From an uncultured Granulosicoccaceae bacterium (GTDB lineage: Bacteria > Pseudomonadota > Gammaproteobacteria > Granulosicoccales > Granulosicoccaceae): DNA of 64,000 nt. Where the stretch lies: assembly GCA_964437945.1 (NCBI GenBank), contig CAYTJF010000001.1, positions 1,658 to 65,657 on the forward strand, written 5' to 3'. The translations under genes and the position numbers were made by a program. The notes beneath the pieces were generated by a model. It saw nothing but the letters and a program-made list of their open reading frames with translations. It made no database searches and had not been told where the DNA came from. How positions within the stretch are numbered: the stretch's first letter is position 1; the number at the start of each line of letters is the position of its first letter. This document shows positions 1-64,000 of this stretch, piece after piece.

Positions 1-1
1 G

Positions 2-1078
2 CAAGATGTGCTGCTCGATATTATCCCGATAAGCCTAATGGCAGGCAGTTGCTTCACCAGGGCGGCAGAACAAATAGAATCTATCTGGTCCACACAGAAT
101 GTCAATGCCAAAACTGCTGTCGCCTTTTTTAATGCTGACCCCATTGGCACACTGGCGTCCAACGGCAAGCTGGCAACAAAGCTCGAAAAGTTACTGGCTG
201 ACATGAGCGAACTTGCTCAACATTCGCACAAAACATTTCCATTGGTAAAAACCGTCTGTGTTAACAGCACTTGCTATCACAATGCGGGAGCATCGCTGGA
301 ACAAGAACTCACCGCCAGCATGGCTACGGCGGCTGTTTACATGCAGTCCATGATCGATTCAGGTATGAGCGCGCAATCGGCACACGACGCTATCACCTTC
401 CAGATTGCCTGCGATGCTGACACTCTGTCCAACGTGGTTAAACTGCGCTCGCTAAAAGCGTTGTGGCATCACATGGCGAATCATATGGGTGTAACGCAGA
501 TCACAATGCAGTTGGTCGTTGAGACATCATTGCGTATGCAATCGCGTAACCAACCGTGGGTCAATCACCTTCGCAATGTCAGTTCAGCAGCAGCGGCCAC
601 TATGGGTGGTGCGCAAAGTATCATTGTGCATCCACACAATCGAATCGATGACATCTTTATTGATGACGACATAGAGCTTGGCGCTCGTGTGGCCAGAAAC
701 ATAGCCATAATCCTTAGCGAAGAATCTGCCATGAACTTCGTCCACGATCCGATGGGCGGTTCATACGCCATTGAAAATCTCACCAACGCGCTTTGCCATA
801 GCACCTGGCAAGCATTGCAGCAGCTGGAAAACGAAGGTGGTCTGATTCAAGCATTAACCAGTGGACAATGGCAAAGCCAGATAGCAGCCACTCAAAAACA
901 GCGAGTCGCTCGTTTGCACGATGAGCAGGATGTACAGGTCGCAGTTAATCGCTATACAGTGAAAAAATCACAGCCGCATCGAAAGGCAAAGCCACCAAAT
1001 CAATCCAGTCAAGAATCTGAAAATACGCTGGCGCTGCGTACGGTTCGTGATGCAGAAGAATTCGAGGTGGCATCATGA
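2..1078 (+). CDS. mutA: Methylmalonyl-CoA mutase small (beta, non-catalytic) subunit, 5'-truncated by window edge
   Basis: The frame is open from the window start. MCM barrel-like motifs ([29 protein letters not shown]) are present and there is no B12-binding DxHxxG. Its stop overlaps the large-subunit start (ATGA). Confidence 0.85.
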
Positions 1079-3225
1079 GCACTTCATTTAAATTCAACAA
1101 TATTGATGCCCCTGCAGTTTATAAAATAGCGGCTGATAAAATCACGCCAAACCCGGTTAGTACAACACCTGAAAATATATCGCTAAAACGCTTGTACGAC
1201 AGCACAGATTTACAACGGGTGGGTTTCAGCGACAGTTATCCAGGCTTAGCACCCTACACGCGCGGCCCATACCCAACGATGTACACCACTAAGCCTTGGA
1301 CAGTGAGACAATACGCAGGCTTCTCTACGGCACAAGAGAGCAATGCATTTTACCGACGCAATCTTGCTGCCGGTCAAAAAGGTTTGTCCGTCGCATTCGA
1401 TCTGGCCACGCACCGTGGCTACGACTCGGACCATCCGCGTGTAGCTGGTGATGTTGGTATGGCAGGTGTTGCAATTGATTCGATTCTGGATATGCAAACC
1501 TTGTTCGACGGAATTCCACTCGATAAAATGAGCGTATCGATGACCATGAATGGCGCTGTGTTACCGGTACTGGCTTTGTATATCGTAGCCGCTGAAGAAC
1601 AAGGAGTGAGTGCAGACAAACTCAGCGGGACTATTCAGAACGATATACTCAAAGAGTTTATGGTTCGGAATACTTATATTTACCCACCAGAAGCATCGAT
1701 GCGAATAGTAGCCGATATTTTCAAGTACACATCGAAGCATATGCCCTTATATAACAGCATCAGTATTTCTGGCTATCATATGCAGGAAGCCGGTGCGACC
1801 TGCGATCTTGAGCTTGCCTACACGCTGGCTGACGGTGTTGAATATTTGCGCACCGGCATCGCTGCAGGAATGCAAGTTGATGAGTTCGCTCCACGGCTGT
1901 CGTTCTTTTGGGCGATTGGTATGAATCACTATATGGAAATAGCTAAATTACGAGCTGCTCGCCTGCTTTGGGCGAAACTTGTAAAAGAATTCAACCCAAG
2001 TAACCCACGTTCAATGAGTTTGAGAACACACTGTCAAACCTCAGGCTGGAGCTTGACGGCCCAGGATGTCTATAACAACATCACTCGAACCTGCATTGAA
2101 GCCATGTCTGCGGTAAATGGTCACACGCAATCATTGCACACCAATGCATTTGATGAAGCGCTGGCATTACCGTCAGACTTTTCCTCTGCAATTGCTCGCA
2201 ACACGCAACTCTTTTTACAGCATGAGGCTGGAACCTGTCACACAGCCGACCCTTGGGGTGGCAGCTATTTCATGGAAACATTGACCCGCGAATTGGCAGA
2301 CAAAGCCTGGCAACACCTGCAGGAAATAGAAGCTGAAGGTGGTATGGCAAAAGCTATTGAAGCAGGCATACCCAAGCTACGCATTGAAGAAGCAGCAGCC
2401 CGAACTCAAGCCAATATCGATTCTGGAGCGCAAATTGTGGTTGGCGTAAATCAATACCAGCTTGATATCGAACCGCCTGTGGATGTACTTCAGGTCGACA
2501 ATGCAGCGGTGTTAGAACAACAAATCGAGAAACTGAATCAGTTGCGCTCAACTCGTAATGCGGCCGAGCATAAGCGCGCAATAGATGCATTGGCTGCCGC
2601 AGCTCGCGGCACACAGGAAAATTTATTGGAATTGGCCATTAACGCAGCGCGTGCTCGCGCGACAGTCGGCGAGATCAGCGCTGCGCTTGAACAAACCTTT
2701 GGTCGCCATGTGGCAAAAATTCAGAAGATAGCTGGTGTATACAAAGAAGCGATGGGCAACCATACTGGTGTGCCTGACGTACAGACGAAAATCGATAGCT
2801 TTACCGAACAAACAGGACGGCGACCTCGTGTATTTCTGGCAAAAATGGGGCAGGACGGCCATGACCGAGGACAAAAAGTGATTGCATCCGCATTCGCAGA
2901 TTTAGGTTTTGAAGTCGACATTGGCGCGCTGTTTCAAACGCCTGAGGAAGTTGCCGAACAGGCGATCACCAACGATGTACATATAATCGGAGCCAGCTCA
3001 CTTGCCGCCGGTCATTTAACCATGGTTCCAGCACTACGCAAAGCGCTTCGAGATCGCGGGCGAGAAGATATTTTAATTGTCGTTGGTGGCGTTATACCCC
3101 CGCAAGACATAGATTCACTCAGAAGCTCTGGCGCTGCCGCCATTTTTCCTCCTGGCACTGTTGTCGTCGAGGCAGCCGATGATCTGATTGATACCTTGAT
3201 AGAAAAATTCAACATTAAATGTTAG
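1075..3225 (+). CDS. scpA: Methylmalonyl-CoA mutase large (catalytic) subunit
   Basis: [30 protein letters not shown] and the C-terminal B12-binding motif GQDGHDRG. Confidence 0.96.
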
Positions 3226-3434
3226 CCACTTCACTATTCGCAACCAGGACCCAATGAAGTAATTCAATACCGTCTTGTTGTCTGCCTTCTGACAACTGCT
3301 AAACAAGTAAAGCGTCGTTTTCAGCAGATATATCCATCCATATAACCGCAGCAGTCATACTGCATAACCTATCTAAAAGCTCATACTGGCCGCTAACCTG
3401 AGTTCCAGAGAACTAAAATAGCGACTCATTTTGC

Positions 3435-5888
3435 ATGTCTAATTCAGGCAAAAGCAACAAATCAGGCAAGGGGCCGAATCATTCGTCCGATGAGAGCACT
3501 TCAGTCTCCGATCTGTTAGCACAGATCGCTCATCTAGAACAACAGCACGCAGCCTCGGAACAACATACCAGGCAGCTCATCGAGCTTAGTGATATGGCGG
3601 CAGATATGATGCGCCAGGACTCCCTAAATACCTTACTCCAGTTCATCGCTAATGAAATAGTGCGCCTCAGTTGCGCCAATGGTGCTTATTTGCACATGGT
3701 TCATGAGACAGAGGACTATCTGCATGTAGTGGCTGCTTGTGGTGCGCTTACAAAACAACTAATGGGCAGCACTCGTAAAAAAGGTGTTGGACTCTCTGCA
3801 CTAGCATGGGAGACCGGTACTTTCCAATATACAGATAACTACAATACCAATAAATTTCGGGTAATTGAATTTCCTGAAGCACTCAAAGCAGTTGCACTGC
3901 CTTTGAATTTCTCAGACAGAATTTCCGGTGTTGCCTTTGTCACTGCATCAATCGCAGATGATTTGTATTCGCAAATTCCAATATTAAAAGAAGTTGCTAA
4001 AATCGCGTCTATTTCTATTTACAATACCGAACAGCTCGAAGCTCAAGCATACGAACTACAACGAATTAAAGCATTAAGTGTTCTGGGTGACACGCTATAT
4101 CAGTCTACCGATTGGGAGTCCATTCTGGACAGTGTTTGCCAACACTTATTTGAAATTTTTGACATTGAACAGGTCACGATTTTTCAATGGTCGGAAAAAA
4201 TGGAACAACTCCAGGCTTACTGCGCCAGACGTAAATTTGATGGCGTAGTGGAACAATACCAACCCATCGTTGAATGTTTAAGTGAACATAACATCAGCAA
4301 TTGGTGTTTTAAAAATAATCAATTTGCCCAAATAGGCAGACACGCGGAAGACTCAAGGGAATCATCTGAAGTACACACCTACTACCGAGAGAACAATACT
4401 GGCAGCACCATGTGTGTACCACTCAGTTATCACGACAAACCGTGGGGCGTTGCCACAATAAACAAATGCGGTTCTAAACGAAATTTCAATGAAAGCGACG
4501 CCAATGCGTTTCGCGCGATAGCAAGTCAAGTCTCAACAGCGCAGCAAAGAAACGTATTGGTTTCCAAAGTGCACCATCAAGCCCATCACGATAGCCTTAC
4601 GTGTCTGCCAAATCGAAGAAGTTTCGAACAACATTTTTCCACGCTAGTCAAAGATCAGAACAACATAGAGTTTGCAATTCTTTTCTGCGACCTAGACGGA
4701 TTTAAATCTGTGAATGACACCTATGGTCATGACGTCGGTGATACGGTTCTCAGGATATGTGCAACAAGAATGGACAATTGCATCAGGCCCAGTGATTATC
4801 TGGCCAGAATGGGTGGCGACGAATTTGCCGTTATGGTTAAACTAACCGATTTTGAACACAACATTGGCATGTTGGCAAAACGCTTTCTCGTCACAATAAG
4901 CGAGCCGATACTTGCTAATGATCTTCGCATACAACTCGGCGTAAGCATTGGAATCAGTTTTTATCCAAAAGACGGAACAACCTTCTCACAATTACTAAAT
5001 CATGCCGACGTTGCCATGTATCAGGCAAAACATGCAGGTAAGGGAAAAATTCTGAACTACAACAAACAAGATTCAGATGATATTCGAAAGAAAAATGAAC
5101 TACGCTCGGCGCTACGAGAAGCGTTGCCTCGGAACGAATTTGAACTTTGGTATCAACCGCAAGTCAACTGGAAAACTGAGCAGGTGTGCGGCGTAGAAGC
5201 ACTAATTCGATGGAACCACCCACATCTGGGAATGGTGTCGCCATTTGAATTCATACCAATTGCCGAAGAATCTGGCCTGATTGACAAACTCGGATTATGG
5301 ATTATGGAAGAAGCGATAATGACATTGCGCTCTTGGCAACTGCCCACCGATAAACAGTTTAGTATGGGTGTTAACATTGCTCCACCTCAGTTTATCGACG
5401 AAGCATTCTCCACTAATGTTCTGGCTATTCTAAAAAAACATAAGGTTCATCCAGAGCAACTCAAAGTGGAGATCACCGAGAGTTTTATTATGAGTGATCG
5501 AGAAGGTGTTGCGGTGCAATTGAAACAACTACAAGAAAAAAGTGTTTTGGTAGCAATTGATGACTTCGGTACAGGTTACTCATCACTTAGCTACCTACAA
5601 GATTTACCCGTTGATATTCTCAAGATCGATCGCGCGTTTGTCTCTGGCCTGACACAAGAAAACTACAAAAAATCAATAGCAGCAAGCATCATAGCATTGG
5701 CCAATAGCCTCGGATTGGCAACCATAACCGAAGGTGTAGAGAACGAGGAACAGCTACATTTTATACAACAGTTAGGTTCTGAGACTATTCAGGGCTACCA
5801 CTACTCAAAGCCAGTGCCGGCGGCAGAGCTACTGGATGTAGTTAACAATATAGAACAGAAAAACAAGTTTGTTAACAAGGCTGCCTAG
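3435..5888 (+). CDS. GAF-GAF-GGDEF-EAL diguanylate cyclase/phosphodiesterase
   Basis: Two GAF-like segments, HDSLTCLPNR, DLDGFKSVND, RPSD I-site, intact GGDEF, EAL and DDFGTGYSS. Confidence 0.93.
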   Translation: MSNSGKSNKSGKGPNHSSDESTSVSDLLAQIAHLEQQHAASEQHTRQLIELSDMAADMMRQDSLNTLLQFIANEIVRLSCANGAYLHMVHETEDYLHVVAACGALTKQLMGSTRKKGVGLSALAWETGTFQYTDNYNTNKFRVIEFPEALKAVALPLNFSDRISGVAFVTASIADDLYSQIPILKEVAKIASISIYNTEQLEAQAYELQRIKALSVLGDTLYQSTDWESILDSVCQHLFEIFDIEQVTIFQWSEKMEQLQAYCARRKFDGVVEQYQPIVECLSEHNISNWCFKNNQFAQIGRHAEDSRESSEVHTYYRENNTGSTMCVPLSYHDKPWGVATINKCGSKRNFNESDANAFRAIASQVSTAQQRNVLVSKVHHQAHHDSLTCLPNRRSFEQHFSTLVKDQNNIEFAILFCDLDGFKSVNDTYGHDVGDTVLRICATRMDNCIRPSDYLARMGGDEFAVMVKLTDFEHNIGMLAKRFLVTISEPILANDLRIQLGVSIGISFYPKDGTTFSQLLNHADVAMYQAKHAGKGKILNYNKQDSDDIRKKNELRSALREALPRNEFELWYQPQVNWKTEQVCGVEALIRWNHPHLGMVSPFEFIPIAEESGLIDKLGLWIMEEAIMTLRSWQLPTDKQFSMGVNIAPPQFIDEAFSTNVLAILKKHKVHPEQLKVEITESFIMSDREGVAVQLKQLQEKSVLVAIDDFGTGYSSLSYLQDLPVDILKIDRAFVSGLTQENYKKSIAASIIALANSLGLATITEGVENEEQLHFIQQLGSETIQGYHYSKPVPAAELLDVVNNIEQKNKFVNKAA

Positions 5889-6337
5889 CGAAATGTTGCA
5901 TTCCCATACCATCGCCTGAAGTTGGCAATCTTGCCATTGAACTCTGACAATGTGAAAGCATATTGCAACCAAACGCCTTTATGCTGGGGTCGTTCAAAAA
6001 TAAATCCGGCAATATACCATTGATTTTGTTTCTGCAATTCAGCCCCGGCTACCGATGCACTTACACTTGCGCTTGAACCGGCCCACACAACATCATTAGT
6101 CCAGATATAACCATTGTCGGTCAAATTTGCCATATCGAGTAAAACTCCGGGTTGTGACATGACTTCGCGTTTAATTGTACTGCGCATCTCATCAGTAAAA
6201 ATCGTATTAGCGGATGCTGGAGCAACATTTTCATCGCTATCCGATGGGGTACTAGTTACGGAGTCGGCAAGCGATGTGGAGGTAAAAAACGCAGAATAAA
6301 TCAGAATTAAAAATGACGCATAAGACAATGCCTTCAT
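5885..6337 (-). CDS. Hypothetical exported protein
   Basis: Signal-peptide-like N-terminus (MKALSYASFLILIYSAFFTSTSLA). An AGGA RBS lies upstream of the ATG at 6337. Confidence 0.65.
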   Translation of the reverse strand: MKALSYASFLILIYSAFFTSTSLADSVTSTPSDSDENVAPASANTIFTDEMRSTIKREVMSQPGVLLDMANLTDNGYIWTNDVVWAGSSASVSASVAGAELQKQNQWYIAGFIFERPQHKGVWLQYAFTLSEFNGKIANFRRWYGNATFR

Positions 6338-6428
6338 AACAGTCAATCCTCTGCTAGCCCGATAATCAGGCTAGCACAATACAGGAAATATTTTGACCAT
6401 TTTTTCAGGGCTGTGATTTTACAACTGA

Positions 6429-6809
6429 TCAGTGAACTGTGGTCTGTTTCACATTTTCTTGCACCAAAACCCAGGGTGCGGCAACCAGACACCAAAAATC
6501 AGGCTCTCTCGCTGCCCAATCACGAGCATCATCGTCGCTGGCGCGCGCTACGGATTTATCGCTAAGCCAACTTTCCAGCTGCTCCTTGTTATCAGTGGCT
6601 AATACGGTACCTACCTCAACAAGGTCTCGCCCTTCCACAACTTTAATAACGACTCCGCGAGCAAAATACCGTACCAAATCACTCCACGAGATAACACCCG
6701 TTTCAAGATTCAGCTTTTCATCAACGGATAAAAACTGGTTCTCAGCGTCCTCATCTGTAACACTCTCACGACGTTTGCTACCCTTGCCATTGTCGCTCTG
6801 ATCAGTCAT
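6429..6809 (-). CDS. DUF2288 family protein
   Basis: ETGVISWSDL...FARG...DLVEV...VAAPWVLVQ pattern typical of DUF2288. Confidence 0.8.
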   Translation of the reverse strand: MTDQSDNGKGSKRRESVTDEDAENQFLSVDEKLNLETGVISWSDLVRYFARGVVIKVVEGRDLVEVGTVLATDNKEQLESWLSDKSVARASDDDARDWAAREPDFWCLVAAPWVLVQENVKQTTVH

Positions 6810-6834
6810 TAGATTGTTTGCGCGTTACACCACA

Positions 6835-7482
6835 TTAGCTAGGCTTCATCTCGGCGATAAATTCATTTGATCTTTCAATAGAACGATTCATTTGCTCTAT
6901 CAAATTATCTATATCACCCTCCAGACTCTCAAAAGTATTCTTCAACGAACCAACCGCCTGTGCATTGAGATTATGTTTCAAAAACAATACATTGTCGCGA
7001 AAGGTTTTCAGTACGGGGTCCATGCTGCGCTCGGCAGCCTGCATGCTTTGAAGCATTTCATTGTACCGACTTTTTGTTTCACCGAGCTGCTGCTTGCTGT
7101 TGTTTCGCAGGTTTGGATCGGTGTATTCCTCTATTTCTCGTTCCCATTCGGCAAATAAATCTGTCGCAACCTGCTCAACATCATCGATCTCATCAGACAC
7201 ATCTTCGGCTGCATCTTTGCTGTCGTCGTACTCATCACTGAGTCGATCATAAGCTTTTTTCAAACCAGTCTCTTCAATTTGAACAACTGAGCCAAAGCGT
7301 TCCAGCGCATCTTTAAACTGCTCCTGTGCCTCTTTCTGCGCATCACGCGCATCCTCAACATTGCCCACCAAAATATCGCGTTTGTGAATACCTATCTTCT
7401 CAAGCGCATTGTATTTTACTGTGCTGCATGAAGACAAAAACAAAAGAGCCATGCTCGCGACCACAAAATTTTTTCGAATCAT
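6835..7482 (-). CDS. DUF2959 family coiled-coil lipoprotein
   Basis: Lipobox LSSC, EKIGIHKRDILV, LFLKHNLNAQA. Confidence 0.85.
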   Translation of the reverse strand: MIRKNFVVASMALLFLSSCSTVKYNALEKIGIHKRDILVGNVEDARDAQKEAQEQFKDALERFGSVVQIEETGLKKAYDRLSDEYDDSKDAAEDVSDEIDDVEQVATDLFAEWEREIEEYTDPNLRNNSKQQLGETKSRYNEMLQSMQAAERSMDPVLKTFRDNVLFLKHNLNAQAVGSLKNTFESLEGDIDNLIEQMNRSIERSNEFIAEMKPS

Positions 7483-7526
7483 GAATTTAGCCTTAAAAAC
7501 CGTTAACGGCAATAAATGTAGTAGTT

Positions 7527-9053
7527 CTATCGTAAATGCGGATTGGCAGTGCGGCGTACCAGCTCATCCCAGAGCTCTGCGTTGCAGTTACCAGCTTTAA
7601 TATGCCCTTCTAGATACCCATCGCTGAGCTCTTCAACTCGATTTAGCTGGCATCTGCTCTCCATTGTGTCCCAGCGTCGCTCATCGCAGAGGTTGCGGTC
7701 TTTAAATTCCTGCACACAAGATAAACCGGCAAGCAAGTCATCCGACTTTGAGCTGTTCGACTGATTAGGCTGCGCTACGAGATTGTCGGATTTGGTGGCT
7801 CCCCGTTTTGCAACACTCTCAAGCACAATCGATGAAAGCTGTTCGTTCATGTCATCGTTGTCCAGACAATCATCATCGGCAGTGAGCACGAGACTTTTAG
7901 CATTAAACGATGGGCCGGAATACACAACCGCCCGATAGCCTGGGCTAAGTTTGATGGATGAAACACTTTTCTCTGTTATACCCGCCTTGTTTAGTGCGTT
8001 GATATCGTGTTTTCCAACCGGCAATTGCACACTTCCCCCACGGTAATTGCAATGCGCATACAAAGTGGCTACCGGATTCGCAGCATTGGTTGACGCGTCA
8101 GTTTTTCGAACAATCATCGATGAGATTGCATCGTTGTATTGGCCGACCAGACACGGGTTATTATTACTCAAGGTACCCGACCCGCCACGTTGAAAATCAT
8201 TGAGAAACAACTCTACCTGATATCCATCACTGACTTGCAGTGCTGAGATAGTGTTGTTTTGAATGCCAAGTTCATTAATTTGTGCATTGTTGTACTCGCC
8301 TTCGCGCAATGTGGCCGACTGACCTTTGTAGGCACATTCCGTAAAAACAGTAACCCCTGCGCTAGCGACTTTTGCAGGTGTAGCAGCTTTTGCTACGCCT
8401 TCACCTGAAACCGATACAGACGTAATCCGATTAGCAAAATCACCGCTGTCGATACACTGCACATCACTACCAGTGGAAGCTGAATCTCCGCGAAGAAAGT
8501 CGTTCTCATAAACAGTTATGCTCATACCATCTGGTACTTTAACTGCCGAGATTTCATTGTTACCCAAACCAAACTTTTTTAATTGAGCCAGGTTGTAATC
8601 ACCAACTTCGAGTTTTGCCGAAAGACCATCGTAGTTACAATCTGAATAAACGGTAACCACACCTGTCGCACTAACTGGTTTTTTAGGTTCTAAGGTGCTG
8701 TTGCCGAATGTAACAGGTGCCTTTGTTCCAAACTCAACTTTGGGTGCATCAATTTGAATGGAGCTGGTAAGTTTACTGAAAACACCATTTTCGAGGCAAT
8801 TGTTTGAGCGATTCAAACTGCCGGAACGACCTCCGAAACCATCGTTTTCAAATAAAACGACGTTAAATTCTCCATCAATCTTTACCGATGCAATAGCATC
8901 TTCTGGAATACCGACTTTTGCCAGATCTGACGCTGTGTACTGGCCAGCGGCAAGTGTGACCCCTGGACCTTTGAATCCGCATTGCCCGTAAAAAGTTACA
9001 TCAGCAAACGCCGTGAATGGCAGAAGTAATAATAGTGCAATTATTTTTCTCAT
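7527..9053 (-). CDS. Secreted protein with four beta/gamma-crystallin (Protein S-like) domains and a Cys-containing C-terminal domain
   Basis: Signal peptide followed by four repeats beginning VTFYGQCGFKG, VTVYSDCNYDG, VTVFTECAYKG and ATLYAHCNYRG, each with N/D-N/D-x-I/T-S-S-like Greek-key motifs. Confidence 0.85.
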   Translation of the reverse strand: MRKIIALLLLLPFTAFADVTFYGQCGFKGPGVTLAAGQYTASDLAKVGIPEDAIASVKIDGEFNVVLFENDGFGGRSGSLNRSNNCLENGVFSKLTSSIQIDAPKVEFGTKAPVTFGNSTLEPKKPVSATGVVTVYSDCNYDGLSAKLEVGDYNLAQLKKFGLGNNEISAVKVPDGMSITVYENDFLRGDSASTGSDVQCIDSGDFANRITSVSVSGEGVAKAATPAKVASAGVTVFTECAYKGQSATLREGEYNNAQINELGIQNNTISALQVSDGYQVELFLNDFQRGGSGTLSNNNPCLVGQYNDAISSMIVRKTDASTNAANPVATLYAHCNYRGGSVQLPVGKHDINALNKAGITEKSVSSIKLSPGYRAVVYSGPSFNAKSLVLTADDDCLDNDDMNEQLSSIVLESVAKRGATKSDNLVAQPNQSNSSKSDDLLAGLSCVQEFKDRNLCDERRWDTMESRCQLNRVEELSDGYLEGHIKAGNCNAELWDELVRRTANPHLR

Positions 9054-9077
9054 TACGCCCTCCTGATATACAACCGC

Positions 9078-9779
9078 TTACGAATAAAGCTGCGGTACGT
9101 TTAGTTGTTCATGAATCTGGTTACTCGCCTGCTCAGAAATATTGAAGCCCTTGGCAAGGTTGTCGAGATAATCAGCCTCTTTTTTGGAATCCAGATTCAC
9201 TGTCATCAACGACAAAACGTAAACCTGCTGTTCCATTCCTTTAGGCACACTTCGAACAAAGCCAGCTACATCCAATGGCGCTTGCATCTCAGCGCGGATA
9301 AAGGCCGACTCCTCTGGCCCGATATCGCCAAGCTTACTAACGATATTTTGTTGTTCCTGCTCATCGACAACACCATCCGATTTAGCAGCGTTAACCATCG
9401 CACGAATCAGCACGGCTGCCTGATCGGTTTGCTCAGCAGTCGCCGCCGGAGCCGTGGCACCAGGCGACTGCTGCCCCAATGCGCTACCCAACAGGGCACC
9501 GATTCCACCAGTGTTTGCCGCCGCACCACCCTGAGCTGGACCACCACCTAACAACGAACCGAGTAAGTCTCCTGCACCACCAGCCTGTGCCGCTGAACCT
9601 TGTTGGCCTTGTTGTTGGCCTTGCAACTGTGCAAGCAAACCACCAAGCCCACCAGCGCCACCGCTTGCCGCACCACCAAGCAAAGAACCCAAACCACCAG
9701 CGCCGAGGCCGGCTTTTGACATAGCGCCGCTAAGCAACATTTTTCCTAACATTCCGACCAAATTCATACCTGAGCTCAC
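9078..9779 (-). CDS. DUF533 (YebE/TerB-like) family protein
   Basis: Gly-rich N-terminus followed by LIRAMVNAAKSDG...E...YLDNLA. Confidence 0.8.
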   Translation of the reverse strand: MSSGMNLVGMLGKMLLSGAMSKAGLGAGGLGSLLGGAASGGAGGLGGLLAQLQGQQQGQQGSAAQAGGAGDLLGSLLGGGPAQGGAAANTGGIGALLGSALGQQSPGATAPAATAEQTDQAAVLIRAMVNAAKSDGVVDEQEQQNIVSKLGDIGPEESAFIRAEMQAPLDVAGFVRSVPKGMEQQVYVLSLMTVNLDSKKEADYLDNLAKGFNISEQASNQIHEQLNVPQLYS

Positions 9780-9901
9780 TCTATATTAAGACGCGAAATA
9801 TTAACACGCACACAAAACAGCACTGATGGAATAAGGACCCACGTAACAAATGTTACCCTTGTCCCGTTAATTCTTCGCCAGCTCAAGGCTTAAGCGCAGC
9901 T

Positions 9902-10429
9902 ATGAACATTGAATCATATATCCGTACGATACCGGATTATCCCAAAAAAGGTATTCAGTTTCGAGATGTGTCCACGCTCTTTCAAGACCCGCGCGGATTT
10001 CGCATGGCGATTGATATGTTGCTGCACCCTTACGCAGGCCAGCCTATCGATAAAGTTGCCGCGCTGGAAGCTCGTGGTTTTATCCTTGGCGGTGCAATTG
10101 CGCACCAGCTTTCTGTAGGCTTCGTGCCTATTCGAAAGCAAGGCAAATTGCCAGGCAAAACCTGGAAAGAAGACTACTCACTCGAATATGGTGAGGCCAC
10201 CATGGAGATGCACACCGACGGATTGCAAGCCGGTGAACGCGTTCTGCTGGTCGACGATCTGATTGCCACTGGTGGAACCTGCGAAGCCGGTATAAAACTG
10301 ATCAAACGCGCCAACGCTAAATTAGTTGGTTGCGCTTTTATCATCGACTTACCAGCACTAGGCGGTAAAAAACTAATTGAATCTCTCGGCGTCGAGGTTC
10401 ATACCTTATGTGATTTTGAAGGCGACTAA
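9902..10429 (+). CDS. apt: Adenine phosphoribosyltransferase
   Basis: [31 protein letters not shown] and the PRPP motif [10 protein letters not shown]. Confidence 0.97.
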
Positions 10430-10938
10430 TGTTCACGTGTGATGCTATCTCGCTTCGCTGCTTCAATGACCGAGCGTACTGCGCGATGAGTCCCTTTTTC
10501 TGTGATTACCCGCGAATAAATACCGCCGGATGTGATCGCTGTATTAACATCGTCACCGTTTGCAATCCGATATTTTGCATTAACGTTAATATTGACAGTT
10601 AACTGTGCTCGATTTTTTTCGAGCGTACGTGGACCTATCCCTTTTACATTGATCAGTTCATCCACCGTTTTGAAAGGACCATGTGACTCTCGATAATCCA
10701 CAATCGCGCGTGATTTGGCCGGACCAATACCCGATAGTTTTTCTGCCAGCTCTTCAGCTCCGGCACGGTTGATATCCACCAGGGGTTCGGTTGCGAGAAC
10801 GGCGTGCGAGGAAAGTAGAATAAATAAAAACGGCGCTACTTTCTTAAACGACACCGAATTGAACGACATCGACTTAAGCGATACCCGCTTTAAAAAAAAC
10901 TGGAATGCCAACTGGCGGATGTCTGAGACTGAGATCAT
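10426..10938 (-). CDS. comEA: ComEA-family helix-hairpin-helix DNA-binding protein
   Basis: [48 protein letters not shown] precedes the ATG at 10938. Confidence 0.88.
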
Positions 10939-11095
10939 ATTTGAACCTCCCTGTTCAAATAAATAATTGTTGTTCAAATCAATTGTGTAGCAAACTACCG
11001 CTTCAAACTACAGGATATTGATTGACACCTGCGAATAAGAAAAACAACACGCCTCCTGCGCGTGACAACAGTCTAGCCTAATGCGGCTCTGAGTT

Positions 11096-12094
11096 TCAAG
11101 TCGCAAACTGTCTGGCGTTTGTCAGTTTACTGGTGGATCTCGCATAGCGCATAACCATCAAAATGGCGAGTTGTGTACCGAATATCAATGAAGCCATAAA
11201 CAGATGCAGTGGTTGCGCAAATATCGGCAAATTAAGCCTGTCCATAGACATGCCCATAACAATCGTGCCAAGCAGCAAGAACGCTAAAAACAAATTCAAC
11301 CGACGCAACACAATCGACTGAGTCTTTGTAAGCAATTGGAAAATCAACCAACCATTAAGCACTACCAAGCCGATGGCTGCATATTTATGAACCTCAAAAA
11401 TTAGCGATAAATTATCTATCCACAAGTGGCGGTTCACATAGTTGCTCTGCTTGGCGATGAGGTCGATCCCTTCTCTGACTTGCGTGCCCAAAATCAATTG
11501 AATTAGTCCGAGAATCATCGACAAAACAATCAGTGGGTAAACCATTTTTGATAACCCGTCTACATCAACCTGCTGTAGCCTGGTTCGAGCAGATCGTATC
11601 ATCGCAGCAATCACCAATCCGACAATAACCTGCGCTAACAACATGTGTACCGTTATAAGCGCAGGATTCAAATTGCTGGCAACCACGCGTGCACCCAACC
11701 CGCCTTGCACGCCTACCAGTACAAATCCTGCCAGCGAGAGCTGAGTTACCAAAGTGTCGTGCCGCCGGAACGGCAAAGAGAAAAACAGCGTGAGTAAAAT
11801 TGTGAAACCGGTAAACACGCCCAACAACCTGTTGAGATATTCAGTCCAGGTTTTACGAACATTAAATTCGGTGTCTTTGTATCCACGATCAGCATAGATT
11901 TGCTGATAGTTTTCTGGCAGTTGAGATTCACTGGTAGGCGGTATCCATTGACCAAAACAAGTAGGCCAATCCGGACAACCCATGCCTGAACCGGTTGCAC
12001 GGACAGTTCCACCGACTAGAATCAACGCGTATATAGTAACAATGGTTCCTGCAGCGAAAACCCAATATCGGCGAATTTGCAAAGTAGTAGGCAT
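11096..12094 (-). CDS. ctaA: COX15/CtaA heme A synthase family protein
   Basis: GGTVRATGSGMGCPDWPTCFG, EYLNR, multiple TM helices and conserved His residues. Confidence 0.88.
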   Translation of the reverse strand: MPTTLQIRRYWVFAAGTIVTIYALILVGGTVRATGSGMGCPDWPTCFGQWIPPTSESQLPENYQQIYADRGYKDTEFNVRKTWTEYLNRLLGVFTGFTILLTLFFSLPFRRHDTLVTQLSLAGFVLVGVQGGLGARVVASNLNPALITVHMLLAQVIVGLVIAAMIRSARTRLQQVDVDGLSKMVYPLIVLSMILGLIQLILGTQVREGIDLIAKQSNYVNRHLWIDNLSLIFEVHKYAAIGLVVLNGWLIFQLLTKTQSIVLRRLNLFLAFLLLGTIVMGMSMDRLNLPIFAQPLHLFMASLIFGTQLAILMVMRYARSTSKLTNARQFAT

Positions 12095-12206
12095 GACTCT
12101 CTATTAAGGCTTGGCAACATGCCTATTTTACGGGAATTGCGAAGCATTGGACGCTATAGTTGTCCATTCCGATGAACTTTTTAAACTGTATCGAACTAAC
12201 ATCTGT

Positions 12207-12974
12207 ATGTTTACAGAAAAAACCAGCATTTTGATCGCAGCCGGCTTGATGATTAGTCTGTCAACCAACGCCAACACCCTCCAGACACCCAAACCTGCGC
12301 CCAAACCTTCGCCGACTACAGAAATCAATCAGACCGTCTCGAGCAAATCTCTAGAGCAGCGGCCAGAGCAGCCGGAGACTTTTGAACACTGGCAATCTTT
12401 AAAACGCTGGAAAGAAAAGAGTTTTGTCGGCAATACGCGCTATGAACTCTACAAAGAAAGCGCTGCTAGCGAACGTAATACTGTCCAAAGCGGCACTACT
12501 GTATTGAAAGCCACAGCGGTTAACTCAGCATCGGTGCTGTACAGGCAAGAAGCTGTTGACCTGACCAGCACGCCGTGGCTGGAATGGTCCTGGAAAATCG
12601 AATCAACCTATGATGACATCGATGAAAAGACTAAAACCGGAGACGATTTCCCCGCTCGGCTCTATGTCACAGCACAAACAGGGCTTCTGCCCTGGGAGTC
12701 CCTCGCTATCAACTATGTCTGGTCATCCAACTCACCAATAGATTCTTTCTGGTTTAGTCCGTATACAAAAAATTCTATAATGGTGGCGGTTCAAGGTGGT
12801 GATTCCCTGGTTGGACAATGGGTCAATCAACGCCGAAATGTCACTGAGGACTTTAAAGATCTTTTTAACATTGAAGTTAAAAAACTATCCGGTTTTGCTG
12901 TTATGGTAGATGGCGACAACTCGTCTCAGTCCGGAACTGCCTATTTTGGCAATATTGATTTTGTCGCCAATTGA
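12207..12974 (+). CDS. DUF3047 family exported protein
   Basis: LEWSWK, DDFPARLYV, INYVWSS, RNVTEDF, DGDNS and a signal peptide. Confidence 0.85.
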   Translation: MFTEKTSILIAAGLMISLSTNANTLQTPKPAPKPSPTTEINQTVSSKSLEQRPEQPETFEHWQSLKRWKEKSFVGNTRYELYKESAASERNTVQSGTTVLKATAVNSASVLYRQEAVDLTSTPWLEWSWKIESTYDDIDEKTKTGDDFPARLYVTAQTGLLPWESLAINYVWSSNSPIDSFWFSPYTKNSIMVAVQGGDSLVGQWVNQRRNVTEDFKDLFNIEVKKLSGFAVMVDGDNSSQSGTAYFGNIDFVAN

Positions 12975-13150
12975 ATTTGCCGCTACTGGCTACCAGTGAT
13001 AGCTAGAGACAACCAGTGGCAGCCAACTGAGAACTGGCACACATCGAATTGCATCATGTCGGACAAATTTAATACCCCGGCGGTAGAGCCCTGAGATTTT
13101 GCCGATAACTAGCATAACAGTGTCACCATGAGACCTTGTAAGAGCCCGAA

Positions 13151-15475
13151 ATGAACCCGCTAAGCAGCGAATCAAAAAACCTCAGAGCGCTGAAAAAACT
13201 GCCGTTAGTTCAATCGATCAACGAACAGTTATGGGCTAGCCTTGCACCTCACATAAGCTTTTCTGTGCTTATGGACGGTGAAACGCTGTTTGAAGAAGGT
13301 AACCAAAGCGAAAATCTGTTCATGGTGTTGAATGGTGAGTTTCAACTCCAGTTGCCCAGTATAAAGTCAGGCGAAAATTTTTATCTTCATTCGCGATTTA
13401 AAGGCGATACCGCAGGTGATTTCGCTGTACTCAACGGTGGCGCTCATTTGGTTACCGCAGTAGCTGCCACAAAGTCTAAAGTGGCGCGGATTCCACGCGT
13501 TGCATTTGAACTGCTCACCGATATCGACCCTAACATTCTTGCTCACGTTTACGACACTGCAGCTGAGCTTTCCCGTCGGGTCATGCTGGCAAAAGTATTT
13601 CTTAACATGTTTGGCGAAATCAGCACCCAATTGATGAACAGCCTGTTAGACAACACAGAGATACGCCACTACAGCAGCGGTGACGTGCTAATGCAAGAAG
13701 GCGACGACGCAGACGGATTGCATATAACCATTTCTGGTCGCTTGCAAGTTGAAACTGTAGATGAGGCAAATAATACAATAGTACTTGCCGAGGTTCGTGC
13801 ACCAGAGACAATTGGCGAACTTGCACTGATGTCTGACTCGGCTCGTAGCGCAACTGTCTACGCGACACGCGAATCAACTGTTGCATTTCTAGAAAAAGCG
13901 CTATTCGATGAGCTCATCGCTCGTCAACCTGACTTATTGTTGCCACTGACCAAAATTATCCTGCAGCGGCAGGCTGAAAAATCAGCCCTATTGAAATCGC
14001 CATCCAAAGATCAATCGATCGCCATTATCCCCTTGGATAGAAAATTGCCATTGCGACGATTTCTACACCAGCTCAAACGAGAGATGCGCATTGATGGAAA
14101 TCCACTTCTACTCGACGCTCGCGTGTTCGACACGCTTTATGGAAAAAAAGGGGTGGCGCAAACCGAATTTTCAGATGTGTTTAATTCTGCTGTTGCTCAA
14201 TGGCTTGATGATAAAGAAAATAGCTTTCAAGAAATTCTCTACCTTACTGACCCTACGTTGTCATCATGGACAAAACGGTGTATCAACCGAGCAGATCGTA
14301 TTATTTTATTGGCTGATGCCGACAAGGATAATTCCTCAAAATTGCGGGAAATCGAGCATGATCTTCGGAACATCTTAAAGAACGCCCGCTATAATCGAGA
14401 AATCGATTTGGTGTTACTGCATGACAAATCAACTGTGCAACCATCACACACTGCTCGTTGGCTACGCAAGCGTGAGATAAATGCCTATCATCATATTCGT
14501 ATTGACGATCAGCAACACATAGCACGGCTAACGCGACGCATTTGTGGTAATGCGCGCGGCCTGGTGTTCAGTGGTGGAGGCGCTCGCGGCTACGCACATC
14601 TAGGGGTTCAAAAAGTCATTGAACAACAAGGTATAACTGTCGATTATATCGGCGGGTCAAGCATGGGTGGACTGTTAGGAGCATCCATGGCCATGGGCTA
14701 CAGTGTGTCGGAAATCGAAGAGCTATCGGCGGTTTTTGCCAATAAAAAAGCCTTGTTCGATTACACCCTACCGCTGGTCTCTCTGCTCAGGTCAGCAAAA
14801 CTTACGCGTTTTTGTCACAAGGTATACGGCGAAACTCGTATTGAAGATCTTTGGATTCCGTTTTTTTGTGTGTCATCGAATTTATCAGACGGCAATGAAG
14901 TCGTTCACGATCGCGGACCTCTTTGGCGTGTGGTGCGTAGCACTATTTCATTACCAGGTATTTTTTCGCCAGTACCAACACCGTCAGGACAATTGCTAAT
15001 TGATGGTGCAGTACTGAACACCTTTCCAGTTGACATCATGCATAATCAACTCGGTGGCAGAGGCAGCATCATCGGTGTGAATGTTAGTCAGATTGTGGAA
15101 ATTCGCGAGTACTACAATTACGGTACCTCACTCTCCGGATGGCAGGTTTTGGCTTCGCGACTCAATCCATTTGCAAGAAAAATACGTATCCCCCGTTTGG
15201 TGGAAACCCTACTCCGCTCAACAGACATTAAAAGTATTATTCGACTTAACGAAACCAAAGCAATGTTAGATGTGCTAATTGAGCCAGATGTCAGTGGAAT
15301 TCCATTGATGGAATTCAAGTCATACAAAAAAATAAGTGATATTGGTTACGAGACTGCGATTAAAGTATTGGCCGAGCATGAATTGATCAATGCATCTGCG
15401 CTTAACACTATGCAACAGAGTGAAGATTCTCATTCAAACGATACCAACTGGAAAACGGAACAACTTCACAGTTGA
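13151..15475 (+). CDS. cNMP-binding patatin-like phospholipase (NTE family)
   Basis: Two cNMP-binding domains (IGELAL...RSATV) and patatin motifs GGGARG, GSSMG and DGA. Confidence 0.92.
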   Translation: MNPLSSESKNLRALKKLPLVQSINEQLWASLAPHISFSVLMDGETLFEEGNQSENLFMVLNGEFQLQLPSIKSGENFYLHSRFKGDTAGDFAVLNGGAHLVTAVAATKSKVARIPRVAFELLTDIDPNILAHVYDTAAELSRRVMLAKVFLNMFGEISTQLMNSLLDNTEIRHYSSGDVLMQEGDDADGLHITISGRLQVETVDEANNTIVLAEVRAPETIGELALMSDSARSATVYATRESTVAFLEKALFDELIARQPDLLLPLTKIILQRQAEKSALLKSPSKDQSIAIIPLDRKLPLRRFLHQLKREMRIDGNPLLLDARVFDTLYGKKGVAQTEFSDVFNSAVAQWLDDKENSFQEILYLTDPTLSSWTKRCINRADRIILLADADKDNSSKLREIEHDLRNILKNARYNREIDLVLLHDKSTVQPSHTARWLRKREINAYHHIRIDDQQHIARLTRRICGNARGLVFSGGGARGYAHLGVQKVIEQQGITVDYIGGSSMGGLLGASMAMGYSVSEIEELSAVFANKKALFDYTLPLVSLLRSAKLTRFCHKVYGETRIEDLWIPFFCVSSNLSDGNEVVHDRGPLWRVVRSTISLPGIFSPVPTPSGQLLIDGAVLNTFPVDIMHNQLGGRGSIIGVNVSQIVEIREYYNYGTSLSGWQVLASRLNPFARKIRIPRLVETLLRSTDIKSIIRLNETKAMLDVLIEPDVSGIPLMEFKSYKKISDIGYETAIKVLAEHELINASALNTMQQSEDSHSNDTNWKTEQLHS

Positions 15476-15737
15476 TACACAATTACGCTACCGTTTTTGC
15501 TACTAACACTCGAAAATTCGGCGTATAAAAGCACAATATTTTGCAGATCCTCTGCAAATTGTTAATCATTTGTGAATGTCACAGGTAACAAGGCTTAGTT
15601 TGTTGCGTGTGACATGCTCGCAGACTAGTATGAGTCCTCTACATTACATAGAATTGGGAACCTTGCAGTTGTATTAGGTTCAAAACGTTATTGAGTACTT
15701 GTAAATTAACTGAGTTCTGTAATTTAACGGAGGTATC

Positions 15738-16079
15738 ATGTCTAAGTTCGACGAAGCAATATCCGATTGTAAAACACAGCTGTCCAGCATTAACGTGGAC
15801 TGCAACGATAAACTATTATCGGCCGTTGCTAAAGGATTAGGACCATCATTGTATAATCGCGATGCAAACCTTGTTGCAGCAGCAGACAAGAAAGAATTGG
15901 ACAACGTAAAAACCCGGTTTATAAGTAGAAAACTAGGTGTTGAAGGTCCTGATGCTGACGCTGCGATCCAGTACGCCATTGATACCATCGGTGCAAGCAA
16001 TCGCCAGAAATTACGCCCTGTATTTTACTACCTGATTGTTAAGCACTTGAATAAAGAATCTATTTACGACAAGAAGTAA
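15738..16079 (+). CDS. DUF2853 family protein
   Basis: KGLGPSLYNRDA.LV...EL..VK..F..RKLG...R.VFYYL, with a GGAGG RBS. Confidence 0.85.
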   Translation: MSKFDEAISDCKTQLSSINVDCNDKLLSAVAKGLGPSLYNRDANLVAAADKKELDNVKTRFISRKLGVEGPDADAAIQYAIDTIGASNRQKLRPVFYYLIVKHLNKESIYDKK

Positions 16080-16171
16080 AGAATTTTCGTAGAAGTAGAA
16101 GCACTAGCAAAGTAATGAATTATCTATGTAGTAAAAGTGACTGTATTTAGCGATCAGCCGGACTTGAAGAT

Positions 16172-16205
16172 AAAAACAAAGCCCTGTTTTAACGGGGCTT
16201 TTTTG
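16172..16205. terminator. Probable bidirectional intrinsic terminator
   Basis: AAAGCCCTGT-TTTA-ACGGGGCTTT hairpin flanked by A and T runs, between convergent genes. Confidence 0.75.
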
Positions 16206-16248
16206 TATCAGAACCCCTTGCAAAGGATTAGGATAGTGCAATGCTAAA

Positions 16249-18405
16249 TCATACCGCGCTTGCGAAAAAATCATACCTGAACAAACCATCCTGACTTTCA
16301 ATGGTTTGATCAAAGCGTCGTAGAATTTGTTCTTTCCGAAAAGTCAGTGCTGATAGCTTGTCCGCTGAATCCAGCTGCAACTCTTGTCGTATGGCATGTC
16401 GTCGCAAAGCACTCCTGCGATAGGCCTTGAAGGTAGATTCGTTTCTTGGCGAATCACCTGTTGCGTCTTTACCGTACAGTGTAGAGTGTGCTACGCATTG
16501 CAACACGCCAGTCTTGATCGATGCTTTCAGTTTTTCATCGTGAAGTAAATCAACCAGCACACGTGCCTCGAATTGATCCTCGTTGACGTTCGGATCATAA
16601 AACAGGCCAATTAACGTATCTCTTTGCACCGCGTCGAGCCCATATTCAAAAGCCAGGATGGCCAAATTCTGAGTAGCGTACAAATCCAGATACATCATGG
16701 TGGTGTCCAGCAGCGCCAGGCCGGCCCGCAACCTGACAGAATTAACCGAATGAGGTCGTCGATAATACTTCGGATCGATTTTACTGGCTTTCAGTTCTAA
16801 CAATAGCCGCTCAATTAGCGGATAAACAATAGCGCCTCTGGCTCGCTCGGCCCAATAGATTCTTGCGCCACTGTTTCGCCAATGTCCGGTCATAAGCTCT
16901 GGGTCCCGTATGCCCTCTTCCAGCGAGATAACGGTGTCCAATAGCTTTATCACGATTCCCGACAAGGTGTACGGTAATCCGGCTTCAGTGGGTTGCAGGT
17001 TAGTTCTGGTAAAGCTGCCGAAGTTATACTGTTCTTGTGGCTGCATCAAATGCGGATGACTTAAGGTAACTGCGGCTTTGTTTACACCATCGGTTGGCGC
17101 ATTGGAGTCGGTTAGTTCGGAGACCATAGCGGCAATCGGACCACCAAAACGAAATTGAATTTTACGCAATGAGTGACCGTAGCCTGTCACTCGTTCCGAG
17201 CCATCTTCAACTACATCGTGTAACAAGGCAAGCGTGACAACCAACGGCTCTAAGGCACGGCCAAGTACTCGTTCTGCGATCGCGGAGATTCGAAACGCAT
17301 GTGCAGACATTGTACTGAGCGACTTTCTACGTCCCTTCTCCAGAGCGCGCATCATCTCAAGACTTGCCAGGTGCACAGTCTCTATAGAGTTTGGATTATC
17401 TGCGGCCACATAATATTCCATCACCGGCAAATTCATGTGCACCTCGTGGACAGCCTTTCCACGGCGACCAGAAAGCCTTTCGCGTTTATAGGGGTCGTCA
17501 AGTGCATCGCGAACTGCCATCAAAAGCGTGTTACGAAGCGGTTCGCGAAGCGCGTAGTGATCAACGCCTGTTAGACCAAACGCTACTCGTGTACGCGCGT
17601 AGTCTTGTTCCAGGTAGGGTTGCTCTGGAAAGTCACTATCAACATCAACACCATTACGCACCAGTTCCTGCCGACTATGCGCATCGAGAAAACTAATGAC
17701 CCGATCTCCAGCAGCACGGGCGGTTAGCCTGAGCCGACTAGCCTCGATCGCCGCCACTGCCGTGGCAATTTCGGGTGATGGTGGAGCTTCCGGGGTTACA
17801 TTTTTCTCAATTGCAGTCTCAAAACTCTGCAAATAATCAGTCAGACTGCGAACGTTACTTGCAACGGCATCCCCGAACCATGAAAACAAGTAACTGTCAT
17901 CAATAATTTCATGATCAGAAGAGGTGATTGAACTAAACCTGTACTGCTTGCCGAGGGTGTCGTGCAGCATGGTGGCTACAATCATATCGTGCGTCATGCT
18001 CGGCATACCCTGGCCGTGATTGCCGTACAGTCTGACGCCGAGCAACATGTTCGCAGCCAGAATGGCGGAATGAATGCTGGGCTCCAGCTTGGGCAATCGA
18101 TTGGTGTTAATCAGACAATGCTTGCCAACGTCTTCAATATCGAGCTGTTGCGGGTCAATGGTTTCCGGATCGATATCCTGATCGCTGAATATCTCGTTTG
18201 CAAGTAAGTCCCTACCACGTTGGGTGTTAAATAACTTTGGCGGTAGTGATGATAGGGGAACCAAATGTTCAACTTCTTTGGCGATCCAGCGGCGAGATAT
18301 TTCCCCGGCAATGACACGGTCCATATCTCCTGTACCAGCCAGTACTCCGTACGCTCGAACAAGCTTTACCAGGTCAGTTAATTGGTAGGCACGAGCCACT
18401 TGCAA
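16249..18405 (-). CDS. Large hypothetical protein with two tandem RelA/SpoT-hydrolase-like HD domains (first degenerate)
   Basis: Domain 2: RRKS....AH...ALLHDVVED...RFGGPIAAMVSELTD...IKLLD. Domain 1: MLHDTLG...WFGDAVASNVRSLTD. Confidence 0.7.
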   Translation of the reverse strand: MQVARAYQLTDLVKLVRAYGVLAGTGDMDRVIAGEISRRWIAKEVEHLVPLSSLPPKLFNTQRGRDLLANEIFSDQDIDPETIDPQQLDIEDVGKHCLINTNRLPKLEPSIHSAILAANMLLGVRLYGNHGQGMPSMTHDMIVATMLHDTLGKQYRFSSITSSDHEIIDDSYLFSWFGDAVASNVRSLTDYLQSFETAIEKNVTPEAPPSPEIATAVAAIEASRLRLTARAAGDRVISFLDAHSRQELVRNGVDVDSDFPEQPYLEQDYARTRVAFGLTGVDHYALREPLRNTLLMAVRDALDDPYKRERLSGRRGKAVHEVHMNLPVMEYYVAADNPNSIETVHLASLEMMRALEKGRRKSLSTMSAHAFRISAIAERVLGRALEPLVVTLALLHDVVEDGSERVTGYGHSLRKIQFRFGGPIAAMVSELTDSNAPTDGVNKAAVTLSHPHLMQPQEQYNFGSFTRTNLQPTEAGLPYTLSGIVIKLLDTVISLEEGIRDPELMTGHWRNSGARIYWAERARGAIVYPLIERLLLELKASKIDPKYYRRPHSVNSVRLRAGLALLDTTMMYLDLYATQNLAILAFEYGLDAVQRDTLIGLFYDPNVNEDQFEARVLVDLLHDEKLKASIKTGVLQCVAHSTLYGKDATGDSPRNESTFKAYRRSALRRHAIRQELQLDSADKLSALTFRKEQILRRFDQTIESQDGLFRYDFFASAV

Positions 18406-18558
18406 ATCCAGTTAATTTATACATCGAAGTATAACAACGAAGGATAGCAACTGAGTACCAAATTGAAACCATACGGAATGGCAAGTCAGTAGATTTGTAG
18501 ACTGCAGCTCGTCCTTCTTACCGATTTTAACATTCCGACCGAATGACCAGTCTTTGGT

Positions 18559-19197
18559 TCAGATCGATTTGGTTTTTTTCCTGAATTCGCAAAGATCGTT
18601 TATGACGCAATCGGGACACTTTGGTTTTCGAGCAACACACACATATCGACCATGCAAGATCAGCCAATGATGAGCGTCGAGCAAGTATTCTTTCGGCACA
18701 AACTTCAACAACTTCTTTTCAACCTCAACCACGTCTTTACCTGGTGCAATTGCAGTCCGATTTGATACGCGAAAAATATGCGTGTCTACTGCCATTGCAA
18801 TTTGCCGAAAAGCGGTATTAAGCACAACATTCGCGGTTTTTCGGCCCACGCCTGGAAGGGCTTCTAACGACTCCCGATCATCTGGAACCTCCCCACCGTG
18901 CTGATCGTGCAGTATCTGGCAGGTTTTGATAATGTTCCGGGCTTTGGTGTTGAACAAACCGATGGTGCGAATATGATGTCGTACTTTCGCCTCACCCAGT
19001 GCCAGCATCGACTCTGCAGTGTTAGCGGCGGCATAGAGGCCTTTGGTTGCCGCATTCACGCTGACATCAGTAGCCTGAGCCGACAACAGCACTGATATCA
19101 GCAACTCAAACGGCGAGTTGTACTCCAACTCGGTTTTCGGCTCAGGATTGGCCGCCTTCCATCTGGAAAAGATTTGTTCACGCTTTTTCGGATTCAT
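18559..19197 (-). CDS. nth: Endonuclease III
   Basis: LLSAQATD, HhH LPGVGRKTANV, VDTH and the Fe-S motif C-X6-C-X2-C-X5-C. Confidence 0.97.
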   Translation of the reverse strand: MNPKKREQIFSRWKAANPEPKTELEYNSPFELLISVLLSAQATDVSVNAATKGLYAAANTAESMLALGEAKVRHHIRTIGLFNTKARNIIKTCQILHDQHGGEVPDDRESLEALPGVGRKTANVVLNTAFRQIAMAVDTHIFRVSNRTAIAPGKDVVEVEKKLLKFVPKEYLLDAHHWLILHGRYVCVARKPKCPDCVINDLCEFRKKTKSI

Positions 19198-19278
19198 ACC
19201 GACAATAGTAACCGCATCCTTTCAAAAATCGCCAATCCGGTTTAGCATCAATGCTGTACCCAAACCAGGGACCTGGCA

Positions 19279-19971
19279 ATGTGTGGTCGCATTAATGTTT
19301 CAGACAACGAAGGGGTTCGCCTGCTGCTAGCCATGCTCGGCATGGAGGTCTGGCCCAGTCGCGACCCGCGCTTCAATGTTGCACCCAGCCAGGCGCTGGA
19401 TGTGGTCGGTTGGCAGAACGAAGCTGCTGTTCACCAACGTATGCAATGGGGCCTGATTCCAGCCTGGGCCAAGCCAGGTACTTTTTCGGCCCCGTTAATC
19501 AACGCCCGTAGTGAAACTATTCATGAGAAACCCTCGTTCAGAAAACTGATCAGTAGCCATCGCGTACTAATACCTATAAATGGTTTTTACGAGTGGCGAC
19601 GGACAGGAAAAGTCAAAGAGCCCCATTTCGTTAAACCTGCCTTTGCCGATGCCATGTTTATTGCTGGTATCTATCAACCCCCGAGCAAAGCATCATCGGA
19701 TGATAAGCCTGCACGCGCACAAGTATGTGCGGTCACTGTTGAGGCGAATGAGGTGATGAGCAAAGTGCATCATCGAATGCCGGTCATTCTGGATTCGGCT
19801 GACGCGCTCACCTGGATACAGCCTGGCGACAAGAACACGCTGGACCAATTAATGGTGCCTGCCAGCAATGATGCACTGCAAATTCTCGAGATCGGCGACT
19901 ACGTTAACTCTTCACGTAATGAAGGGCCAGAATGTGTAGCACCACGACGGATTAATGATTTATTCGGCTAA
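19279..19971 (+). CDS. SOS response-associated peptidase (SRAP/YedK/HMCES family)
   Basis: N-terminal MCGR, NARSET, GFYEW and HHRMPVIL. Confidence 0.93.
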   Translation: MCGRINVSDNEGVRLLLAMLGMEVWPSRDPRFNVAPSQALDVVGWQNEAAVHQRMQWGLIPAWAKPGTFSAPLINARSETIHEKPSFRKLISSHRVLIPINGFYEWRRTGKVKEPHFVKPAFADAMFIAGIYQPPSKASSDDKPARAQVCAVTVEANEVMSKVHHRMPVILDSADALTWIQPGDKNTLDQLMVPASNDALQILEIGDYVNSSRNEGPECVAPRRINDLFG

Positions 19972-20046
19972 CTCGCCCGCTCGGCATGGTCAGTGCCGAA
20001 TGCGCTGAATTAGCATCTCATGATGAATTTCGTTATGCAATCCGTT

Positions 20047-20685
20047 CTAAACCCCAGAGCAAGCAATAAGGTTTTCATCGAGTTCAATCGAATTATTGTT
20101 GAGTGTAAAACGCCACGACTGGCCAGAAAAATCTCCAACAGGTGCAAGCATCGGCTCATCCTGATTGCCGTCTGAACGAATATCCAATGCAATCTCGCTA
20201 CCCGTAAAACTGTTGGTTAACTGGCAATAGCCATTGCTTCTAAGTGTGATTGTCCAAAACTGCCCGCTAACGTTGGCTGTGGGTGCCATTTGGATTCGAT
20301 CGAGAACACCGTCGTTCACCACATCTATAGAGTAGCCGTCACCAATTGACTGATTGCTTATTGTATACCTGCCGTCATCGAGCCTCGTAAACTTCCACCT
20401 CTGCTCTGCTACATTGGCTACTGGTCTGAGTCTTAATTGCGTGGGTACTGCATCATTTTGTGTTGCAGTTTCATCCAGATTTTCAATCCCGTTGTCATCC
20501 ACCACACTTAGCGCATTATTGTCACCAGTGAATTCGGTGGTTAAACGGTAAGTTGGGTCGGGGTTGGGTTCCGGATCGGAATTAGTTGAGCTTTCACTGC
20601 AGGCGCTGAGCAGCACCGTGCTAAGTACAATGGTTAAAGATGCGACACTGCCATATTGACGATGGGTTGTAAGTTTTCCTAACAC
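20047..20685 (-). CDS. Lipoprotein with ricin B-like (QxW) beta-trefoil domain
   Basis: Lipobox LSAC and three Q-x-W repeats (EQRW, GQFW, GQSW). An AAGGAG RBS is present. Confidence 0.75.
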   Translation of the reverse strand: MLGKLTTHRQYGSVASLTIVLSTVLLSACSESSTNSDPEPNPDPTYRLTTEFTGDNNALSVVDDNGIENLDETATQNDAVPTQLRLRPVANVAEQRWKFTRLDDGRYTISNQSIGDGYSIDVVNDGVLDRIQMAPTANVSGQFWTITLRSNGYCQLTNSFTGSEIALDIRSDGNQDEPMLAPVGDFSGQSWRFTLNNNSIELDENLIACSGV

Positions 20686-21168
20686 TGACCAATCTCCTTA
20701 GTCTTTCGATAAAAACGACGATACCTGCACAATACTACCAATGTGTCTGGTGTGTCTGTTTCGACTGCCGGGGCAGTCGGTTCTGGTTGCCCCGGCTGAG
20801 GCGCTCCATCATCGATCAGTGATGGAGTTTCAGCTTCATAGCCTGCACTAATAAACTGATTACTTATCGTAAATCTACCATCAACGAGTTTCGTGAATAT
20901 CCAGCGCTGCTGAGCTGCATTAGCTACATCGACTAGCCTTATCTGCGTTGGAACAGAGGTATTCCGCACTGCATTCGTTGTAGCAATAGCTACCACACTT
21001 AACGCTCGATCATCACCCTTGAACAATGTAGCCATACGATAAGTTGGCTTATTCTGCTCTGGGTTGGGTTCCAGCTCAAAAACCGGTTTACTATCACCAC
21101 AGGCGCTGAGCAATAATGTGGCAACCACCTAGTACAACAATTCGGCCCAATAGAAAACTGCGTGCCAT
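20679..21168 (-). pseudogene. Degenerate tandem paralog of the ricin-domain lipoprotein
   Basis: Shares LLSAC, EPNP, PTYR, GD..ALSVV, VPTQ.RL..VAN.A.QRW.FT.L.DGR.TISNQ with the neighbouring gene, then the similarity ends abruptly. The signal peptide appears split by a frameshift near 21128. Confidence 0.6.
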
Positions 21169-21475
21169 TTCATTAAACACAGAACCAACTCCCTTTCAAT
21201 TAATAAAATGACTATTCCTATTCAAAGCCAAGTTATCACAATAGCTAAATCCAACACGCTAAACTCGAGTGCTAAATGATGCAGCCAGTCTCTTATGTCA
21301 ATACCTTTGGTGCCGCTCAGTCCAACAATCGCCACGGCACCCGAACCAGGTACAGTCTTCAGCATACGCCTATCCCCACCTAAACCATTGGTCTAGTGGT
21401 CAACAACTTTAAACACAAATATTCAGATACAAATAAATTCGGAGACACATAACACTACATCCCACTCAAACTAAA

Positions 21476-21694
21476 CTAATAGCTTGAGTTAGGCGAGTCG
21501 TCCGGATTCATATCGCCATACACTTCATCAGGATCGGTATTGTTAATCAGCAGCACTTCACGTACTGTTTCAATGTCGGCAAGCACTTTGTCTACCCGAC
21601 CAGCAAAGTCGAATTCGTTCACTTCGATTGCTTTGGGCATATAGCAAAATGCTACTTTCAATGCATGCAATGCATCGTCATCAAGTTTACTCAT
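21476..21694 (-). CDS. Small conserved-looking hypothetical protein (72 aa)
   Basis: ATG-started acidic ORF co-oriented with, and downstream of, lexA. Confidence 0.6.
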   Translation of the reverse strand: MSKLDDDALHALKVAFCYMPKAIEVNEFDFAGRVDKVLADIETVREVLLINNTDPDEVYGDMNPDDSPNSSY

Positions 21695-21827
21695 TTGAAG
21701 TCGCAGGTCACGTTAAAGTTAGTAGTTAACAGGTTTATGAGTTGATTTAGAGGTTGGATTGGGTTGAAATCATGGGTTGGTTGAATTCATGACTGAGTTT
21801 AACGGCTTCGACTTATGGCAAAGCAAT

Positions 21828-22628
21828 TCAGTAACTACGCAGCTGACCGACCAGCACGCCCTGAAAACTGACACGTTCACTTGAATACCGCATGGTAGAC
21901 ATCGCTTTATTCTCTGGAATTAATTCGACTATTCCGCCTTCCCTCGCCCCATCGCCGTTCCCTCGAGTTGTGCCGGCATCGTATTTCCCCAATCGCTTCA
22001 GAGTGGCTTCCTGTGAATCAATGAGTGCAACGACAATGTCACCGGTACGCACTTTATTGGTTTTACGCAGGATTACTGTATCACCATCCAGAATGCCAAC
22101 GTCTATCATGGATTCGCCTGAAACGCGCAATGCGTAGCGATCGGGTCCAATAAAAAACTCAGCCAGATCGAGATGTGCCTGATCTTCGATGGCTTCAATG
22201 GGTTGGCCAGCGGCGATCTTTCCCAACAGTGGTAATTTAAAATCTCCAGAACTCACGCGCTTGGCAGGCAGATTAACCAAATCTATTATGTTACTGGTGA
22301 CCTTATTGGCGATGTTCCCTTTGATGTTCCCTGCGATATTACTGGCGGCGACGTTGCTACCAGCTCGCGTATTGGCTGATTCGTTGTCTTGTTTCTCGAT
22401 TATGGGCTTTTCGGTAATGCGCAAACCACGCCAACCGGTGCCGTGCCGTTCCAGCTTGCCTTTTTCGATGAGTGATTGAACGTAACGATGCACAGTACCC
22501 TTCGATTTCAGGCGCAATGTATCAGCCAATTCAGCTATGGTTGGCGACTGGCCCTGCTGGCTAATATGCTGTTCAATGGCGCTAAGCACCCGCGTTTCCA
22601 GATGGGTAAGTGGGCTGGCGACAACCAT
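21828..22628 (-). CDS. lexA: LexA repressor with an extended low-complexity linker
   Basis: wHTH (SPTIAELA..L.LKSKGTVHRYV), Ala-Gly cleavage site in GKIAAGQP, catalytic Ser in GESM and Lys in ATLKR. Confidence 0.93.
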   Translation of the reverse strand: MVVASPLTHLETRVLSAIEQHISQQGQSPTIAELADTLRLKSKGTVHRYVQSLIEKGKLERHGTGWRGLRITEKPIIEKQDNESANTRAGSNVAASNIAGNIKGNIANKVTSNIIDLVNLPAKRVSSGDFKLPLLGKIAAGQPIEAIEDQAHLDLAEFFIGPDRYALRVSGESMIDVGILDGDTVILRKTNKVRTGDIVVALIDSQEATLKRLGKYDAGTTRGNGDGAREGGIVELIPENKAMSTMRYSSERVSFQGVLVGQLRSY

Positions 22629-22648
22629 AACGTTCTCCAAACGTTCTC
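22629..22648 (-). promoter_or_regulatory. Putative LexA operator, GAAC-N7-GAAC (GTTC-N7-GTTC) direct repeat overlapping the lexA RBS
   Basis: The plus strand reads AACGTTCTC-CA-AACGTTCTC, a 9-bp direct repeat with an 11-bp period, directly upstream of the ATG at 22628. Confidence 0.75.
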
Positions 22649-22809
22649 TATTACCTAAGCGTAGCACAGCTTTAGCAACGTACCAGCGAATTTAAGCAGA
22701 TTGATCAAATTCTGCTCGCTGAAATGCGTTCCATTTGGCTATACTTCGCAGCTGACACTCGGCCTTCGCACTGTAATCTGTATGCGCGCTTCAAAATGAG
22801 CAGCTCTCA

Positions 22810-23607
22810 ATGAATCTACCGGGGAACCGACCGAGCGAATCGCTAACCGGCCCGCACGCGCCCTTGATTGATGCATTGTTTGTCGAGCGTCCACCTATAA
22901 CGAATGCCGACTTTGATCTGCGAGCGCGTATGCTTGCAAAAGACGTAGTTTGGCAACCTACGAAACTGCCCGGGCTAAGCGTGTGTTTGCTTGAGTACAG
23001 AAACGGTGCACATCCAAGAATGACAGCACTGGCCAAACTTGATTCTGATTCGAAAGGGGTTAGCGTTCCGGCCGCGCAACTGGAATTGCTGGTTCAGCAC
23101 GGCATCATAGCCGATGACAACTCAGAGTACCTGCATCCGTATTACTTACGCCAACCGCAAGATCTTTTAAGAGAAAATCAACATGTGACTTTGCACCCGG
23201 GAAGTCAAACAGTTCCCCCGAGTGAAAACCAAATAGAGTTCTATCTTGCAACAGGACAAATTCCAATAACCGATACCGAGCGTCGGTGTATTAATCTGGC
23301 AGACAATAGTCTGTGGTTGCCCGGTCCGGTAGAGCATACTGAGGTCATGCCGCTGCATATGCACAATGGCGCCAGTTCAATGCTGGTACGTTGGTTAGCA
23401 TCGGTAACCTTTCGACCTCGGCTCGACCCATTAGGAGAAGAAGTGTTGGTGATAAACGGTACACTGGCCGACGAACTTGGCGCCTACCCTGCCGGTAGCT
23501 GGATACGAAACCCGGTAGCCTCATGGCAAGCATGGGGTGGTGTCGCCGGAACCGTTATCTATTACAAAAACGGGCACTTCGGTCAAGCAATGGCCAACGC
23601 AAACTAA
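22810..23607 (+). CDS. ChrR-like cupin domain protein
   Basis: Tandem cupin_7-like segments, W.P and GEEVLVINGTLADE.G.YPAGSWIRNP. Confidence 0.75.
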   Translation: MNLPGNRPSESLTGPHAPLIDALFVERPPITNADFDLRARMLAKDVVWQPTKLPGLSVCLLEYRNGAHPRMTALAKLDSDSKGVSVPAAQLELLVQHGIIADDNSEYLHPYYLRQPQDLLRENQHVTLHPGSQTVPPSENQIEFYLATGQIPITDTERRCINLADNSLWLPGPVEHTEVMPLHMHNGASSMLVRWLASVTFRPRLDPLGEEVLVINGTLADELGAYPAGSWIRNPVASWQAWGGVAGTVIYYKNGHFGQAMANAN

Positions 23608-23616
23608 AGCGCCACT

Positions 23617-24708
23617 TTGAGTCTTGATAAAACCACACAGTTGACAACCGATCAAGCGGCCAAGCTTGCGCTGGACATTAAACAATGGGCAGCTGAACTT
23701 GGCTTATCCGCCTGCGCCATAACCGACACAGCACTGGGTGATCACGAAGCACACCTTTTGAATTGGTTAAACGATGGCTTCCATGGCGAAATGGATTACA
23801 TGCAACGCCACGGTACAAAGCGTAGTCGACCTTCAGAGCTTGAACCGGGCACCATTCGTATCGTATCTGTGCGACTGAATTATTTTGCTCCTGACGTTGC
23901 CGATGCCGACACTGTTATGGCTGATGGCGAGCTTGGCTACGTGTCTCGCTATGCGCTTGGTCGCGACTACCACAAGGTGCTACGCAAACGTCTGCAAAAG
24001 CTGGCAGATAAAATAGCGTTAACAGCACATGATTTTTCGTATCGAGCGTTTACCGACAGTGCACCGGTACTGGAAAAAGCCATTGCAGAGAAAGCTGGGC
24101 TTGGCTGGATTGGCAAACACAGTAATTTGCTGGGGGACAAAACCGGTTCCTGGTTTTTCCTCGGTGAGTTATACACTAACCTGCCCTTACCAGTCGATCA
24201 GCCACAAATAACGTCACATTGCGGTACTTGCACCGCCTGTATGGACGCCTGCCCGACCAACGCAATTGTTGCACCCTATCGCGTTGATGCTCGGCGCTGC
24301 ATTTCTTACTTAACGATTGAGCTCAACGGTTCTATTCCAACAGAGTTTCGCCGCGCAATGGGTAATCGTATCTATGGCTGCGACGATTGTCAGCTGGTGT
24401 GCCCGTTCAATAAATTTGCCAGCCCAACAACTGTTGATGACTTCAAGCCCAGATTCAATCTGGACGCCCCGGCTTTGGTCGATCTGTTTAACTGGACTGA
24501 AAAGGAATTCAACGATCGTATGCAGGGTTCACCAATTCGACGTATTGGTTACTGGAACTGGCTTAGAAACATAGCGGTAGCACTGGGCAATGCTCCCAGC
24601 AGCGAGTCGGTAATCACAGCATTACGTTTTCGCGCCTCGACGGACAACGAAACACTACGCGAACATGTTGAATGGGCGCTACAGGAACACAAACAGAAAA
24701 CGGCTTGA
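23617..24708 (+). CDS. queG: Epoxyqueuosine reductase
   Basis: SRYALGRDYH, DSAPVLEK, CGTCTACMDACPT, CISYLTIE and GCDDCQLVCP. Confidence 0.96.
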   Translation: MSLDKTTQLTTDQAAKLALDIKQWAAELGLSACAITDTALGDHEAHLLNWLNDGFHGEMDYMQRHGTKRSRPSELEPGTIRIVSVRLNYFAPDVADADTVMADGELGYVSRYALGRDYHKVLRKRLQKLADKIALTAHDFSYRAFTDSAPVLEKAIAEKAGLGWIGKHSNLLGDKTGSWFFLGELYTNLPLPVDQPQITSHCGTCTACMDACPTNAIVAPYRVDARRCISYLTIELNGSIPTEFRRAMGNRIYGCDDCQLVCPFNKFASPTTVDDFKPRFNLDAPALVDLFNWTEKEFNDRMQGSPIRRIGYWNWLRNIAVALGNAPSSESVITALRFRASTDNETLREHVEWALQEHKQKTA

Positions 24709-24731
24709 TAGCCTTAGTGGGTTTGACAACG

Positions 24732-25214
24732 CTACAGTTTTTTCTGCATCAGAACCGCATCACCTGTTTTGGCATCCAGCGAATAGGGTACAAATCCAAA
24801 TTTCTTATAAGCAGACAGTGCAACCGGATTACCTTCCAGCACTTCAAGTGTCACCTTACAGCACTTACGCTGTTGTGCTTCTGACTCTACAAACGCCAGC
24901 AGTCCCTGGCTAATTCCTTGACCTCTGGCCGATGGGATAACCGCAAGGTCATGGATATTGATCAACGGCTTGGCTGTAAATGTGGAAAACCCGGTTAAGC
25001 AATTTGCCAGCGCCACGTAATCAGACCCTACCTGACACAACACGGTAAATGCGCCCGGGAAGTTAGCCAGGCGGCTAACCAGCGTACTCTTTACCTGCTC
25101 TGGCAACGGCTCGCCACCTCCCATGGGGTCGTTCGCGTAGGTATCGAGTAGCTCGACAAGCACTTTGGCATGTTCAGCATTTTTATAGTCTGCGATAAAG
25201 AAATGTGGTGTCAT
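24732..25214 (-). CDS. GNAT family acetyltransferase
   Basis: YANDPMGGG, NIHDLAV, RGQGI and Y.KFGF. Confidence 0.9.
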   Translation of the reverse strand: MTPHFFIADYKNAEHAKVLVELLDTYANDPMGGGEPLPEQVKSTLVSRLANFPGAFTVLCQVGSDYVALANCLTGFSTFTAKPLINIHDLAVIPSARGQGISQGLLAFVESEAQQRKCCKVTLEVLEGNPVALSAYKKFGFVPYSLDAKTGDAVLMQKKL

Positions 25215-25335
25215 GTTGCGAGTTAATTGATTATGGTGGTACCGATTGAGCGGCAAATATGATTAATAATTTAATTGAACAATAGCAAATCGGTTATCAT
25301 CGGATAGAACTTTAAATTTACGTTGGACTATTACC

Positions 25336-25881
25336 ATGCTTGTGAATACCCCAAAAGTCAGTCTCGGTTGGCAAGCCAGTGCCTTCGAGCTACCCAATCC
25401 AGATGGAGACACTTTCTCTCTGGAGCAATTAAACGGTAAAAATGGTTTAGTCGTCGTCTTTATCTGCAATCATTGTCCTTATGTTGTTGCCATTGCAAAC
25501 CGACTGTCCGATGATGCTCGGGTACTGCAAAGTGAAGGGGTAAATGTCGTGGCGATAAATTCTAATGATTTTATAAGCTATCCCGCAGACAGCCCTGCAA
25601 AAATGACACTGTTTGCTGAACAATACAACTTCAGTTTTCCATACCTGGTAGACGAGGACCAATCGGTGGCACGCACATACGATGCAGTGTGTACACCCGA
25701 TTTTTTCGGCTTTGATCGCAATGGCGCACTAAGATACCGTGGTCGCCTTGACAATGCTCGCATGGATAACGACACAAACAGAACGCCAGAATTAATCAAC
25801 GCGATGCGACAAATAGCAGAAACAGAGAGTGGGCCTGCTGAGCAACTGGCAAGCATGGGCTGTTCTATTAAGTGGCGATGA
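25336..25881 (+). CDS. Thioredoxin-fold AhpC/TSA family protein
   Basis: FICNHCPYV, AVCTPDFF, YRGRLD and SMGCSIKW. Confidence 0.92.
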   Translation: MLVNTPKVSLGWQASAFELPNPDGDTFSLEQLNGKNGLVVVFICNHCPYVVAIANRLSDDARVLQSEGVNVVAINSNDFISYPADSPAKMTLFAEQYNFSFPYLVDEDQSVARTYDAVCTPDFFGFDRNGALRYRGRLDNARMDNDTNRTPELINAMRQIAETESGPAEQLASMGCSIKWR

Positions 25882-25893
25882 GACCATTTGATT

Positions 25894-27480
25894 CTACTGA
25901 GAGATGGCGGCCAAAAGAGAATCACAGGCCTGCCATTCGACAACAGGGGTTAGCACGCCAATCTCCTCATGGTAGTCGTTAATCTGAACCACTTGAATAC
26001 CAGCATCGGAGAGCTGCGCTCGGCAAGATTCGGATACCCATTGATACTGTCCTGCGTTAGCCCCAGAGAGAAACGTAATCCATCCAGAACCCGACGATAG
26101 TGAAGTCACTTTCAACAACATATCAACCGCTGTGCTTATCTCAACTGAGACAGATTCCAGCAATACATCACAATTCATCCAGTTAGCTACTTCGGGCAAG
26201 TCACCAATCTCCGCAAAGTAGTCCAGAATCTGAACTACTGGAACACCAGCGTCAGAAAGCTCGGTTCGGCACGATTCAGAGACCCACTGATAATGCCCCG
26301 CATTAACCCCGGACTGAAACGTTACCCAGCCCGAACCCCATGATAGTGAAGTTACCTTCAACAATAAATTTGGCTCTACTTCAGTATTTGTATCTGTATC
26401 TGTATTTACATCAGTGTCTTCATCGTCATGGGGCGGATGCTCATGATCCCCGTTGTGCATCTTAGTTAACTGAGTTCCAAATGGTGTTTGATCAACCGTG
26501 GTTTTCAACAGCCCGTACTGATAAAGCACCTGGCCATCCGGGCTCTTGTGTCGGTCGTCTAATTGACTGCGATCACCTGCACTGTTTCCAAACTCACACG
26601 CGGCTCTCTCCTCGATATTACACCGAACCAATTCATTCATAGATTGGGTGTCCCATGCAGCGATATAATCCGCATGAAGAGATTCACCTTGTGTCGCAGC
26701 ACTGTGATCAGATGACAAGTACCAGTTGCTGTCCGCTTCGACCCTGTATCGCATATTGTAAATAACTTCAGGGATTCGATAGGGATGGGTAATTGGACAA
26801 TCGTTGGAACGGCCATCAATCGTTGAGCTGTAAGATAAGTGGCTAATGTTGTCTGCGCTTTCTAAAATGGGCGCACCGTTAGCATTGACTGCAACGCAAT
26901 TTGGAAAGTTTACGCTCAATTGTAGTGCTGACCCATTGTTAATTGAATTATGCGAAAAGCGACCTGCACTGCTATTCGAAACATTTTGATTCGCCAACAT
27001 GGTAAGACCATTGGGTATCGGAAGAATCGTGTTTCGATCAAAACCTGGACTGCCAAAGCTCTTATAGTAGACGATTAAATCATATGGAATAACAGCCTGA
27101 TCATTTTCATCAAAGAGTGTTGGCGCCCAATAGGCACTACGATTATTCGTACCACCCTCACAGCTTGAACTTCCCATACTAAGTATGCTGTCAGCACTAC
27201 TGGAATAATTCGTTTGTGTGTTACCCCAAAATGTGTGCAGATGAGCCCCCGCCGGCTGGCCAGGGTGTACCACAGGGTCATCGTATGAAAGATGAGATAC
27301 AGCGCAATAAATTCGGGTTCCGTGAGCAGCTCCTGAATTTGCTGGCGTATTAGTCCACATTTCGGTGCTGCCATCGGTACCAATGGTTATCGGGTATTTC
27401 GGGGCTTCTTGTGACGCCGCAACTAACGGATTCAATATACCAATTACAACAACGCTTCTTAGTATTTTTACAAGCTTCAT
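25894..27480 (-). CDS. Secreted DUF1996 domain protein with two C-terminal ~70-aa repeats
   Basis: DDPVVHPG...HLHTFWGN, NRSAYWAP, FPNC, CP.THP.RIP and LHADY..W, followed by a D/T-rich linker and a duplicated domain. Confidence 0.85.
   Translation of the reverse strand: MKLVKILRSVVVIGILNPLVAASQEAPKYPITIGTDGSTEMWTNTPANSGAAHGTRIYCAVSHLSYDDPVVHPGQPAGAHLHTFWGNTQTNYSSSADSILSMGSSSCEGGTNNRSAYWAPTLFDENDQAVIPYDLIVYYKSFGSPGFDRNTILPIPNGLTMLANQNVSNSSAGRFSHNSINNGSALQLSVNFPNCVAVNANGAPILESADNISHLSYSSTIDGRSNDCPITHPYRIPEVIYNMRYRVEADSNWYLSSDHSAATQGESLHADYIAAWDTQSMNELVRCNIEERAACEFGNSAGDRSQLDDRHKSPDGQVLYQYGLLKTTVDQTPFGTQLTKMHNGDHEHPPHDDEDTDVNTDTDTNTEVEPNLLLKVTSLSWGSGWVTFQSGVNAGHYQWVSESCRTELSDAGVPVVQILDYFAEIGDLPEVANWMNCDVLLESVSVEISTAVDMLLKVTSLSSGSGWITFLSGANAGQYQWVSESCRAQLSDAGIQVVQINDYHEEIGVLTPVVEWQACDSLLAAISQ
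25910..26370 (-). repeat. Internal tandem duplication (246-nt period) in the DUF1996 protein
   Basis: LLKVTSLS.GSGW.TF.SG.NAG.YQWVSESCR..LSDAG..VVQI.DY..EIG.L..V..W..CD occurs twice. Confidence 0.9.
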
Positions 27481-27954
27481 TTTTTTTGCAGAATTAATTT
27501 AGTAATTAAACGACTAGTTAGCCGCCTGTTCAAAAACAGGCGACAGTAATAATATAAAAAAATAGACTAGCCTTAGTTATGTCTGAGTTGCGAGACCGAA
27601 AACTAACAAATCAGTATTCTCGGCCAACTGCGGAAACTAATTTCATGCGCCGCTCAAAGCGGCCGGGGGCCGCGACTCGGTCCCCGTTTATGTTAACTAA
27701 TCGGTATAATTTTGAAGCAGGTTGATTTCTGAACAGTTCTCAATCTAGGATAGGGATTAGAAATTGTAAACTATGCCACTATTAAGTAAGCGGCGAATAA
27801 GTAAGCAACAAATATGTGCAATACGTTAAGCAACTATGCCTTGGGTCAGATAGCAGAAACAGGGAATGAACCAACTAAGCAATTGGCAAATATGGGCTGT
27901 CCGATTAAATGGCAGTAGTTGCCCGACTATTTTCGCCTGTCAGGGCTTTACACA

Positions 27955-29145
27955 ATGAACTTTAGTGCGCGAGAAATAGCTGCTGTACGTGCGGAAACAC
28001 CAGCATGTGATTCACTGATTCACTTTAACAACGCAGGTGCATCATTAATGCCTAAGCCTGTACATCAATCTGTGTTAGATCATCTGAATCTGGAATTCAC
28101 TATTGGCGGCTACGAAGCACACGCTCAAGCAGCGACTCAGATGAACGCGTTTTATGAAGCATTTGCACGTCTGTTAAACGCGAGCACTGACGAAATTGCC
28201 TATGTGGAAAATGCCACTCGTGCCTGGGACATGGCCTTTTATGGTCTGCCTTTGCAAGACGGAGATCGCATACTGACTCACGCATCTGAATACGTATCCA
28301 ATTACCTGGGATTTTTACAACAAGCAAAACGACGAAACTTGTTCATCGACTTGATACCATCAGATGAATACGGCCAGATCGACGTTAATGCTATACCTGA
28401 ACTGATAACCGACAAAACCCGACTCATTGCTATTACACATGTGCCGACTCAGGGAGGGTTAGTTAATCCGGCGATAGAAGTTGGCAGAGTCGCAAAAAAA
28501 CATGGGCTAATGTATTTGCTCGATGCTTGTCAGTCTGCGGGTCAGATAGCGCTTGATGTAAAAAAGCTCAATTGCGATGTACTTACCGGTACCGGGCGAA
28601 AATTTCTTCGTGGACCGCGCGGCACTGGTTTTATGTACATCAGAAAGGCATTTATCGAACAGCTCGACCCACCCTTTGTCGATTTGCATTCGGCCAACTG
28701 GACACACGAAAATAAGTTTGAATTCGTGCCAAATGCAAAAAGATTCGAAAACTGGGAAAGCTTTGTCGCCGGGCGAATCGGTTTAATGCAGGCCGTGCAA
28801 TACGCCAATAATCTTGGGATAGATCGAATTCAGTCGCGTGTAACTGCCCTTGCTTCAAATTTACGTGAGCAACTCTCGCTTGTAGGAGGCGTGGCGGTAC
28901 ATGACCTTGGTTTGCACAAATGCGGTATCGTCACCCTGACAAAACAGGGAGTGCCCAGCGATTTTGCAGCGCGTCAACTACGTGAAATGGGCATCAATGT
29001 ATCGGTATCAGAACTCACCAGTGCGCGACTTGACTTAGGCCTTCGCAAGCTTGATTCACTTGTTCGGGCATCAGTGCATTATTTCAATACCGAAGAGGAG
29101 ATATCGAAATTTGTACAGGCCGTTGATTCACTCAAACCAGATTGA
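27955..29145 (+). CDS. PLP-dependent class V aminotransferase / C-S lyase-like protein
   Basis: FNNAGAS, DACQSAG, PLP lysine in TGRKFLRGPRGTG and RASVHYFN. No SufS/IscS catalytic Cys motif is visible. Confidence 0.88.
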   Translation: MNFSAREIAAVRAETPACDSLIHFNNAGASLMPKPVHQSVLDHLNLEFTIGGYEAHAQAATQMNAFYEAFARLLNASTDEIAYVENATRAWDMAFYGLPLQDGDRILTHASEYVSNYLGFLQQAKRRNLFIDLIPSDEYGQIDVNAIPELITDKTRLIAITHVPTQGGLVNPAIEVGRVAKKHGLMYLLDACQSAGQIALDVKKLNCDVLTGTGRKFLRGPRGTGFMYIRKAFIEQLDPPFVDLHSANWTHENKFEFVPNAKRFENWESFVAGRIGLMQAVQYANNLGIDRIQSRVTALASNLREQLSLVGGVAVHDLGLHKCGIVTLTKQGVPSDFAARQLREMGINVSVSELTSARLDLGLRKLDSLVRASVHYFNTEEEISKFVQAVDSLKPD

Positions 29146-29163
29146 GAATCCAATGGCCAAAAT

Positions 29164-29190
29164 AAAAAAAGCGGAACATAAAGTTCCGCT
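29164..29190 (-). terminator. Intrinsic terminator of the TRAP SBP gene
   Basis: AGCGGAAC-ATAAA-GTTCCGCT hairpin preceded on + by an A7 run, which is a U-tail on the minus strand. Confidence 0.8.
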
Positions 29191-29222
29191 CTTAATAAGA
29201 AAAACTAACTGCTAACTACAAT

Positions 29223-30323
29223 CTAGATATCCAATACACGATTACGCTGATTGGAGAATCCGACTTCTGCAATTTTTAAGTAAGCAGCCATTTCTCGCAG
29301 GTTGGTTTGGAAACTATCGTCAATCTTCGCTGCCAGCTCACTGTGGTCTCTTGTTTCTTCGAAGACTTCTTCAGCCGCCTCACCAAATGCATCATATACG
29401 TCGTCGTTGAATTCACGTAGTTCAATGCCGTTGTCATCAACCATCTTATTCAGGAATTCGCCATTGTTCGCAACGGCTTCTTCAGGCTGAGCCGCATTCT
29501 CTTCCATACAAGCCGTTTCAATGACAATCTTTTCCCAGTTAGATAGTTTTTCGAACCACTCTTTGTTCATACCAAATGCAAGACCACCACCTGGCTCATG
29601 CATACCCGGTGAGTAGTAGTATTTAGCCGCTTCATAAAACTTCATGAAGTAATCGTTGTAAGGGCCAACCCACTCCGTAGCATCGATGGCGCCTGAGACC
29701 AGGTTTTCATAAATCTGACCACCAGGCAGAGAAACAGGTGATGCACCCAACTTCGCCATTACGTCACCACCAAGACCTGGTATACGCATTTTAAGTCCTT
29801 TAAGGTCATCAGCAGATTCAATTTCTTTGTTGAACCAACCACCCATCTGTGTGCCGGTACCTCCACAGGTAAACGCTTTCAGACCGTACTCGCCCGATAG
29901 CTCATCCCATAGTTCCTGACCGCCTTTGAATTTAATCCAGGCATTCCACTCAAGATTTGTCATGCCAAATGGCACGGAGGTGAAATAAGCAAAACCAGGG
30001 TGTTTACCCTTCCAGTAATAGTCTGCTGCTATGTAGGCCTGAGAGTTTCCAGAAGCAACTTCATCAAATGAATCAAATGCACCAACACGTTCACCGGCTG
30101 CAAAGTATTCAACCTCGATTTTGCCCTCCGACAAATCACCGATGCGTTGTGCAAGGCGTTGTGCGCTTAAACCCAGACCAGGAAAATCGCGAGGCCATGT
30201 AGACACGATAGTCAATTTGGTTTTGCTTTGTGCAATGGCAGGTGCGGAAATGATTCCGGAACCAGCAGCAGTCGCCAAACCAAGTCCGGCCGCACCTCTG
30301 GTTAAAAACGTTCTTCTCGTCAT
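29223..30323 (-). CDS. TRAP transporter solute-binding protein (DctP/TakP-like), Tat-exported
   Basis: RRTFL Tat motif, YYWKGK, QMGGWF, GLKMRIPGLGG and IDATEWVGP. Confidence 0.92.
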   Translation of the reverse strand: MTRRTFLTRGAAGLGLATAAGSGIISAPAIAQSKTKLTIVSTWPRDFPGLGLSAQRLAQRIGDLSEGKIEVEYFAAGERVGAFDSFDEVASGNSQAYIAADYYWKGKHPGFAYFTSVPFGMTNLEWNAWIKFKGGQELWDELSGEYGLKAFTCGGTGTQMGGWFNKEIESADDLKGLKMRIPGLGGDVMAKLGASPVSLPGGQIYENLVSGAIDATEWVGPYNDYFMKFYEAAKYYYSPGMHEPGGGLAFGMNKEWFEKLSNWEKIVIETACMEENAAQPEEAVANNGEFLNKMVDDNGIELREFNDDVYDAFGEAAEEVFEETRDHSELAAKIDDSFQTNLREMAAYLKIAEVGFSNQRNRVLDI

Positions 30324-30616
30324 TTTCTTTGAATCTCCTAAAATGAAAGGTTTGTTTATAGTCTAAATTTGTGCGACCAATCGAAATTGATTGCTACTTG
30401 GCACATAAGAACATCATCACTCCATCGAGTAATGTCTCAACTGTACAGCTTACAACAAGGACGCACTGGTTCGAAAGGCCCAGCAGCGCTCAAAAAAACA
30501 GTATTTATCTGCCTGATGGACATAGTAAGCCTATCTTGAGTGGATTATGTGCCGTGCAGACTAAATTAGTACTGAAACAATCTCTCGGCCCACGCATACC
30601 ACATTGTCAACCACCG

Positions 30617-31180
30617 CTACAACGCTTCTTTCAATTTTCGCGCATGGTATTTCTGTAGGTGTTCGTCTCCTTCATAGCCTTTCTGGCGGACCCATTCAAA
30701 GGTGTGCAGAAAGGTCTGTTTGCCAAATCCGCCAGGCAACGCGGCAACAGCGGCTTGCAGAGCATTGGATCTAACAGCAGGTACATCTTCAGGCATGAAT
30801 AGAATGGTGGGCGTGAACATGACCCCCCATTTCAGCGCAGCGTCTTTTTCGCTGAGCACTTCACCGTCAAGATCGGTTACCTCCTCAGAGCCAAACAAGT
30901 TTAGTTGCACTATGTTGAAGTTTTCCTGAACATAATTACTGATTTGAGGGTCGGCTAATACGACTTCATGCATTTTTCTACAATAGATACACGCATACTG
31001 TTCGACGATTATGGCCAGTCGCTTGTTTTCAGCTTTCGCGTCGTCAATATCTTCTGCAATATCTTTGAAACTAACCGTAAACCAGTCTTGGGTGTGCAGA
31101 CCACCTTCGCCGATGTCATCAGCGTCGGCTGCATATAGCCATAATGGGAGAAAAAGCAGGAAAATCGAGAGAGTTTTCAA
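30617..31180 (-). CDS. soxW: SoxW-like periplasmic thioredoxin
   Basis: Signal peptide, GLH.QDWF..SF.DI.ED, CIYC, EVTDLDGE, FTPT and GYE..EHLQKY. Confidence 0.8.
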   Translation of the reverse strand: MKTLSIFLLFLPLWLYAADADDIGEGGLHTQDWFTVSFKDIAEDIDDAKAENKRLAIIVEQYACIYCRKMHEVVLADPQISNYVQENFNIVQLNLFGSEEVTDLDGEVLSEKDAALKWGVMFTPTILFMPEDVPAVRSNALQAAVAALPGGFGKQTFLHTFEWVRQKGYEGDEHLQKYHARKLKEAL

Positions 31181-31498
31181 ATTTCACCTCCGTATCTACA
31201 AACTGAGCTTGTCATGAGTGTTTACGCTACTTTTTCAGAATTTGGACACTCACGATTGTATACTATACCCATGACACCCAGCCAGACAGATCGCACTCAA
31301 AACAACGACTTAAGAGTGATTGAAGTGTTACGGACAAGGGTAGTGTTGAAACCAACGCAGATCTACCGGACTAGCACCATCCAGCCATGCAAAAGGTGGT
31401 TTGATAAACCTCTTCTATGGAAAACGTGGCTCAATGAATTTCGTGCCGGCAACACGAATTGTGGAAAAAAGTATTTCGGCAACATACCACTCGGCAAA

Positions 31499-31888
31499 AT
31501 GTGGCGCGGAAAAACATTTATTAGTACAACTGTTTTCTGCTTATGGATAGCGCTGTTTTCACAGCCTGCTTTTTCGACATCTGCTCAACTGATAATGGTC
31601 GAGGAAACGCACTGCCCATTCTGTGCTCGTTTTAATGCTGAAATTGCACCTGTGTATCCCAAAACAACTGAAGGCAACATTGCACCACTACGCCGAGTCA
31701 GCATTGACGAGGGTTGGCCGGATGATCTTTCGCACATAGAAACTGAATCACTCACGCCCACGTTCATACTCATTCAGGATAATCGCGAACTGGGTAGATT
31801 ATACGGCTACCAGGGTGATGAGTTCTTCTGGTTCCTACTAGGCGAATTGTTTGAAAAGCTGGAACCAGTTACGGATAAGGCAAATTAA
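31499..31888 (+). CDS. SoxS-like periplasmic thioredoxin
   Basis: LIMVE..HCPFC..F..EIAP.YPKT.EG..APLRR, TPTF and GY.GDEFFW. The start is moved to the ATG at 31499, where a signal peptide begins. Confidence 0.75.
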   Translation: MWRGKTFISTTVFCLWIALFSQPAFSTSAQLIMVEETHCPFCARFNAEIAPVYPKTTEGNIAPLRRVSIDEGWPDDLSHIETESLTPTFILIQDNRELGRLYGYQGDEFFWFLLGELFEKLEPVTDKAN

Positions 31889-31961
31889 TATCGATGTTAA
31901 TCTCCTTACCGTAACCCTCGCATTATCGAACAAACATCGTAAGTTTGTAACCAATGTCTGT

Positions 31962-32429
31962 TTATAACCATCGTCGAACCTGGTGTTTGTATTCGGTGTA
32001 TTGCTCACCAAACAGTTCAGCTAGCACCTGCTCTTCTGGTTTGATTTGAAACTGCGTCAGGTACCAGACAAAAACAAACAGCATAGGCACACCAACTGGA
32101 TTGCCAATCCAGAAAGCCCAACCGATAAGCAGCAACAGCATGCCAAGATACATCGGGTTACGGGTAAGTTTATACATGCCAGTTGCTACTAAAGCCTGGC
32201 TTCTCTCCGGCTTTAACGGATTAACGGTGGTTTTAGCTCGAAAGAATAACCAAACCGACCAGACCTCAATAACAACACCAACACAGAAAAAAAGGCAAGC
32301 TGATAACTTGAATGCGTCGAGTTCAATTTTTAGTGACGGTGCGAGCTTATCCAGTAGATATATTGTTAGACCAATGGTCAATCCCACCACCGGTGGTGGG
32401 ATTTTTAAATTGAGTAAGCTACCTTTCAC
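31962..32429 (-). CDS. Isoprenylcysteine carboxylmethyltransferase (ICMT/PEMT) family membrane protein
   Basis: TTVNP, LV..G.Y..TRNPMYLG and QIKPEE..L...FG..Y..Y...VRRWL. Confidence 0.88.
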   Translation of the reverse strand: MKGSLLNLKIPPPVVGLTIGLTIYLLDKLAPSLKIELDAFKLSACLFFCVGVVIEVWSVWLFFRAKTTVNPLKPERSQALVATGMYKLTRNPMYLGMLLLLIGWAFWIGNPVGVPMLFVFVWYLTQFQIKPEEQVLAELFGEQYTEYKHQVRRWL

Positions 32430-32512
32430 TTTGATTGATTTTTATCTTGTTGGTCTTTATCGAGCTTATTTATACTTTTTTTATTCATGCCTGACCATTC
32501 AATCTAATCGAT

Positions 32513-32962
32513 CTAAGGACGGATGTAAGCATAGCCTTTTTCTTGCAAGTCAACTAGCTGCACTACGCCGGAAGGCACAAGATTGGCTTCATCGATCAGA
32601 ACAATATCCTCACCAGCTTTTTTCTGCATTGCATTGTGCGTATTACCGCAAGCTGAGAAAGTAAGATTTTCAATTTCCAGCGACATGACGGAGATACGAT
32701 CTTTAACGGGTGATGTGTCTGAGCGAAACATATGTAATCCTGGACCATAAGCCACCAGTTCGATCTCTACCGACTCGCCAATTGATTCGTAGTATTTATT
32801 CATATTCGCAACGTTGTTTAATGCCATATTCATACGTGCAGGATCGTTTTCATCAACATGGATAGCAACCTTGTGCATTGCTGTGTCTGCAGCTATGAGT
32901 GTATTGAAAAAAGCGCCTGCGCTGACAATGGTGAGTAAGATAACTGCTATTAGTTTTTTCAT
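32513..32962 (-). CDS. Exported DsrE/DsrF-like protein
   Basis: Signal peptide, ELVAYGPGL, ACGNT and VPSGV..L..LQ.KGYAYIRP. Confidence 0.85.
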   Translation of the reverse strand: MKKLIAVILLTIVSAGAFFNTLIAADTAMHKVAIHVDENDPARMNMALNNVANMNKYYESIGESVEIELVAYGPGLHMFRSDTSPVKDRISVMSLEIENLTFSACGNTHNAMQKKAGEDIVLIDEANLVPSGVVQLVDLQEKGYAYIRP

Positions 32963-33016
32963 GTGTTTCTCCAAATGATTAGACTTGCATAGTGCCAACC
33001 TGAAACAAATCAGCTT

Positions 33017-33691
33017 TTATTCTTCGCTGTTCAGATTGTCAAACATATTTTCTGAAATAGCCAGCACAGCAGCCTGCACTCGCGATTGAACCTTAAGCTT
33101 TTTTAACACCGCTCGGACGTGCAATTTAACCGTACCATCAACGATGCCCAGTGCCGATGCGATGTCTTTATTACTTTGCCCTTGCGCAATATGACGCAAT
33201 ATGTCCATTTCCCGGGGCGTTAAATTGTACGTGTCGGTTACAGACCGGCTCGGTTTTTCATCTTTTGACACTACAGCACGGGCCAGTAAACTGGTTAGAT
33301 CTGGCGCTACCACTGTTTCTCCGTCTTTAGCCTGCTTTAATAGCTGCTCCAGTACATCGATCTCCATGTCTTTTAACAAATAACCCATAGCGCCGATTCT
33401 GAGCGCTTCCATTAAGTCCTGCTCTTCAACGCTTGTGGTTAGTATGACCACACATTGTGTTGGCATAACTTCTTTAATTTTTACCAGCAACTCGAGCCCG
33501 CTCAATTCCTTCATGCGTAAATCCAGCAGCACCACATCGGGCTGCGAATGATTGATCAAATCAATCGCCTCAGTCGGGTTGCCAGACATGCCTACTACAT
33601 TAATATCCCGACTGGTCAGTAATTGCTTTAAACCATTTCGAAACAAGGCATGATCATCAATTATCACAACGCTTAGATTGCTATTGCTCAT
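33017..33691 (-). CDS. NarL/LuxR-family response regulator
   Basis: REC domain (DDH, LLDL, GYLLKD) and LuxR HTH (LTPRE...G.SNKDIA..L.I..GTVK.H). Confidence 0.93.
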   Translation of the reverse strand: MSNSNLSVVIIDDHALFRNGLKQLLTSRDINVVGMSGNPTEAIDLINHSQPDVVLLDLRMKELSGLELLVKIKEVMPTQCVVILTTSVEEQDLMEALRIGAMGYLLKDMEIDVLEQLLKQAKDGETVVAPDLTSLLARAVVSKDEKPSRSVTDTYNLTPREMDILRHIAQGQSNKDIASALGIVDGTVKLHVRAVLKKLKVQSRVQAAVLAISENMFDNLNSEE

Positions 33692-35310
33692 GCAGAGTCT
33701 CTTTGTGGCTCAATTAAAGGTGGCATCGAAATTAACACTCGGGTGCCTTCACCACGCTCTGAATCAATATTCAATCTGGCGCCAATGCTCAGCGCACGCT
33801 CTTGCATAATAGTGAGACCGATTTGTTCACCACTGTCACTTGGTTGGTTAATCACTGCATCATTGGCAACTGACTGATCAAACCCAACGCCATCATCTTC
33901 GATCAGGATACTTCGTACACCCGAAGACTTGATTTTCAGGTAAACACGCACCATTGACGCATCCGCGTATTTGCGCGCATTGTTTAGCGCTTCTCCAATT
34001 ATTCGCTGCAACGCTGATTCCTCTCGCGGGGTAAATCGAATTTGTGGATCGTCTGATTGAAAAAAAACAGACACACCACTGGCTTTACTGAATTGATCTA
34101 TAACCACTTGTAACGAATCGGCATAACGGTGTTCAGCTAGTGGGCTGCGATATTCACGGATTAGGCCGCGTACTTCTTCATTAGCCTCCTCTATGGAACC
34201 GGTTATTTTGAGCACATCATGATAAGTGCTTGCGTCATTTTGCGACTTTAATTTTTCACTCAACAGCGTGGTTTGGTAGCGTATCGCGAGTAAGGTCTGC
34301 GCCAGAGAGTCATGTATTTCAGCAGCCAGCTCATTGCGATCACGACTTAATCGTGCATTCAATACCTGCTTTTGAACACGGTGCTTGCTGCACAACAGAC
34401 TCAGTTGCTCAGATACTGTGGTTAGTACTCGTCTGGTTTCGCTGTGTTCAGTTTGTTCCAGTGATTGTCTTTCAACAATCAGAACCCCTGCCTTTTGGTC
34501 ACCGGCAAAAAAAGGTACCCATACTTCACTGAGCTCTGTTGTGCCGGTGGGTTCAATAGTCGATATTTGCTGTGGAATGTGATCGAGTGTAACAACATCA
34601 GCAAAAACGCTGCCGTCTGTACTGTTTGTTGATGCTGCATTGGCTATATCGCCTACGCTGCTGGTTGCTACGCAACGCAGCTTGCCTTCGCCTGGTACAA
34701 CTTCATAGCAGCTGACCCGCGCCGATTCAAACCACTCTGCCAGATACTTACACACTGTTTCGTATGCTGCTTCATCTTCAGATTCGTTCGACACATCTGA
34801 CGTGAGCTTAAAAAGCAGCTCCAACACCCTTTTTTGCTCACTTAACTTCTTCGTCTGAGATTCGACCAGCGAATCCATATTGTCGGAAAGCCGAAGTAAT
34901 GAGGTAGCAAGATTTGTCGTATGAAAATTGAGCTCTTTGTAGTGACGATGATTTTTATCCAATCCAATTCTTGCATCCAGATCGCCATCACACACTTGTT
35001 GCAGCCACATTCGAAACGCCAGATCGGGTTCAATAAAATGTTGATTGGTGTATTGATAAACAGACCAAAGAGAAATAACGGTAAAAACGATTAAAGCCAG
35101 AACCAAAGCTGCCACTAAAACAACGGTGCCAATCAGAAACGTACCACGCGGGACTGACCATAAAGTAAGGAATACTAATAGTACCAGTAACGTTGTAAAC
35201 CCGATGGCAATATAGGTGCAAAGCAAGCGCAACTGCTTTGACGACGCCAATGCACGCCCATAGGCTGAAATCTCGCCACGTCTGACACGGTAGTCAGGCG
35301 ATGAAGGCAT
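33688..35310 (-). CDS. NarX/UhpB-like (HisKA_3) sensor histidine kinase with TM, HAMP-like and GAF-like segments
   Basis: AEIHDSLAQ, EALNNARKYA, DDGVGF, GL.IMQERA and GTRV. The ORF extension to 35565 lies inside a MITE, so the start is taken as the ATG at 35310. Confidence 0.88.
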   Translation of the reverse strand: MPSSPDYRVRRGEISAYGRALASSKQLRLLCTYIAIGFTTLLVLLVFLTLWSVPRGTFLIGTVVLVAALVLALIVFTVISLWSVYQYTNQHFIEPDLAFRMWLQQVCDGDLDARIGLDKNHRHYKELNFHTTNLATSLLRLSDNMDSLVESQTKKLSEQKRVLELLFKLTSDVSNESEDEAAYETVCKYLAEWFESARVSCYEVVPGEGKLRCVATSSVGDIANAASTNSTDGSVFADVVTLDHIPQQISTIEPTGTTELSEVWVPFFAGDQKAGVLIVERQSLEQTEHSETRRVLTTVSEQLSLLCSKHRVQKQVLNARLSRDRNELAAEIHDSLAQTLLAIRYQTTLLSEKLKSQNDASTYHDVLKITGSIEEANEEVRGLIREYRSPLAEHRYADSLQVVIDQFSKASGVSVFFQSDDPQIRFTPREESALQRIIGEALNNARKYADASMVRVYLKIKSSGVRSILIEDDGVGFDQSVANDAVINQPSDSGEQIGLTIMQERALSIGARLNIDSERGEGTRVLISMPPLIEPQRDSA

Positions 35311-35312
35311 GC

Positions 35313-35580
35313 TAGTGGCCCATCCACATGATACTGTCGGGTTCAGCGTGACTGTCTGCGCTTGCAGCAAGGCGCTCTTTCGAAGGCATAGTTGTTCTAC
35401 GTCGAGAGAGGGCAACGTAGTCTGCGAGCGCAGACAGCCGCGCCCGAAGGGAGCCACAGAGCCATTCCATTGCTGCGTTGCAACTCTTGGCAAGGGAACA
35501 ACCATTGCCTTCGAGCTGCGCCTTGCACTGGAGTGGCTCTGTGGCTCTGAACCCGACAGTATCATGTGGATGGGCCACTA
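35313..35580. mobile_element. Non-autonomous miniature inverted-repeat element (MITE) with TA ends
   Basis: Perfect 34-bp terminal inverted repeats (TAGTGGCCCATCCACATGATACTGTCGGGTTCAG at 35313-35346 and its reverse complement at 35547-35580), two internal stem-loops and no transposase. Confidence 0.88.
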
Positions 35581-35940
35581 CCCATCAGCCTTGTTTGAAT
35601 CGGATGAATCGTTGGCAGTTGTTTCTACAGGAGCGACATAGCTTGGATCGTTTGGGTTTTTAAAAATAAAATGCAAACCGCCTTCGTCGAGTTCAACGTA
35701 ATCCAATTCCGTGCCATTTAGAAGTGCCTGATGATCTTTTGCGATCACAACATCGATACCGCCAGTAGACACCATGGTGTCACCGGGGCCAGCTTCGTCA
35801 AAACCCATTTGGTACTCAAACGACCCATCAGCGATACGCTGTGCAGCAACACGTAGCGGCATATCGTCAAAATCATGATGCTGCATATTTCGCTTTAGCT
35901 CGGCACCGGCCGCTTTGGTTACTTTAAACATGACTCTCAC
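35578..35940 (-). CDS. dsrR: DsrR (IscA/HesB-like, lacking the IscA cysteines)
   Basis: LRVAA....DGS.EYQMGFD, L.GTELDYVE...FIF.NPNDP and position after dsrN. Confidence 0.85.
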   Translation of the reverse strand: MRVMFKVTKAAGAELKRNMQHHDFDDMPLRVAAQRIADGSFEYQMGFDEAGPGDTMVSTGGIDVVIAKDHQALLNGTELDYVELDEGGLHFIFKNPNDPSYVAPVETTANDSSDSNKADG

Positions 35941-35949
35941 ACATGACCA

Positions 35950-37398
35950 TCAAACATGATTATTCGTTTTTACAACATCCTGTTTCGAACTCTGAATAGC
36001 GTTGAGAAACCAGTCTATCCATGGCGTTGCCTCAGTATGGCGAAAATGGGCATAACTGGCAACGACGTTATACACACAAACGCCATCGTGCTGAGAGTCA
36101 ACACCGTGTCCTCGCGTGACCTGATAGGCATAGTTCGGAGGCGTTTGGAAGCTAATTTGCGAATGATGAAATTCGTGCGCGGGAAGGGTTTTCGGAGTAT
36201 CGGTTCCTTGCGCATCTGTGCTGTGAGCATCCATGTGTGCGTGCGACGGATTGTGGGTCAGATTCATATACCCGCGTCCCTGAGCAGCTCGATGCATAGT
36301 AACCGCTCCATCAATCGCTGCCACCATTGGCCAAATCACATTGTCTATCTCTATCGATTGACACAGATACATTAATCCACCGCATTCAGCCCGCACTGGT
36401 AGTCCGGAGGCGATTGCATCGGCTAAACCGGAGCGACACCGTTGATTAGCTGAAAGGGCAACACCATAACGCTCGGGGAACCCACCACCAATTAACACGC
36501 CATCAATATCTAATGGAAACGGATCGCGCAGCGGTGAGAACGGTATCAGGCAGACACCTCGGACACGCAGCATTTCCAGATCATCTTCGTAGTAAAAATG
36601 GAATGCTTCATCCTGTGCAATGGCAATGCGCAACGAATCGCCAGCTTTGATTTTCTTATCAACATGTTTGTTTTCAATCGGCCAATGCGCTTGTCGTGCA
36701 CTGTTATGTTGACACAGTGTGGTTAGATCGCACGACGCCTCGATCAAATTCGCCACCTTGTCGATGTGCTCATTGGCCGTTGGATGTTCCGGTGCCGGTA
36801 CCAATCCGAGTTCTCGTTCATCAACACGCAACTCTAGCACCTCGGGGATGACTCCTACTATTTTCACATCACAGTACTCGTCAATGGCAGATTCAATCTT
36901 ACTGGAGTGACGTGCTGATCTTATGTTGTTAAGCACAACCCCAGAGAAAGATATGTCAGGGTCAAATTCGACGATGCCGTTAATAAGCGAAGCGATAGTG
37001 CGGTGCATTCCGCGACAATCGATCACCAATAAGACTGGCAGACCAAGTGCTTTGGCTATTGCCCCATTGCTGTCTGAGCCGTCGAGCGCTAACCCATCGT
37101 GCAAGCCCATGGTGCCTTCTACCAACATCATCTCATCCAAGTGAGTGCAGTAGGTTTGTAGTAGCTCCTTATCGCTTTGCAAATAGGGGTCGAGGTTGTA
37201 ACACGGATTATAACTGGCGGCTTTCAGCCACAGTGGGTCGATGTAATCAGGACCTTTTTTAAATGTTTGCACGCTAATGTTGCGGCGCGAAATAGCACGT
37301 GCGAGTCCCATACTGAGCATGGATTTGCCACTCGATCGCCATGGCGCAGAAATGAAATGCCCTGCAAAGCCTGTGTCTGGTTGTATTGGCAAGACCAC
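35950..37398 (-). CDS. dsrN: DsrN siroheme amidase (cobyrinate a,c-diamide synthase family)
   Basis: SSGKS P-loop, FKKGPDYID, EGTMGLHDG and glutaminase motifs AECGGLMYL and HEFH. The GTG start overlaps the dsrP stop. Confidence 0.9.
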   Translation of the reverse strand: MVLPIQPDTGFAGHFISAPWRSSGKSMLSMGLARAISRRNISVQTFKKGPDYIDPLWLKAASYNPCYNLDPYLQSDKELLQTYCTHLDEMMLVEGTMGLHDGLALDGSDSNGAIAKALGLPVLLVIDCRGMHRTIASLINGIVEFDPDISFSGVVLNNIRSARHSSKIESAIDEYCDVKIVGVIPEVLELRVDERELGLVPAPEHPTANEHIDKVANLIEASCDLTTLCQHNSARQAHWPIENKHVDKKIKAGDSLRIAIAQDEAFHFYYEDDLEMLRVRGVCLIPFSPLRDPFPLDIDGVLIGGGFPERYGVALSANQRCRSGLADAIASGLPVRAECGGLMYLCQSIEIDNVIWPMVAAIDGAVTMHRAAQGRGYMNLTHNPSHAHMDAHSTDAQGTDTPKTLPAHEFHHSQISFQTPPNYAYQVTRGHGVDSQHDGVCVYNVVASYAHFRHTEATPWIDWFLNAIQSSKQDVVKTNNHV

Positions 37399-38615
37399 TA
37401 ATCTAATCCAGCCGACCCGGCTGACCCTGTCGAGCGGGTTTGCGTTTCCGGTAACAACGGCAGTATTCGCAATAGCGTCAGGCATAGTAGTAACGCCAGG
37501 GCCATACCACCAGCGCCTAGTCCCCATTCCCAAACACTGGGTTGATACGCTGAAAAACCGGCATCACCAAAACGACTTTCGACCACGGTTTTTCCTGGAA
37601 ACAACGTTTGTGGTGTACTTTGCGAACCGATAATTACGACATACAGCAGTGCCATCGCACCAAACAAGGCCAGCAACGCGCTGATGACCAAACGTTTGGT
37701 GTCGTTGACTTTTATCGCGCTAACCGCCAACACCAATAATGGCAGTACTACACCAATCACTATATGCCCTAGCCAGAACACTAAAGATAGTTCGCCGATC
37801 AAGGTGTAACGTTCAACCAGGTGATGCTCGGTTGCATAAAGGTTGGTTAGGTGATGAACAATGGAGAAGTAAACCAAAGACAACAGGAACCACACCTGCA
37901 TTCGACGCAAAGAATGCAACAGTTGATCGCTCAGTACCGGTGAATGCCAGCGATCAAGCATCACTATCACCAATACCAGCACGGCTGTACCCATAACAAG
38001 TGAAAGTGCAATAAACAACGGTGCCAACAACGCAGAATCAAGCGCGTTTCTGCCAACCAGAAATCCGAAAATACAGCCCGTTCCGGTAGTCAATACTATT
38101 CGCCAGGCAAAAGCCACACGACCAGCCACCATAGTATGACGATTAAATCGAGACTCCATCATCATCCATAAATAACACCCGCCTACAACCAGGAAGCCTG
38201 TATACAAAAATATATTCCAGGCAAAGATTGATCGGAAATTGTAGGTTGTCATCGCGACGATCAGCCGATCAGGCCGGCCCAGATCAAGCACCAGCACCAG
38301 CAGGCCACCGACCAGCAAACTCATCGAAAGCGTAACTGATAATCTGGCTACAGGCTTATAATGAGGCAGTCCAAACACAGATGAAAGCGAAGCGCCATTC
38401 AAGGCACCAGAAGCCGCCACGATCAGGGAAACAGCAAAGACATGCGGCAATCCCCAAACAACGTGGTTGTTCATGCCGGTAACAATATGCCCGGCGTGTT
38501 CCACGGTAAGTGCACAATAGCCGCCCAGACCTATCAGCAAGGCACACAGCAGCAGTACCAGCCAATAGCTGAAGGATTGCGGTTTCAGTGTTGCGTAGCG
38601 AGCGTGGTCTATCAC
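37398..38615 (-). CDS. dsrP: DsrP (NrfD/PsrC-like membrane protein)
   Basis: GH.VTGMNN.VVWGLPH, DLGRPDRL, many TM helices and operon position. Confidence 0.93.
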   Translation of the reverse strand: MIDHARYATLKPQSFSYWLVLLLCALLIGLGGYCALTVEHAGHIVTGMNNHVVWGLPHVFAVSLIVAASGALNGASLSSVFGLPHYKPVARLSVTLSMSLLVGGLLVLVLDLGRPDRLIVAMTTYNFRSIFAWNIFLYTGFLVVGGCYLWMMMESRFNRHTMVAGRVAFAWRIVLTTGTGCIFGFLVGRNALDSALLAPLFIALSLVMGTAVLVLVIVMLDRWHSPVLSDQLLHSLRRMQVWFLLSLVYFSIVHHLTNLYATEHHLVERYTLIGELSLVFWLGHIVIGVVLPLLVLAVSAIKVNDTKRLVISALLALFGAMALLYVVIIGSQSTPQTLFPGKTVVESRFGDAGFSAYQPSVWEWGLGAGGMALALLLCLTLLRILPLLPETQTRSTGSAGSAGLD

Positions 38616-39376
38616 AAGCTTGTGTACCGAACGCCGGTGTTCAGACCAAAATCCGGTCGAACCTGCTGAGCCTTTTGCACTGACATGGCTTTGCTGATGT
38701 CACTGTTCGGATCATTTAGATCGCCAAACAGAATGGCACTGTGTGCCTCATCTGTACACGCTACCGCACAGGCTGGCTGCATGTCTTCGTCCGCATCTAT
38801 TCGATGCACGCATAATGTACAACTCTCAACCGTTCCCTGTCCGCGAGGTGCCCAGGATTTTTGGTTGGTTAGGGGTTCGTGAATAAACGATCTGGCTTTA
38901 TACGGACAGGCCATAACGCAATAACGGCAACCTATGCAAGTGTGTTTGTTAACCAACACAACACCATCGGCACGTTTGAACGATGCACCTGTCGGGCAGA
39001 CGTCAACGCAAGGTGCAGAATCACAATGCTGGCACATCATCGGTAAGGAAGACAGTTGCCCGGTTAAATTGTCTTGTAAATCAACTTTACGAATCCACTG
39101 TGCATCAGTGTCATCATTTCCCGTCGATTCAATGCCATGTTCTTCATGACAGCCGCGCACACAAGCATCACACCCCGAGGCACATTTTGAGCTATCGATC
39201 AACAAGCCCCAGCGATGTTTATCGCTTACACCTTTAATTGTCGTTAGCTGGGCATTGCCATCCGCGGGCAGCAACGCTGGTGCTGCGACGGCTGCCACAC
39301 CAAGCACACCTAAACGCTTTAAAAAGTGGCGTCTTGCGATCTGCGCGTTACTCTGATTTGCTGTTGATGAGTTCAT
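38612..39376 (-). CDS. dsrO: DsrO periplasmic 4Fe-4S protein
   Basis: Tat RRHFL, CQHC..APCVDVCPTGAS and CIGCRYC..ACPY. Confidence 0.93.
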   Translation of the reverse strand: MNSSTANQSNAQIARRHFLKRLGVLGVAAVAAPALLPADGNAQLTTIKGVSDKHRWGLLIDSSKCASGCDACVRGCHEEHGIESTGNDDTDAQWIRKVDLQDNLTGQLSSLPMMCQHCDSAPCVDVCPTGASFKRADGVVLVNKHTCIGCRYCVMACPYKARSFIHEPLTNQKSWAPRGQGTVESCTLCVHRIDADEDMQPACAVACTDEAHSAILFGDLNDPNSDISKAMSVQKAQQVRPDFGLNTGVRYTSL

Positions 39377-39935
39377 TACGACCTCGCTCCAAGCTTGAGT
39401 TCAAGGGCGACTGCAACGGAGAGTTCACTGACATAGTCGATGGTGATTTCACCGGTGTTACAAAAGCAGGCTTAAACGCCGGCATCTGTTTGTGGCGTAG
39501 CCAATGCATACTATCGGCGCGATCTGACGCATCATCTGATGTATCATCTAATTCACTAACGTCCGGTACTGCGGCATGACAACCAAAGCAATCAATTTTA
39601 ACCGCAGCATACGCATGACAGCTTGCGCAGAACTGCCCTTCTGCATCCACTCGAACAGGCTCATTGCTGGCGTTTTGTTGTGCATGACAGTCTACGCACT
39701 CAACCAGACTAAACGGTTCATCACGAATGCCACGGATGACCGTTTCGTCGCGCTGATGCACGATCAGGTCCATATGGTTACGACGCATGAAATCGGTATC
39801 AGCAACACAATGGTCGCCTTTACCTTTAGGGATAACTGGGCCAGGATCACCGGCATGACCTGACCAACCCAGACTCAGACCAAGCAATAGCAGCACAGAC
39901 TGAAACAACAGCGGCGATGGCAAAGTAAGCCGCAT
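39348..39935 (-). CDS. dsrJ: DsrJ triheme cytochrome c
   Basis: CV....MRRNHM plus three CxxCH motifs (CVDCH, CASCH, CFGCH). Confidence 0.92.
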   Translation of the reverse strand: MRLTLPSPLLFQSVLLLLGLSLGWSGHAGDPGPVIPKGKGDHCVADTDFMRRNHMDLIVHQRDETVIRGIRDEPFSLVECVDCHAQQNASNEPVRVDAEGQFCASCHAYAAVKIDCFGCHAAVPDVSELDDTSDDASDRADSMHWLRHKQMPAFKPAFVTPVKSPSTMSVNSPLQSPLNSSLERGRNELINSKSE

Positions 39936-39938
39936 TGA

Positions 39939-41900
39939 TCAGTGTCCACCCATGCCCATATCGATATATCCCGATGGACAAACGTCTGCACAAATATGGC
40001 AACCAATGCACTTGTCGTAGTCAGTATCCACGTACCGACCGGTTGTACTTTTATCTTTCTTCACTCGAAATACCGCATCTTGCGGGCAGTAGATCATGCA
40101 GTTATCACATTCAAAGCACATACCACAACTCATGCATCGCCCTGCCTCGGCAATGGCCTGCTCATCAGTCAGACGCACCATACGTTCTTCAAAGTGACCC
40201 AACACGTGCTCACCTTCAGGTACCTTTTCTTCTCGCTTGTTGCGCTTTTCTTCTTTCCAGTGACCCAGAAACAATTCATCGGCAGCAGCAATTTCGTGTG
40301 CCGAACGATCATCATAGTTATGCACAGCACCTTGCGACTGATCGGTGCCCCACTGAGGCTCGTTGTCGCTATCGATGGGTGCAAGGTTTGACTCTTTGAG
40401 CTTCTGTAACAGATTAAAATGGTGCACATCCACTTTCGGACGTTTTTGTACTTGTTCGTCCTGCAAAAATAAATCGATAGTGTTAGCCGCCACCGATGCC
40501 TGACCTATGGCGGTGGTCAGCAGATGCGGACGGATAATATCACCAGCGACAAAATGGCCGGGGCGATCTTTGACTTGATAAAACCCATCACTGTCGATAA
40601 GCCCGCGACCATTGTCTAAGGATTCAAGACCATGCAGATTACCGCCCTGACCAATGGCAGACACAATAAGGTCGGCTTCAATTTCCTGCTCAGTACCTTC
40701 AACCACTTCAGGTTTACCGTCTTTTTCCAGCGTACATTCGGCCAACACAATACCTGTTGCGCGACCACTATCGTCGGTGATTATGCGCACAGGCATAACG
40801 CCGTTAAGAATCGTTACGCCTTCGGTCAGTGCATCGTGCACTTCATGTTCTGCTGCCGTCATGGCGGTACGCGGCAACAACGAAGTTAGCGTTACCTCCG
40901 CTCCAATACGCTTCGCTGCCATAGCCGAATCGTGCGCCACATAACCATGCACAACCAGCTCGGGTCGTTCCTGTGCATTAAGCTTGTTGATCTTGCCAAG
41001 GCGTCTGGCCACTGATACCACATCAATGGACGTATCACCACCGCCAACACACACCACTTTGTCGCTGGCAACGTGTAAATCTCCCTTATTGAATGCCTCA
41101 AGAAACTTCACGCCACTAACGCAATTTGGCGCGTCCCCTCCTTCAACGGGTAAGGCCCGACCGGTTTGACAACCAAGCGCCCAAAGAATCGCGTCGTAGT
41201 CTTTTTCCAGCGTTTCAATGCTGATGTCCTCGCCCACGCGCGCACCTAACTGAACGTCGATATCGCCCATGGCGAGAATACGATCAATTTCAGCGTCGAG
41301 ATGTTCGCGCGGCGTTCGGTAGCCAGGAATGCCGAACCGCATCATGCCGCCAAGTGCGTCATGATCGTCGAATATAGTACTGGCGTAGCCTTTTCTGCGT
41401 AGTTGATAGGCTGCTGCCATTCCAGCAGGCCCGCCGCCAACAATCGCAATTCGCTTAGTTGATGTTAACGGTGCACTCTCAAATGAAAAACCGTTTTCGG
41501 TTGCCATATCGCCTATATATTGTTCCACCGCATTAATGCCGACAAAGTCGTCAACATCGTTTCGATTACAACCTGCCTCACACGGTGCAGGACACACCCG
41601 GCCCATTTGCGATGGAAACGGATTGGCATCGGTTGAGCGACGAAACGCATACTCTTGCCAGGTCATACCTTCCGGTGGTTTTTCCACACCACGCGCTATC
41701 AACAACCAGCCACGAATATCTTCACCCGAAGGGCAACTACCCTGACACGGTGGTGTACGGTTTACATAGGTTGGGCATTTATGCGATTCATCGGCAACAA
41801 ATATTTGCTGGGTCCAGTTTTTCCAGGAGGTATCACCGTCTTGGTATTTTCGTAGCGTGTGTTGTTCACCTTTGAACGTTTTACTCCAGGGTGTCGTCAT
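39939..41900 (-). CDS. dsrL: DsrL iron-sulfur flavoprotein (DsrL-1 type)
   Basis: PPCQGSCP, GRVCPAPCE..CNR, GGGPAG, GGGDTS and a C-terminal ferredoxin. It lacks the YRR motif of NADP-type DsrL-2. Confidence 0.95.
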   Translation of the reverse strand: MTTPWSKTFKGEQHTLRKYQDGDTSWKNWTQQIFVADESHKCPTYVNRTPPCQGSCPSGEDIRGWLLIARGVEKPPEGMTWQEYAFRRSTDANPFPSQMGRVCPAPCEAGCNRNDVDDFVGINAVEQYIGDMATENGFSFESAPLTSTKRIAIVGGGPAGMAAAYQLRRKGYASTIFDDHDALGGMMRFGIPGYRTPREHLDAEIDRILAMGDIDVQLGARVGEDISIETLEKDYDAILWALGCQTGRALPVEGGDAPNCVSGVKFLEAFNKGDLHVASDKVVCVGGGDTSIDVVSVARRLGKINKLNAQERPELVVHGYVAHDSAMAAKRIGAEVTLTSLLPRTAMTAAEHEVHDALTEGVTILNGVMPVRIITDDSGRATGIVLAECTLEKDGKPEVVEGTEQEIEADLIVSAIGQGGNLHGLESLDNGRGLIDSDGFYQVKDRPGHFVAGDIIRPHLLTTAIGQASVAANTIDLFLQDEQVQKRPKVDVHHFNLLQKLKESNLAPIDSDNEPQWGTDQSQGAVHNYDDRSAHEIAAADELFLGHWKEEKRNKREEKVPEGEHVLGHFEERMVRLTDEQAIAEAGRCMSCGMCFECDNCMIYCPQDAVFRVKKDKSTTGRYVDTDYDKCIGCHICADVCPSGYIDMGMGGH

Positions 41901-41915
41901 CGCTGTCTCCCAAGT

Positions 41916-43415
41916 TTAAAGTTCAGTGTCCATTACCAGTGCGTCACCAACCAACTGATGCACGCTGATAACCTGGTCCATTTCAAAACCATAATAAGGC
42001 AACACTTTTGAGAACTGACTTTTGCAAATGGCACATATAGCCGCCATATGCGTAATCTGATGTTGTTCATTCACTTCTTTTAAAGCCTGCATGCGTGGCA
42101 AAGCACCTTTGGTGCGTAACTCGATCAAGTCATCGGTCAGCAAACCACCGCCACCACCGCAGCAAAACGTAGCTTCACCGATAGTATCGCTGCGCATATC
42201 AAAGAAATTGTTACACGCCGCTTTGATCACGTTTCTGGGCAACACAAATTGTCCACCAGCCTGACTTCCCATACGCGATGCGCGGGCAACGTTACACGAA
42301 TCATGAAACGTTACGCGTTTATCGTCATTGGCTTCGGGGTCGAGCTTTATACGACCCTGTTCAAGCAAATCATGAGTGACTTCAATAATGTGCTGAGGTA
42401 CCGGATAGTTCGCATCCAGAAAATCAAACGGACCTGCCAGTGTATTGAGAAAACTGTAACCAACTCGCCATGCATGACCACATTCACCAAACACGATGCG
42501 TTTTACACCGAGTTCCAAAGCAGCCTCCCGAATACGCCATGCCATCTTCTGCATGTTGTCGTAACTGCCAATGAACAAACCAAAGTTCGCAGCTTCGGAT
42601 GCATACGATGAAACCGTCCAGCTCAGGCCGGCCTGATGAAACACTTTAGCGTAGCCAATCAAGCCATCGATGTGCGGTTCTGCAAAAAAGTCAGCTGACG
42701 GCGTTACCAACAAGACATCAGCGCCTTTGACATCAAGCGGAAATTTAACCGCCACACCATCGTCCTCCAACACGTCCTCTTCCAGTCCTTCGAGCGTGTG
42801 AGCCAACGCTTTCTCCGGCAGGCCCAGATTGTTACCAATCTTATGTACCTTGCCGATAATCTCGTTACAGTACTTCTGACCCTTCCCAACCGTGTCCATA
42901 ATTTCACGAGCAGCCATGGATACTTCAGCTGTATCGATTCCATAAGGGCAATAGACAGAACACCGACGACATTGCGAACACTGGTGATAATATTTGTACC
43001 ACTCATCGAGTACGTCCTCGGTGAGGTCCTCTGCACCCACTAATTTTGGAAAGTACTTTCCAGGTAAGGTGTAATAACGCCTATAGACTTTGCGTAACAA
43101 ATCTTGCCGCGCAACCGGCATGTTTTTAGGGTCGCCAGTGCCAAGAAAATAATGACACTTGTCGGTACATGCACCGCACTTGACGCACGAATCAAGATAC
43201 ACCTGCAATCCGCGATACTTCCTGGTTAACTCACCCAGTTTCTCAACGGCCACCTCTTGCCAATTGTCGATCAGCTCTCCGGGGAAGCCAATGTCCTGTT
43301 GGTGAGCTTTATTCGCCACATAAGGTTGACTGTGTGCCATGGAATCAGGCATCACTGGCGGCGTGTACACATACTCGCCTAATTCAGCGACTTCAAATTC
43401 AGGCGATTTAGCCAT
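41916..43415 (-). CDS. dsrK: DsrK (HdrD-like)
   Basis: CVKCGACTDKC, CSQCRRCSVYCP, ECGHAWR, HDSC, CCGGGGG and CAIC. Confidence 0.96.
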   Translation of the reverse strand: MAKSPEFEVAELGEYVYTPPVMPDSMAHSQPYVANKAHQQDIGFPGELIDNWQEVAVEKLGELTRKYRGLQVYLDSCVKCGACTDKCHYFLGTGDPKNMPVARQDLLRKVYRRYYTLPGKYFPKLVGAEDLTEDVLDEWYKYYHQCSQCRRCSVYCPYGIDTAEVSMAAREIMDTVGKGQKYCNEIIGKVHKIGNNLGLPEKALAHTLEGLEEDVLEDDGVAVKFPLDVKGADVLLVTPSADFFAEPHIDGLIGYAKVFHQAGLSWTVSSYASEAANFGLFIGSYDNMQKMAWRIREAALELGVKRIVFGECGHAWRVGYSFLNTLAGPFDFLDANYPVPQHIIEVTHDLLEQGRIKLDPEANDDKRVTFHDSCNVARASRMGSQAGGQFVLPRNVIKAACNNFFDMRSDTIGEATFCCGGGGGLLTDDLIELRTKGALPRMQALKEVNEQHQITHMAAICAICKSQFSKVLPYYGFEMDQVISVHQLVGDALVMDTEL

Positions 43416-44163
43416 GAGGTTTCTCCGCCCCCTTGTTATGCTGGGGGGAATCACCGGACTTTGCCCATGCCGCTATGTGCCGCCGCTCCCGCGGATTGTC
43501 AACCTGATTTCGCGAAGGACTAAAGAACAAGCCCGGAGCATGCAGCAATTTGGAAAAGGGAAAAATGAACAACAAAATGGCGACTAACAGTAAATGCAAC
43601 GCCAGCACTGGGTTGAATGCCAGAGAGCCAAATTCGAACGACAACAGATCAAGTGCAAATCGTTTAACTTGAATAATATCGGCATGCAGCCAATAGCGCA
43701 TGGCCAGACCTGAACCCGCAATAGCCATTAAAAATATCAGCATCAAAAAGTCGGACGGCGCAGAAATGTAACGAACCCGGTCTACCAAAAATCGTCGGGC
43801 TAACAAACCTGCCAGACCAAACAGCATCATCATTCCTGCATAAGGACTAAACTGCGACAGCAACACGACCCACCACCAGACTGGTTCAGTGAAATAACGA
43901 AGGTGAGATAACAAAACCAGCAGTAAGCCGAAATGAAACAGCCAACCGAACAGCCATGTCCATTTTGACGCTTTAAAAAGACTTTCAAATAACACCACCT
44001 CTCGACCCAAACGCAGAAACACGCCTGATCGAGTGGTGGGCGCCGGAGTAGTGGGAATTTTCAGCGGTGCGGGTGTGGTTGCGTAACGCAACATTTTACG
44101 CAGGGTGCCGATGACAAAAACAGCCATCGTGAAGTACAAAATTGCGCTAAACACGAATCCCAT
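43408..44163 (-). CDS. dsrM: DsrM (NarI-like cytochrome b)
   Basis: PAPLKIPTTPAP, FH..L..VL..HLRYF and FPFSKLLHAPG.F.SP.RNQ. Confidence 0.95.
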   Translation of the reverse strand: MGFVFSAILYFTMAVFVIGTLRKMLRYATTPAPLKIPTTPAPTTRSGVFLRLGREVVLFESLFKASKWTWLFGWLFHFGLLLVLLSHLRYFTEPVWWWVVLLSQFSPYAGMMMLFGLAGLLARRFLVDRVRYISAPSDFLMLIFLMAIAGSGLAMRYWLHADIIQVKRFALDLLSFEFGSLAFNPVLALHLLLVAILLFIFPFSKLLHAPGLFFSPSRNQVDNPRERRHIAAWAKSGDSPQHNKGAEKPHG

Positions 44164-44199
44164 TGAAACACCCGCTCAGACTATACGCCTCGGATTTGA

Positions 44200-44532
44200 T
44201 CAAACACAACCTGTCGGCTTTGGCAGCCCTGCATATTTACAGGCTTGTTTTGCCGGACCATAAGGATAAAGCTCATACAGGTACTTACTGCTACCCTTAT
44301 CTTTGCCTAGCTTCTTGCCAATCGCCTTGGTTAATACACGAACCGCAGGAGCGATTTGGTATTCCTCGTAGTAGTCACGCAGAAAATTAATCACTTCCCA
44401 GTGGTTATCAGACAGCTCACAATCATCGATCTCAGCCATCGCGTTTGCAACTTCTGGCTCCCACTCGGCCAGGTTTGCCAAATACCCCTCTTCGTCGGTG
44501 TCCAGCGACTTGCCGTTTACTTCTAATGTCAT
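44200..44532 (-). CDS. dsrC: DsrC sulfur carrier
   Basis: DEEGYL, HW.VI.FLR and C-terminal CKYAGLPKPTGCV with both conserved Cys. Confidence 0.97.
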   Translation of the reverse strand: MTLEVNGKSLDTDEEGYLANLAEWEPEVANAMAEIDDCELSDNHWEVINFLRDYYEEYQIAPAVRVLTKAIGKKLGKDKGSSKYLYELYPYGPAKQACKYAGLPKPTGCV

Positions 44533-44558
44533 TTGTTTCTCCTAATTGTAAATCTAGT

Positions 44559-44867
44559 CTAGAGCCAGGAATGTACTCGATCGTGTGTGGCCACCAGTTC
44601 GACGAAACCGTCGTAGTCCACCAGGGTCATTGAATCTAACAAGCCCGCACTGCCAAAACCCCTGGCTTGCAGGTCTGGTTGCAATACGTAAAATTGGGAT
44701 TGTTTGGCTGCGTCAAGCAGTTGATCGGCATAGGCCGTATTCGCCAAAGCAGTGATCGATGCGTCCTCAATAAGCAAAACACTGTCCCCTTCTCCAATGC
44801 GTTTCAAACACTGCTCAAGCGTTCGTTTCTCGAACGGGGACTTATTAACAATATTCAGCGTGCTCAT
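44559..44867 (-). CDS. dsrH: DsrH (TusB-like)
   Basis: NKSPFE, LLIEDA, DL.ARG and VDYDGFV.L. Confidence 0.95.
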   Translation of the reverse strand: MSTLNIVNKSPFEKRTLEQCLKRIGEGDSVLLIEDASITALANTAYADQLLDAAKQSQFYVLQPDLQARGFGSAGLLDSMTLVDYDGFVELVATHDRVHSWL

Positions 44868-44877
44868 GATTAAAAAC

Positions 44878-45264
44878 TCAGAAACTCAAAATGACATCGT
44901 GTTGATCGACCAGCGCTTTTATATCACTACCGGGTATGACTTCAACATCCACCAACAAATCGTCGACGACCAAACCACGCTCTTCAAGCGACTCTTTCTC
45001 AACAAACAATTTTTCAACATCGTACATCTCGAGCGCTCGGTATGTTTTTGAAAAATTCTTGAATTCGATGCCTTCAGGGTCTTGTTCTTTTTTTAGCTGA
45101 TATACACCGTCATCGATAAACAGCACGCTGACATCCTGGTCAAACGCAGCACCAATCAGTACTGTCTCAAGCGATTCGAGTGCGTAGACCGTGCCATGAG
45201 GTAATCGTCTGTTGACGTAAAGAAATTTCTTAATTTCTCCGCCCTGGTACTCTTCATCTTCCAT
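44878..45264 (-). CDS. dsrF: DsrF (TusC-like)
   Basis: PHGT.YALESLE..LI.AAFDQDV..LF.DDGVYQL. Confidence 0.95.
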   Translation of the reverse strand: MEDEEYQGGEIKKFLYVNRRLPHGTVYALESLETVLIGAAFDQDVSVLFIDDGVYQLKKEQDPEGIEFKNFSKTYRALEMYDVEKLFVEKESLEERGLVVDDLLVDVEVIPGSDIKALVDQHDVILSF

Positions 45265-45279
45265 CGCTAATTAGTCTTA

Positions 45280-45307
45280 TTTATCCAGTAACTTTTATCC
45301 AGTAACT
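45280..45307. repeat. Perfect 14-bp tandem duplication between dsrE and dsrF
   Basis: TTTATCCAGTAACT x2. Confidence 0.85.
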
Positions 45308-45334
45308 CAAAAATTATCAGCAACCAAGCTATCA

Positions 45335-45727
45335 TCAATCGCCAAACGTGATCAGCCGATCAGCTTCAACACCAGCTTCTACAAGCTGACCCAAACCCGA
45401 AATACGGAAACCTTCAGCGATATTGGTGGCATCTTTGCCGTTGCGTTTGGCCTCATCTTCATCGACCAGCCCACGTCGCTGACAAGCCGCTACACACAAC
45501 ACAAGATCAACGTTATGATCAGCTGCCAAGGCAGACCAGCGTTTCTGTATGTGCCGATCATCTTGTGGCGGCGTGGTAAGACGTGTGCCATTGTTGACAC
45601 CGTCATGATAAAAAAACACGCGCATCACTTCATGCCCGGCATTTATGGCTGCGTTGACAAATTGGTAAGCAGAATCGGTAGCCTGGTGTTGATAAGGCCC
45701 CTCATTAACCAGTACGGCAAATTTCAT
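45335..45727 (-). CDS. dsrE: DsrE (TusD-like)
   Basis: EGPYQH, FFYHDGV, active-site LCVAA and GFRISGLGQL. Confidence 0.96.
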   Translation of the reverse strand: MKFAVLVNEGPYQHQATDSAYQFVNAAINAGHEVMRVFFYHDGVNNGTRLTTPPQDDRHIQKRWSALAADHNVDLVLCVAACQRRGLVDEDEAKRNGKDATNIAEGFRISGLGQLVEAGVEADRLITFGD

Positions 45728-45736
45728 ACTCGAGCC

Positions 45737-46828
45737 CTAGAACCGGATATGACTGGATGAGTTCAGGCTTTTGCGCGAACCCCGCCAGTTGTCAATATGA
45801 TATTTAGTGAATGGCAGCTCGGTGATCTCGAAGAACCGTGGCCAGCCTATACGATCAATCCAGTCGTTTATTCGCTCCCAGTCTTTTGCATCTTCTTTGT
45901 ACGCAAAAAGAATTTTCTTGACCACCGCGGTGGCTTCTGGCCAGCGCGGTGGGTTGTTCGGAATGCCGGCTGCCACCAGCTTTTGAAACGAAGGCTTGCT
46001 ACGTGCATTGGAATGATTGCCACCAACCCACACAGCCAGTTTGGAATGTTCCGGGTCGTTTATCTGCATTGGCGGACATGGAGGATAACAGGCACCACAA
46101 CAGATACATTTCTTCTCATCGACTTCCAGAGACGGTTTACCGTTAACCATTGCCGGGCGAATAGCTGCGACCGGGCATCGTGCAACGACCGATGGCCGCT
46201 CACACACGTTAGCCACCAGATCATGATTTATCTTCGGGGGCTTGGTGTGTTGTATGTTGATCGCGATGTCGCCTTGTCCACCACAGTTTATCTGGCAACA
46301 GGATGTGGTGATATGAACACGGTTCGGCATTTCCGCGTGGGTGAACTCATGAATTAATTCGTCCATCATTGATTTAACAATGCCCGATGCGTCAGTACCC
46401 GGAATATCGCAATGCAACCAGCCTTGTGTGTGCGAAATCATGGCAACCGAATTTTGGGTGCCACCAACGATAAAGCCAGCATCGCCCAATGCTTTAATTA
46501 GTGGCTCTACCTTTTCTTCCTTATCGACCATGTATTCAATGTTCGAGCGGATAGTAAAACGCACATGACCATCAGCAAATTCATCACCGATGTCACACAG
46601 TTTGCGCAGTGTGTAGACATCAAGTATTCGTTGAGTACCGGCCCTGACCGTCCAGATGGCCTCGCCACTGGCGGAAATATGGCATAGAACACCGGGTTTG
46701 GGATGGGTATGATTAACCCACTGACCAAAATTTCGTAGCATCACCGGGTGCAGATACTGCATGCCATCGGGACAACCACTCTCGATTGCCGGACGCATAA
46801 CCTTCTTGGCAGGTTTAGTAGTCGACAT
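45737..46828 (-). CDS. dsrB: Dissimilatory sulfite reductase beta subunit (oxidative type)
   Basis: HTQGWLHCDIPGTDASG, SCCQINCGG, CERP...ARCP and CICCGACYPPC. Confidence 0.97.
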   Translation of the reverse strand: MSTTKPAKKVMRPAIESGCPDGMQYLHPVMLRNFGQWVNHTHPKPGVLCHISASGEAIWTVRAGTQRILDVYTLRKLCDIGDEFADGHVRFTIRSNIEYMVDKEEKVEPLIKALGDAGFIVGGTQNSVAMISHTQGWLHCDIPGTDASGIVKSMMDELIHEFTHAEMPNRVHITTSCCQINCGGQGDIAINIQHTKPPKINHDLVANVCERPSVVARCPVAAIRPAMVNGKPSLEVDEKKCICCGACYPPCPPMQINDPEHSKLAVWVGGNHSNARSKPSFQKLVAAGIPNNPPRWPEATAVVKKILFAYKEDAKDWERINDWIDRIGWPRFFEITELPFTKYHIDNWRGSRKSLNSSSHIRF

Positions 46829-48190
46829 CTAAACAGCTCCTCCGGCAGCCTGACTTGCTGACTTGTCTACTGCCTTATCCGCTAGCTTGTCAGCCGCATT
46901 GTCGGCACGTCGCTCAAACCACTTGGCCGCTTCTTCATCCCAGCCGTCCATCCGAACATACGAGCTCTCGCGCGGGTGAGCGACCATGTTGGGGTCGACA
47001 TCCACACCAATACCTTCAAGAAAATTGACCAGCCCAATGCGCTCGATCATCTCACCAGTACGTTCGTGCTCCAGTGCATTTTCGGCAAAAAAGTCGATTG
47101 TCTCTTCGGCAATTTCAACAATACGTTCGTAGTCTTCTTCGGTTTCAAGTCGCATAAACGGCACGATGACTGTTCCAAACAAATCACCGATTTTTAATGT
47201 GCGCTTGCCACCAATAAGAATGCTAACGCCTTTGTCGTCACCCGGACTGAACGCCGATGGCACTACATTCAAACAATGCATGCAGCGAACACAGTTACGA
47301 TTATCCACCTCGACCGAATCATCTTCTTTCAATGATAGCGAGTTGGTTGGGCAGCGTGTAATGATGTTATCGATGACATGCTGGCGCCCTTTTATTTCAA
47401 CATACTTTTTAAACGCACCCTGATCAACTTTCATATCGTCGCGCCAGGTGCCGATAACGGCAAAATCTGCACGCTCTATTGAATTCATGCAATCGTTCGG
47501 ACATCCTGAAATCTTGAACTTGAATTTATACGGCAAGGCTGGCCGGTGTATATCATCGGTAAAGTTGTTCACCAGACTGCGATGCACCTTGTGTTCGTTA
47601 GTGCACGACATTTCGCAACGTGATGAGCCTACGCACGACATGGCTGTGCGAACACATGGACCAGCACCACCAAGATCAAAGCCGTATTCGTTTATCTCAT
47701 CGAAAAAGTGTTGTGTGTTTTCGGTGGTAGCACCAATAAACATGATATTGCCAGTTTGGCCATGGAACGTCACCAGACCAGAGCCATGTTTTTCCCAGCT
47801 ATTGGCTAAATCGCGCAGCACATCAGTGGTGTAATGATTACCGGCCGGCGGCTGTACACGCAGGGTGTGAAATTCTCTGGATTCAGGAAACATATCCCCC
47901 ACTTCTGAGAAACGCGGGATGATGCCACCACCATACCCATACACACTAACGGTACCACCCTTCCAATAGCCTTTTCGCGTTTTGTACGAATGTTCAAGCT
48001 GACCGAGCAAATCATTGGCCATACCGTTAACACGATCGCTCGGATGGTCATCGCGCAATCGTTTAATACCCGAAACAAAACTGGGCCATGGTCCAGTTTC
48101 CAGATGATCGAGCATGGGGGTATCGTGGGTTTTTTCGCTCGCTTGCTCGTTCTCTTTTTCGCTCTTTTTGCCGGTCTCTTTGTCTGTCAT
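46829..48190 (-). CDS. dsrA: Dissimilatory sulfite reductase alpha subunit (oxidative type)
   Basis: TPMLD.LE.GPWPSF, WKGG.V.V.GYGGG.I.R, CVG..RCE, KFKFK.SGCPNDC and CVRCMHC. The context with dsrEFH and dsrL indicates reverse Dsr. Confidence 0.97.
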   Translation of the reverse strand: MTDKETGKKSEKENEQASEKTHDTPMLDHLETGPWPSFVSGIKRLRDDHPSDRVNGMANDLLGQLEHSYKTRKGYWKGGTVSVYGYGGGIIPRFSEVGDMFPESREFHTLRVQPPAGNHYTTDVLRDLANSWEKHGSGLVTFHGQTGNIMFIGATTENTQHFFDEINEYGFDLGGAGPCVRTAMSCVGSSRCEMSCTNEHKVHRSLVNNFTDDIHRPALPYKFKFKISGCPNDCMNSIERADFAVIGTWRDDMKVDQGAFKKYVEIKGRQHVIDNIITRCPTNSLSLKEDDSVEVDNRNCVRCMHCLNVVPSAFSPGDDKGVSILIGGKRTLKIGDLFGTVIVPFMRLETEEDYERIVEIAEETIDFFAENALEHERTGEMIERIGLVNFLEGIGVDVDPNMVAHPRESSYVRMDGWDEEAAKWFERRADNAADKLADKAVDKSASQAAGGAV

Positions 48191-48891
48191 TGGTGGTCGC
48201 TCCTAAGCGTCAGACAATTTGTCTATTTCTCTGACCGCCATTGTAGAGCGTCCAGTCACATACGACTATCCGTCTTTGTGAACACGTCGGAGCTTGGAGC
48301 CTATTTCTTAAGGAATAGGTCTGTCCAAAATTAAGGCAAATTCGTGCATAAAAGGAACAGAATCAGGTGCTTGGGGCGCTATTATGAAAATCTTACCATG
48401 GCAGCTTTCCGCGGTTGGACCGGTATGTCAGGCCTTGCCCGAAAAAGCAGCTACTCGCCAGTCAGACCCCATACGGTTAGTTAATTATTTCTGGCCGAAC
48501 AATCCACTCATGCCCAGATTCGCTTGTTTGGGTAAAAACAACCTTTTTGCAAGTTTGATGGTTTTTAGATCCCGTTCAGAGCAGTGCGAACCGGCATATC
48601 ACTGACGCACCCTACATTAAATTGCTTTATTTCTCTACAAAAAACTTTTTCTGATTTGTCTCGTTAAGTCTAAATATCAGCGGCTAGTTTGGTGACGCAC
48701 TGCCAAAAAAGAAAATCAATCAAATTTTCACGTCATTTAGAACTAACAAATAACAAAGGTGATCGCTATGCAGCGTTTACTCAGAAGTGCAAAACGAAAA
48801 GACATTGGTTCTACTTTCACCAGGCTTCTCTTCTGATTCGTCACACCGCACTCAAATACGTTTTTTTAACAAAATTAATTGGACTATTGAT

Positions 48892-50001
48892 ATGAATAAT
48901 CGAACTGTCATGATTGCTGTCGCTACATTTGTACTCGGTGGGGCTTTTGGATATCTATTGCAACCCGGTCAATACCAAACCAATCAGTCTGCAGCGGTTC
49001 AATCGACAACGCTAAGCAACTTGCAGAATAAAGCAACTCACTCAATAGAAAACGATTTAGCGGACGACAAAATCGATACACAAAACCCGAATTCATTTAA
49101 AGCAAATGATGTGTCTAAACTGGGAACAAGCGATTCAGAATTGGCCGTAAATCCAACAGTTTCAAGCAGTGCAGAATTAGTCAAAATTCCCCCACCATTC
49201 AGCACCCAACAATTAATCAACGAACTATCGCTGGTTTCAAATTGGCATGATCTTGAACTGCTGGATATAGAAGATATGGCTGAAAGTGAAACAGATTTTC
49301 TAGAAGCCATTGAGCAATCTCCAGAGTTAGTCAAGCCGTTACTACTTGCCTACCAGAATCTATCCGAAGACGGCGCTAAAGACCTACTTCGCTCGATGCT
49401 AGCAGCAAGCGGCGCACTCGAGGTGGAACAGCATGCACTTTCAGCACTCTCTACCAGTGACCTCGATTCAAAAACTCAGTGGCTTTATTTACTAGCAAGC
49501 ACGGGGGTTAATTCGCCAGATTCTCGCGAAACTCTACTCTCGGCAATGGACGGTATGTCAGAGCCCGAGCATTTAAAAGTATCGCTACACGCCTTCTCCC
49601 CGGATATCGTCTCAGCGGAAGAACAGTTCGACATCGCCAATCGACTCGAAGTTTATACAAACCATTCCGATGAAAATGTGCGCGGAGCCGGTGTGGAAGC
49701 ATTGAGCAAATGGACTGATAAAGGCAACAGTCATTTTATAGAAACTGCGCTTAACGACGAATCTGAAATCGTTCGACGGTCGGCAGTGTTCTCTTCATTC
49801 ACTGCTGGCATTCAGTCAGAGTCCATTAAAAATCAGCTTTTTCGCATGCTTGACGACGAATCACAGCCTTATGACTTACGACTCGACATCTTCAACACGC
49901 TTTCAACTTACCAGTTGCAAGGCGAAGAGCGTCAAAAATTCTTTCGTTTCAATGAGGAAGTAGAAGCCATGAACAGAGGTAGTGGAAACGCGAAAGGATA
50001 A
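48892..50001 (+). CDS. Membrane-anchored HEAT-repeat protein
   Basis: N-terminal TM helix, low-complexity linker and HEAT-like repeats (HSDENVRGAGVEALS, ALNDESEIVRRSAV). Confidence 0.75.
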   Translation: MNNRTVMIAVATFVLGGAFGYLLQPGQYQTNQSAAVQSTTLSNLQNKATHSIENDLADDKIDTQNPNSFKANDVSKLGTSDSELAVNPTVSSSAELVKIPPPFSTQQLINELSLVSNWHDLELLDIEDMAESETDFLEAIEQSPELVKPLLLAYQNLSEDGAKDLLRSMLAASGALEVEQHALSALSTSDLDSKTQWLYLLASTGVNSPDSRETLLSAMDGMSEPEHLKVSLHAFSPDIVSAEEQFDIANRLEVYTNHSDENVRGAGVEALSKWTDKGNSHFIETALNDESEIVRRSAVFSSFTAGIQSESIKNQLFRMLDDESQPYDLRLDIFNTLSTYQLQGEERQKFFRFNEEVEAMNRGSGNAKG

Positions 50002-50037
50002 ACCCTACTCAACGTAACTTTATTACAGGAGTCAATT

Positions 50038-51198
50038 ATGAAAAATAAATTTTATCTAATCAATTTAACCATGCTGCTAATGGCCTGTTTATTCGTCAAT
50101 ACTGCTCAGGCTGTGCTTAGCAATGTCACCGACTACAATGCACAAGTTACCGCAAGCTCACTAAATGTTAGAAGTGGACCCGGTACCGGTTATCGTATTA
50201 TCGGCTCGGTCCGTAATAATGACACCGTCAGGGTGACTCATCACGATGGCAATTGGCGAAAAATAAACTGGCAAAATGGTGCAAACGCGTACGTCCATGG
50301 CTCATACGTTAAGAAATTAGACACACCGCCATCTTCTGCGGATACTAATGTTACCGATTACGACGGTGTTGTAACTGCGGACACACTAAACGTAAGAAGC
50401 GGGCCCTCCACAGCAAATGGAATAATTGGTAAACGCTATCGAAATCAAAAAGTCAGGGTAACCCATCACTCCGGTGTGTGGCGCAAGATTGCATGGTCGG
50501 GCGGAAGTTCGGCTTACGTACATGGGTCTTATGTTAATAAAATAATTAATACCCCGACCCGCAAATCGAGACAGTTCAACATAACCGTGAAATCATACTT
50601 AGCTAACATTGGAAGCAACAGAGGTAGTTTCGGCAAACTCGCAGTTATGGACAATACTGAACTTTTCGCACTTGCAAAGTTAACTGATGGATTATTTTCG
50701 GAGTTGCCAAATAATGATAGGAAAGATGATTTGAATGGAGACTACCGGCTCTATACAAACCTAAGGGTGAATGCAACGTGTACAAATAATAACTTGAGCG
50801 TTTCCCATACTCTAAGCTCAGATGCAGGAAGGGAACCATTTCCTACCTGGAGTGTTGGGTCAATAAAACCATCTGCATTAATTGGACAGTTTGTACAGAA
50901 CAAAGACAACGCAAGCACATGGTCTTTTCGCTATTACATGAAAGGAAAACCAGATATAAAACTTGAACCCAATTTTCAGTTAGTCAGGTTTAGAGCCAAC
51001 CCTTACATATGGCATAAAATTGGCGGGAAGATACTGTGTAAGAATAACAATCCAACGTGGATTATGAACGAGTTCGCTGGTTCTAAATTTCCATCACATC
51101 GCTATTGGGTGGATGGAACACAATACTCCACTCACACGCAAGGAGATTTTGTAGGGCTTTGGAGCCTTACCAAACCGACGCTTGATCACTTAAATTAA
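50038..51198 (+). CDS. Secreted protein with two bacterial SH3 (SH3b) domains and an unassigned C-terminal domain
   Basis: Signal peptide, then NVTDY...VTA..LNVRSGP.T...IIG....N..VRVTHH.G.WRKI.W.....AYVHGSYV twice. An AGGAG RBS is present. Confidence 0.88.
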   Translation: MKNKFYLINLTMLLMACLFVNTAQAVLSNVTDYNAQVTASSLNVRSGPGTGYRIIGSVRNNDTVRVTHHDGNWRKINWQNGANAYVHGSYVKKLDTPPSSADTNVTDYDGVVTADTLNVRSGPSTANGIIGKRYRNQKVRVTHHSGVWRKIAWSGGSSAYVHGSYVNKIINTPTRKSRQFNITVKSYLANIGSNRGSFGKLAVMDNTELFALAKLTDGLFSELPNNDRKDDLNGDYRLYTNLRVNATCTNNNLSVSHTLSSDAGREPFPTWSVGSIKPSALIGQFVQNKDNASTWSFRYYMKGKPDIKLEPNFQLVRFRANPYIWHKIGGKILCKNNNPTWIMNEFAGSKFPSHRYWVDGTQYSTHTQGDFVGLWSLTKPTLDHLN

Positions 51199-51225
51199 GA
51201 AAACGTCTTTTACGTTTTATTGCAT

Positions 51226-51270
51226 AGTCATCCTTCGAATCTATTGTGTTAGTTCGAAGGATGACTTTTT
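51226..51270 (+). terminator. Intrinsic terminator after the SH3b gene
   Basis: 14-bp perfect stem AGTCATCCTTCGAA / TTCGAAGGATGACT followed by TTTT. Confidence 0.8.
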
Positions 51271-51320
51271 AGTACTGGCAATTACTCGAAAACACCACTC
51301 TCGAATGGCTAAAGCCGGTA

Positions 51321-52595
51321 TCAACCAAAAATATCTTTTGTTATACCATCGTACCAACCTATTGATTCTTCATAGGTGGTTTTGCGCAGAGCGGCATCTT
51401 CGCCAGTTTCGCTGATGAATTTCGAAGTGGCGGCAATTTTGCCTTCCTCAACCGCGTATTGCGCACCTACTTTTACACCGTCATCGGTGCCGATCAAACT
51501 CCAGCACGTATTGCTGAATTTTGCCGGAAACACCTTGGCACCCAGCAGATCACCACGCACATTCAAGGCTGCGACCTTAGCCTGGCTGTTGGCCGAGAAA
51601 CCTGATTTAGGCATAGCACCTGCGATACTGGCATCACCGAGCACGTAGATATTTTCATCCATCGTCGACCGCATTGAATCTGCAACGATTGGACAAAAGC
51701 CGGAGTCGTCGGTTAAGCCGCCTTCGACCGCAATAGCGCCGGCCTGTTGACCGGGAATGATGTTGAGTAACGCACCTTCGAACGTATCAAGATCGGTTTC
51801 GACCGTACCTGCTTCGACGTCTACACCGACCACACCACCGTGCACATCAGCCCCGTACCACTCGATCATATCGGGATAATGATTTTGCCAACCCTCTTGA
51901 AACAGGCCTTGTTTGGAAAATTTCTCTTTTGGATCGATGACAAAAATTTTACTGTCAGTTAATCCACGCGTTTTTAACACATGCGCCATCATCGATACAC
52001 GCTCGTATGGCCCTGGTGGACACCGATATGGATTAGGCGGCGGAACCATAACAATGTTCTGGCCATTTTCTAGCGCATCCAGTTTACTTTTCAACAAGGA
52101 CGTTTGGGCACCTGCTTGCCAGGCATGCGGAGCAACTTCTGCAGCTTCTTGCGAATAACCTGGCACGCTATCGAATTTAAGATCGATACCAGGAGCAACA
52201 ATCAAGCTGTCGTAGGCGACCGATGAACCATCAGCCATGGCAACTGATTTTTTGGCAGTGTCTATTCCTTGAGCGTAGCCAATGACCACATTGATGCCGT
52301 AGTCGGCATTTAACTTTTCGTACGAATGGGTAATCGATTCGAATGAACGGAAATCACCAAGATACAAGTTGGAGAAAAAGCAGGTAGTGTATTTGTCTTC
52401 CGCAGAAATCAAGGTAACGTCCACTTTTCCTTCACTGTCTTTGGCAAGATAGCGAGCCGCAGTGGCGCCAGCTGCACCTCCGCCAATAACGACCACGCTC
52501 GGCTTTGCCTGAGCACGGATGCCGGCTGGAACGGCTATGCTGGCAACTCCAGCACCCAGCAATGTACTGAATTGTCTTCTGGTTATTTTACTCAA
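51321..52595 (-). CDS. fccB: Flavocytochrome c sulfide dehydrogenase flavoprotein subunit (FccB/SoxF)
   Basis: Tat RRQF, GGGAAG, FAD-attachment CFFSN, PYRCPPGPYER, MPKSGFSANSQ and NTCWS. Confidence 0.93.
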   Translation of the reverse strand: MSKITRRQFSTLLGAGVASIAVPAGIRAQAKPSVVVIGGGAAGATAARYLAKDSEGKVDVTLISAEDKYTTCFFSNLYLGDFRSFESITHSYEKLNADYGINVVIGYAQGIDTAKKSVAMADGSSVAYDSLIVAPGIDLKFDSVPGYSQEAAEVAPHAWQAGAQTSLLKSKLDALENGQNIVMVPPPNPYRCPPGPYERVSMMAHVLKTRGLTDSKIFVIDPKEKFSKQGLFQEGWQNHYPDMIEWYGADVHGGVVGVDVEAGTVETDLDTFEGALLNIIPGQQAGAIAVEGGLTDDSGFCPIVADSMRSTMDENIYVLGDASIAGAMPKSGFSANSQAKVAALNVRGDLLGAKVFPAKFSNTCWSLIGTDDGVKVGAQYAVEEGKIAATSKFISETGEDAALRKTTYEESIGWYDGITKDIFG

Positions 52596-53071
52596 GCGAT
52601 ACTCCCCTCTTGTATTTAATAATATTGATCGGTTTTTTGTCCCATAACGCCAGTTATGCGAGATTTAAGTCATTTGATACAACGTTAATCAATTACAACG
52701 TTAATGCAAGTTGACTCATTTAACGCCTCGATTTTTCCATTCGGGCGTTCTACCTTTGGGTTTTACTTCTCTATAAAACCACAGGTCAAATTCAAAAACA
52801 ACCGCTGGTTCTCAGACAGCATTGGCTGAGCATTGTACTATTCGCTGATGTACTGCGTAGCTTGCCTGACAGTGCATCGCGTATTATGTCTTCGATTACG
52901 TTTTCACTGGTTCCTTACTATCTTTTTTCGTACTCCCACACTATGTCGAATATATCTCCAAATGAATATTCCAAATGATATACGATCAATACAATAACGA
53001 ATCAGCGATGATTCGCCGACCAATACCCAAACCCATTGGCTACCAAACTACTTAGTTGCTACGTTTAACAA

Positions 53072-54058
53072 ATGGAAAACAAACGCTCTTCAATCGTTCG
53101 CGCAACAATGAACCCCAGTGGCAGGCAATTCGAGGTACTACCTGGTCAGAGCTTGCTTGAAGCCGGGCTCAGCGCAGGTATTGCATTACCATTTGGCTGT
53201 GCCAATGGTAGTTGCGGTGATTGCCGGGCGCGCCTGATTAACGGACAGGTAAAGAAAACACGAAGCCATGATTTTGTATTAACCGAAGCGCAGAAACTCG
53301 ATGGGTGTTGCCTGCTGTGTTCAACAACGGCGATTACCAATGTACAAATCGATGTGCTAATTGCCGCAACAGTCAACGATATTCCGCAACAGCAGTTGCA
53401 AGCAAAACTTTGCCGTGTGGAACAAAGGCACGAAGTCAGCATTATCGCGTTCAAATTTATAAGAGGCAAAGCCTTGCGTTTTCTTCCTGGCCAACGAGTC
53501 CATTTAACCTCGAAGTGTGGCAGTACAGTGGAGTTGCCCATTGCCAGCTGCCCCTGTAACGCACAGTACGTCGAGTTCCACTTAACTGCCGAAACAGCAC
53601 ATCTGACAGAACTTAGCCGCTTTAGCGAAAAAGAGCTAACGTCGACTGCTGAACGCGAGCGCGTCAGTATCAGCGGACCGATTGGAAACTTCACGCTGAG
53701 TAACGATATACGTAAGCCCAAGCTGTTTATCACCAAAGGAAGTGAATTTGGTCAAATACAGGGCATGATCGAGCAAGTGCTGAACGATGAATCGGATGTG
53801 CCCTGCTGTCTGATATGGAAAGCCTCAGACAAGGTGGTTATCTATAGATCGAATCTGTGTCGATCATGGAAGGATGCGTTCGATCAATTCGATTTTATCC
53901 CGTTGTCGAGCAACGCAGATATGCTCAGTGCCATACCCAAACACTGGCAGACCCACCTTGGAGACTGCGAGGTGTACTTTGGAAAAAAAGATTCGATTCT
54001 TTCACAGCGGCTTACCAAACTTGGTGTCAGCCCGGCTTCCATGTTCTATGCGGACTGA
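53072..54058 (+). CDS. 2Fe-2S ferredoxin / FNR-like oxidoreductase with divergent flavin and NAD motifs
   Basis: GCANGSCGDC...LLC 2Fe-2S motif, F.PGQ, IASCPC and GP.GNF. Confidence 0.8.
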   Translation: MENKRSSIVRATMNPSGRQFEVLPGQSLLEAGLSAGIALPFGCANGSCGDCRARLINGQVKKTRSHDFVLTEAQKLDGCCLLCSTTAITNVQIDVLIAATVNDIPQQQLQAKLCRVEQRHEVSIIAFKFIRGKALRFLPGQRVHLTSKCGSTVELPIASCPCNAQYVEFHLTAETAHLTELSRFSEKELTSTAERERVSISGPIGNFTLSNDIRKPKLFITKGSEFGQIQGMIEQVLNDESDVPCCLIWKASDKVVIYRSNLCRSWKDAFDQFDFIPLSSNADMLSAIPKHWQTHLGDCEVYFGKKDSILSQRLTKLGVSPASMFYAD

Positions 54059-54272
54059 CAATGCATCGGGTAATAACACAACGGTGCAACACACCATAGC
54101 TTTTACAATTTGGTTGATAGCAACGCAAGATGCAGCGCAACCTATATCAAAAGAGATAGACAATCGACGCATTTGCCAACGCAACACCAATAAAACAAGC
54201 GGATGCTTTGCCCAATGACGCAAAGCAACCTATGATGAACACTCTAACCCTACATGAGCCCGGCTTTTTAGC

Positions 54273-55253
54273 ATGTCTGCACCAACTACAGTGACATCTA
54301 CGTTAGAGCTGATTAACTCACGTCTGTTCAATGGCGACCAGTCGAAGCAGGACGCGTGGATAGAGCAAGCCCAGGCAAATGCTGAACGGAATGCCGAATC
54401 GATAGGGTTGGAATCATTACAACTACCACCCAACCCTTCGCAAAACCGCGACTACGCCTCTATGAAGCAACTGTGCGCAAAGGTAGCAAACACCGGATTT
54501 GCACTTTATGAATGGGACGATGAGCCAAGCGATATTGCTACTTCAGTATCTCAACTGCTGCACGCATTGTCGCTTCGCAACGGAGATCAGGGCGTAATAC
54601 GCGAAACGGGCCAGTTGTCATTGCTGCAGGATTTAACCGGCACACCAAAAGGGCGTTTTCCACCTTATCAGGCAAAAGCGATGAATTGGCACACTGATGG
54701 TTACTATAACGATCCCGCTGAATCAGTTCGCTGTTTTACACTGCATTGCATAGCACCAGCGGCTAGTGGGGGCGCGTTATTGCTGATGGATGATGTGTCT
54801 CTGGTTTATGCGCTACTGAAGGAAGACCCTGAGCTGGTGTTACTACTCTCGCATCCAAATGCCATGACATTGCCACATAACAAGGACAACGACGGACACG
54901 ACAGACCTGATCGATGCGTGCCTGTTATTTCGCAAAATGCAGATGAATCGATAACCATGCGCTTCACAACCAGAACCCAAAACATACAGTGGCGGTGCGA
55001 TGCAACACAAGCTGCCGCACAACGAGCCAGCGAACTGATCAATGAACGCTCGCAATGGCACACTCGCATCAGACTCGAACAAGGTCAGGGCATTATTACG
55101 CGCAACGTATTACATGCAAGAGAAGCCTTCGAGGATGCAACTGATAAACCGAAAAGGCAAATGCTGCGCGGACGATTTACGAATCTGCCATCGCCAGCCA
55201 CACTAACCGAATCGGCACACACTTCTGCGAAGCAAAACCATGTTGCACCTTAG
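54273..55253 (+). CDS. TauD/TfdA-family Fe(II)/2-oxoglutarate dioxygenase-like protein
   Basis: WHTDGYYN (HxD), LHC..PA..GG and NVLHAR (distal His, Arg). Confidence 0.85.
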   Translation: MSAPTTVTSTLELINSRLFNGDQSKQDAWIEQAQANAERNAESIGLESLQLPPNPSQNRDYASMKQLCAKVANTGFALYEWDDEPSDIATSVSQLLHALSLRNGDQGVIRETGQLSLLQDLTGTPKGRFPPYQAKAMNWHTDGYYNDPAESVRCFTLHCIAPAASGGALLLMDDVSLVYALLKEDPELVLLLSHPNAMTLPHNKDNDGHDRPDRCVPVISQNADESITMRFTTRTQNIQWRCDATQAAAQRASELINERSQWHTRIRLEQGQGIITRNVLHAREAFEDATDKPKRQMLRGRFTNLPSPATLTESAHTSAKQNHVAP

Positions 55254-55434
55254 TGATATATTGTTACAGCACAAGGACATTACTACCTTTGCCGAACTCA
55301 TTAAAGTCGTGGAACAACGCGCCAAAAATGAAATGTTTTTTCGTATCGATCTAAAACCACCCTTCCCCGATACACCGCTGAATTGGGAACTGGTGCTTGA
55401 GGCTGCATTCAGCGGAGTGCCCAAAGATGACTGA
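55240..55434 (+). CDS. Small hypothetical protein (64 aa, no Cys)
   Basis: Overlaps both neighbours, as in an operon. Pattern ML.LS.IL......F.EL...V......F.ID.KP.FPDTP.NWE..LEAAF. Confidence 0.75.
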   Translation: MLHLSDILLQHKDITTFAELIKVVEQRAKNEMFFRIDLKPPFPDTPLNWELVLEAAFSGVPKDD

Positions 55435-56167
55435 CCCGGGCACAGAGGGTTTGAGTCTAAGCGATGAAGAAAAACGCTTGCTGGATAAAACACCCGATGC
55501 TGATCGGGAAACGCGATTACAGGCACTACTGGACGCGTTCGAACAAGTGCCAGAAATATCCTCAGATACACAAATTTCTGAACAAAAAAAAGAACAGTCC
55601 TTACAACATGCACGCACCGCACTGGAAATTGCCGGCCTGTTGTTAGACCTTGATAGAAAAGCTGACGCATGGAAATACGCCCGACCAGCAGTAGAAGATC
55701 TGATTGCCCATCAAGCGTTTGAAGACGCAGCGCTGGCTTGTCAATATACCTATCTGGCCGATCAGGACGACGCTATTGCGGCGATTGGCCAGGGAGCATG
55801 GTTGTCAGTAACATACCCTGTAGACCCTCATTTAACCGCTAACATACTCACCCATATAATAGATGAAACACCCGATGACTCTGATGGCGGAGCGGTGGCA
55901 GCCGCCGTGGCACATTATGTGGTCGATTTGCGAGGCGAAGGCGAAAAGAAAGAGGAGCTGAGACTGTTTACTGGAGCCAATCTGGCACGCGTAGCGAAGC
56001 GACACAGCAACGTTGAATCGCAAATGCAATTCGAACTGTGGGTGGAACGGCTGGAGCTTGACGTGCCAGAGAAATTTCTGGTTCGGCTGAGAAACGTTAT
56101 TGACGTAATGGTGCAAACTGATTGGTGGTTCGACCGCGACGCGTTAACTTCAAACATTCCAGACTGA
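55427..56167 (+). CDS. Hypothetical alpha-helical (TPR-like) protein
   Basis: GGAG RBS before the ATG at 55427. Acidic helical sequence with WL..TYPVDP and IIDETPDDSDGGAVAA, ending WWFDRD.L. Confidence 0.8.
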   Translation: MTDPGTEGLSLSDEEKRLLDKTPDADRETRLQALLDAFEQVPEISSDTQISEQKKEQSLQHARTALEIAGLLLDLDRKADAWKYARPAVEDLIAHQAFEDAALACQYTYLADQDDAIAAIGQGAWLSVTYPVDPHLTANILTHIIDETPDDSDGGAVAAAVAHYVVDLRGEGEKKEELRLFTGANLARVAKRHSNVESQMQFELWVERLELDVPEKFLVRLRNVIDVMVQTDWWFDRDALTSNIPD

Positions 56168-56210
56168 GTTTTTTTATACAGGACATTGATCAAAGGATAT
56201 TCGACCGGCA

Positions 56211-56891
56211 ATGTGGCAGGAGACGAATCAAGACGATCCACCATCGGGTGCGCGCATGAGCGATGTCAGTTTTCGCATCAACTGCCAACGCTTACTGGTT
56301 GACCATGCAGCATTACTAGCTGACGCTACCTGCACACACGCACCGATTATAAGAGAATCAATGTGTGCTGGTATCCATCCAATTCATGTTGCCGGTTCAC
56401 AAAACGGATGGGAGCGCCCGGATAACAGTGGCGAGTATCTACTACTGTCTAAGCGCACACGATTTAAAATTCGTATCGAAAATACCTACGCACAACAATT
56501 AATCACCACCCTGTCTGGAATTACATTGGACATTGCGGATTCACCGCTGCATATTCTGTCCGGAATATCGCGCGTTTTACAACCGGCCTCAACGCTGTTC
56601 TCCCGTTACACTTATTTTGAAGATCTGAATACAAACGACGCAGAGTCGCTATTTGTAGAGCGAGTCGTTGAACAATGCAAACAACATCATTTTTCTCCAA
56701 CGAAAATTCTTTGTGGCAAAGAGCACACAATAAACACCACAGACGGCCCTAGACTGACTCGCAGTGTCTTATTGGCCGATGTACCCGTTATTGAATCACT
56801 AACATTGCAAGACTATGGTCTGGGTGATGGCAGAACAATGGGTTGCGGTTTATTGATTCCGCATAAAGATACTAGTGCTGTTCATGAGTAG
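56211..56891 (+). CDS. cas6: Stand-alone Cas6 (type I-MYXAN Cas6/Cmx6-like RAMP protein)
   Basis: D..F.I....L.VDH, GIHPIH, LSKRTR and the C-terminal G-rich loop GLGDGRTMGCGLLIPHK. Confidence 0.85.
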   Translation: MWQETNQDDPPSGARMSDVSFRINCQRLLVDHAALLADATCTHAPIIRESMCAGIHPIHVAGSQNGWERPDNSGEYLLLSKRTRFKIRIENTYAQQLITTLSGITLDIADSPLHILSGISRVLQPASTLFSRYTYFEDLNTNDAESLFVERVVEQCKQHHFSPTKILCGKEHTINTTDGPRLTRSVLLADVPVIESLTLQDYGLGDGRTMGCGLLIPHKDTSAVHE

Positions 56892-56971
56892 AAACTAAGT
56901 AACCGACCATCAGAACACTCGCTACGTGTGATGAGTATCTGTAAGCAATAACCATCTAAATAATTAAACAT

Positions 56972-57001
56972 ATAGTGTCTTGATAAATAGTGTCTTGATA
57001 A
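56972..57001. repeat. Perfect 15-bp tandem duplication downstream of cas6
   Basis: ATAGTGTCTTGATAA x2 with no spacer. Confidence 0.85.
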
Positions 57002-57275
57002 CGGGATACTGCGCTGTTGGAGTTATCTGCTCAAGTGATCATTACGAATACGAGTGATCCGTTGCCCCATAGAGACTAATTCAAGCCAACAGAGATACCA
57101 TGTCCACGAGCGATTGATTTTCTTTAGTGCTCTAAGACGACCAAATAAGGTCAAAAAAAGCAGTTGTTTTCACTTTCGTAAAACTTTTCATTGTCCACCC
57201 CGTTATATCCGTAAACAAGCCTGACTCACAACAAACAACAACCATGTTGTAAATTTGAATTTTGGGAGAATCAAT

Positions 57276-58058
57276 ATGAATCGATTGCTGAATACGCATT
57301 CCGATAAAAGAGTAAATTCCGCAGCAAAAATAGCCCTTTTTGGCACGCTAAGTATTTGTACACTCATTAACGTGAACACATTTGCCAGTCACACGGTTCT
57401 TACCAGCAGCGATGTTACCTTCAATGAGCAAGGTCAGGCATTCAACGGCAACCGAGTGTATCTGTCATCACCCACTCACACAGACAGTGGTAGCAGAGGT
57501 GAACTTGGTTGGGAAGAGAATATCAATGGTAGACATTGGAACTCCTATGCAGCCAGAAATAGCTATCTCCTGGGTTCAACCAGCACTTCTCAGTATCGCA
57601 GCTTAACCACCAGAGGCTACAAAGTGGTGGTCAGCCAAAATGAGAGAAACGGCGCTTTTATAACTAACCGAAATAACTCCGACAATTGGGGAGCAGACGT
57701 GCATTTGGTCACTCACACTAATGCAGGGGCCGGTGACTATTTTCTTGTCATGGTGGACGATGCCACCAACACAGCATCAGATCGAAAATTACGTTCAGAA
57801 CTTGCACTGCGGGTTGGAGCAGGTACACCCGGGGACGAAAGAGAATCAACAGACAATTCAGGCTTTACCGGTAATCGTAATCTGGGAGAGCTCACGGCAG
57901 CTGCCCCATACACAGCCTATGTCGAATTAATATTTCATGACAATCAAGCACATATTGACTGGATGGGATCTGGAACCAACTGGGGACAAGCAGTGAAACA
58001 ACACGCTTGGCGATATGGATTCGCTGTCGATAAAACACTGGATTATCCACGAAACTAG
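57276..58058 (+). CDS. Secreted N-acetylmuramoyl-L-alanine amidase-like (Amidase_3) protein
   Basis: Zn-amidase pattern: VYLSSPTH (His), EENIN (Glu), VHLVTHTNA (His) and AYVELIFHDN (catalytic Glu). GGAG RBS and signal peptide are present. Confidence 0.75.
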   Translation: MNRLLNTHSDKRVNSAAKIALFGTLSICTLINVNTFASHTVLTSSDVTFNEQGQAFNGNRVYLSSPTHTDSGSRGELGWEENINGRHWNSYAARNSYLLGSTSTSQYRSLTTRGYKVVVSQNERNGAFITNRNNSDNWGADVHLVTHTNAGAGDYFLVMVDDATNTASDRKLRSELALRVGAGTPGDERESTDNSGFTGNRNLGELTAAAPYTAYVELIFHDNQAHIDWMGSGTNWGQAVKQHAWRYGFAVDKTLDYPRN

Positions 58059-58103
58059 TTGAACACCAATACTCTATTTCCTATTTAGCACGGAGACACC
58101 AAC

Positions 58104-59078
58104 ATGTTTACTCTACCTAAACCAACACTGAACTTGTTCTACATATTATTTTTTGTTGCGCTTGCAGGCTGTAATAGTCAATCTGAATTTCCGAACAGCG
58201 AGAACAATGCTGTCAGCGACATTGAAGCGGTCGACACCATACCGGGCTTTGGCATCACGCCAAAAAATGCCATGCGAGATGACACAATAGCACTATGGGA
58301 AGCTTATCAACGTGAATCTATCGTGCAACAATGCATGCAATCCGCTCAACTGACCTACGACATCGAAGTTGCTTTTCCGGCCGGCGTAGCAATTAACGTT
58401 GCTGACAGTCTCGACTTACCCGACGCGCACAGCCTCAAACACTCAGGTAAATCATTAGGAACCATTGCCAGTGTCAGCGCAACAAACCATCAGCGAGCAA
58501 TGGACTTGGCCGAGACTGAACAAGACCGTTACTTTCAAACACTGTTTGGTGAATCCGCTGCTGACGTAGCGCTAGTGGAATCCACCGGTGTGCTACCACC
58601 TGGCAGAGCAGATTTTGCACGCGGTGGCTGTGTTGCACAATCCTGGAACGAAATTCCTGGAGTGTACGCACTCAAACGTGCATTGAACTCTGATATTAGT
58701 CAGTCGCGCAGCTTGGAAATGTCGAACGCGCTATTGAGTAAAGAGCAATCAGCAGCGTGCAATACGAACAGCGAGAAAAATAGTGTTGCTATAAATTCTC
58801 TAGCGACGCTGGAACAAAGCCTTGCGCAAAATGAGAACATTGACATTGATCCGATCTGCGAAAAAGCGCTAGTTCAACTTAGTCGCGACATTCACCAGAA
58901 CTCGATCCAACGAACCTTAAATGAAAATGCAGAAATGACACGCTCTCATGTTAGCCAGTATCACAATGCAATGAATTCGATCAGTGATGATAGCCAATTC
59001 ATGGCCTTTATGGCATCGTCTACCCACGGCCTGGCAGCTGAAGAAATACTGGACAAAGCGCTAGATCGTGACGAGTAG
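58104..59078 (+). CDS. Hypothetical lipoprotein
   Basis: Lipobox LAGC, GGAG RBS, and IVQQCMQ...Y and GGC motifs. Confidence 0.75.
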   Translation: MFTLPKPTLNLFYILFFVALAGCNSQSEFPNSENNAVSDIEAVDTIPGFGITPKNAMRDDTIALWEAYQRESIVQQCMQSAQLTYDIEVAFPAGVAINVADSLDLPDAHSLKHSGKSLGTIASVSATNHQRAMDLAETEQDRYFQTLFGESAADVALVESTGVLPPGRADFARGGCVAQSWNEIPGVYALKRALNSDISQSRSLEMSNALLSKEQSAACNTNSEKNSVAINSLATLEQSLAQNENIDIDPICEKALVQLSRDIHQNSIQRTLNENAEMTRSHVSQYHNAMNSISDDSQFMAFMASSTHGLAAEEILDKALDRDE

Positions 59079-59090
59079 TAATCGTTAACA

Positions 59091-59588
59091 ATGACCACTT
59101 CACGATTATTTGGTTGTTTCTTGTTGGCGTCAGTCGCGATGTGCGGCGCGCTGGCAAGTTGCGCCAACCCTATTCAACCGAAGCCTGCATCTGCTGCTAC
59201 GAAAAATCCAACTGTTTCTGTAAAAGGAAATTTCTTGTCTTTCGATGAGGCCAGCGAAGCCTTGAAAAAGGCACTTGAAGAACGCGGCTACGATACATCT
59301 GAGGGTGACCATGCTGTAGGTAATGCGGAATCTTTTCTGGCTTTACCGCTGAATGATAATAGTGCTGAACTTCGTATTAATACATCCTGGGAACAAAAAC
59401 AGCCTCTTGGATCTTACACACTGCTGAACGACACAGTACAGCTAACTTCAGCACTTGGCATTGCGAGACTGGACGCCAAAGGTGTTTGGGTAGATTGCAG
59501 GGGCTTTCAGTTTGAAATTCTTTCAACCGATACTAATAACGCCGTTGGGCAAATACTGGCCTCAATCCGAAATGAGTTGGGGTGTTGA
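59091..59588 (+). CDS. Hypothetical lipoprotein
   Basis: Lipobox LASC. Starts 12 bp after the previous stop. Confidence 0.7.
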   Translation: MTTSRLFGCFLLASVAMCGALASCANPIQPKPASAATKNPTVSVKGNFLSFDEASEALKKALEERGYDTSEGDHAVGNAESFLALPLNDNSAELRINTSWEQKQPLGSYTLLNDTVQLTSALGIARLDAKGVWVDCRGFQFEILSTDTNNAVGQILASIRNELGC

Positions 59589-59742
59589 CTTGCGTCAGTG
59601 GGCTGTACATCCCAATCCAGCTATTCAAGCGCAAGCCATTGAGAAGCTACAGTAGTGCGACTGCTATAGTTACACGCTGTTTTCAAGCGTAACCCCTACA
59701 TCACACCACTCTTAAAGCGCTCGGTGGTGATCCATTGCGTAG

Positions 59743-60045
59743 CACAAGCGTGGCGGTAAAACGCTGGCCAGCAGTTTCGATTCATGGTCTAAGATTAAAG
59801 CCAGTTATCGATTCTTTGCTAATCCGAGAGTTACTGTGAGTGCTATGCTTGCGCCCCATATAGAACATACGGTCCAGCGTATTCGTACACACGATACTAT
59901 ATTGTTGGCCCAGGACACCACGTATTTTGATTTTACTTCTCGCAAGAAGACTGAAGGGCTGGATTTAACCAATCGCAGCAAGTTGGGAAAACAGACGAAG
60001 GGTCTGATGTTGCACAACACATTGGCGGTAACGCCATTGCAATGA
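59743..60045 (+). mobile_element. IS4-family (IS50/Tn5-like) transposase N-terminal remnant
   Basis: In-frame W..IKASYRFFANPRV.....LAPH...T..R......LLAQDTT.FDF...GL.LH.TLAV. It is truncated at both ends and contains only the first DDE Asp. Confidence 0.85.
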
Positions 60046-60054
60046 GGCCATTGG

Positions 60055-60425
60055 CTGTAAGCGGCGACTGATGGTTTTCCAGTGATGTCGGCAACGACAT
60101 TAGCGGCGACAACTGGCGCTTGCTTGCGTGCCGCCGCCGCAGATTTGGCATTGGGTGTATTGGTCACATCGCCAAGCGACCAAATATTGGTAAATTGTTT
60201 ATGACGAAGGGTAGCTTGATCAACGTTTATCCATCCTCCACTATCTGCCAGTTCAGAGGCACGAATAAAATCAGGAGCACATTGTGGTGGACACACGTGG
60301 ATCATGTCAGCCAGGTCGAGCACAGGTCGCTGTTTTAGCAAATTCGCAACGACAGCAATGCCAGCCGCTCCGGCGCCAACAACCACTATTGCAAAGCTTT
60401 TGTCTGATGCTTTATAGCTCTCCAT
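60055..60425 (-). pseudogene. sqr: Sulfide:quinone oxidoreductase (type II-like) remnant with a large internal deletion and 3' truncation
   Basis: The N-terminal VVGAGAAG is fused directly to DMIHVCPPQ.APDF...GW..VD..TL.H....NIW.LGD..NTPNAK.AAAARKQ. The sequence ends before the YxGYxSCP motif. Confidence 0.8.
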
Positions 60426-60431
60426 CTATCA

Positions 60432-61409
60432 TTAACCAATAAACTGATAGTATAAATTTTGCGGATGATTAGCCTCTGCAAAGAAGTACCAGCGTTCAAG
60501 CAACAAACCAAAAAATTGAACAAAAAAAGCCGCCGCAAACCAGAAAATTGATTCGTTCGCTATCCCGAAACTTATCAATATCATTGGTATTGGAAACGAC
60601 AGAATCAGAAATAACCATTTAATGTTCCGATACATTCGCCTGGATACTCCATGGAAAAATTCGCGAGTATTAAACGAGCCACCCATAAACCCGACAGACT
60701 TCTGAACAATTTTTTCGTGCTTTATACCGATGGCAGATTGCATGGATGATCGCGGCCGTAGTCGGGCATTTCGCCTTAAACTCAGTACTCGAACAACACA
60801 CGCGACAATGGTGATAGAAATGGCAATAACACCAAGTATTCCGGTCATTGCCGATGCATGAATGGAGGCGAACACAGTCATTAGCGTAAAACCAGAAGCC
60901 AAGCCCAGCAACAGATAATTAAATACAGTCAAAGAGCTGGCCCATTCCTGAAGAAATTTTAAGCACGCGTAAATCATCGCAGTACAGACAAACAGCGTTA
61001 TAACTGCAAGGCTGGCTATCACCCCGACTATATGTGTAAGCTTTAGCTCAAGTATGGAATTGCCGAACGCAGATGCACCTGCAGACGATTGGAAATGTAA
61101 AAAACCATAGAGCGAGATCAATACGATAGTTAAAGGCAGTGCGATAACTTCACGGGACAGCCAGGACGTACGCCACATCGCGGCGCTTCGCCAAGCTCTC
61201 TCCGGGTGACCCAGGTGGAAAAAGGAGGCGAGTAAGCCGAGCAGCAGCAAAATAACCGAGAGTAAACTGCCAAGGATGTAAAACTGACTATCAATGCGAT
61301 CATACTCAGTGACGGACGAGTAAATTTCGACACCAAACAAAGCGATAAACAGTCCCTGTCCAGCACCAATCAACGTGGTGAGCAAAATGACAGAAAACGC
61401 AGGTTTCAT
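60432..61409 (-). CDS. soeC: SoeC (DmsC-like membrane anchor)
   Basis: M.PAFSVI.LTTL.GAGQG, HLGHPERAWR...WRTSWLSRE and ERW.FFAEA.HPQNLYY. Confidence 0.9.
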   Translation of the reverse strand: MKPAFSVILLTTLIGAGQGLFIALFGVEIYSSVTEYDRIDSQFYILGSLLSVILLLLGLLASFFHLGHPERAWRSAAMWRTSWLSREVIALPLTIVLISLYGFLHFQSSAGASAFGNSILELKLTHIVGVIASLAVITLFVCTAMIYACLKFLQEWASSLTVFNYLLLGLASGFTLMTVFASIHASAMTGILGVIAISITIVACVVRVLSLRRNARLRPRSSMQSAIGIKHEKIVQKSVGFMGGSFNTREFFHGVSRRMYRNIKWLFLILSFPIPMILISFGIANESIFWFAAAFFVQFFGLLLERWYFFAEANHPQNLYYQFIG

Positions 61410-61481
61410 AGCTAGCCTATATAAGTTAAATTTACTTTTGAACCACGCAACTGTACGATTCTGCAGTTGTTCAGTTCTGCA

Positions 61482-62216
61482 CTACCAACTGGTCACATCA
61501 TCGAGCGTCTGCTCATCAACCGGTCCATCAGGTCTGTCCAGCTCCTTGTTTAGCGGGTTATCAGCACGAATTAATTCATCTTCGTGAATGCTGACACGGG
61601 TTTTTCGACGAGGCAAATAGTGATTCGCCGGTTTGGTACCCCACTCTGGCATCAACGCATACCCGCCCTCTTCTCGAATCGCAACCGAGACTTCCGAATC
61701 GGGATCGTTTACATCACCGAACAAGCGAGCATTGGTTGGACAAGCCATAACGCATGCCGGCTTTCGTTCTGATTCAGGCAGGCTTTCGTCGGTAATCCGA
61801 TCTACACACAACGTGCATTTGGTCATGACCTTGCGCTGTTCATCTATCTCGCGTGCTCCATAAGGGCAAGCCCAGGAGCAATATTTACAGCCAATACATT
61901 TATCATAATCAACCAGCACGATACCGTCCTCTTCTCGTTTGTAGCTGGCGCCGGTTGGGCAAACAGGCACACAGGGCGGCTCCTCACAATGCAGGCAGGA
62001 TTTGGGAAAGTGCACGGTTTCTGTGTTGGGGTATTCGCCCACTTCAAACGTTTGTACCCGATTAAAAAACGTACCTGTCGGATCTTTATCATAGGGTCGA
62101 CTATCCGACAGTGAGCCTGCACTGCCTGACGTATTCCACTCCTTGCAGCTGGTTACACACGCATGACAACCCACACAAACGTTTAGATCGATTACCAGTC
62201 CAAGTTGCTTCTTCAT
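61482..62216 (-). CDS. soeB: SoeB 4Fe-4S subunit
   Basis: IDL..CVGCHACVTSCKEWN, CLHCE.PPCVPVCPTGAS and CIGCKYCSWACPYG. Confidence 0.92.
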   Translation of the reverse strand: MKKQLGLVIDLNVCVGCHACVTSCKEWNTSGSAGSLSDSRPYDKDPTGTFFNRVQTFEVGEYPNTETVHFPKSCLHCEEPPCVPVCPTGASYKREEDGIVLVDYDKCIGCKYCSWACPYGAREIDEQRKVMTKCTLCVDRITDESLPESERKPACVMACPTNARLFGDVNDPDSEVSVAIREEGGYALMPEWGTKPANHYLPRRKTRVSIHEDELIRADNPLNKELDRPDGPVDEQTLDDVTSW

Positions 62217-64000
62217 CGTTGATGACCTCCAAACCGCCCAGCGACATAGGCAAGCCAGGATTGTCGCTTGGACTCTTGTCCTGGTACTGCACTTAACGCT
62301 TGTGTCTGGGGGTAACTTTGTTGGTTTTCGTTATCGCCCACTTTAGTGATGTTGACCCGAACGTCGTACCACCCAGCCTGACCCGTTAGAGGGTCCGCGT
62401 TTGATACAGACTTGCCATCGCCGCCTGCGGGTAACTCTTCTGAAATGAGATGATTGAGTAAAAATCCACGATGCGATTCATTAGCGTCGGGTGACAAATT
62501 CCATGCCCCTTTGGCTTTGCCAATGGCGTTCCATGTCCAGACCGTACCCGGTTCCACCGCCTCAGAATATTGGCACTGACAACGCACCTTCCCCCACATG
62601 CTCTCCACCCAAACCCAATCGCCATCTTGAATCCCTTTGGCTGCAGCGGTTGAGGCGTTGACATACAGATGATTGTGCGCATGAATCTGGCGCAACCAGG
62701 CATTTTGAGAATCCCAGGAATGGTACATAGCCATCGGTCGCTGTGTGACTGCATTCAGTGGGTACTGATGCCGATCGGTCAATTGTGCTTCCAGTGGTTC
62801 GTAATAAAAGGGTAAGGGGTCAAAATACGTATCGATGCGTTCCCGTAAATAATCCGGTGGCTGACGCCCCGCTCTTTTTCCTTGTGCTGCTAATCGAAAC
62901 GTTTGCAATACATCCGAATACAGGTTGATCAGAATGGGATCGGCATGCCTGACCAAGCGGTGACGTTGTGCCCATTCAAGATAGCCTTTGTTCCAATTAC
63001 GCATGTACTGGTAGGACTTGGGCAATGTGTACTGGTACACGCAATTGTTTTTTTCATACATCTGCCACTGATTCGGATTAGGTTCGCCTTGCATAAACTG
63101 CTCACCACCTTTGCCACGCCACCCAGCCAAAAAACCAATGCCAGAACCTGGTTCGGTTTCATAATTCACAACAAAGTCGGGGTAATCACGAAACTTGCGT
63201 TCCCCAGATTCATCGGTGAATGCAGGCAACTTTAAACGACTGGCCAATTCCACCAGCACATCCTGAAAAGGTTTGCACTCGCCCTTGGGTGCAACGACTG
63301 GTATGCGAACCGAATCGACCGGCCCCTCAAATTCTGATATTGGGCGATCGAGCATTGACATCACATCATGGCGCTCAAGGTAGGTGGTATCCGGCAGTAC
63401 CAGATCAGCAAACGCAACGGTTTCAGATTGAAATGCGTCACACACCACGAGAAACGGTATTTTGTATTCACCGTGTTCATCTTTATCGTTCAACATGCGA
63501 CGCGCTTCCTGCGTGTTCATGCTTGAATTCCAGGCCATATTGGCCATAAAGAGCATCAGCGTATCAATGGGATACGGATCGCCCCGCCAGGCATTGGTAA
63601 CCACGTTGTGCATCAGGCCGTGCACCGAGAGTGGGTATTCCCACGAGAATGCTTTATCGATTCTGACCGGCTCACCGTCATCATCGATAAATAGATCTTC
63701 TGGCTTTGCTGGCCAACCCAATGGCATACCATCGAGCGGTGTATCTGTTTGCACTGCATCGGGGTGGTTCGGCGGTTTTGCACACGGAGGTATTGGTCGT
63801 GGGAACGGTGCTTTATGACGAAATCCACCTGGACGATCTATGGTGCCTAGCACCGTCATTAAAATTGAAAGTGCCCGTATACTTTGAAAACCGTTACTGT
63901 GCGCCGCCATGCCTCGCATGGCATGAAATGCCACCGGATTGCCGGTAACCACGTCGTGATCATCACCCCACACGTCGGTCCAGGCGATTGGCAATTCTAT
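62213..64000 (-). CDS. soeA: SoeA molybdopterin sulfite dehydrogenase catalytic subunit, 5'-truncated by window edge
   Basis: HAMRG.AAHSNGFQ, MANMAWNSSMN, ADLVLPDTTYLER and TQRPMAMYHSW.SQNAWLRQI, located upstream of soeBC. Confidence 0.92.
   Translation of the reverse strand: MELPIAWTDVWGDDHDVVTGNPVAFHAMRGMAAHSNGFQSIRALSILMTVLGTIDRPGGFRHKAPFPRPIPPCAKPPNHPDAVQTDTPLDGMPLGWPAKPEDLFIDDDGEPVRIDKAFSWEYPLSVHGLMHNVVTNAWRGDPYPIDTLMLFMANMAWNSSMNTQEARRMLNDKDEHGEYKIPFLVVCDAFQSETVAFADLVLPDTTYLERHDVMSMLDRPISEFEGPVDSVRIPVVAPKGECKPFQDVLVELASRLKLPAFTDESGERKFRDYPDFVVNYETEPGSGIGFLAGWRGKGGEQFMQGEPNPNQWQMYEKNNCVYQYTLPKSYQYMRNWNKGYLEWAQRHRLVRHADPILINLYSDVLQTFRLAAQGKRAGRQPPDYLRERIDTYFDPLPFYYEPLEAQLTDRHQYPLNAVTQRPMAMYHSWDSQNAWLRQIHAHNHLYVNASTAAAKGIQDGDWVWVESMWGKVRCQCQYSEAVEPGTVWTWNAIGKAKGAWNLSPDANESHRGFLLNHLISEELPAGGDGKSVSNADPLTGQAGWYDVRVNITKVGDNENQQSYPQTQALSAVPGQESKRQSWLAYVAGRFGGHQR

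Follow-up and report, generated by a model that had tools for sequence, protein, structure and literature searches.

The window analysed here, the whole 64-kb stretch of DNA from an uncultured Granulosicoccaceae bacterium, carries a reverse Dsr (rDsr) operon on the minus strand and a five-gene module on the plus strand, whose last gene encodes a Cas6-fold protein. The features of the locus are as follows.

35578..48190, minus strand: dsrABEFHCMKLJOPNR operon (NCBIfam; synteny in relatives)
48300..48319: copy of a palindromic box, 110 bp before dsrA (13.3 bits, rank 9 of 44 matches)
48787..52595: genes for a HEAT-repeat protein and an SH3 protein, and fccB, dividing dsrA from the module (ORFs; Pfam)
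52951..52970: weak copy of the box, 121 bp before the reductase gene (10.1 bits, rank 28 of 44)
53072..54058, plus strand: 2Fe-2S/flavin reductase, 328 aa, Fer2 plus a divergent FAD/NAD reductase (PF00111)
54141..54160: palindromic box, 132 bp before dsrQ (rank 3 of 44; same site in relative G303)
54273..55253, plus strand: dsrQ, TauD-like Fe(II)/2-oxoglutarate oxygenase, 326 aa (PF02668; triad H140-x-D142...H281)
55240..55434, plus strand: 64-aa cysteine-free protein with the motif D(V/L)KPPxPDTPxxWE (no family match)
55427..56167, plus strand: all-helical TPR-like protein of no named family, 246 aa from ATG (model; structural matches)
56211..56891, plus strand: Dsr-associated Cas6-fold protein, Cmx6/I-MYXAN-related, 226 aa (PF09559; structure model; residue conservation)

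The ORF check placed the five plus-strand genes at 53072-56891, and the co-orientation, the two overlaps and the 43-bp gap before cas6 described in an earlier note on this DNA were all borne out. The dsrQ gene overlaps the 64-aa gene by 14 bp, the 64-aa gene overlaps the TPR-like gene by 8 bp, the gap of 43 bp separates the TPR-like gene from cas6, and 214 bp lie between the reductase gene and dsrQ. The module does lie between fccB and soeABC as the note had stated, but cas6 is not directly before soeC, since three unrelated plus-strand genes (57255-59588) and a gene fragment intervene. Synteny of related loci revealed a conserved gene set consisting of dsrQ, the 64-aa protein, the TPR-like protein, Cas6 and usually a cysteine-less DsrC, with the module usually standing head-to-head with dsrA; similar sets near the dsr clusters of other sulfur oxidisers, mentioned in the note, were found in many of them. 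In the present genome, about 6 kb of other genes are inserted between dsrA and the module, and the cysteine-less DsrC is absent. The same position holds fccB and the reductase gene in G338 and the reductase gene only in G303 and G334, and in all three the reductase gene immediately precedes dsrQ. The reductase was found inside the module in 4 of 84 loci, in this sub-lineage only, and occurs in 13 of the 61 family genomes, all 13 of which are dsrA-positive. The usual facing arrangement of module and dsrA and the usual terminal cysteine-less DsrC had been overlooked in the earlier note.

The name dsrQ is that of a tauD-like gene divergent from dsrA, as given in a passage of PMC7596348 citing Lenk et al. 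(2012). The oxygenase gene studied here is the same gene by family and by its position in relatives; it is divergent from dsrA but 6 kb off, while adjacent to it in most relatives. That passage names the oxygenase alone and leaves the small, TPR-like, Cas6 and cysteine-less DsrC genes unmentioned. The iron triad H140, D142 and H281 was near-invariant in 45 sequences. The gene is present in 56 of 84 loci, and in the loci compared cas6 follows dsrA more closely than dsrQ does; the 64-aa gene was found in 69 of 79 loci and the TPR-like gene in 75 of 79. Comparison of the 64-aa protein with that of G303 gave pN 0.12 and pS 0.83. A database label calls this protein 'sulfur relay protein DsrC', which was rejected as it has no Pfam or NCBIfam DsrC match and no Cys. 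The TPR-like protein had no match in Pfam, NCBIfam or PADLOC; its model (pLDDT 91) is all helix, and its best structural matches were TPR solenoids (Z 12.3, rmsd 3.2, 164 aligned), a score within the chance range for helical proteins. Foldseek gave no match for it at E 0.001, with TPR matches in the atlas at 0.82 only.

The Cas6 assignment passed the profile check with Pfam PF09559 (E 1e-45, 156 bits, above the cut-off of 26.7), of which this protein is the single match in the genome. Against TIGR02807, the type I-MYXAN Cas6/Cmx6 equivalog, it scored 77.1 bits, under the curated cut-off of 98.85. The predicted structure (pLDDT 88) shows a two-domain RAMP fold, and the top Foldseek matches of the model were all Cas6 proteins, with the type I-B CAST Cas6 8fcu_B at E 5e-17, TM 0.74 and rmsd 3.1; the RAMP fold expected in the earlier note is supported by this modelled match. 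The G-rich loop that had been read from the sequence was confirmed as GLGDGRTMGCG at residues 203-213, including Arg208, and the pattern G-h-G-x5-G-h-G was kept in 126 of 137 homologues, 107 of which had the basic residue. The C-terminal Gly loop was defined here as in the relevant part of PMC3727216, where the Cas6 active site is placed between helix 1 and this loop. In the model, helix 1 begins at residue 33, next to His32, which was found in 80/80 and 74/75 sequences and also in 4/4 full-length CRISPR-type relatives. A candidate catalytic His at helix 1 is common in the Cas6 family, though not universal; the solved relative 8fcj_B has Asn in place of it, and because of this the His is not proven to be catalytic in this family. 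A family-specific loop, AGSQNGWERPD (residues 61-71), is invariant, with low model confidence at residues 63-67. Cas6 evolves under purifying selection. Fusion searches gave no fusion of Cas6 to a Dsr protein, which is weak evidence, and no homologue was found in the viral contigs searched.

The earlier note had described an orphan Cas6 with no other cas gene or array in the window, and this was upheld: no CRISPR array was present in the 64 kb. The genome-wide search, which covered 5.8 Mb in 395 contigs and 93% completeness (an incomplete assembly cannot prove absence), agreed with this. Profile searches of the whole genome detected no cas1, no cas7 (four families) and no type III RAMP, and for cas3 gave only six sub-cut-off helicase matches. 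A simple repeat-spacer scan of the genome returned 10 candidates; nine were tandem repeats with near-identical 'spacers', and the tenth, located at the end of a contig, had three copies and 42-bp spacers with a similarity of 0.5. A type I-MYXAN CRISPR-Cas system (defined by cas3, cas8, cas7, cas5, cas1, cas2 and an array) was found neither in the locus nor in the genome, and no cas homologue or array appeared in 154 related loci (1.5 Mb), in a survey whose array finder recovered two of three positive controls.

The co-occurrence check linked Cas6 with rDsr and not with CRISPR. Among 61 family genomes, dsrA was present in 18 of the 19 cas6-positive ones, cas6 in 18 of the 19 dsrA-positive ones, and neither gene in 41; cas1 was carried by 5/19 cas6-positive genomes vs 6/42 others. 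In a class sample of 400 Gammaproteobacteria genomes, cas6 was found in 120 of 125 with dsrA, and dsrA in 120 of 124 with cas6. Genome G738 carries cas6 and the small gene but no dsrA. Even two 1.1-Mb genomes retain cas6. In Dsr-bearing genomes of two other classes, Cas6 was found in 0/38 and 0/261. Throughout the class, Cas6 accompanies the reverse Dsr genes independently of CRISPR. The near one-to-one association with Dsr and the lack of a CRISPR system together indicate that an immune-system protein was likely taken into core energy metabolism, and domestication of a CRISPR-family Cas6, free of CRISPR and tied to Dsr, is in our view almost certain.

We compared the Dsr-type proteins with Cas6/Cmx6 of types I-MYXAN and I-B (8fcj/8fcu chain B). 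They share the RAMP fold at ~23% identity, the helix-1 D-H motif (also in four CRISPR-type relatives) and a Gly loop with a basic residue. Dsr-type members, however, have no cas operon or array, are tied to dsrA, score below the TIGR02807 cut-off and are net acidic, with a median net charge of -5 vs +5 to +9 in the four CRISPR-type relatives. Their Gly loop has the RR/KR pair cut to one Arg, and the CRISPR-type basic set is lost: positions 137, 154, 167, 171, 177 and 207, each basic in three or four of the four CRISPR-type relatives, are so in at most 11% of 75 Dsr-type members, a comparison that rests on four comparators whose basic residues are presumed to form the hairpin-binding surface. 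Conversely, ten aligned positions are basic in >90% of the 75 Dsr-type members (K/R81, R82, R84, R88, K/R121, R132, K165, R184, K219 and R69), and the invariant NGW-x-R loop and an N-terminal Trp are both missing from CRISPR-type proteins. In a quick, unrooted tree, the Dsr-type Cas6 formed a branch apart from the CRISPR-type with an SH-aLRT of 99; because the tree is unrooted, the direction from CRISPR to Dsr rests on parsimony.

The palindromic box has the consensus CTATCCC-N4-GGGATAG, which was derived from dsrA promoters, and its matrix, trained on other families, gave 44 matches >9 bits in this genome. Of 63 leaders, 59 carry the box in the interval that separates dsrA from the module. 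Near dsrA, no box >9 bits was found in the cas6 carriers G509, G647, G304, G312 and G367, among others. We considered the box as an RNA hairpin, and this was rejected: G-U-compatible changes were equal on both strands (13 vs 11), and 3 compensatory changes stood against 30 plain mismatches, of which the outer pair accounted for 25. The strand balance and the few compensatory changes therefore led us to read the box as DNA, and on sequence grounds it is likely an operator.

The long dsr mRNA, which the earlier note had offered as a possible Cas6 target, did not hold up as far as its hairpins are concerned. Hairpins conserved in position but variable in sequence were seen at dsrA-dsrB and dsrC-dsrM in many loci (every second locus, by eye). 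However, in 21 of the 84 loci (one or two of them start-calling artefacts) dsrA and dsrB are <=15 nt apart, which leaves the hairpin no room; this family and the two 1.1-Mb genomes that retain cas6 are among these loci. The dsr spacers of this window fold weakly, and spacer hairpins were rejected as a universal target since they are absent in this family and in other lineages that keep cas6. No Rfam match was obtained at 43-61 kb. A degenerate MYXAN repeat was likewise rejected, as matches to a 20-nt repeat part were not above shuffles and the hairpin core gave 9 matches vs ~14 expected. A synonymous-site scan of 12 genes other than dsrKLJOPNR, sox, soe and sRNAs gave no codon window clearly above chance (best z 4.3), and a promoter/terminator consensus scan gave no excess over shuffles. 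An RNA-level role for Cas6 is possible, and the proposal of a domesticated Cas6 acting on sulfur-oxidation transcripts survives in part: the orphan state, the RAMP fold and the fixed link to rDsr stand, and the dsr mRNA hairpins as its target do not.

Expression values are available for Allochromatium vinosum, in which Alvin_1248 is the Cas6-annotated gene beside dsrA. According to Table S2 of PMC11267869, whose values are a recalculation of the Weissgerber 2013 data, Alvin_1248 and the neighbouring genes 1249 and 1250 were up 12.5-, 6.3- and 17.7-fold on elemental sulfur vs sulfide, and dsrA-dsrP were down 3- to 11-fold. Such opposite shifts are as would be seen with a negative regulator. On pyrite, the same source reports dsrAB down >20-fold with Alvin_1248-1250 unchanged, which counts against an RNA-level reading. 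It also lists glutathione reductase and a redoxin as induced alongside the module on elemental sulfur. In the portions of the literature covered by our search, Alvin_1248 appears with its annotation and expression values only, and no function is given.

We tentatively favour, at somewhat less than even confidence, a Cas6 retuned as a ribonuclease or RNA-binding protein for a short single-stranded site, controlling the turnover of sulfur-oxidation transcripts. His32 and the Gly loop would still make up an acid-base site of the kind that other Cas6 proteins have, and the new basic set would line the cleft between the sheets and grip a short polyanion, presumably RNA. The site would be short and single-stranded and not a repeat-like hairpin, as the loss of the basic residues common to CRISPR-type relatives was counted against hairpin recognition. 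The 64-aa protein, the most constant neighbour of Cas6, may be its partner. Cas6 shares a promoter box with dsrA. Against RNA-level action, the searches described above gave no RNA target, the protein is net acidic, an invariant pocket with no conserved RNA to go with it suits a fixed small ligand just as well, and the TPR-like protein, the DsrC paralogue and the oxygenase as neighbours suggest protein-level work. A close second, with perhaps one chance in three, is that the Cas6 fold now works at the protein level, in the maturation or repair of DsrAB/DsrC. At a similarly limited level of belief, the basic pocket and the His might bind a fixed polyanion, for instance a siroheme-type cofactor or a protein tail; no more confidently, the TPR-like protein might act as an adaptor, joined by the 64-aa protein and by a cysteine-less DsrC that serves as a decoy, chiefly during sulfur or oxygen stress. 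This would suit a net acidic protein that nevertheless keeps an invariant basic set and loop, the retention of cas6 in 1.1-Mb genomes that lost the promoter box and the spacer hairpins, and the induction in A. vinosum with glutathione reductase and redoxin. Distant TPR-like homologues in 37 genomes of another class, with both copies in G050 following dsrABL, and the dsrQ and small genes that lead into siroheme synthase in one genome of a third class point the same way, the siroheme synthase link being one locus. The Dsr-bearing genomes of two other classes without Cas6, however, make Cas6 dispensable for DsrAB assembly in general, and the retained Cas6-type His and Gly loop and the lack of a Cas6-Dsr fusion also speak against it.

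It is improbable that Cas6 is a small-molecule enzyme in a side pathway shared with the DsrQ oxygenase and the 2Fe-2S reductase, where its His/Gly-loop site would act on a metabolite of the phosphodiester or phosphosulfate kind. The invariant polar and basic residues are typical of a fixed-substrate enzyme, the dsrQ iron triad is intact, and some genomes have the module down to dsrQ, the small gene and cas6; but 28 of the 84 loci lack dsrQ, the third class has it in the absence of cas6, and we know of no metabolite chemistry for a RAMP protein. That Cas6 is part of a transcriptional regulator reading the palindromic box would agree with the place of the box in most leaders and with its copies before both dsrA and the module after their separation here, but several cas6 carriers have no such box near dsrA and the model contains no DNA-binding domain, which makes it very unlikely. 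Least credible of all is that Cas6 acts in trans, processing the arrays of a CRISPR system encoded elsewhere in the genome. Homology to Cmx6 and the CRISPR systems of some carriers would allow it, but no cas genes or array were found here, Cas6 follows dsrA and not cas1, and its branch in the tree is separate. G614 and G730 carry a CRISPR-type Cmx6 with the Dsr-type Cas6 as a separate gene, and the trans reading is contradicted by G304 (one contig, 100% complete), which has cas6 and dsrA without cas1.

Taken together, we consider it probable that a CRISPR Cas6 was captured by an ancestor of the sulfur-oxidising Gammaproteobacteria and turned into a guide-free protein devoted to reverse Dsr metabolism. 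It would be either an RNase that cuts sulfur-oxidation transcripts at specific sites or a factor that handles a cofactor or protein by means of a new pocket; its usefulness would be such that even 1.1-Mb genomes have kept it, and an undescribed palindromic operator, which would define a sulfur-oxidation regulon, would place it under common control with dsrA. If true, a Cas protein has become a fixed part of core energy metabolism throughout a bacterial class, which sets it apart from the CRISPR exaptations described so far. Gammaproteobacterial rDsr, a pathway of major importance in the marine sulfur cycle and in animal symbionts, would also gain uncharacterised near-universal genes and a candidate operator. 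Dsr-type Cas6 proteins are systematically mislabelled as CRISPR-associated, and since A. vinosum is genetically tractable and has a Cas6-annotated gene beside dsrA, the question is directly testable. The TIGR02807 comment is said to mention an orphan member in Thiobacillus denitrificans. A Cas6-Dsr link was not described in the literature searched; Lenk 2012, Weissgerber 2013, a 2011 review of dsr regulation and supplements lay outside the search and may mention the genes. The main text of the CRISPR review PMC8730458, as far as covered, does not contain the word 'sulfur'. The exapted CRISPR parts treated in the covered sections of that review (the Myxococcus dev operon, CASTs, type IV and STAND-linked I-E) resemble the Dsr-type Cas6 in having a job other than adaptive immunity. 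Those systems, however, still work with multi-subunit effectors or with guide RNAs, and their roles remain those of defence, transposition or development, whereas the Dsr-type Cas6 is a lone Cas protein in an energy-metabolism cluster.

The earlier note had described five co-oriented genes ending in cas6, and its gene set, overlaps (14 and 8 bp), 43-bp gap and Gly loop were all confirmed. Family profile searches assigned the five products, in order, to Fer2 reductase, TauD, no family, no family and Cas6 (PF09559), the last match bearing out the Cas6 assignment. The features concerned are as follows.

35578-48190, - strand, dsrABEFHCMKLJOPNR (family profiles, window)
53072-54058, + strand, reductase
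54273-55253, + strand, dsrQ (TauD-like oxygenase)
55240-55434, + strand, small gene (64-aa Cys-free protein)
55427-56167, + strand, TPR-like gene (all-helical 246-aa protein)
56211-56891, + strand, cas6
59697-64000, running on past the window (contig C1 61354-73670), soeABC and a truncated flavoprotein gene, duplicated in tandem (6164 bp, 99.87% identity)

The reductase carries LPIASCPC in place of the flavin motif of related reductases, which we take to be RxY(S/T), and SCPC is kept in three congeners. Two + strand blocks, probably encoding exported proteins, break up the sulfur cluster (48787-51198 and 57255-59588); the three genes of the latter gave no Pfam match. A NarX/NarL-like two-component pair (33017-35565) directly follows dsrR, and the same order was seen at one homologue locus (L072), there running into dsrQ, the small gene and cas6. 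A 69-aa ORF at 59836-60045 was judged by eye to be a putative transposase fragment, and the tandem duplication could be either genuine or introduced by the assembly.

The orphan status of cas6 was checked genome-wide in the 93% complete assembly (395 contigs; closest named relatives, Granulosicoccaceae) and it stood: there was this single PF09559 gene, no cas1, cas7, type III RAMP or above-cut-off cas3 was found, and the repeat-spacer scan gave no convincing array. The orphan Cas6 is real, and very probably a case of Cas exaptation.

Gammaproteobacteria accounted for all 79 homologue loci in the species-genome collection. Of these, 75 had the TPR-like gene, 69 the small gene, 64 dsrA, 44 dsrQ and 2 the reductase, many misses being contig ends, and a second, same-strand DsrC was found in 68/79. 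In a set of 84 loci for which 3.8 kb or more of upstream sequence was available (some genomes entered twice), the small gene was found in 77, the TPR-like gene in 71, dsrQ in 56 and the reductase in 4, and dsrA in 77. The earlier note's remark that similar gene sets lie near the dsr clusters of other sulfur oxidisers is supported. The commonest order was dsrA, divergent from dsrQ, small gene, TPR-like gene, cas6 and a DsrC paralogue. In the window's genome 6 kb lie between dsrA and dsrQ, and the reductase occupies the dsrA-dsrQ gap of three congeners; the five-gene order is therefore the shape that a core of four to five genes takes in this sub-lineage. In three loci of one family (L147, L148 and L149, from G063, G623 and G738), the module is scattered and cas6 lies divergent beside rnc (RNase III)-era.

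Linkage of cas6 to reverse Dsr (rDsr) rather than to CRISPR was borne out in an even sample of Gammaproteobacteria: among 400 genomes scored, a strong Cas6 match (E below 1e-40) was found in 124, dsrA in 125 and both in 120, a pattern covering about 90 genera, in which kin are not independent. Left out of this count were two genomes with weak CRISPR-type matches only (one being G615), and G562 was unscored. Six of the nine exceptions were contig breaks adjoining the module or dsrA, two genomes (G554 and G733) had dsrA in another setting, and G738 had cas6 and the small gene with no dsrA match. The window's family (61 genomes) gave 19 with cas6, 19 with dsrA, 18 with both and 41 with neither, and two 1.1-Mb genomes have kept dsrQ, the small gene, cas6 and the DsrC paralogue all beside dsrA. 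Domestication of Cas6 for rDsr is well supported, and we have very little doubt of it.

The cas6-dsrA link is limited to one class. In a second class (37 genomes picked by TPR-like profile match, plus one), cas6 was found in 0/38 genomes, though dsrA was present in 35; in a third, cas6 was found in 0/261 and dsrA in 5, with dsrQ flanking dsrA in 4/5 and the small gene likewise. Gene content suggests that these are Magnetococcia and Alphaproteobacteria. Both TPR-like copies of one second-class genome (G050) directly follow dsrABL (L094 7761-8429, L095 7690-8400). Thus, with Dsr-bearing genomes of two other classes holding module genes and no cas6, Cas6 was added in Gammaproteobacteria to an accessory set that is older. 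Distant TPR-like homologues in 37 second-class genomes were mostly stand-alone (L080-L099). In one third-class genome dsrQ and the small gene lead into DUF6967 and siroheme synthase, and DUF6967 follows dsrQ in a second genome too (L186 5618-8420, L187 11141-11407).

The palindrome CTATCCC-N4-GGGATAG was found in 59/63 dsrA leaders, with strand-symmetric substitutions as for a DNA operator, and a further, FNR-like box in 34/63. A palindrome matrix built from 52 sites of other families (cut-off 9 bits) gave 44 matches in the 5.8 Mb genome, among them three copies 110-132 bp upstream of dsrA (rank 9), the reductase (28) and dsrQ (3), where the genome scan gives by arithmetic a chance expectation of about 0.006 in three 250-bp stretches; the same sites occur in genome G303. 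With the box before dsrA and before the module in the split locus, both halves have therefore kept it. The top genome-wide copy (C169:5215) lies some 700 bp upstream of a YeeE-like gene in a putative sox cluster, both names being read from translations, and another (C1:74036, outside the window) precedes Sel1-repeat/Rieske genes, which follow cas6 in congeners; these two copies suggest a sulfur-oxidation regulon. Other elements of the dsrA leaders (loci L005-L079) were the conserved GGTGGAGT and ATATTAGC (37/63 each), and AGTCAGGAGA at the ribosome-binding site (31/63).

In Allochromatium vinosum, according to the elemental-sulfur column of Table S2 (second-hand data) of PMC11267869, transcripts of Alvin_1248 (annotated as Cas6-related) and Alvin_1249-1250 are 6- to 18-fold higher on elemental sulfur than on sulfide while dsr genes fall; on pyrite, the same source has the three genes flat and dsrAB down over 20-fold. 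By gene order, Alvin_1249-1250 would correspond to the TPR-like gene and the small gene. The module is thus transcribed and responds to sulfur, yet out of step with dsrAB.

Cas6 distances correlated with DsrA distances (Spearman 0.59) about as well as DsrM does (0.63), and cas6 versus a congener gave pN 0.22 and pS 0.82 (saturated). The RAMP fold was upheld by the predicted structure (pLDDT 88), which matched Cas6 structures, best a type I-B CAST subunit (TM 0.74). The Cas6 active site, as PMC3727216 describes it, lies between helix 1 and the Gly loop, with varying catalytic residues; Dsr-type Cas6 proteins, by which we mean the orphans beside rDsr genes, retain this loop as well as His32, which stands where helix 1 starts.

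Rfam, repeat-like element, spacer-hairpin and synonymous-site searches found no RNA target. Cutting of dsr-message hairpins did not hold up: of the forms that the RNA idea can take it is the weakest, as the window's family and the smallest genomes lack such hairpins. We tentatively prefer that Cas6 may be an RNase, or a protein that binds RNA, retuned to a short single-stranded site, because this departs least from what the ancestral protein did and agrees both with retention of the His and Gly loop and with expression opposite to dsr on sulfur. A close second, and a real though lesser possibility, would be maturation or repair of DsrAB/DsrC. A DsrC paralogue ending GGY (RKGGY) directly follows cas6 in 100/139 loci, with Cys within its last 15 residues in only 1/103, and is absent from the window's genome.

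A small-molecule enzyme seems improbable to us, and a DNA-level regulator very unlikely; in a number of cas6 carriers no box exceeds 9 bits, so the box is not why cas6 is kept. CRISPR processing in trans is hardly credible: cas1 was found in 5/19 cas6 carriers of the window's family versus 6/42 other genomes, and 154 loci, searched with 20 ORFs of three CRISPR operons, gave neither a homologue nor a CRISPR array.

The name dsrQ is in print (PMC7596348). A term search in PMC3368242, PMC10892978, PMC10952691, PMC5573963 and PMC5294841 found no description of a Cas6-Dsr link, nor did the literature searched, key subscription papers lying outside its reach; the portion consulted of a CRISPR-exaptation review (PMC8730458) gives no sulfur case.

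For comparison with known systems, four full-length CRISPR-type Cmx6 proteins (I-MYXAN) were taken from cas operons. In a quick tree, 41 Dsr-type proteins separated from 4 CRISPR-type ones (SH-aLRT 99). Dsr-type proteins are acidic (median net charge -5), whereas the four Cmx6 range from +5 to +9, and basic residues of the latter at 137, 154, 167, 171, 177 and 207 have been lost. Their own near-invariant basic set (69, 81, 82, 84, 88, 121, 132, 165, 184, 219), whose invariant residues would cluster in space, shares only 84 and 88 with all four Cmx6, and the W and R of an invariant NGW-x-R loop, of low confidence in the model, have no counterpart there. We read Dsr-type Cas6 as a retained catalytic corner with a binding surface rebuilt relative to CRISPR-type Cmx6.
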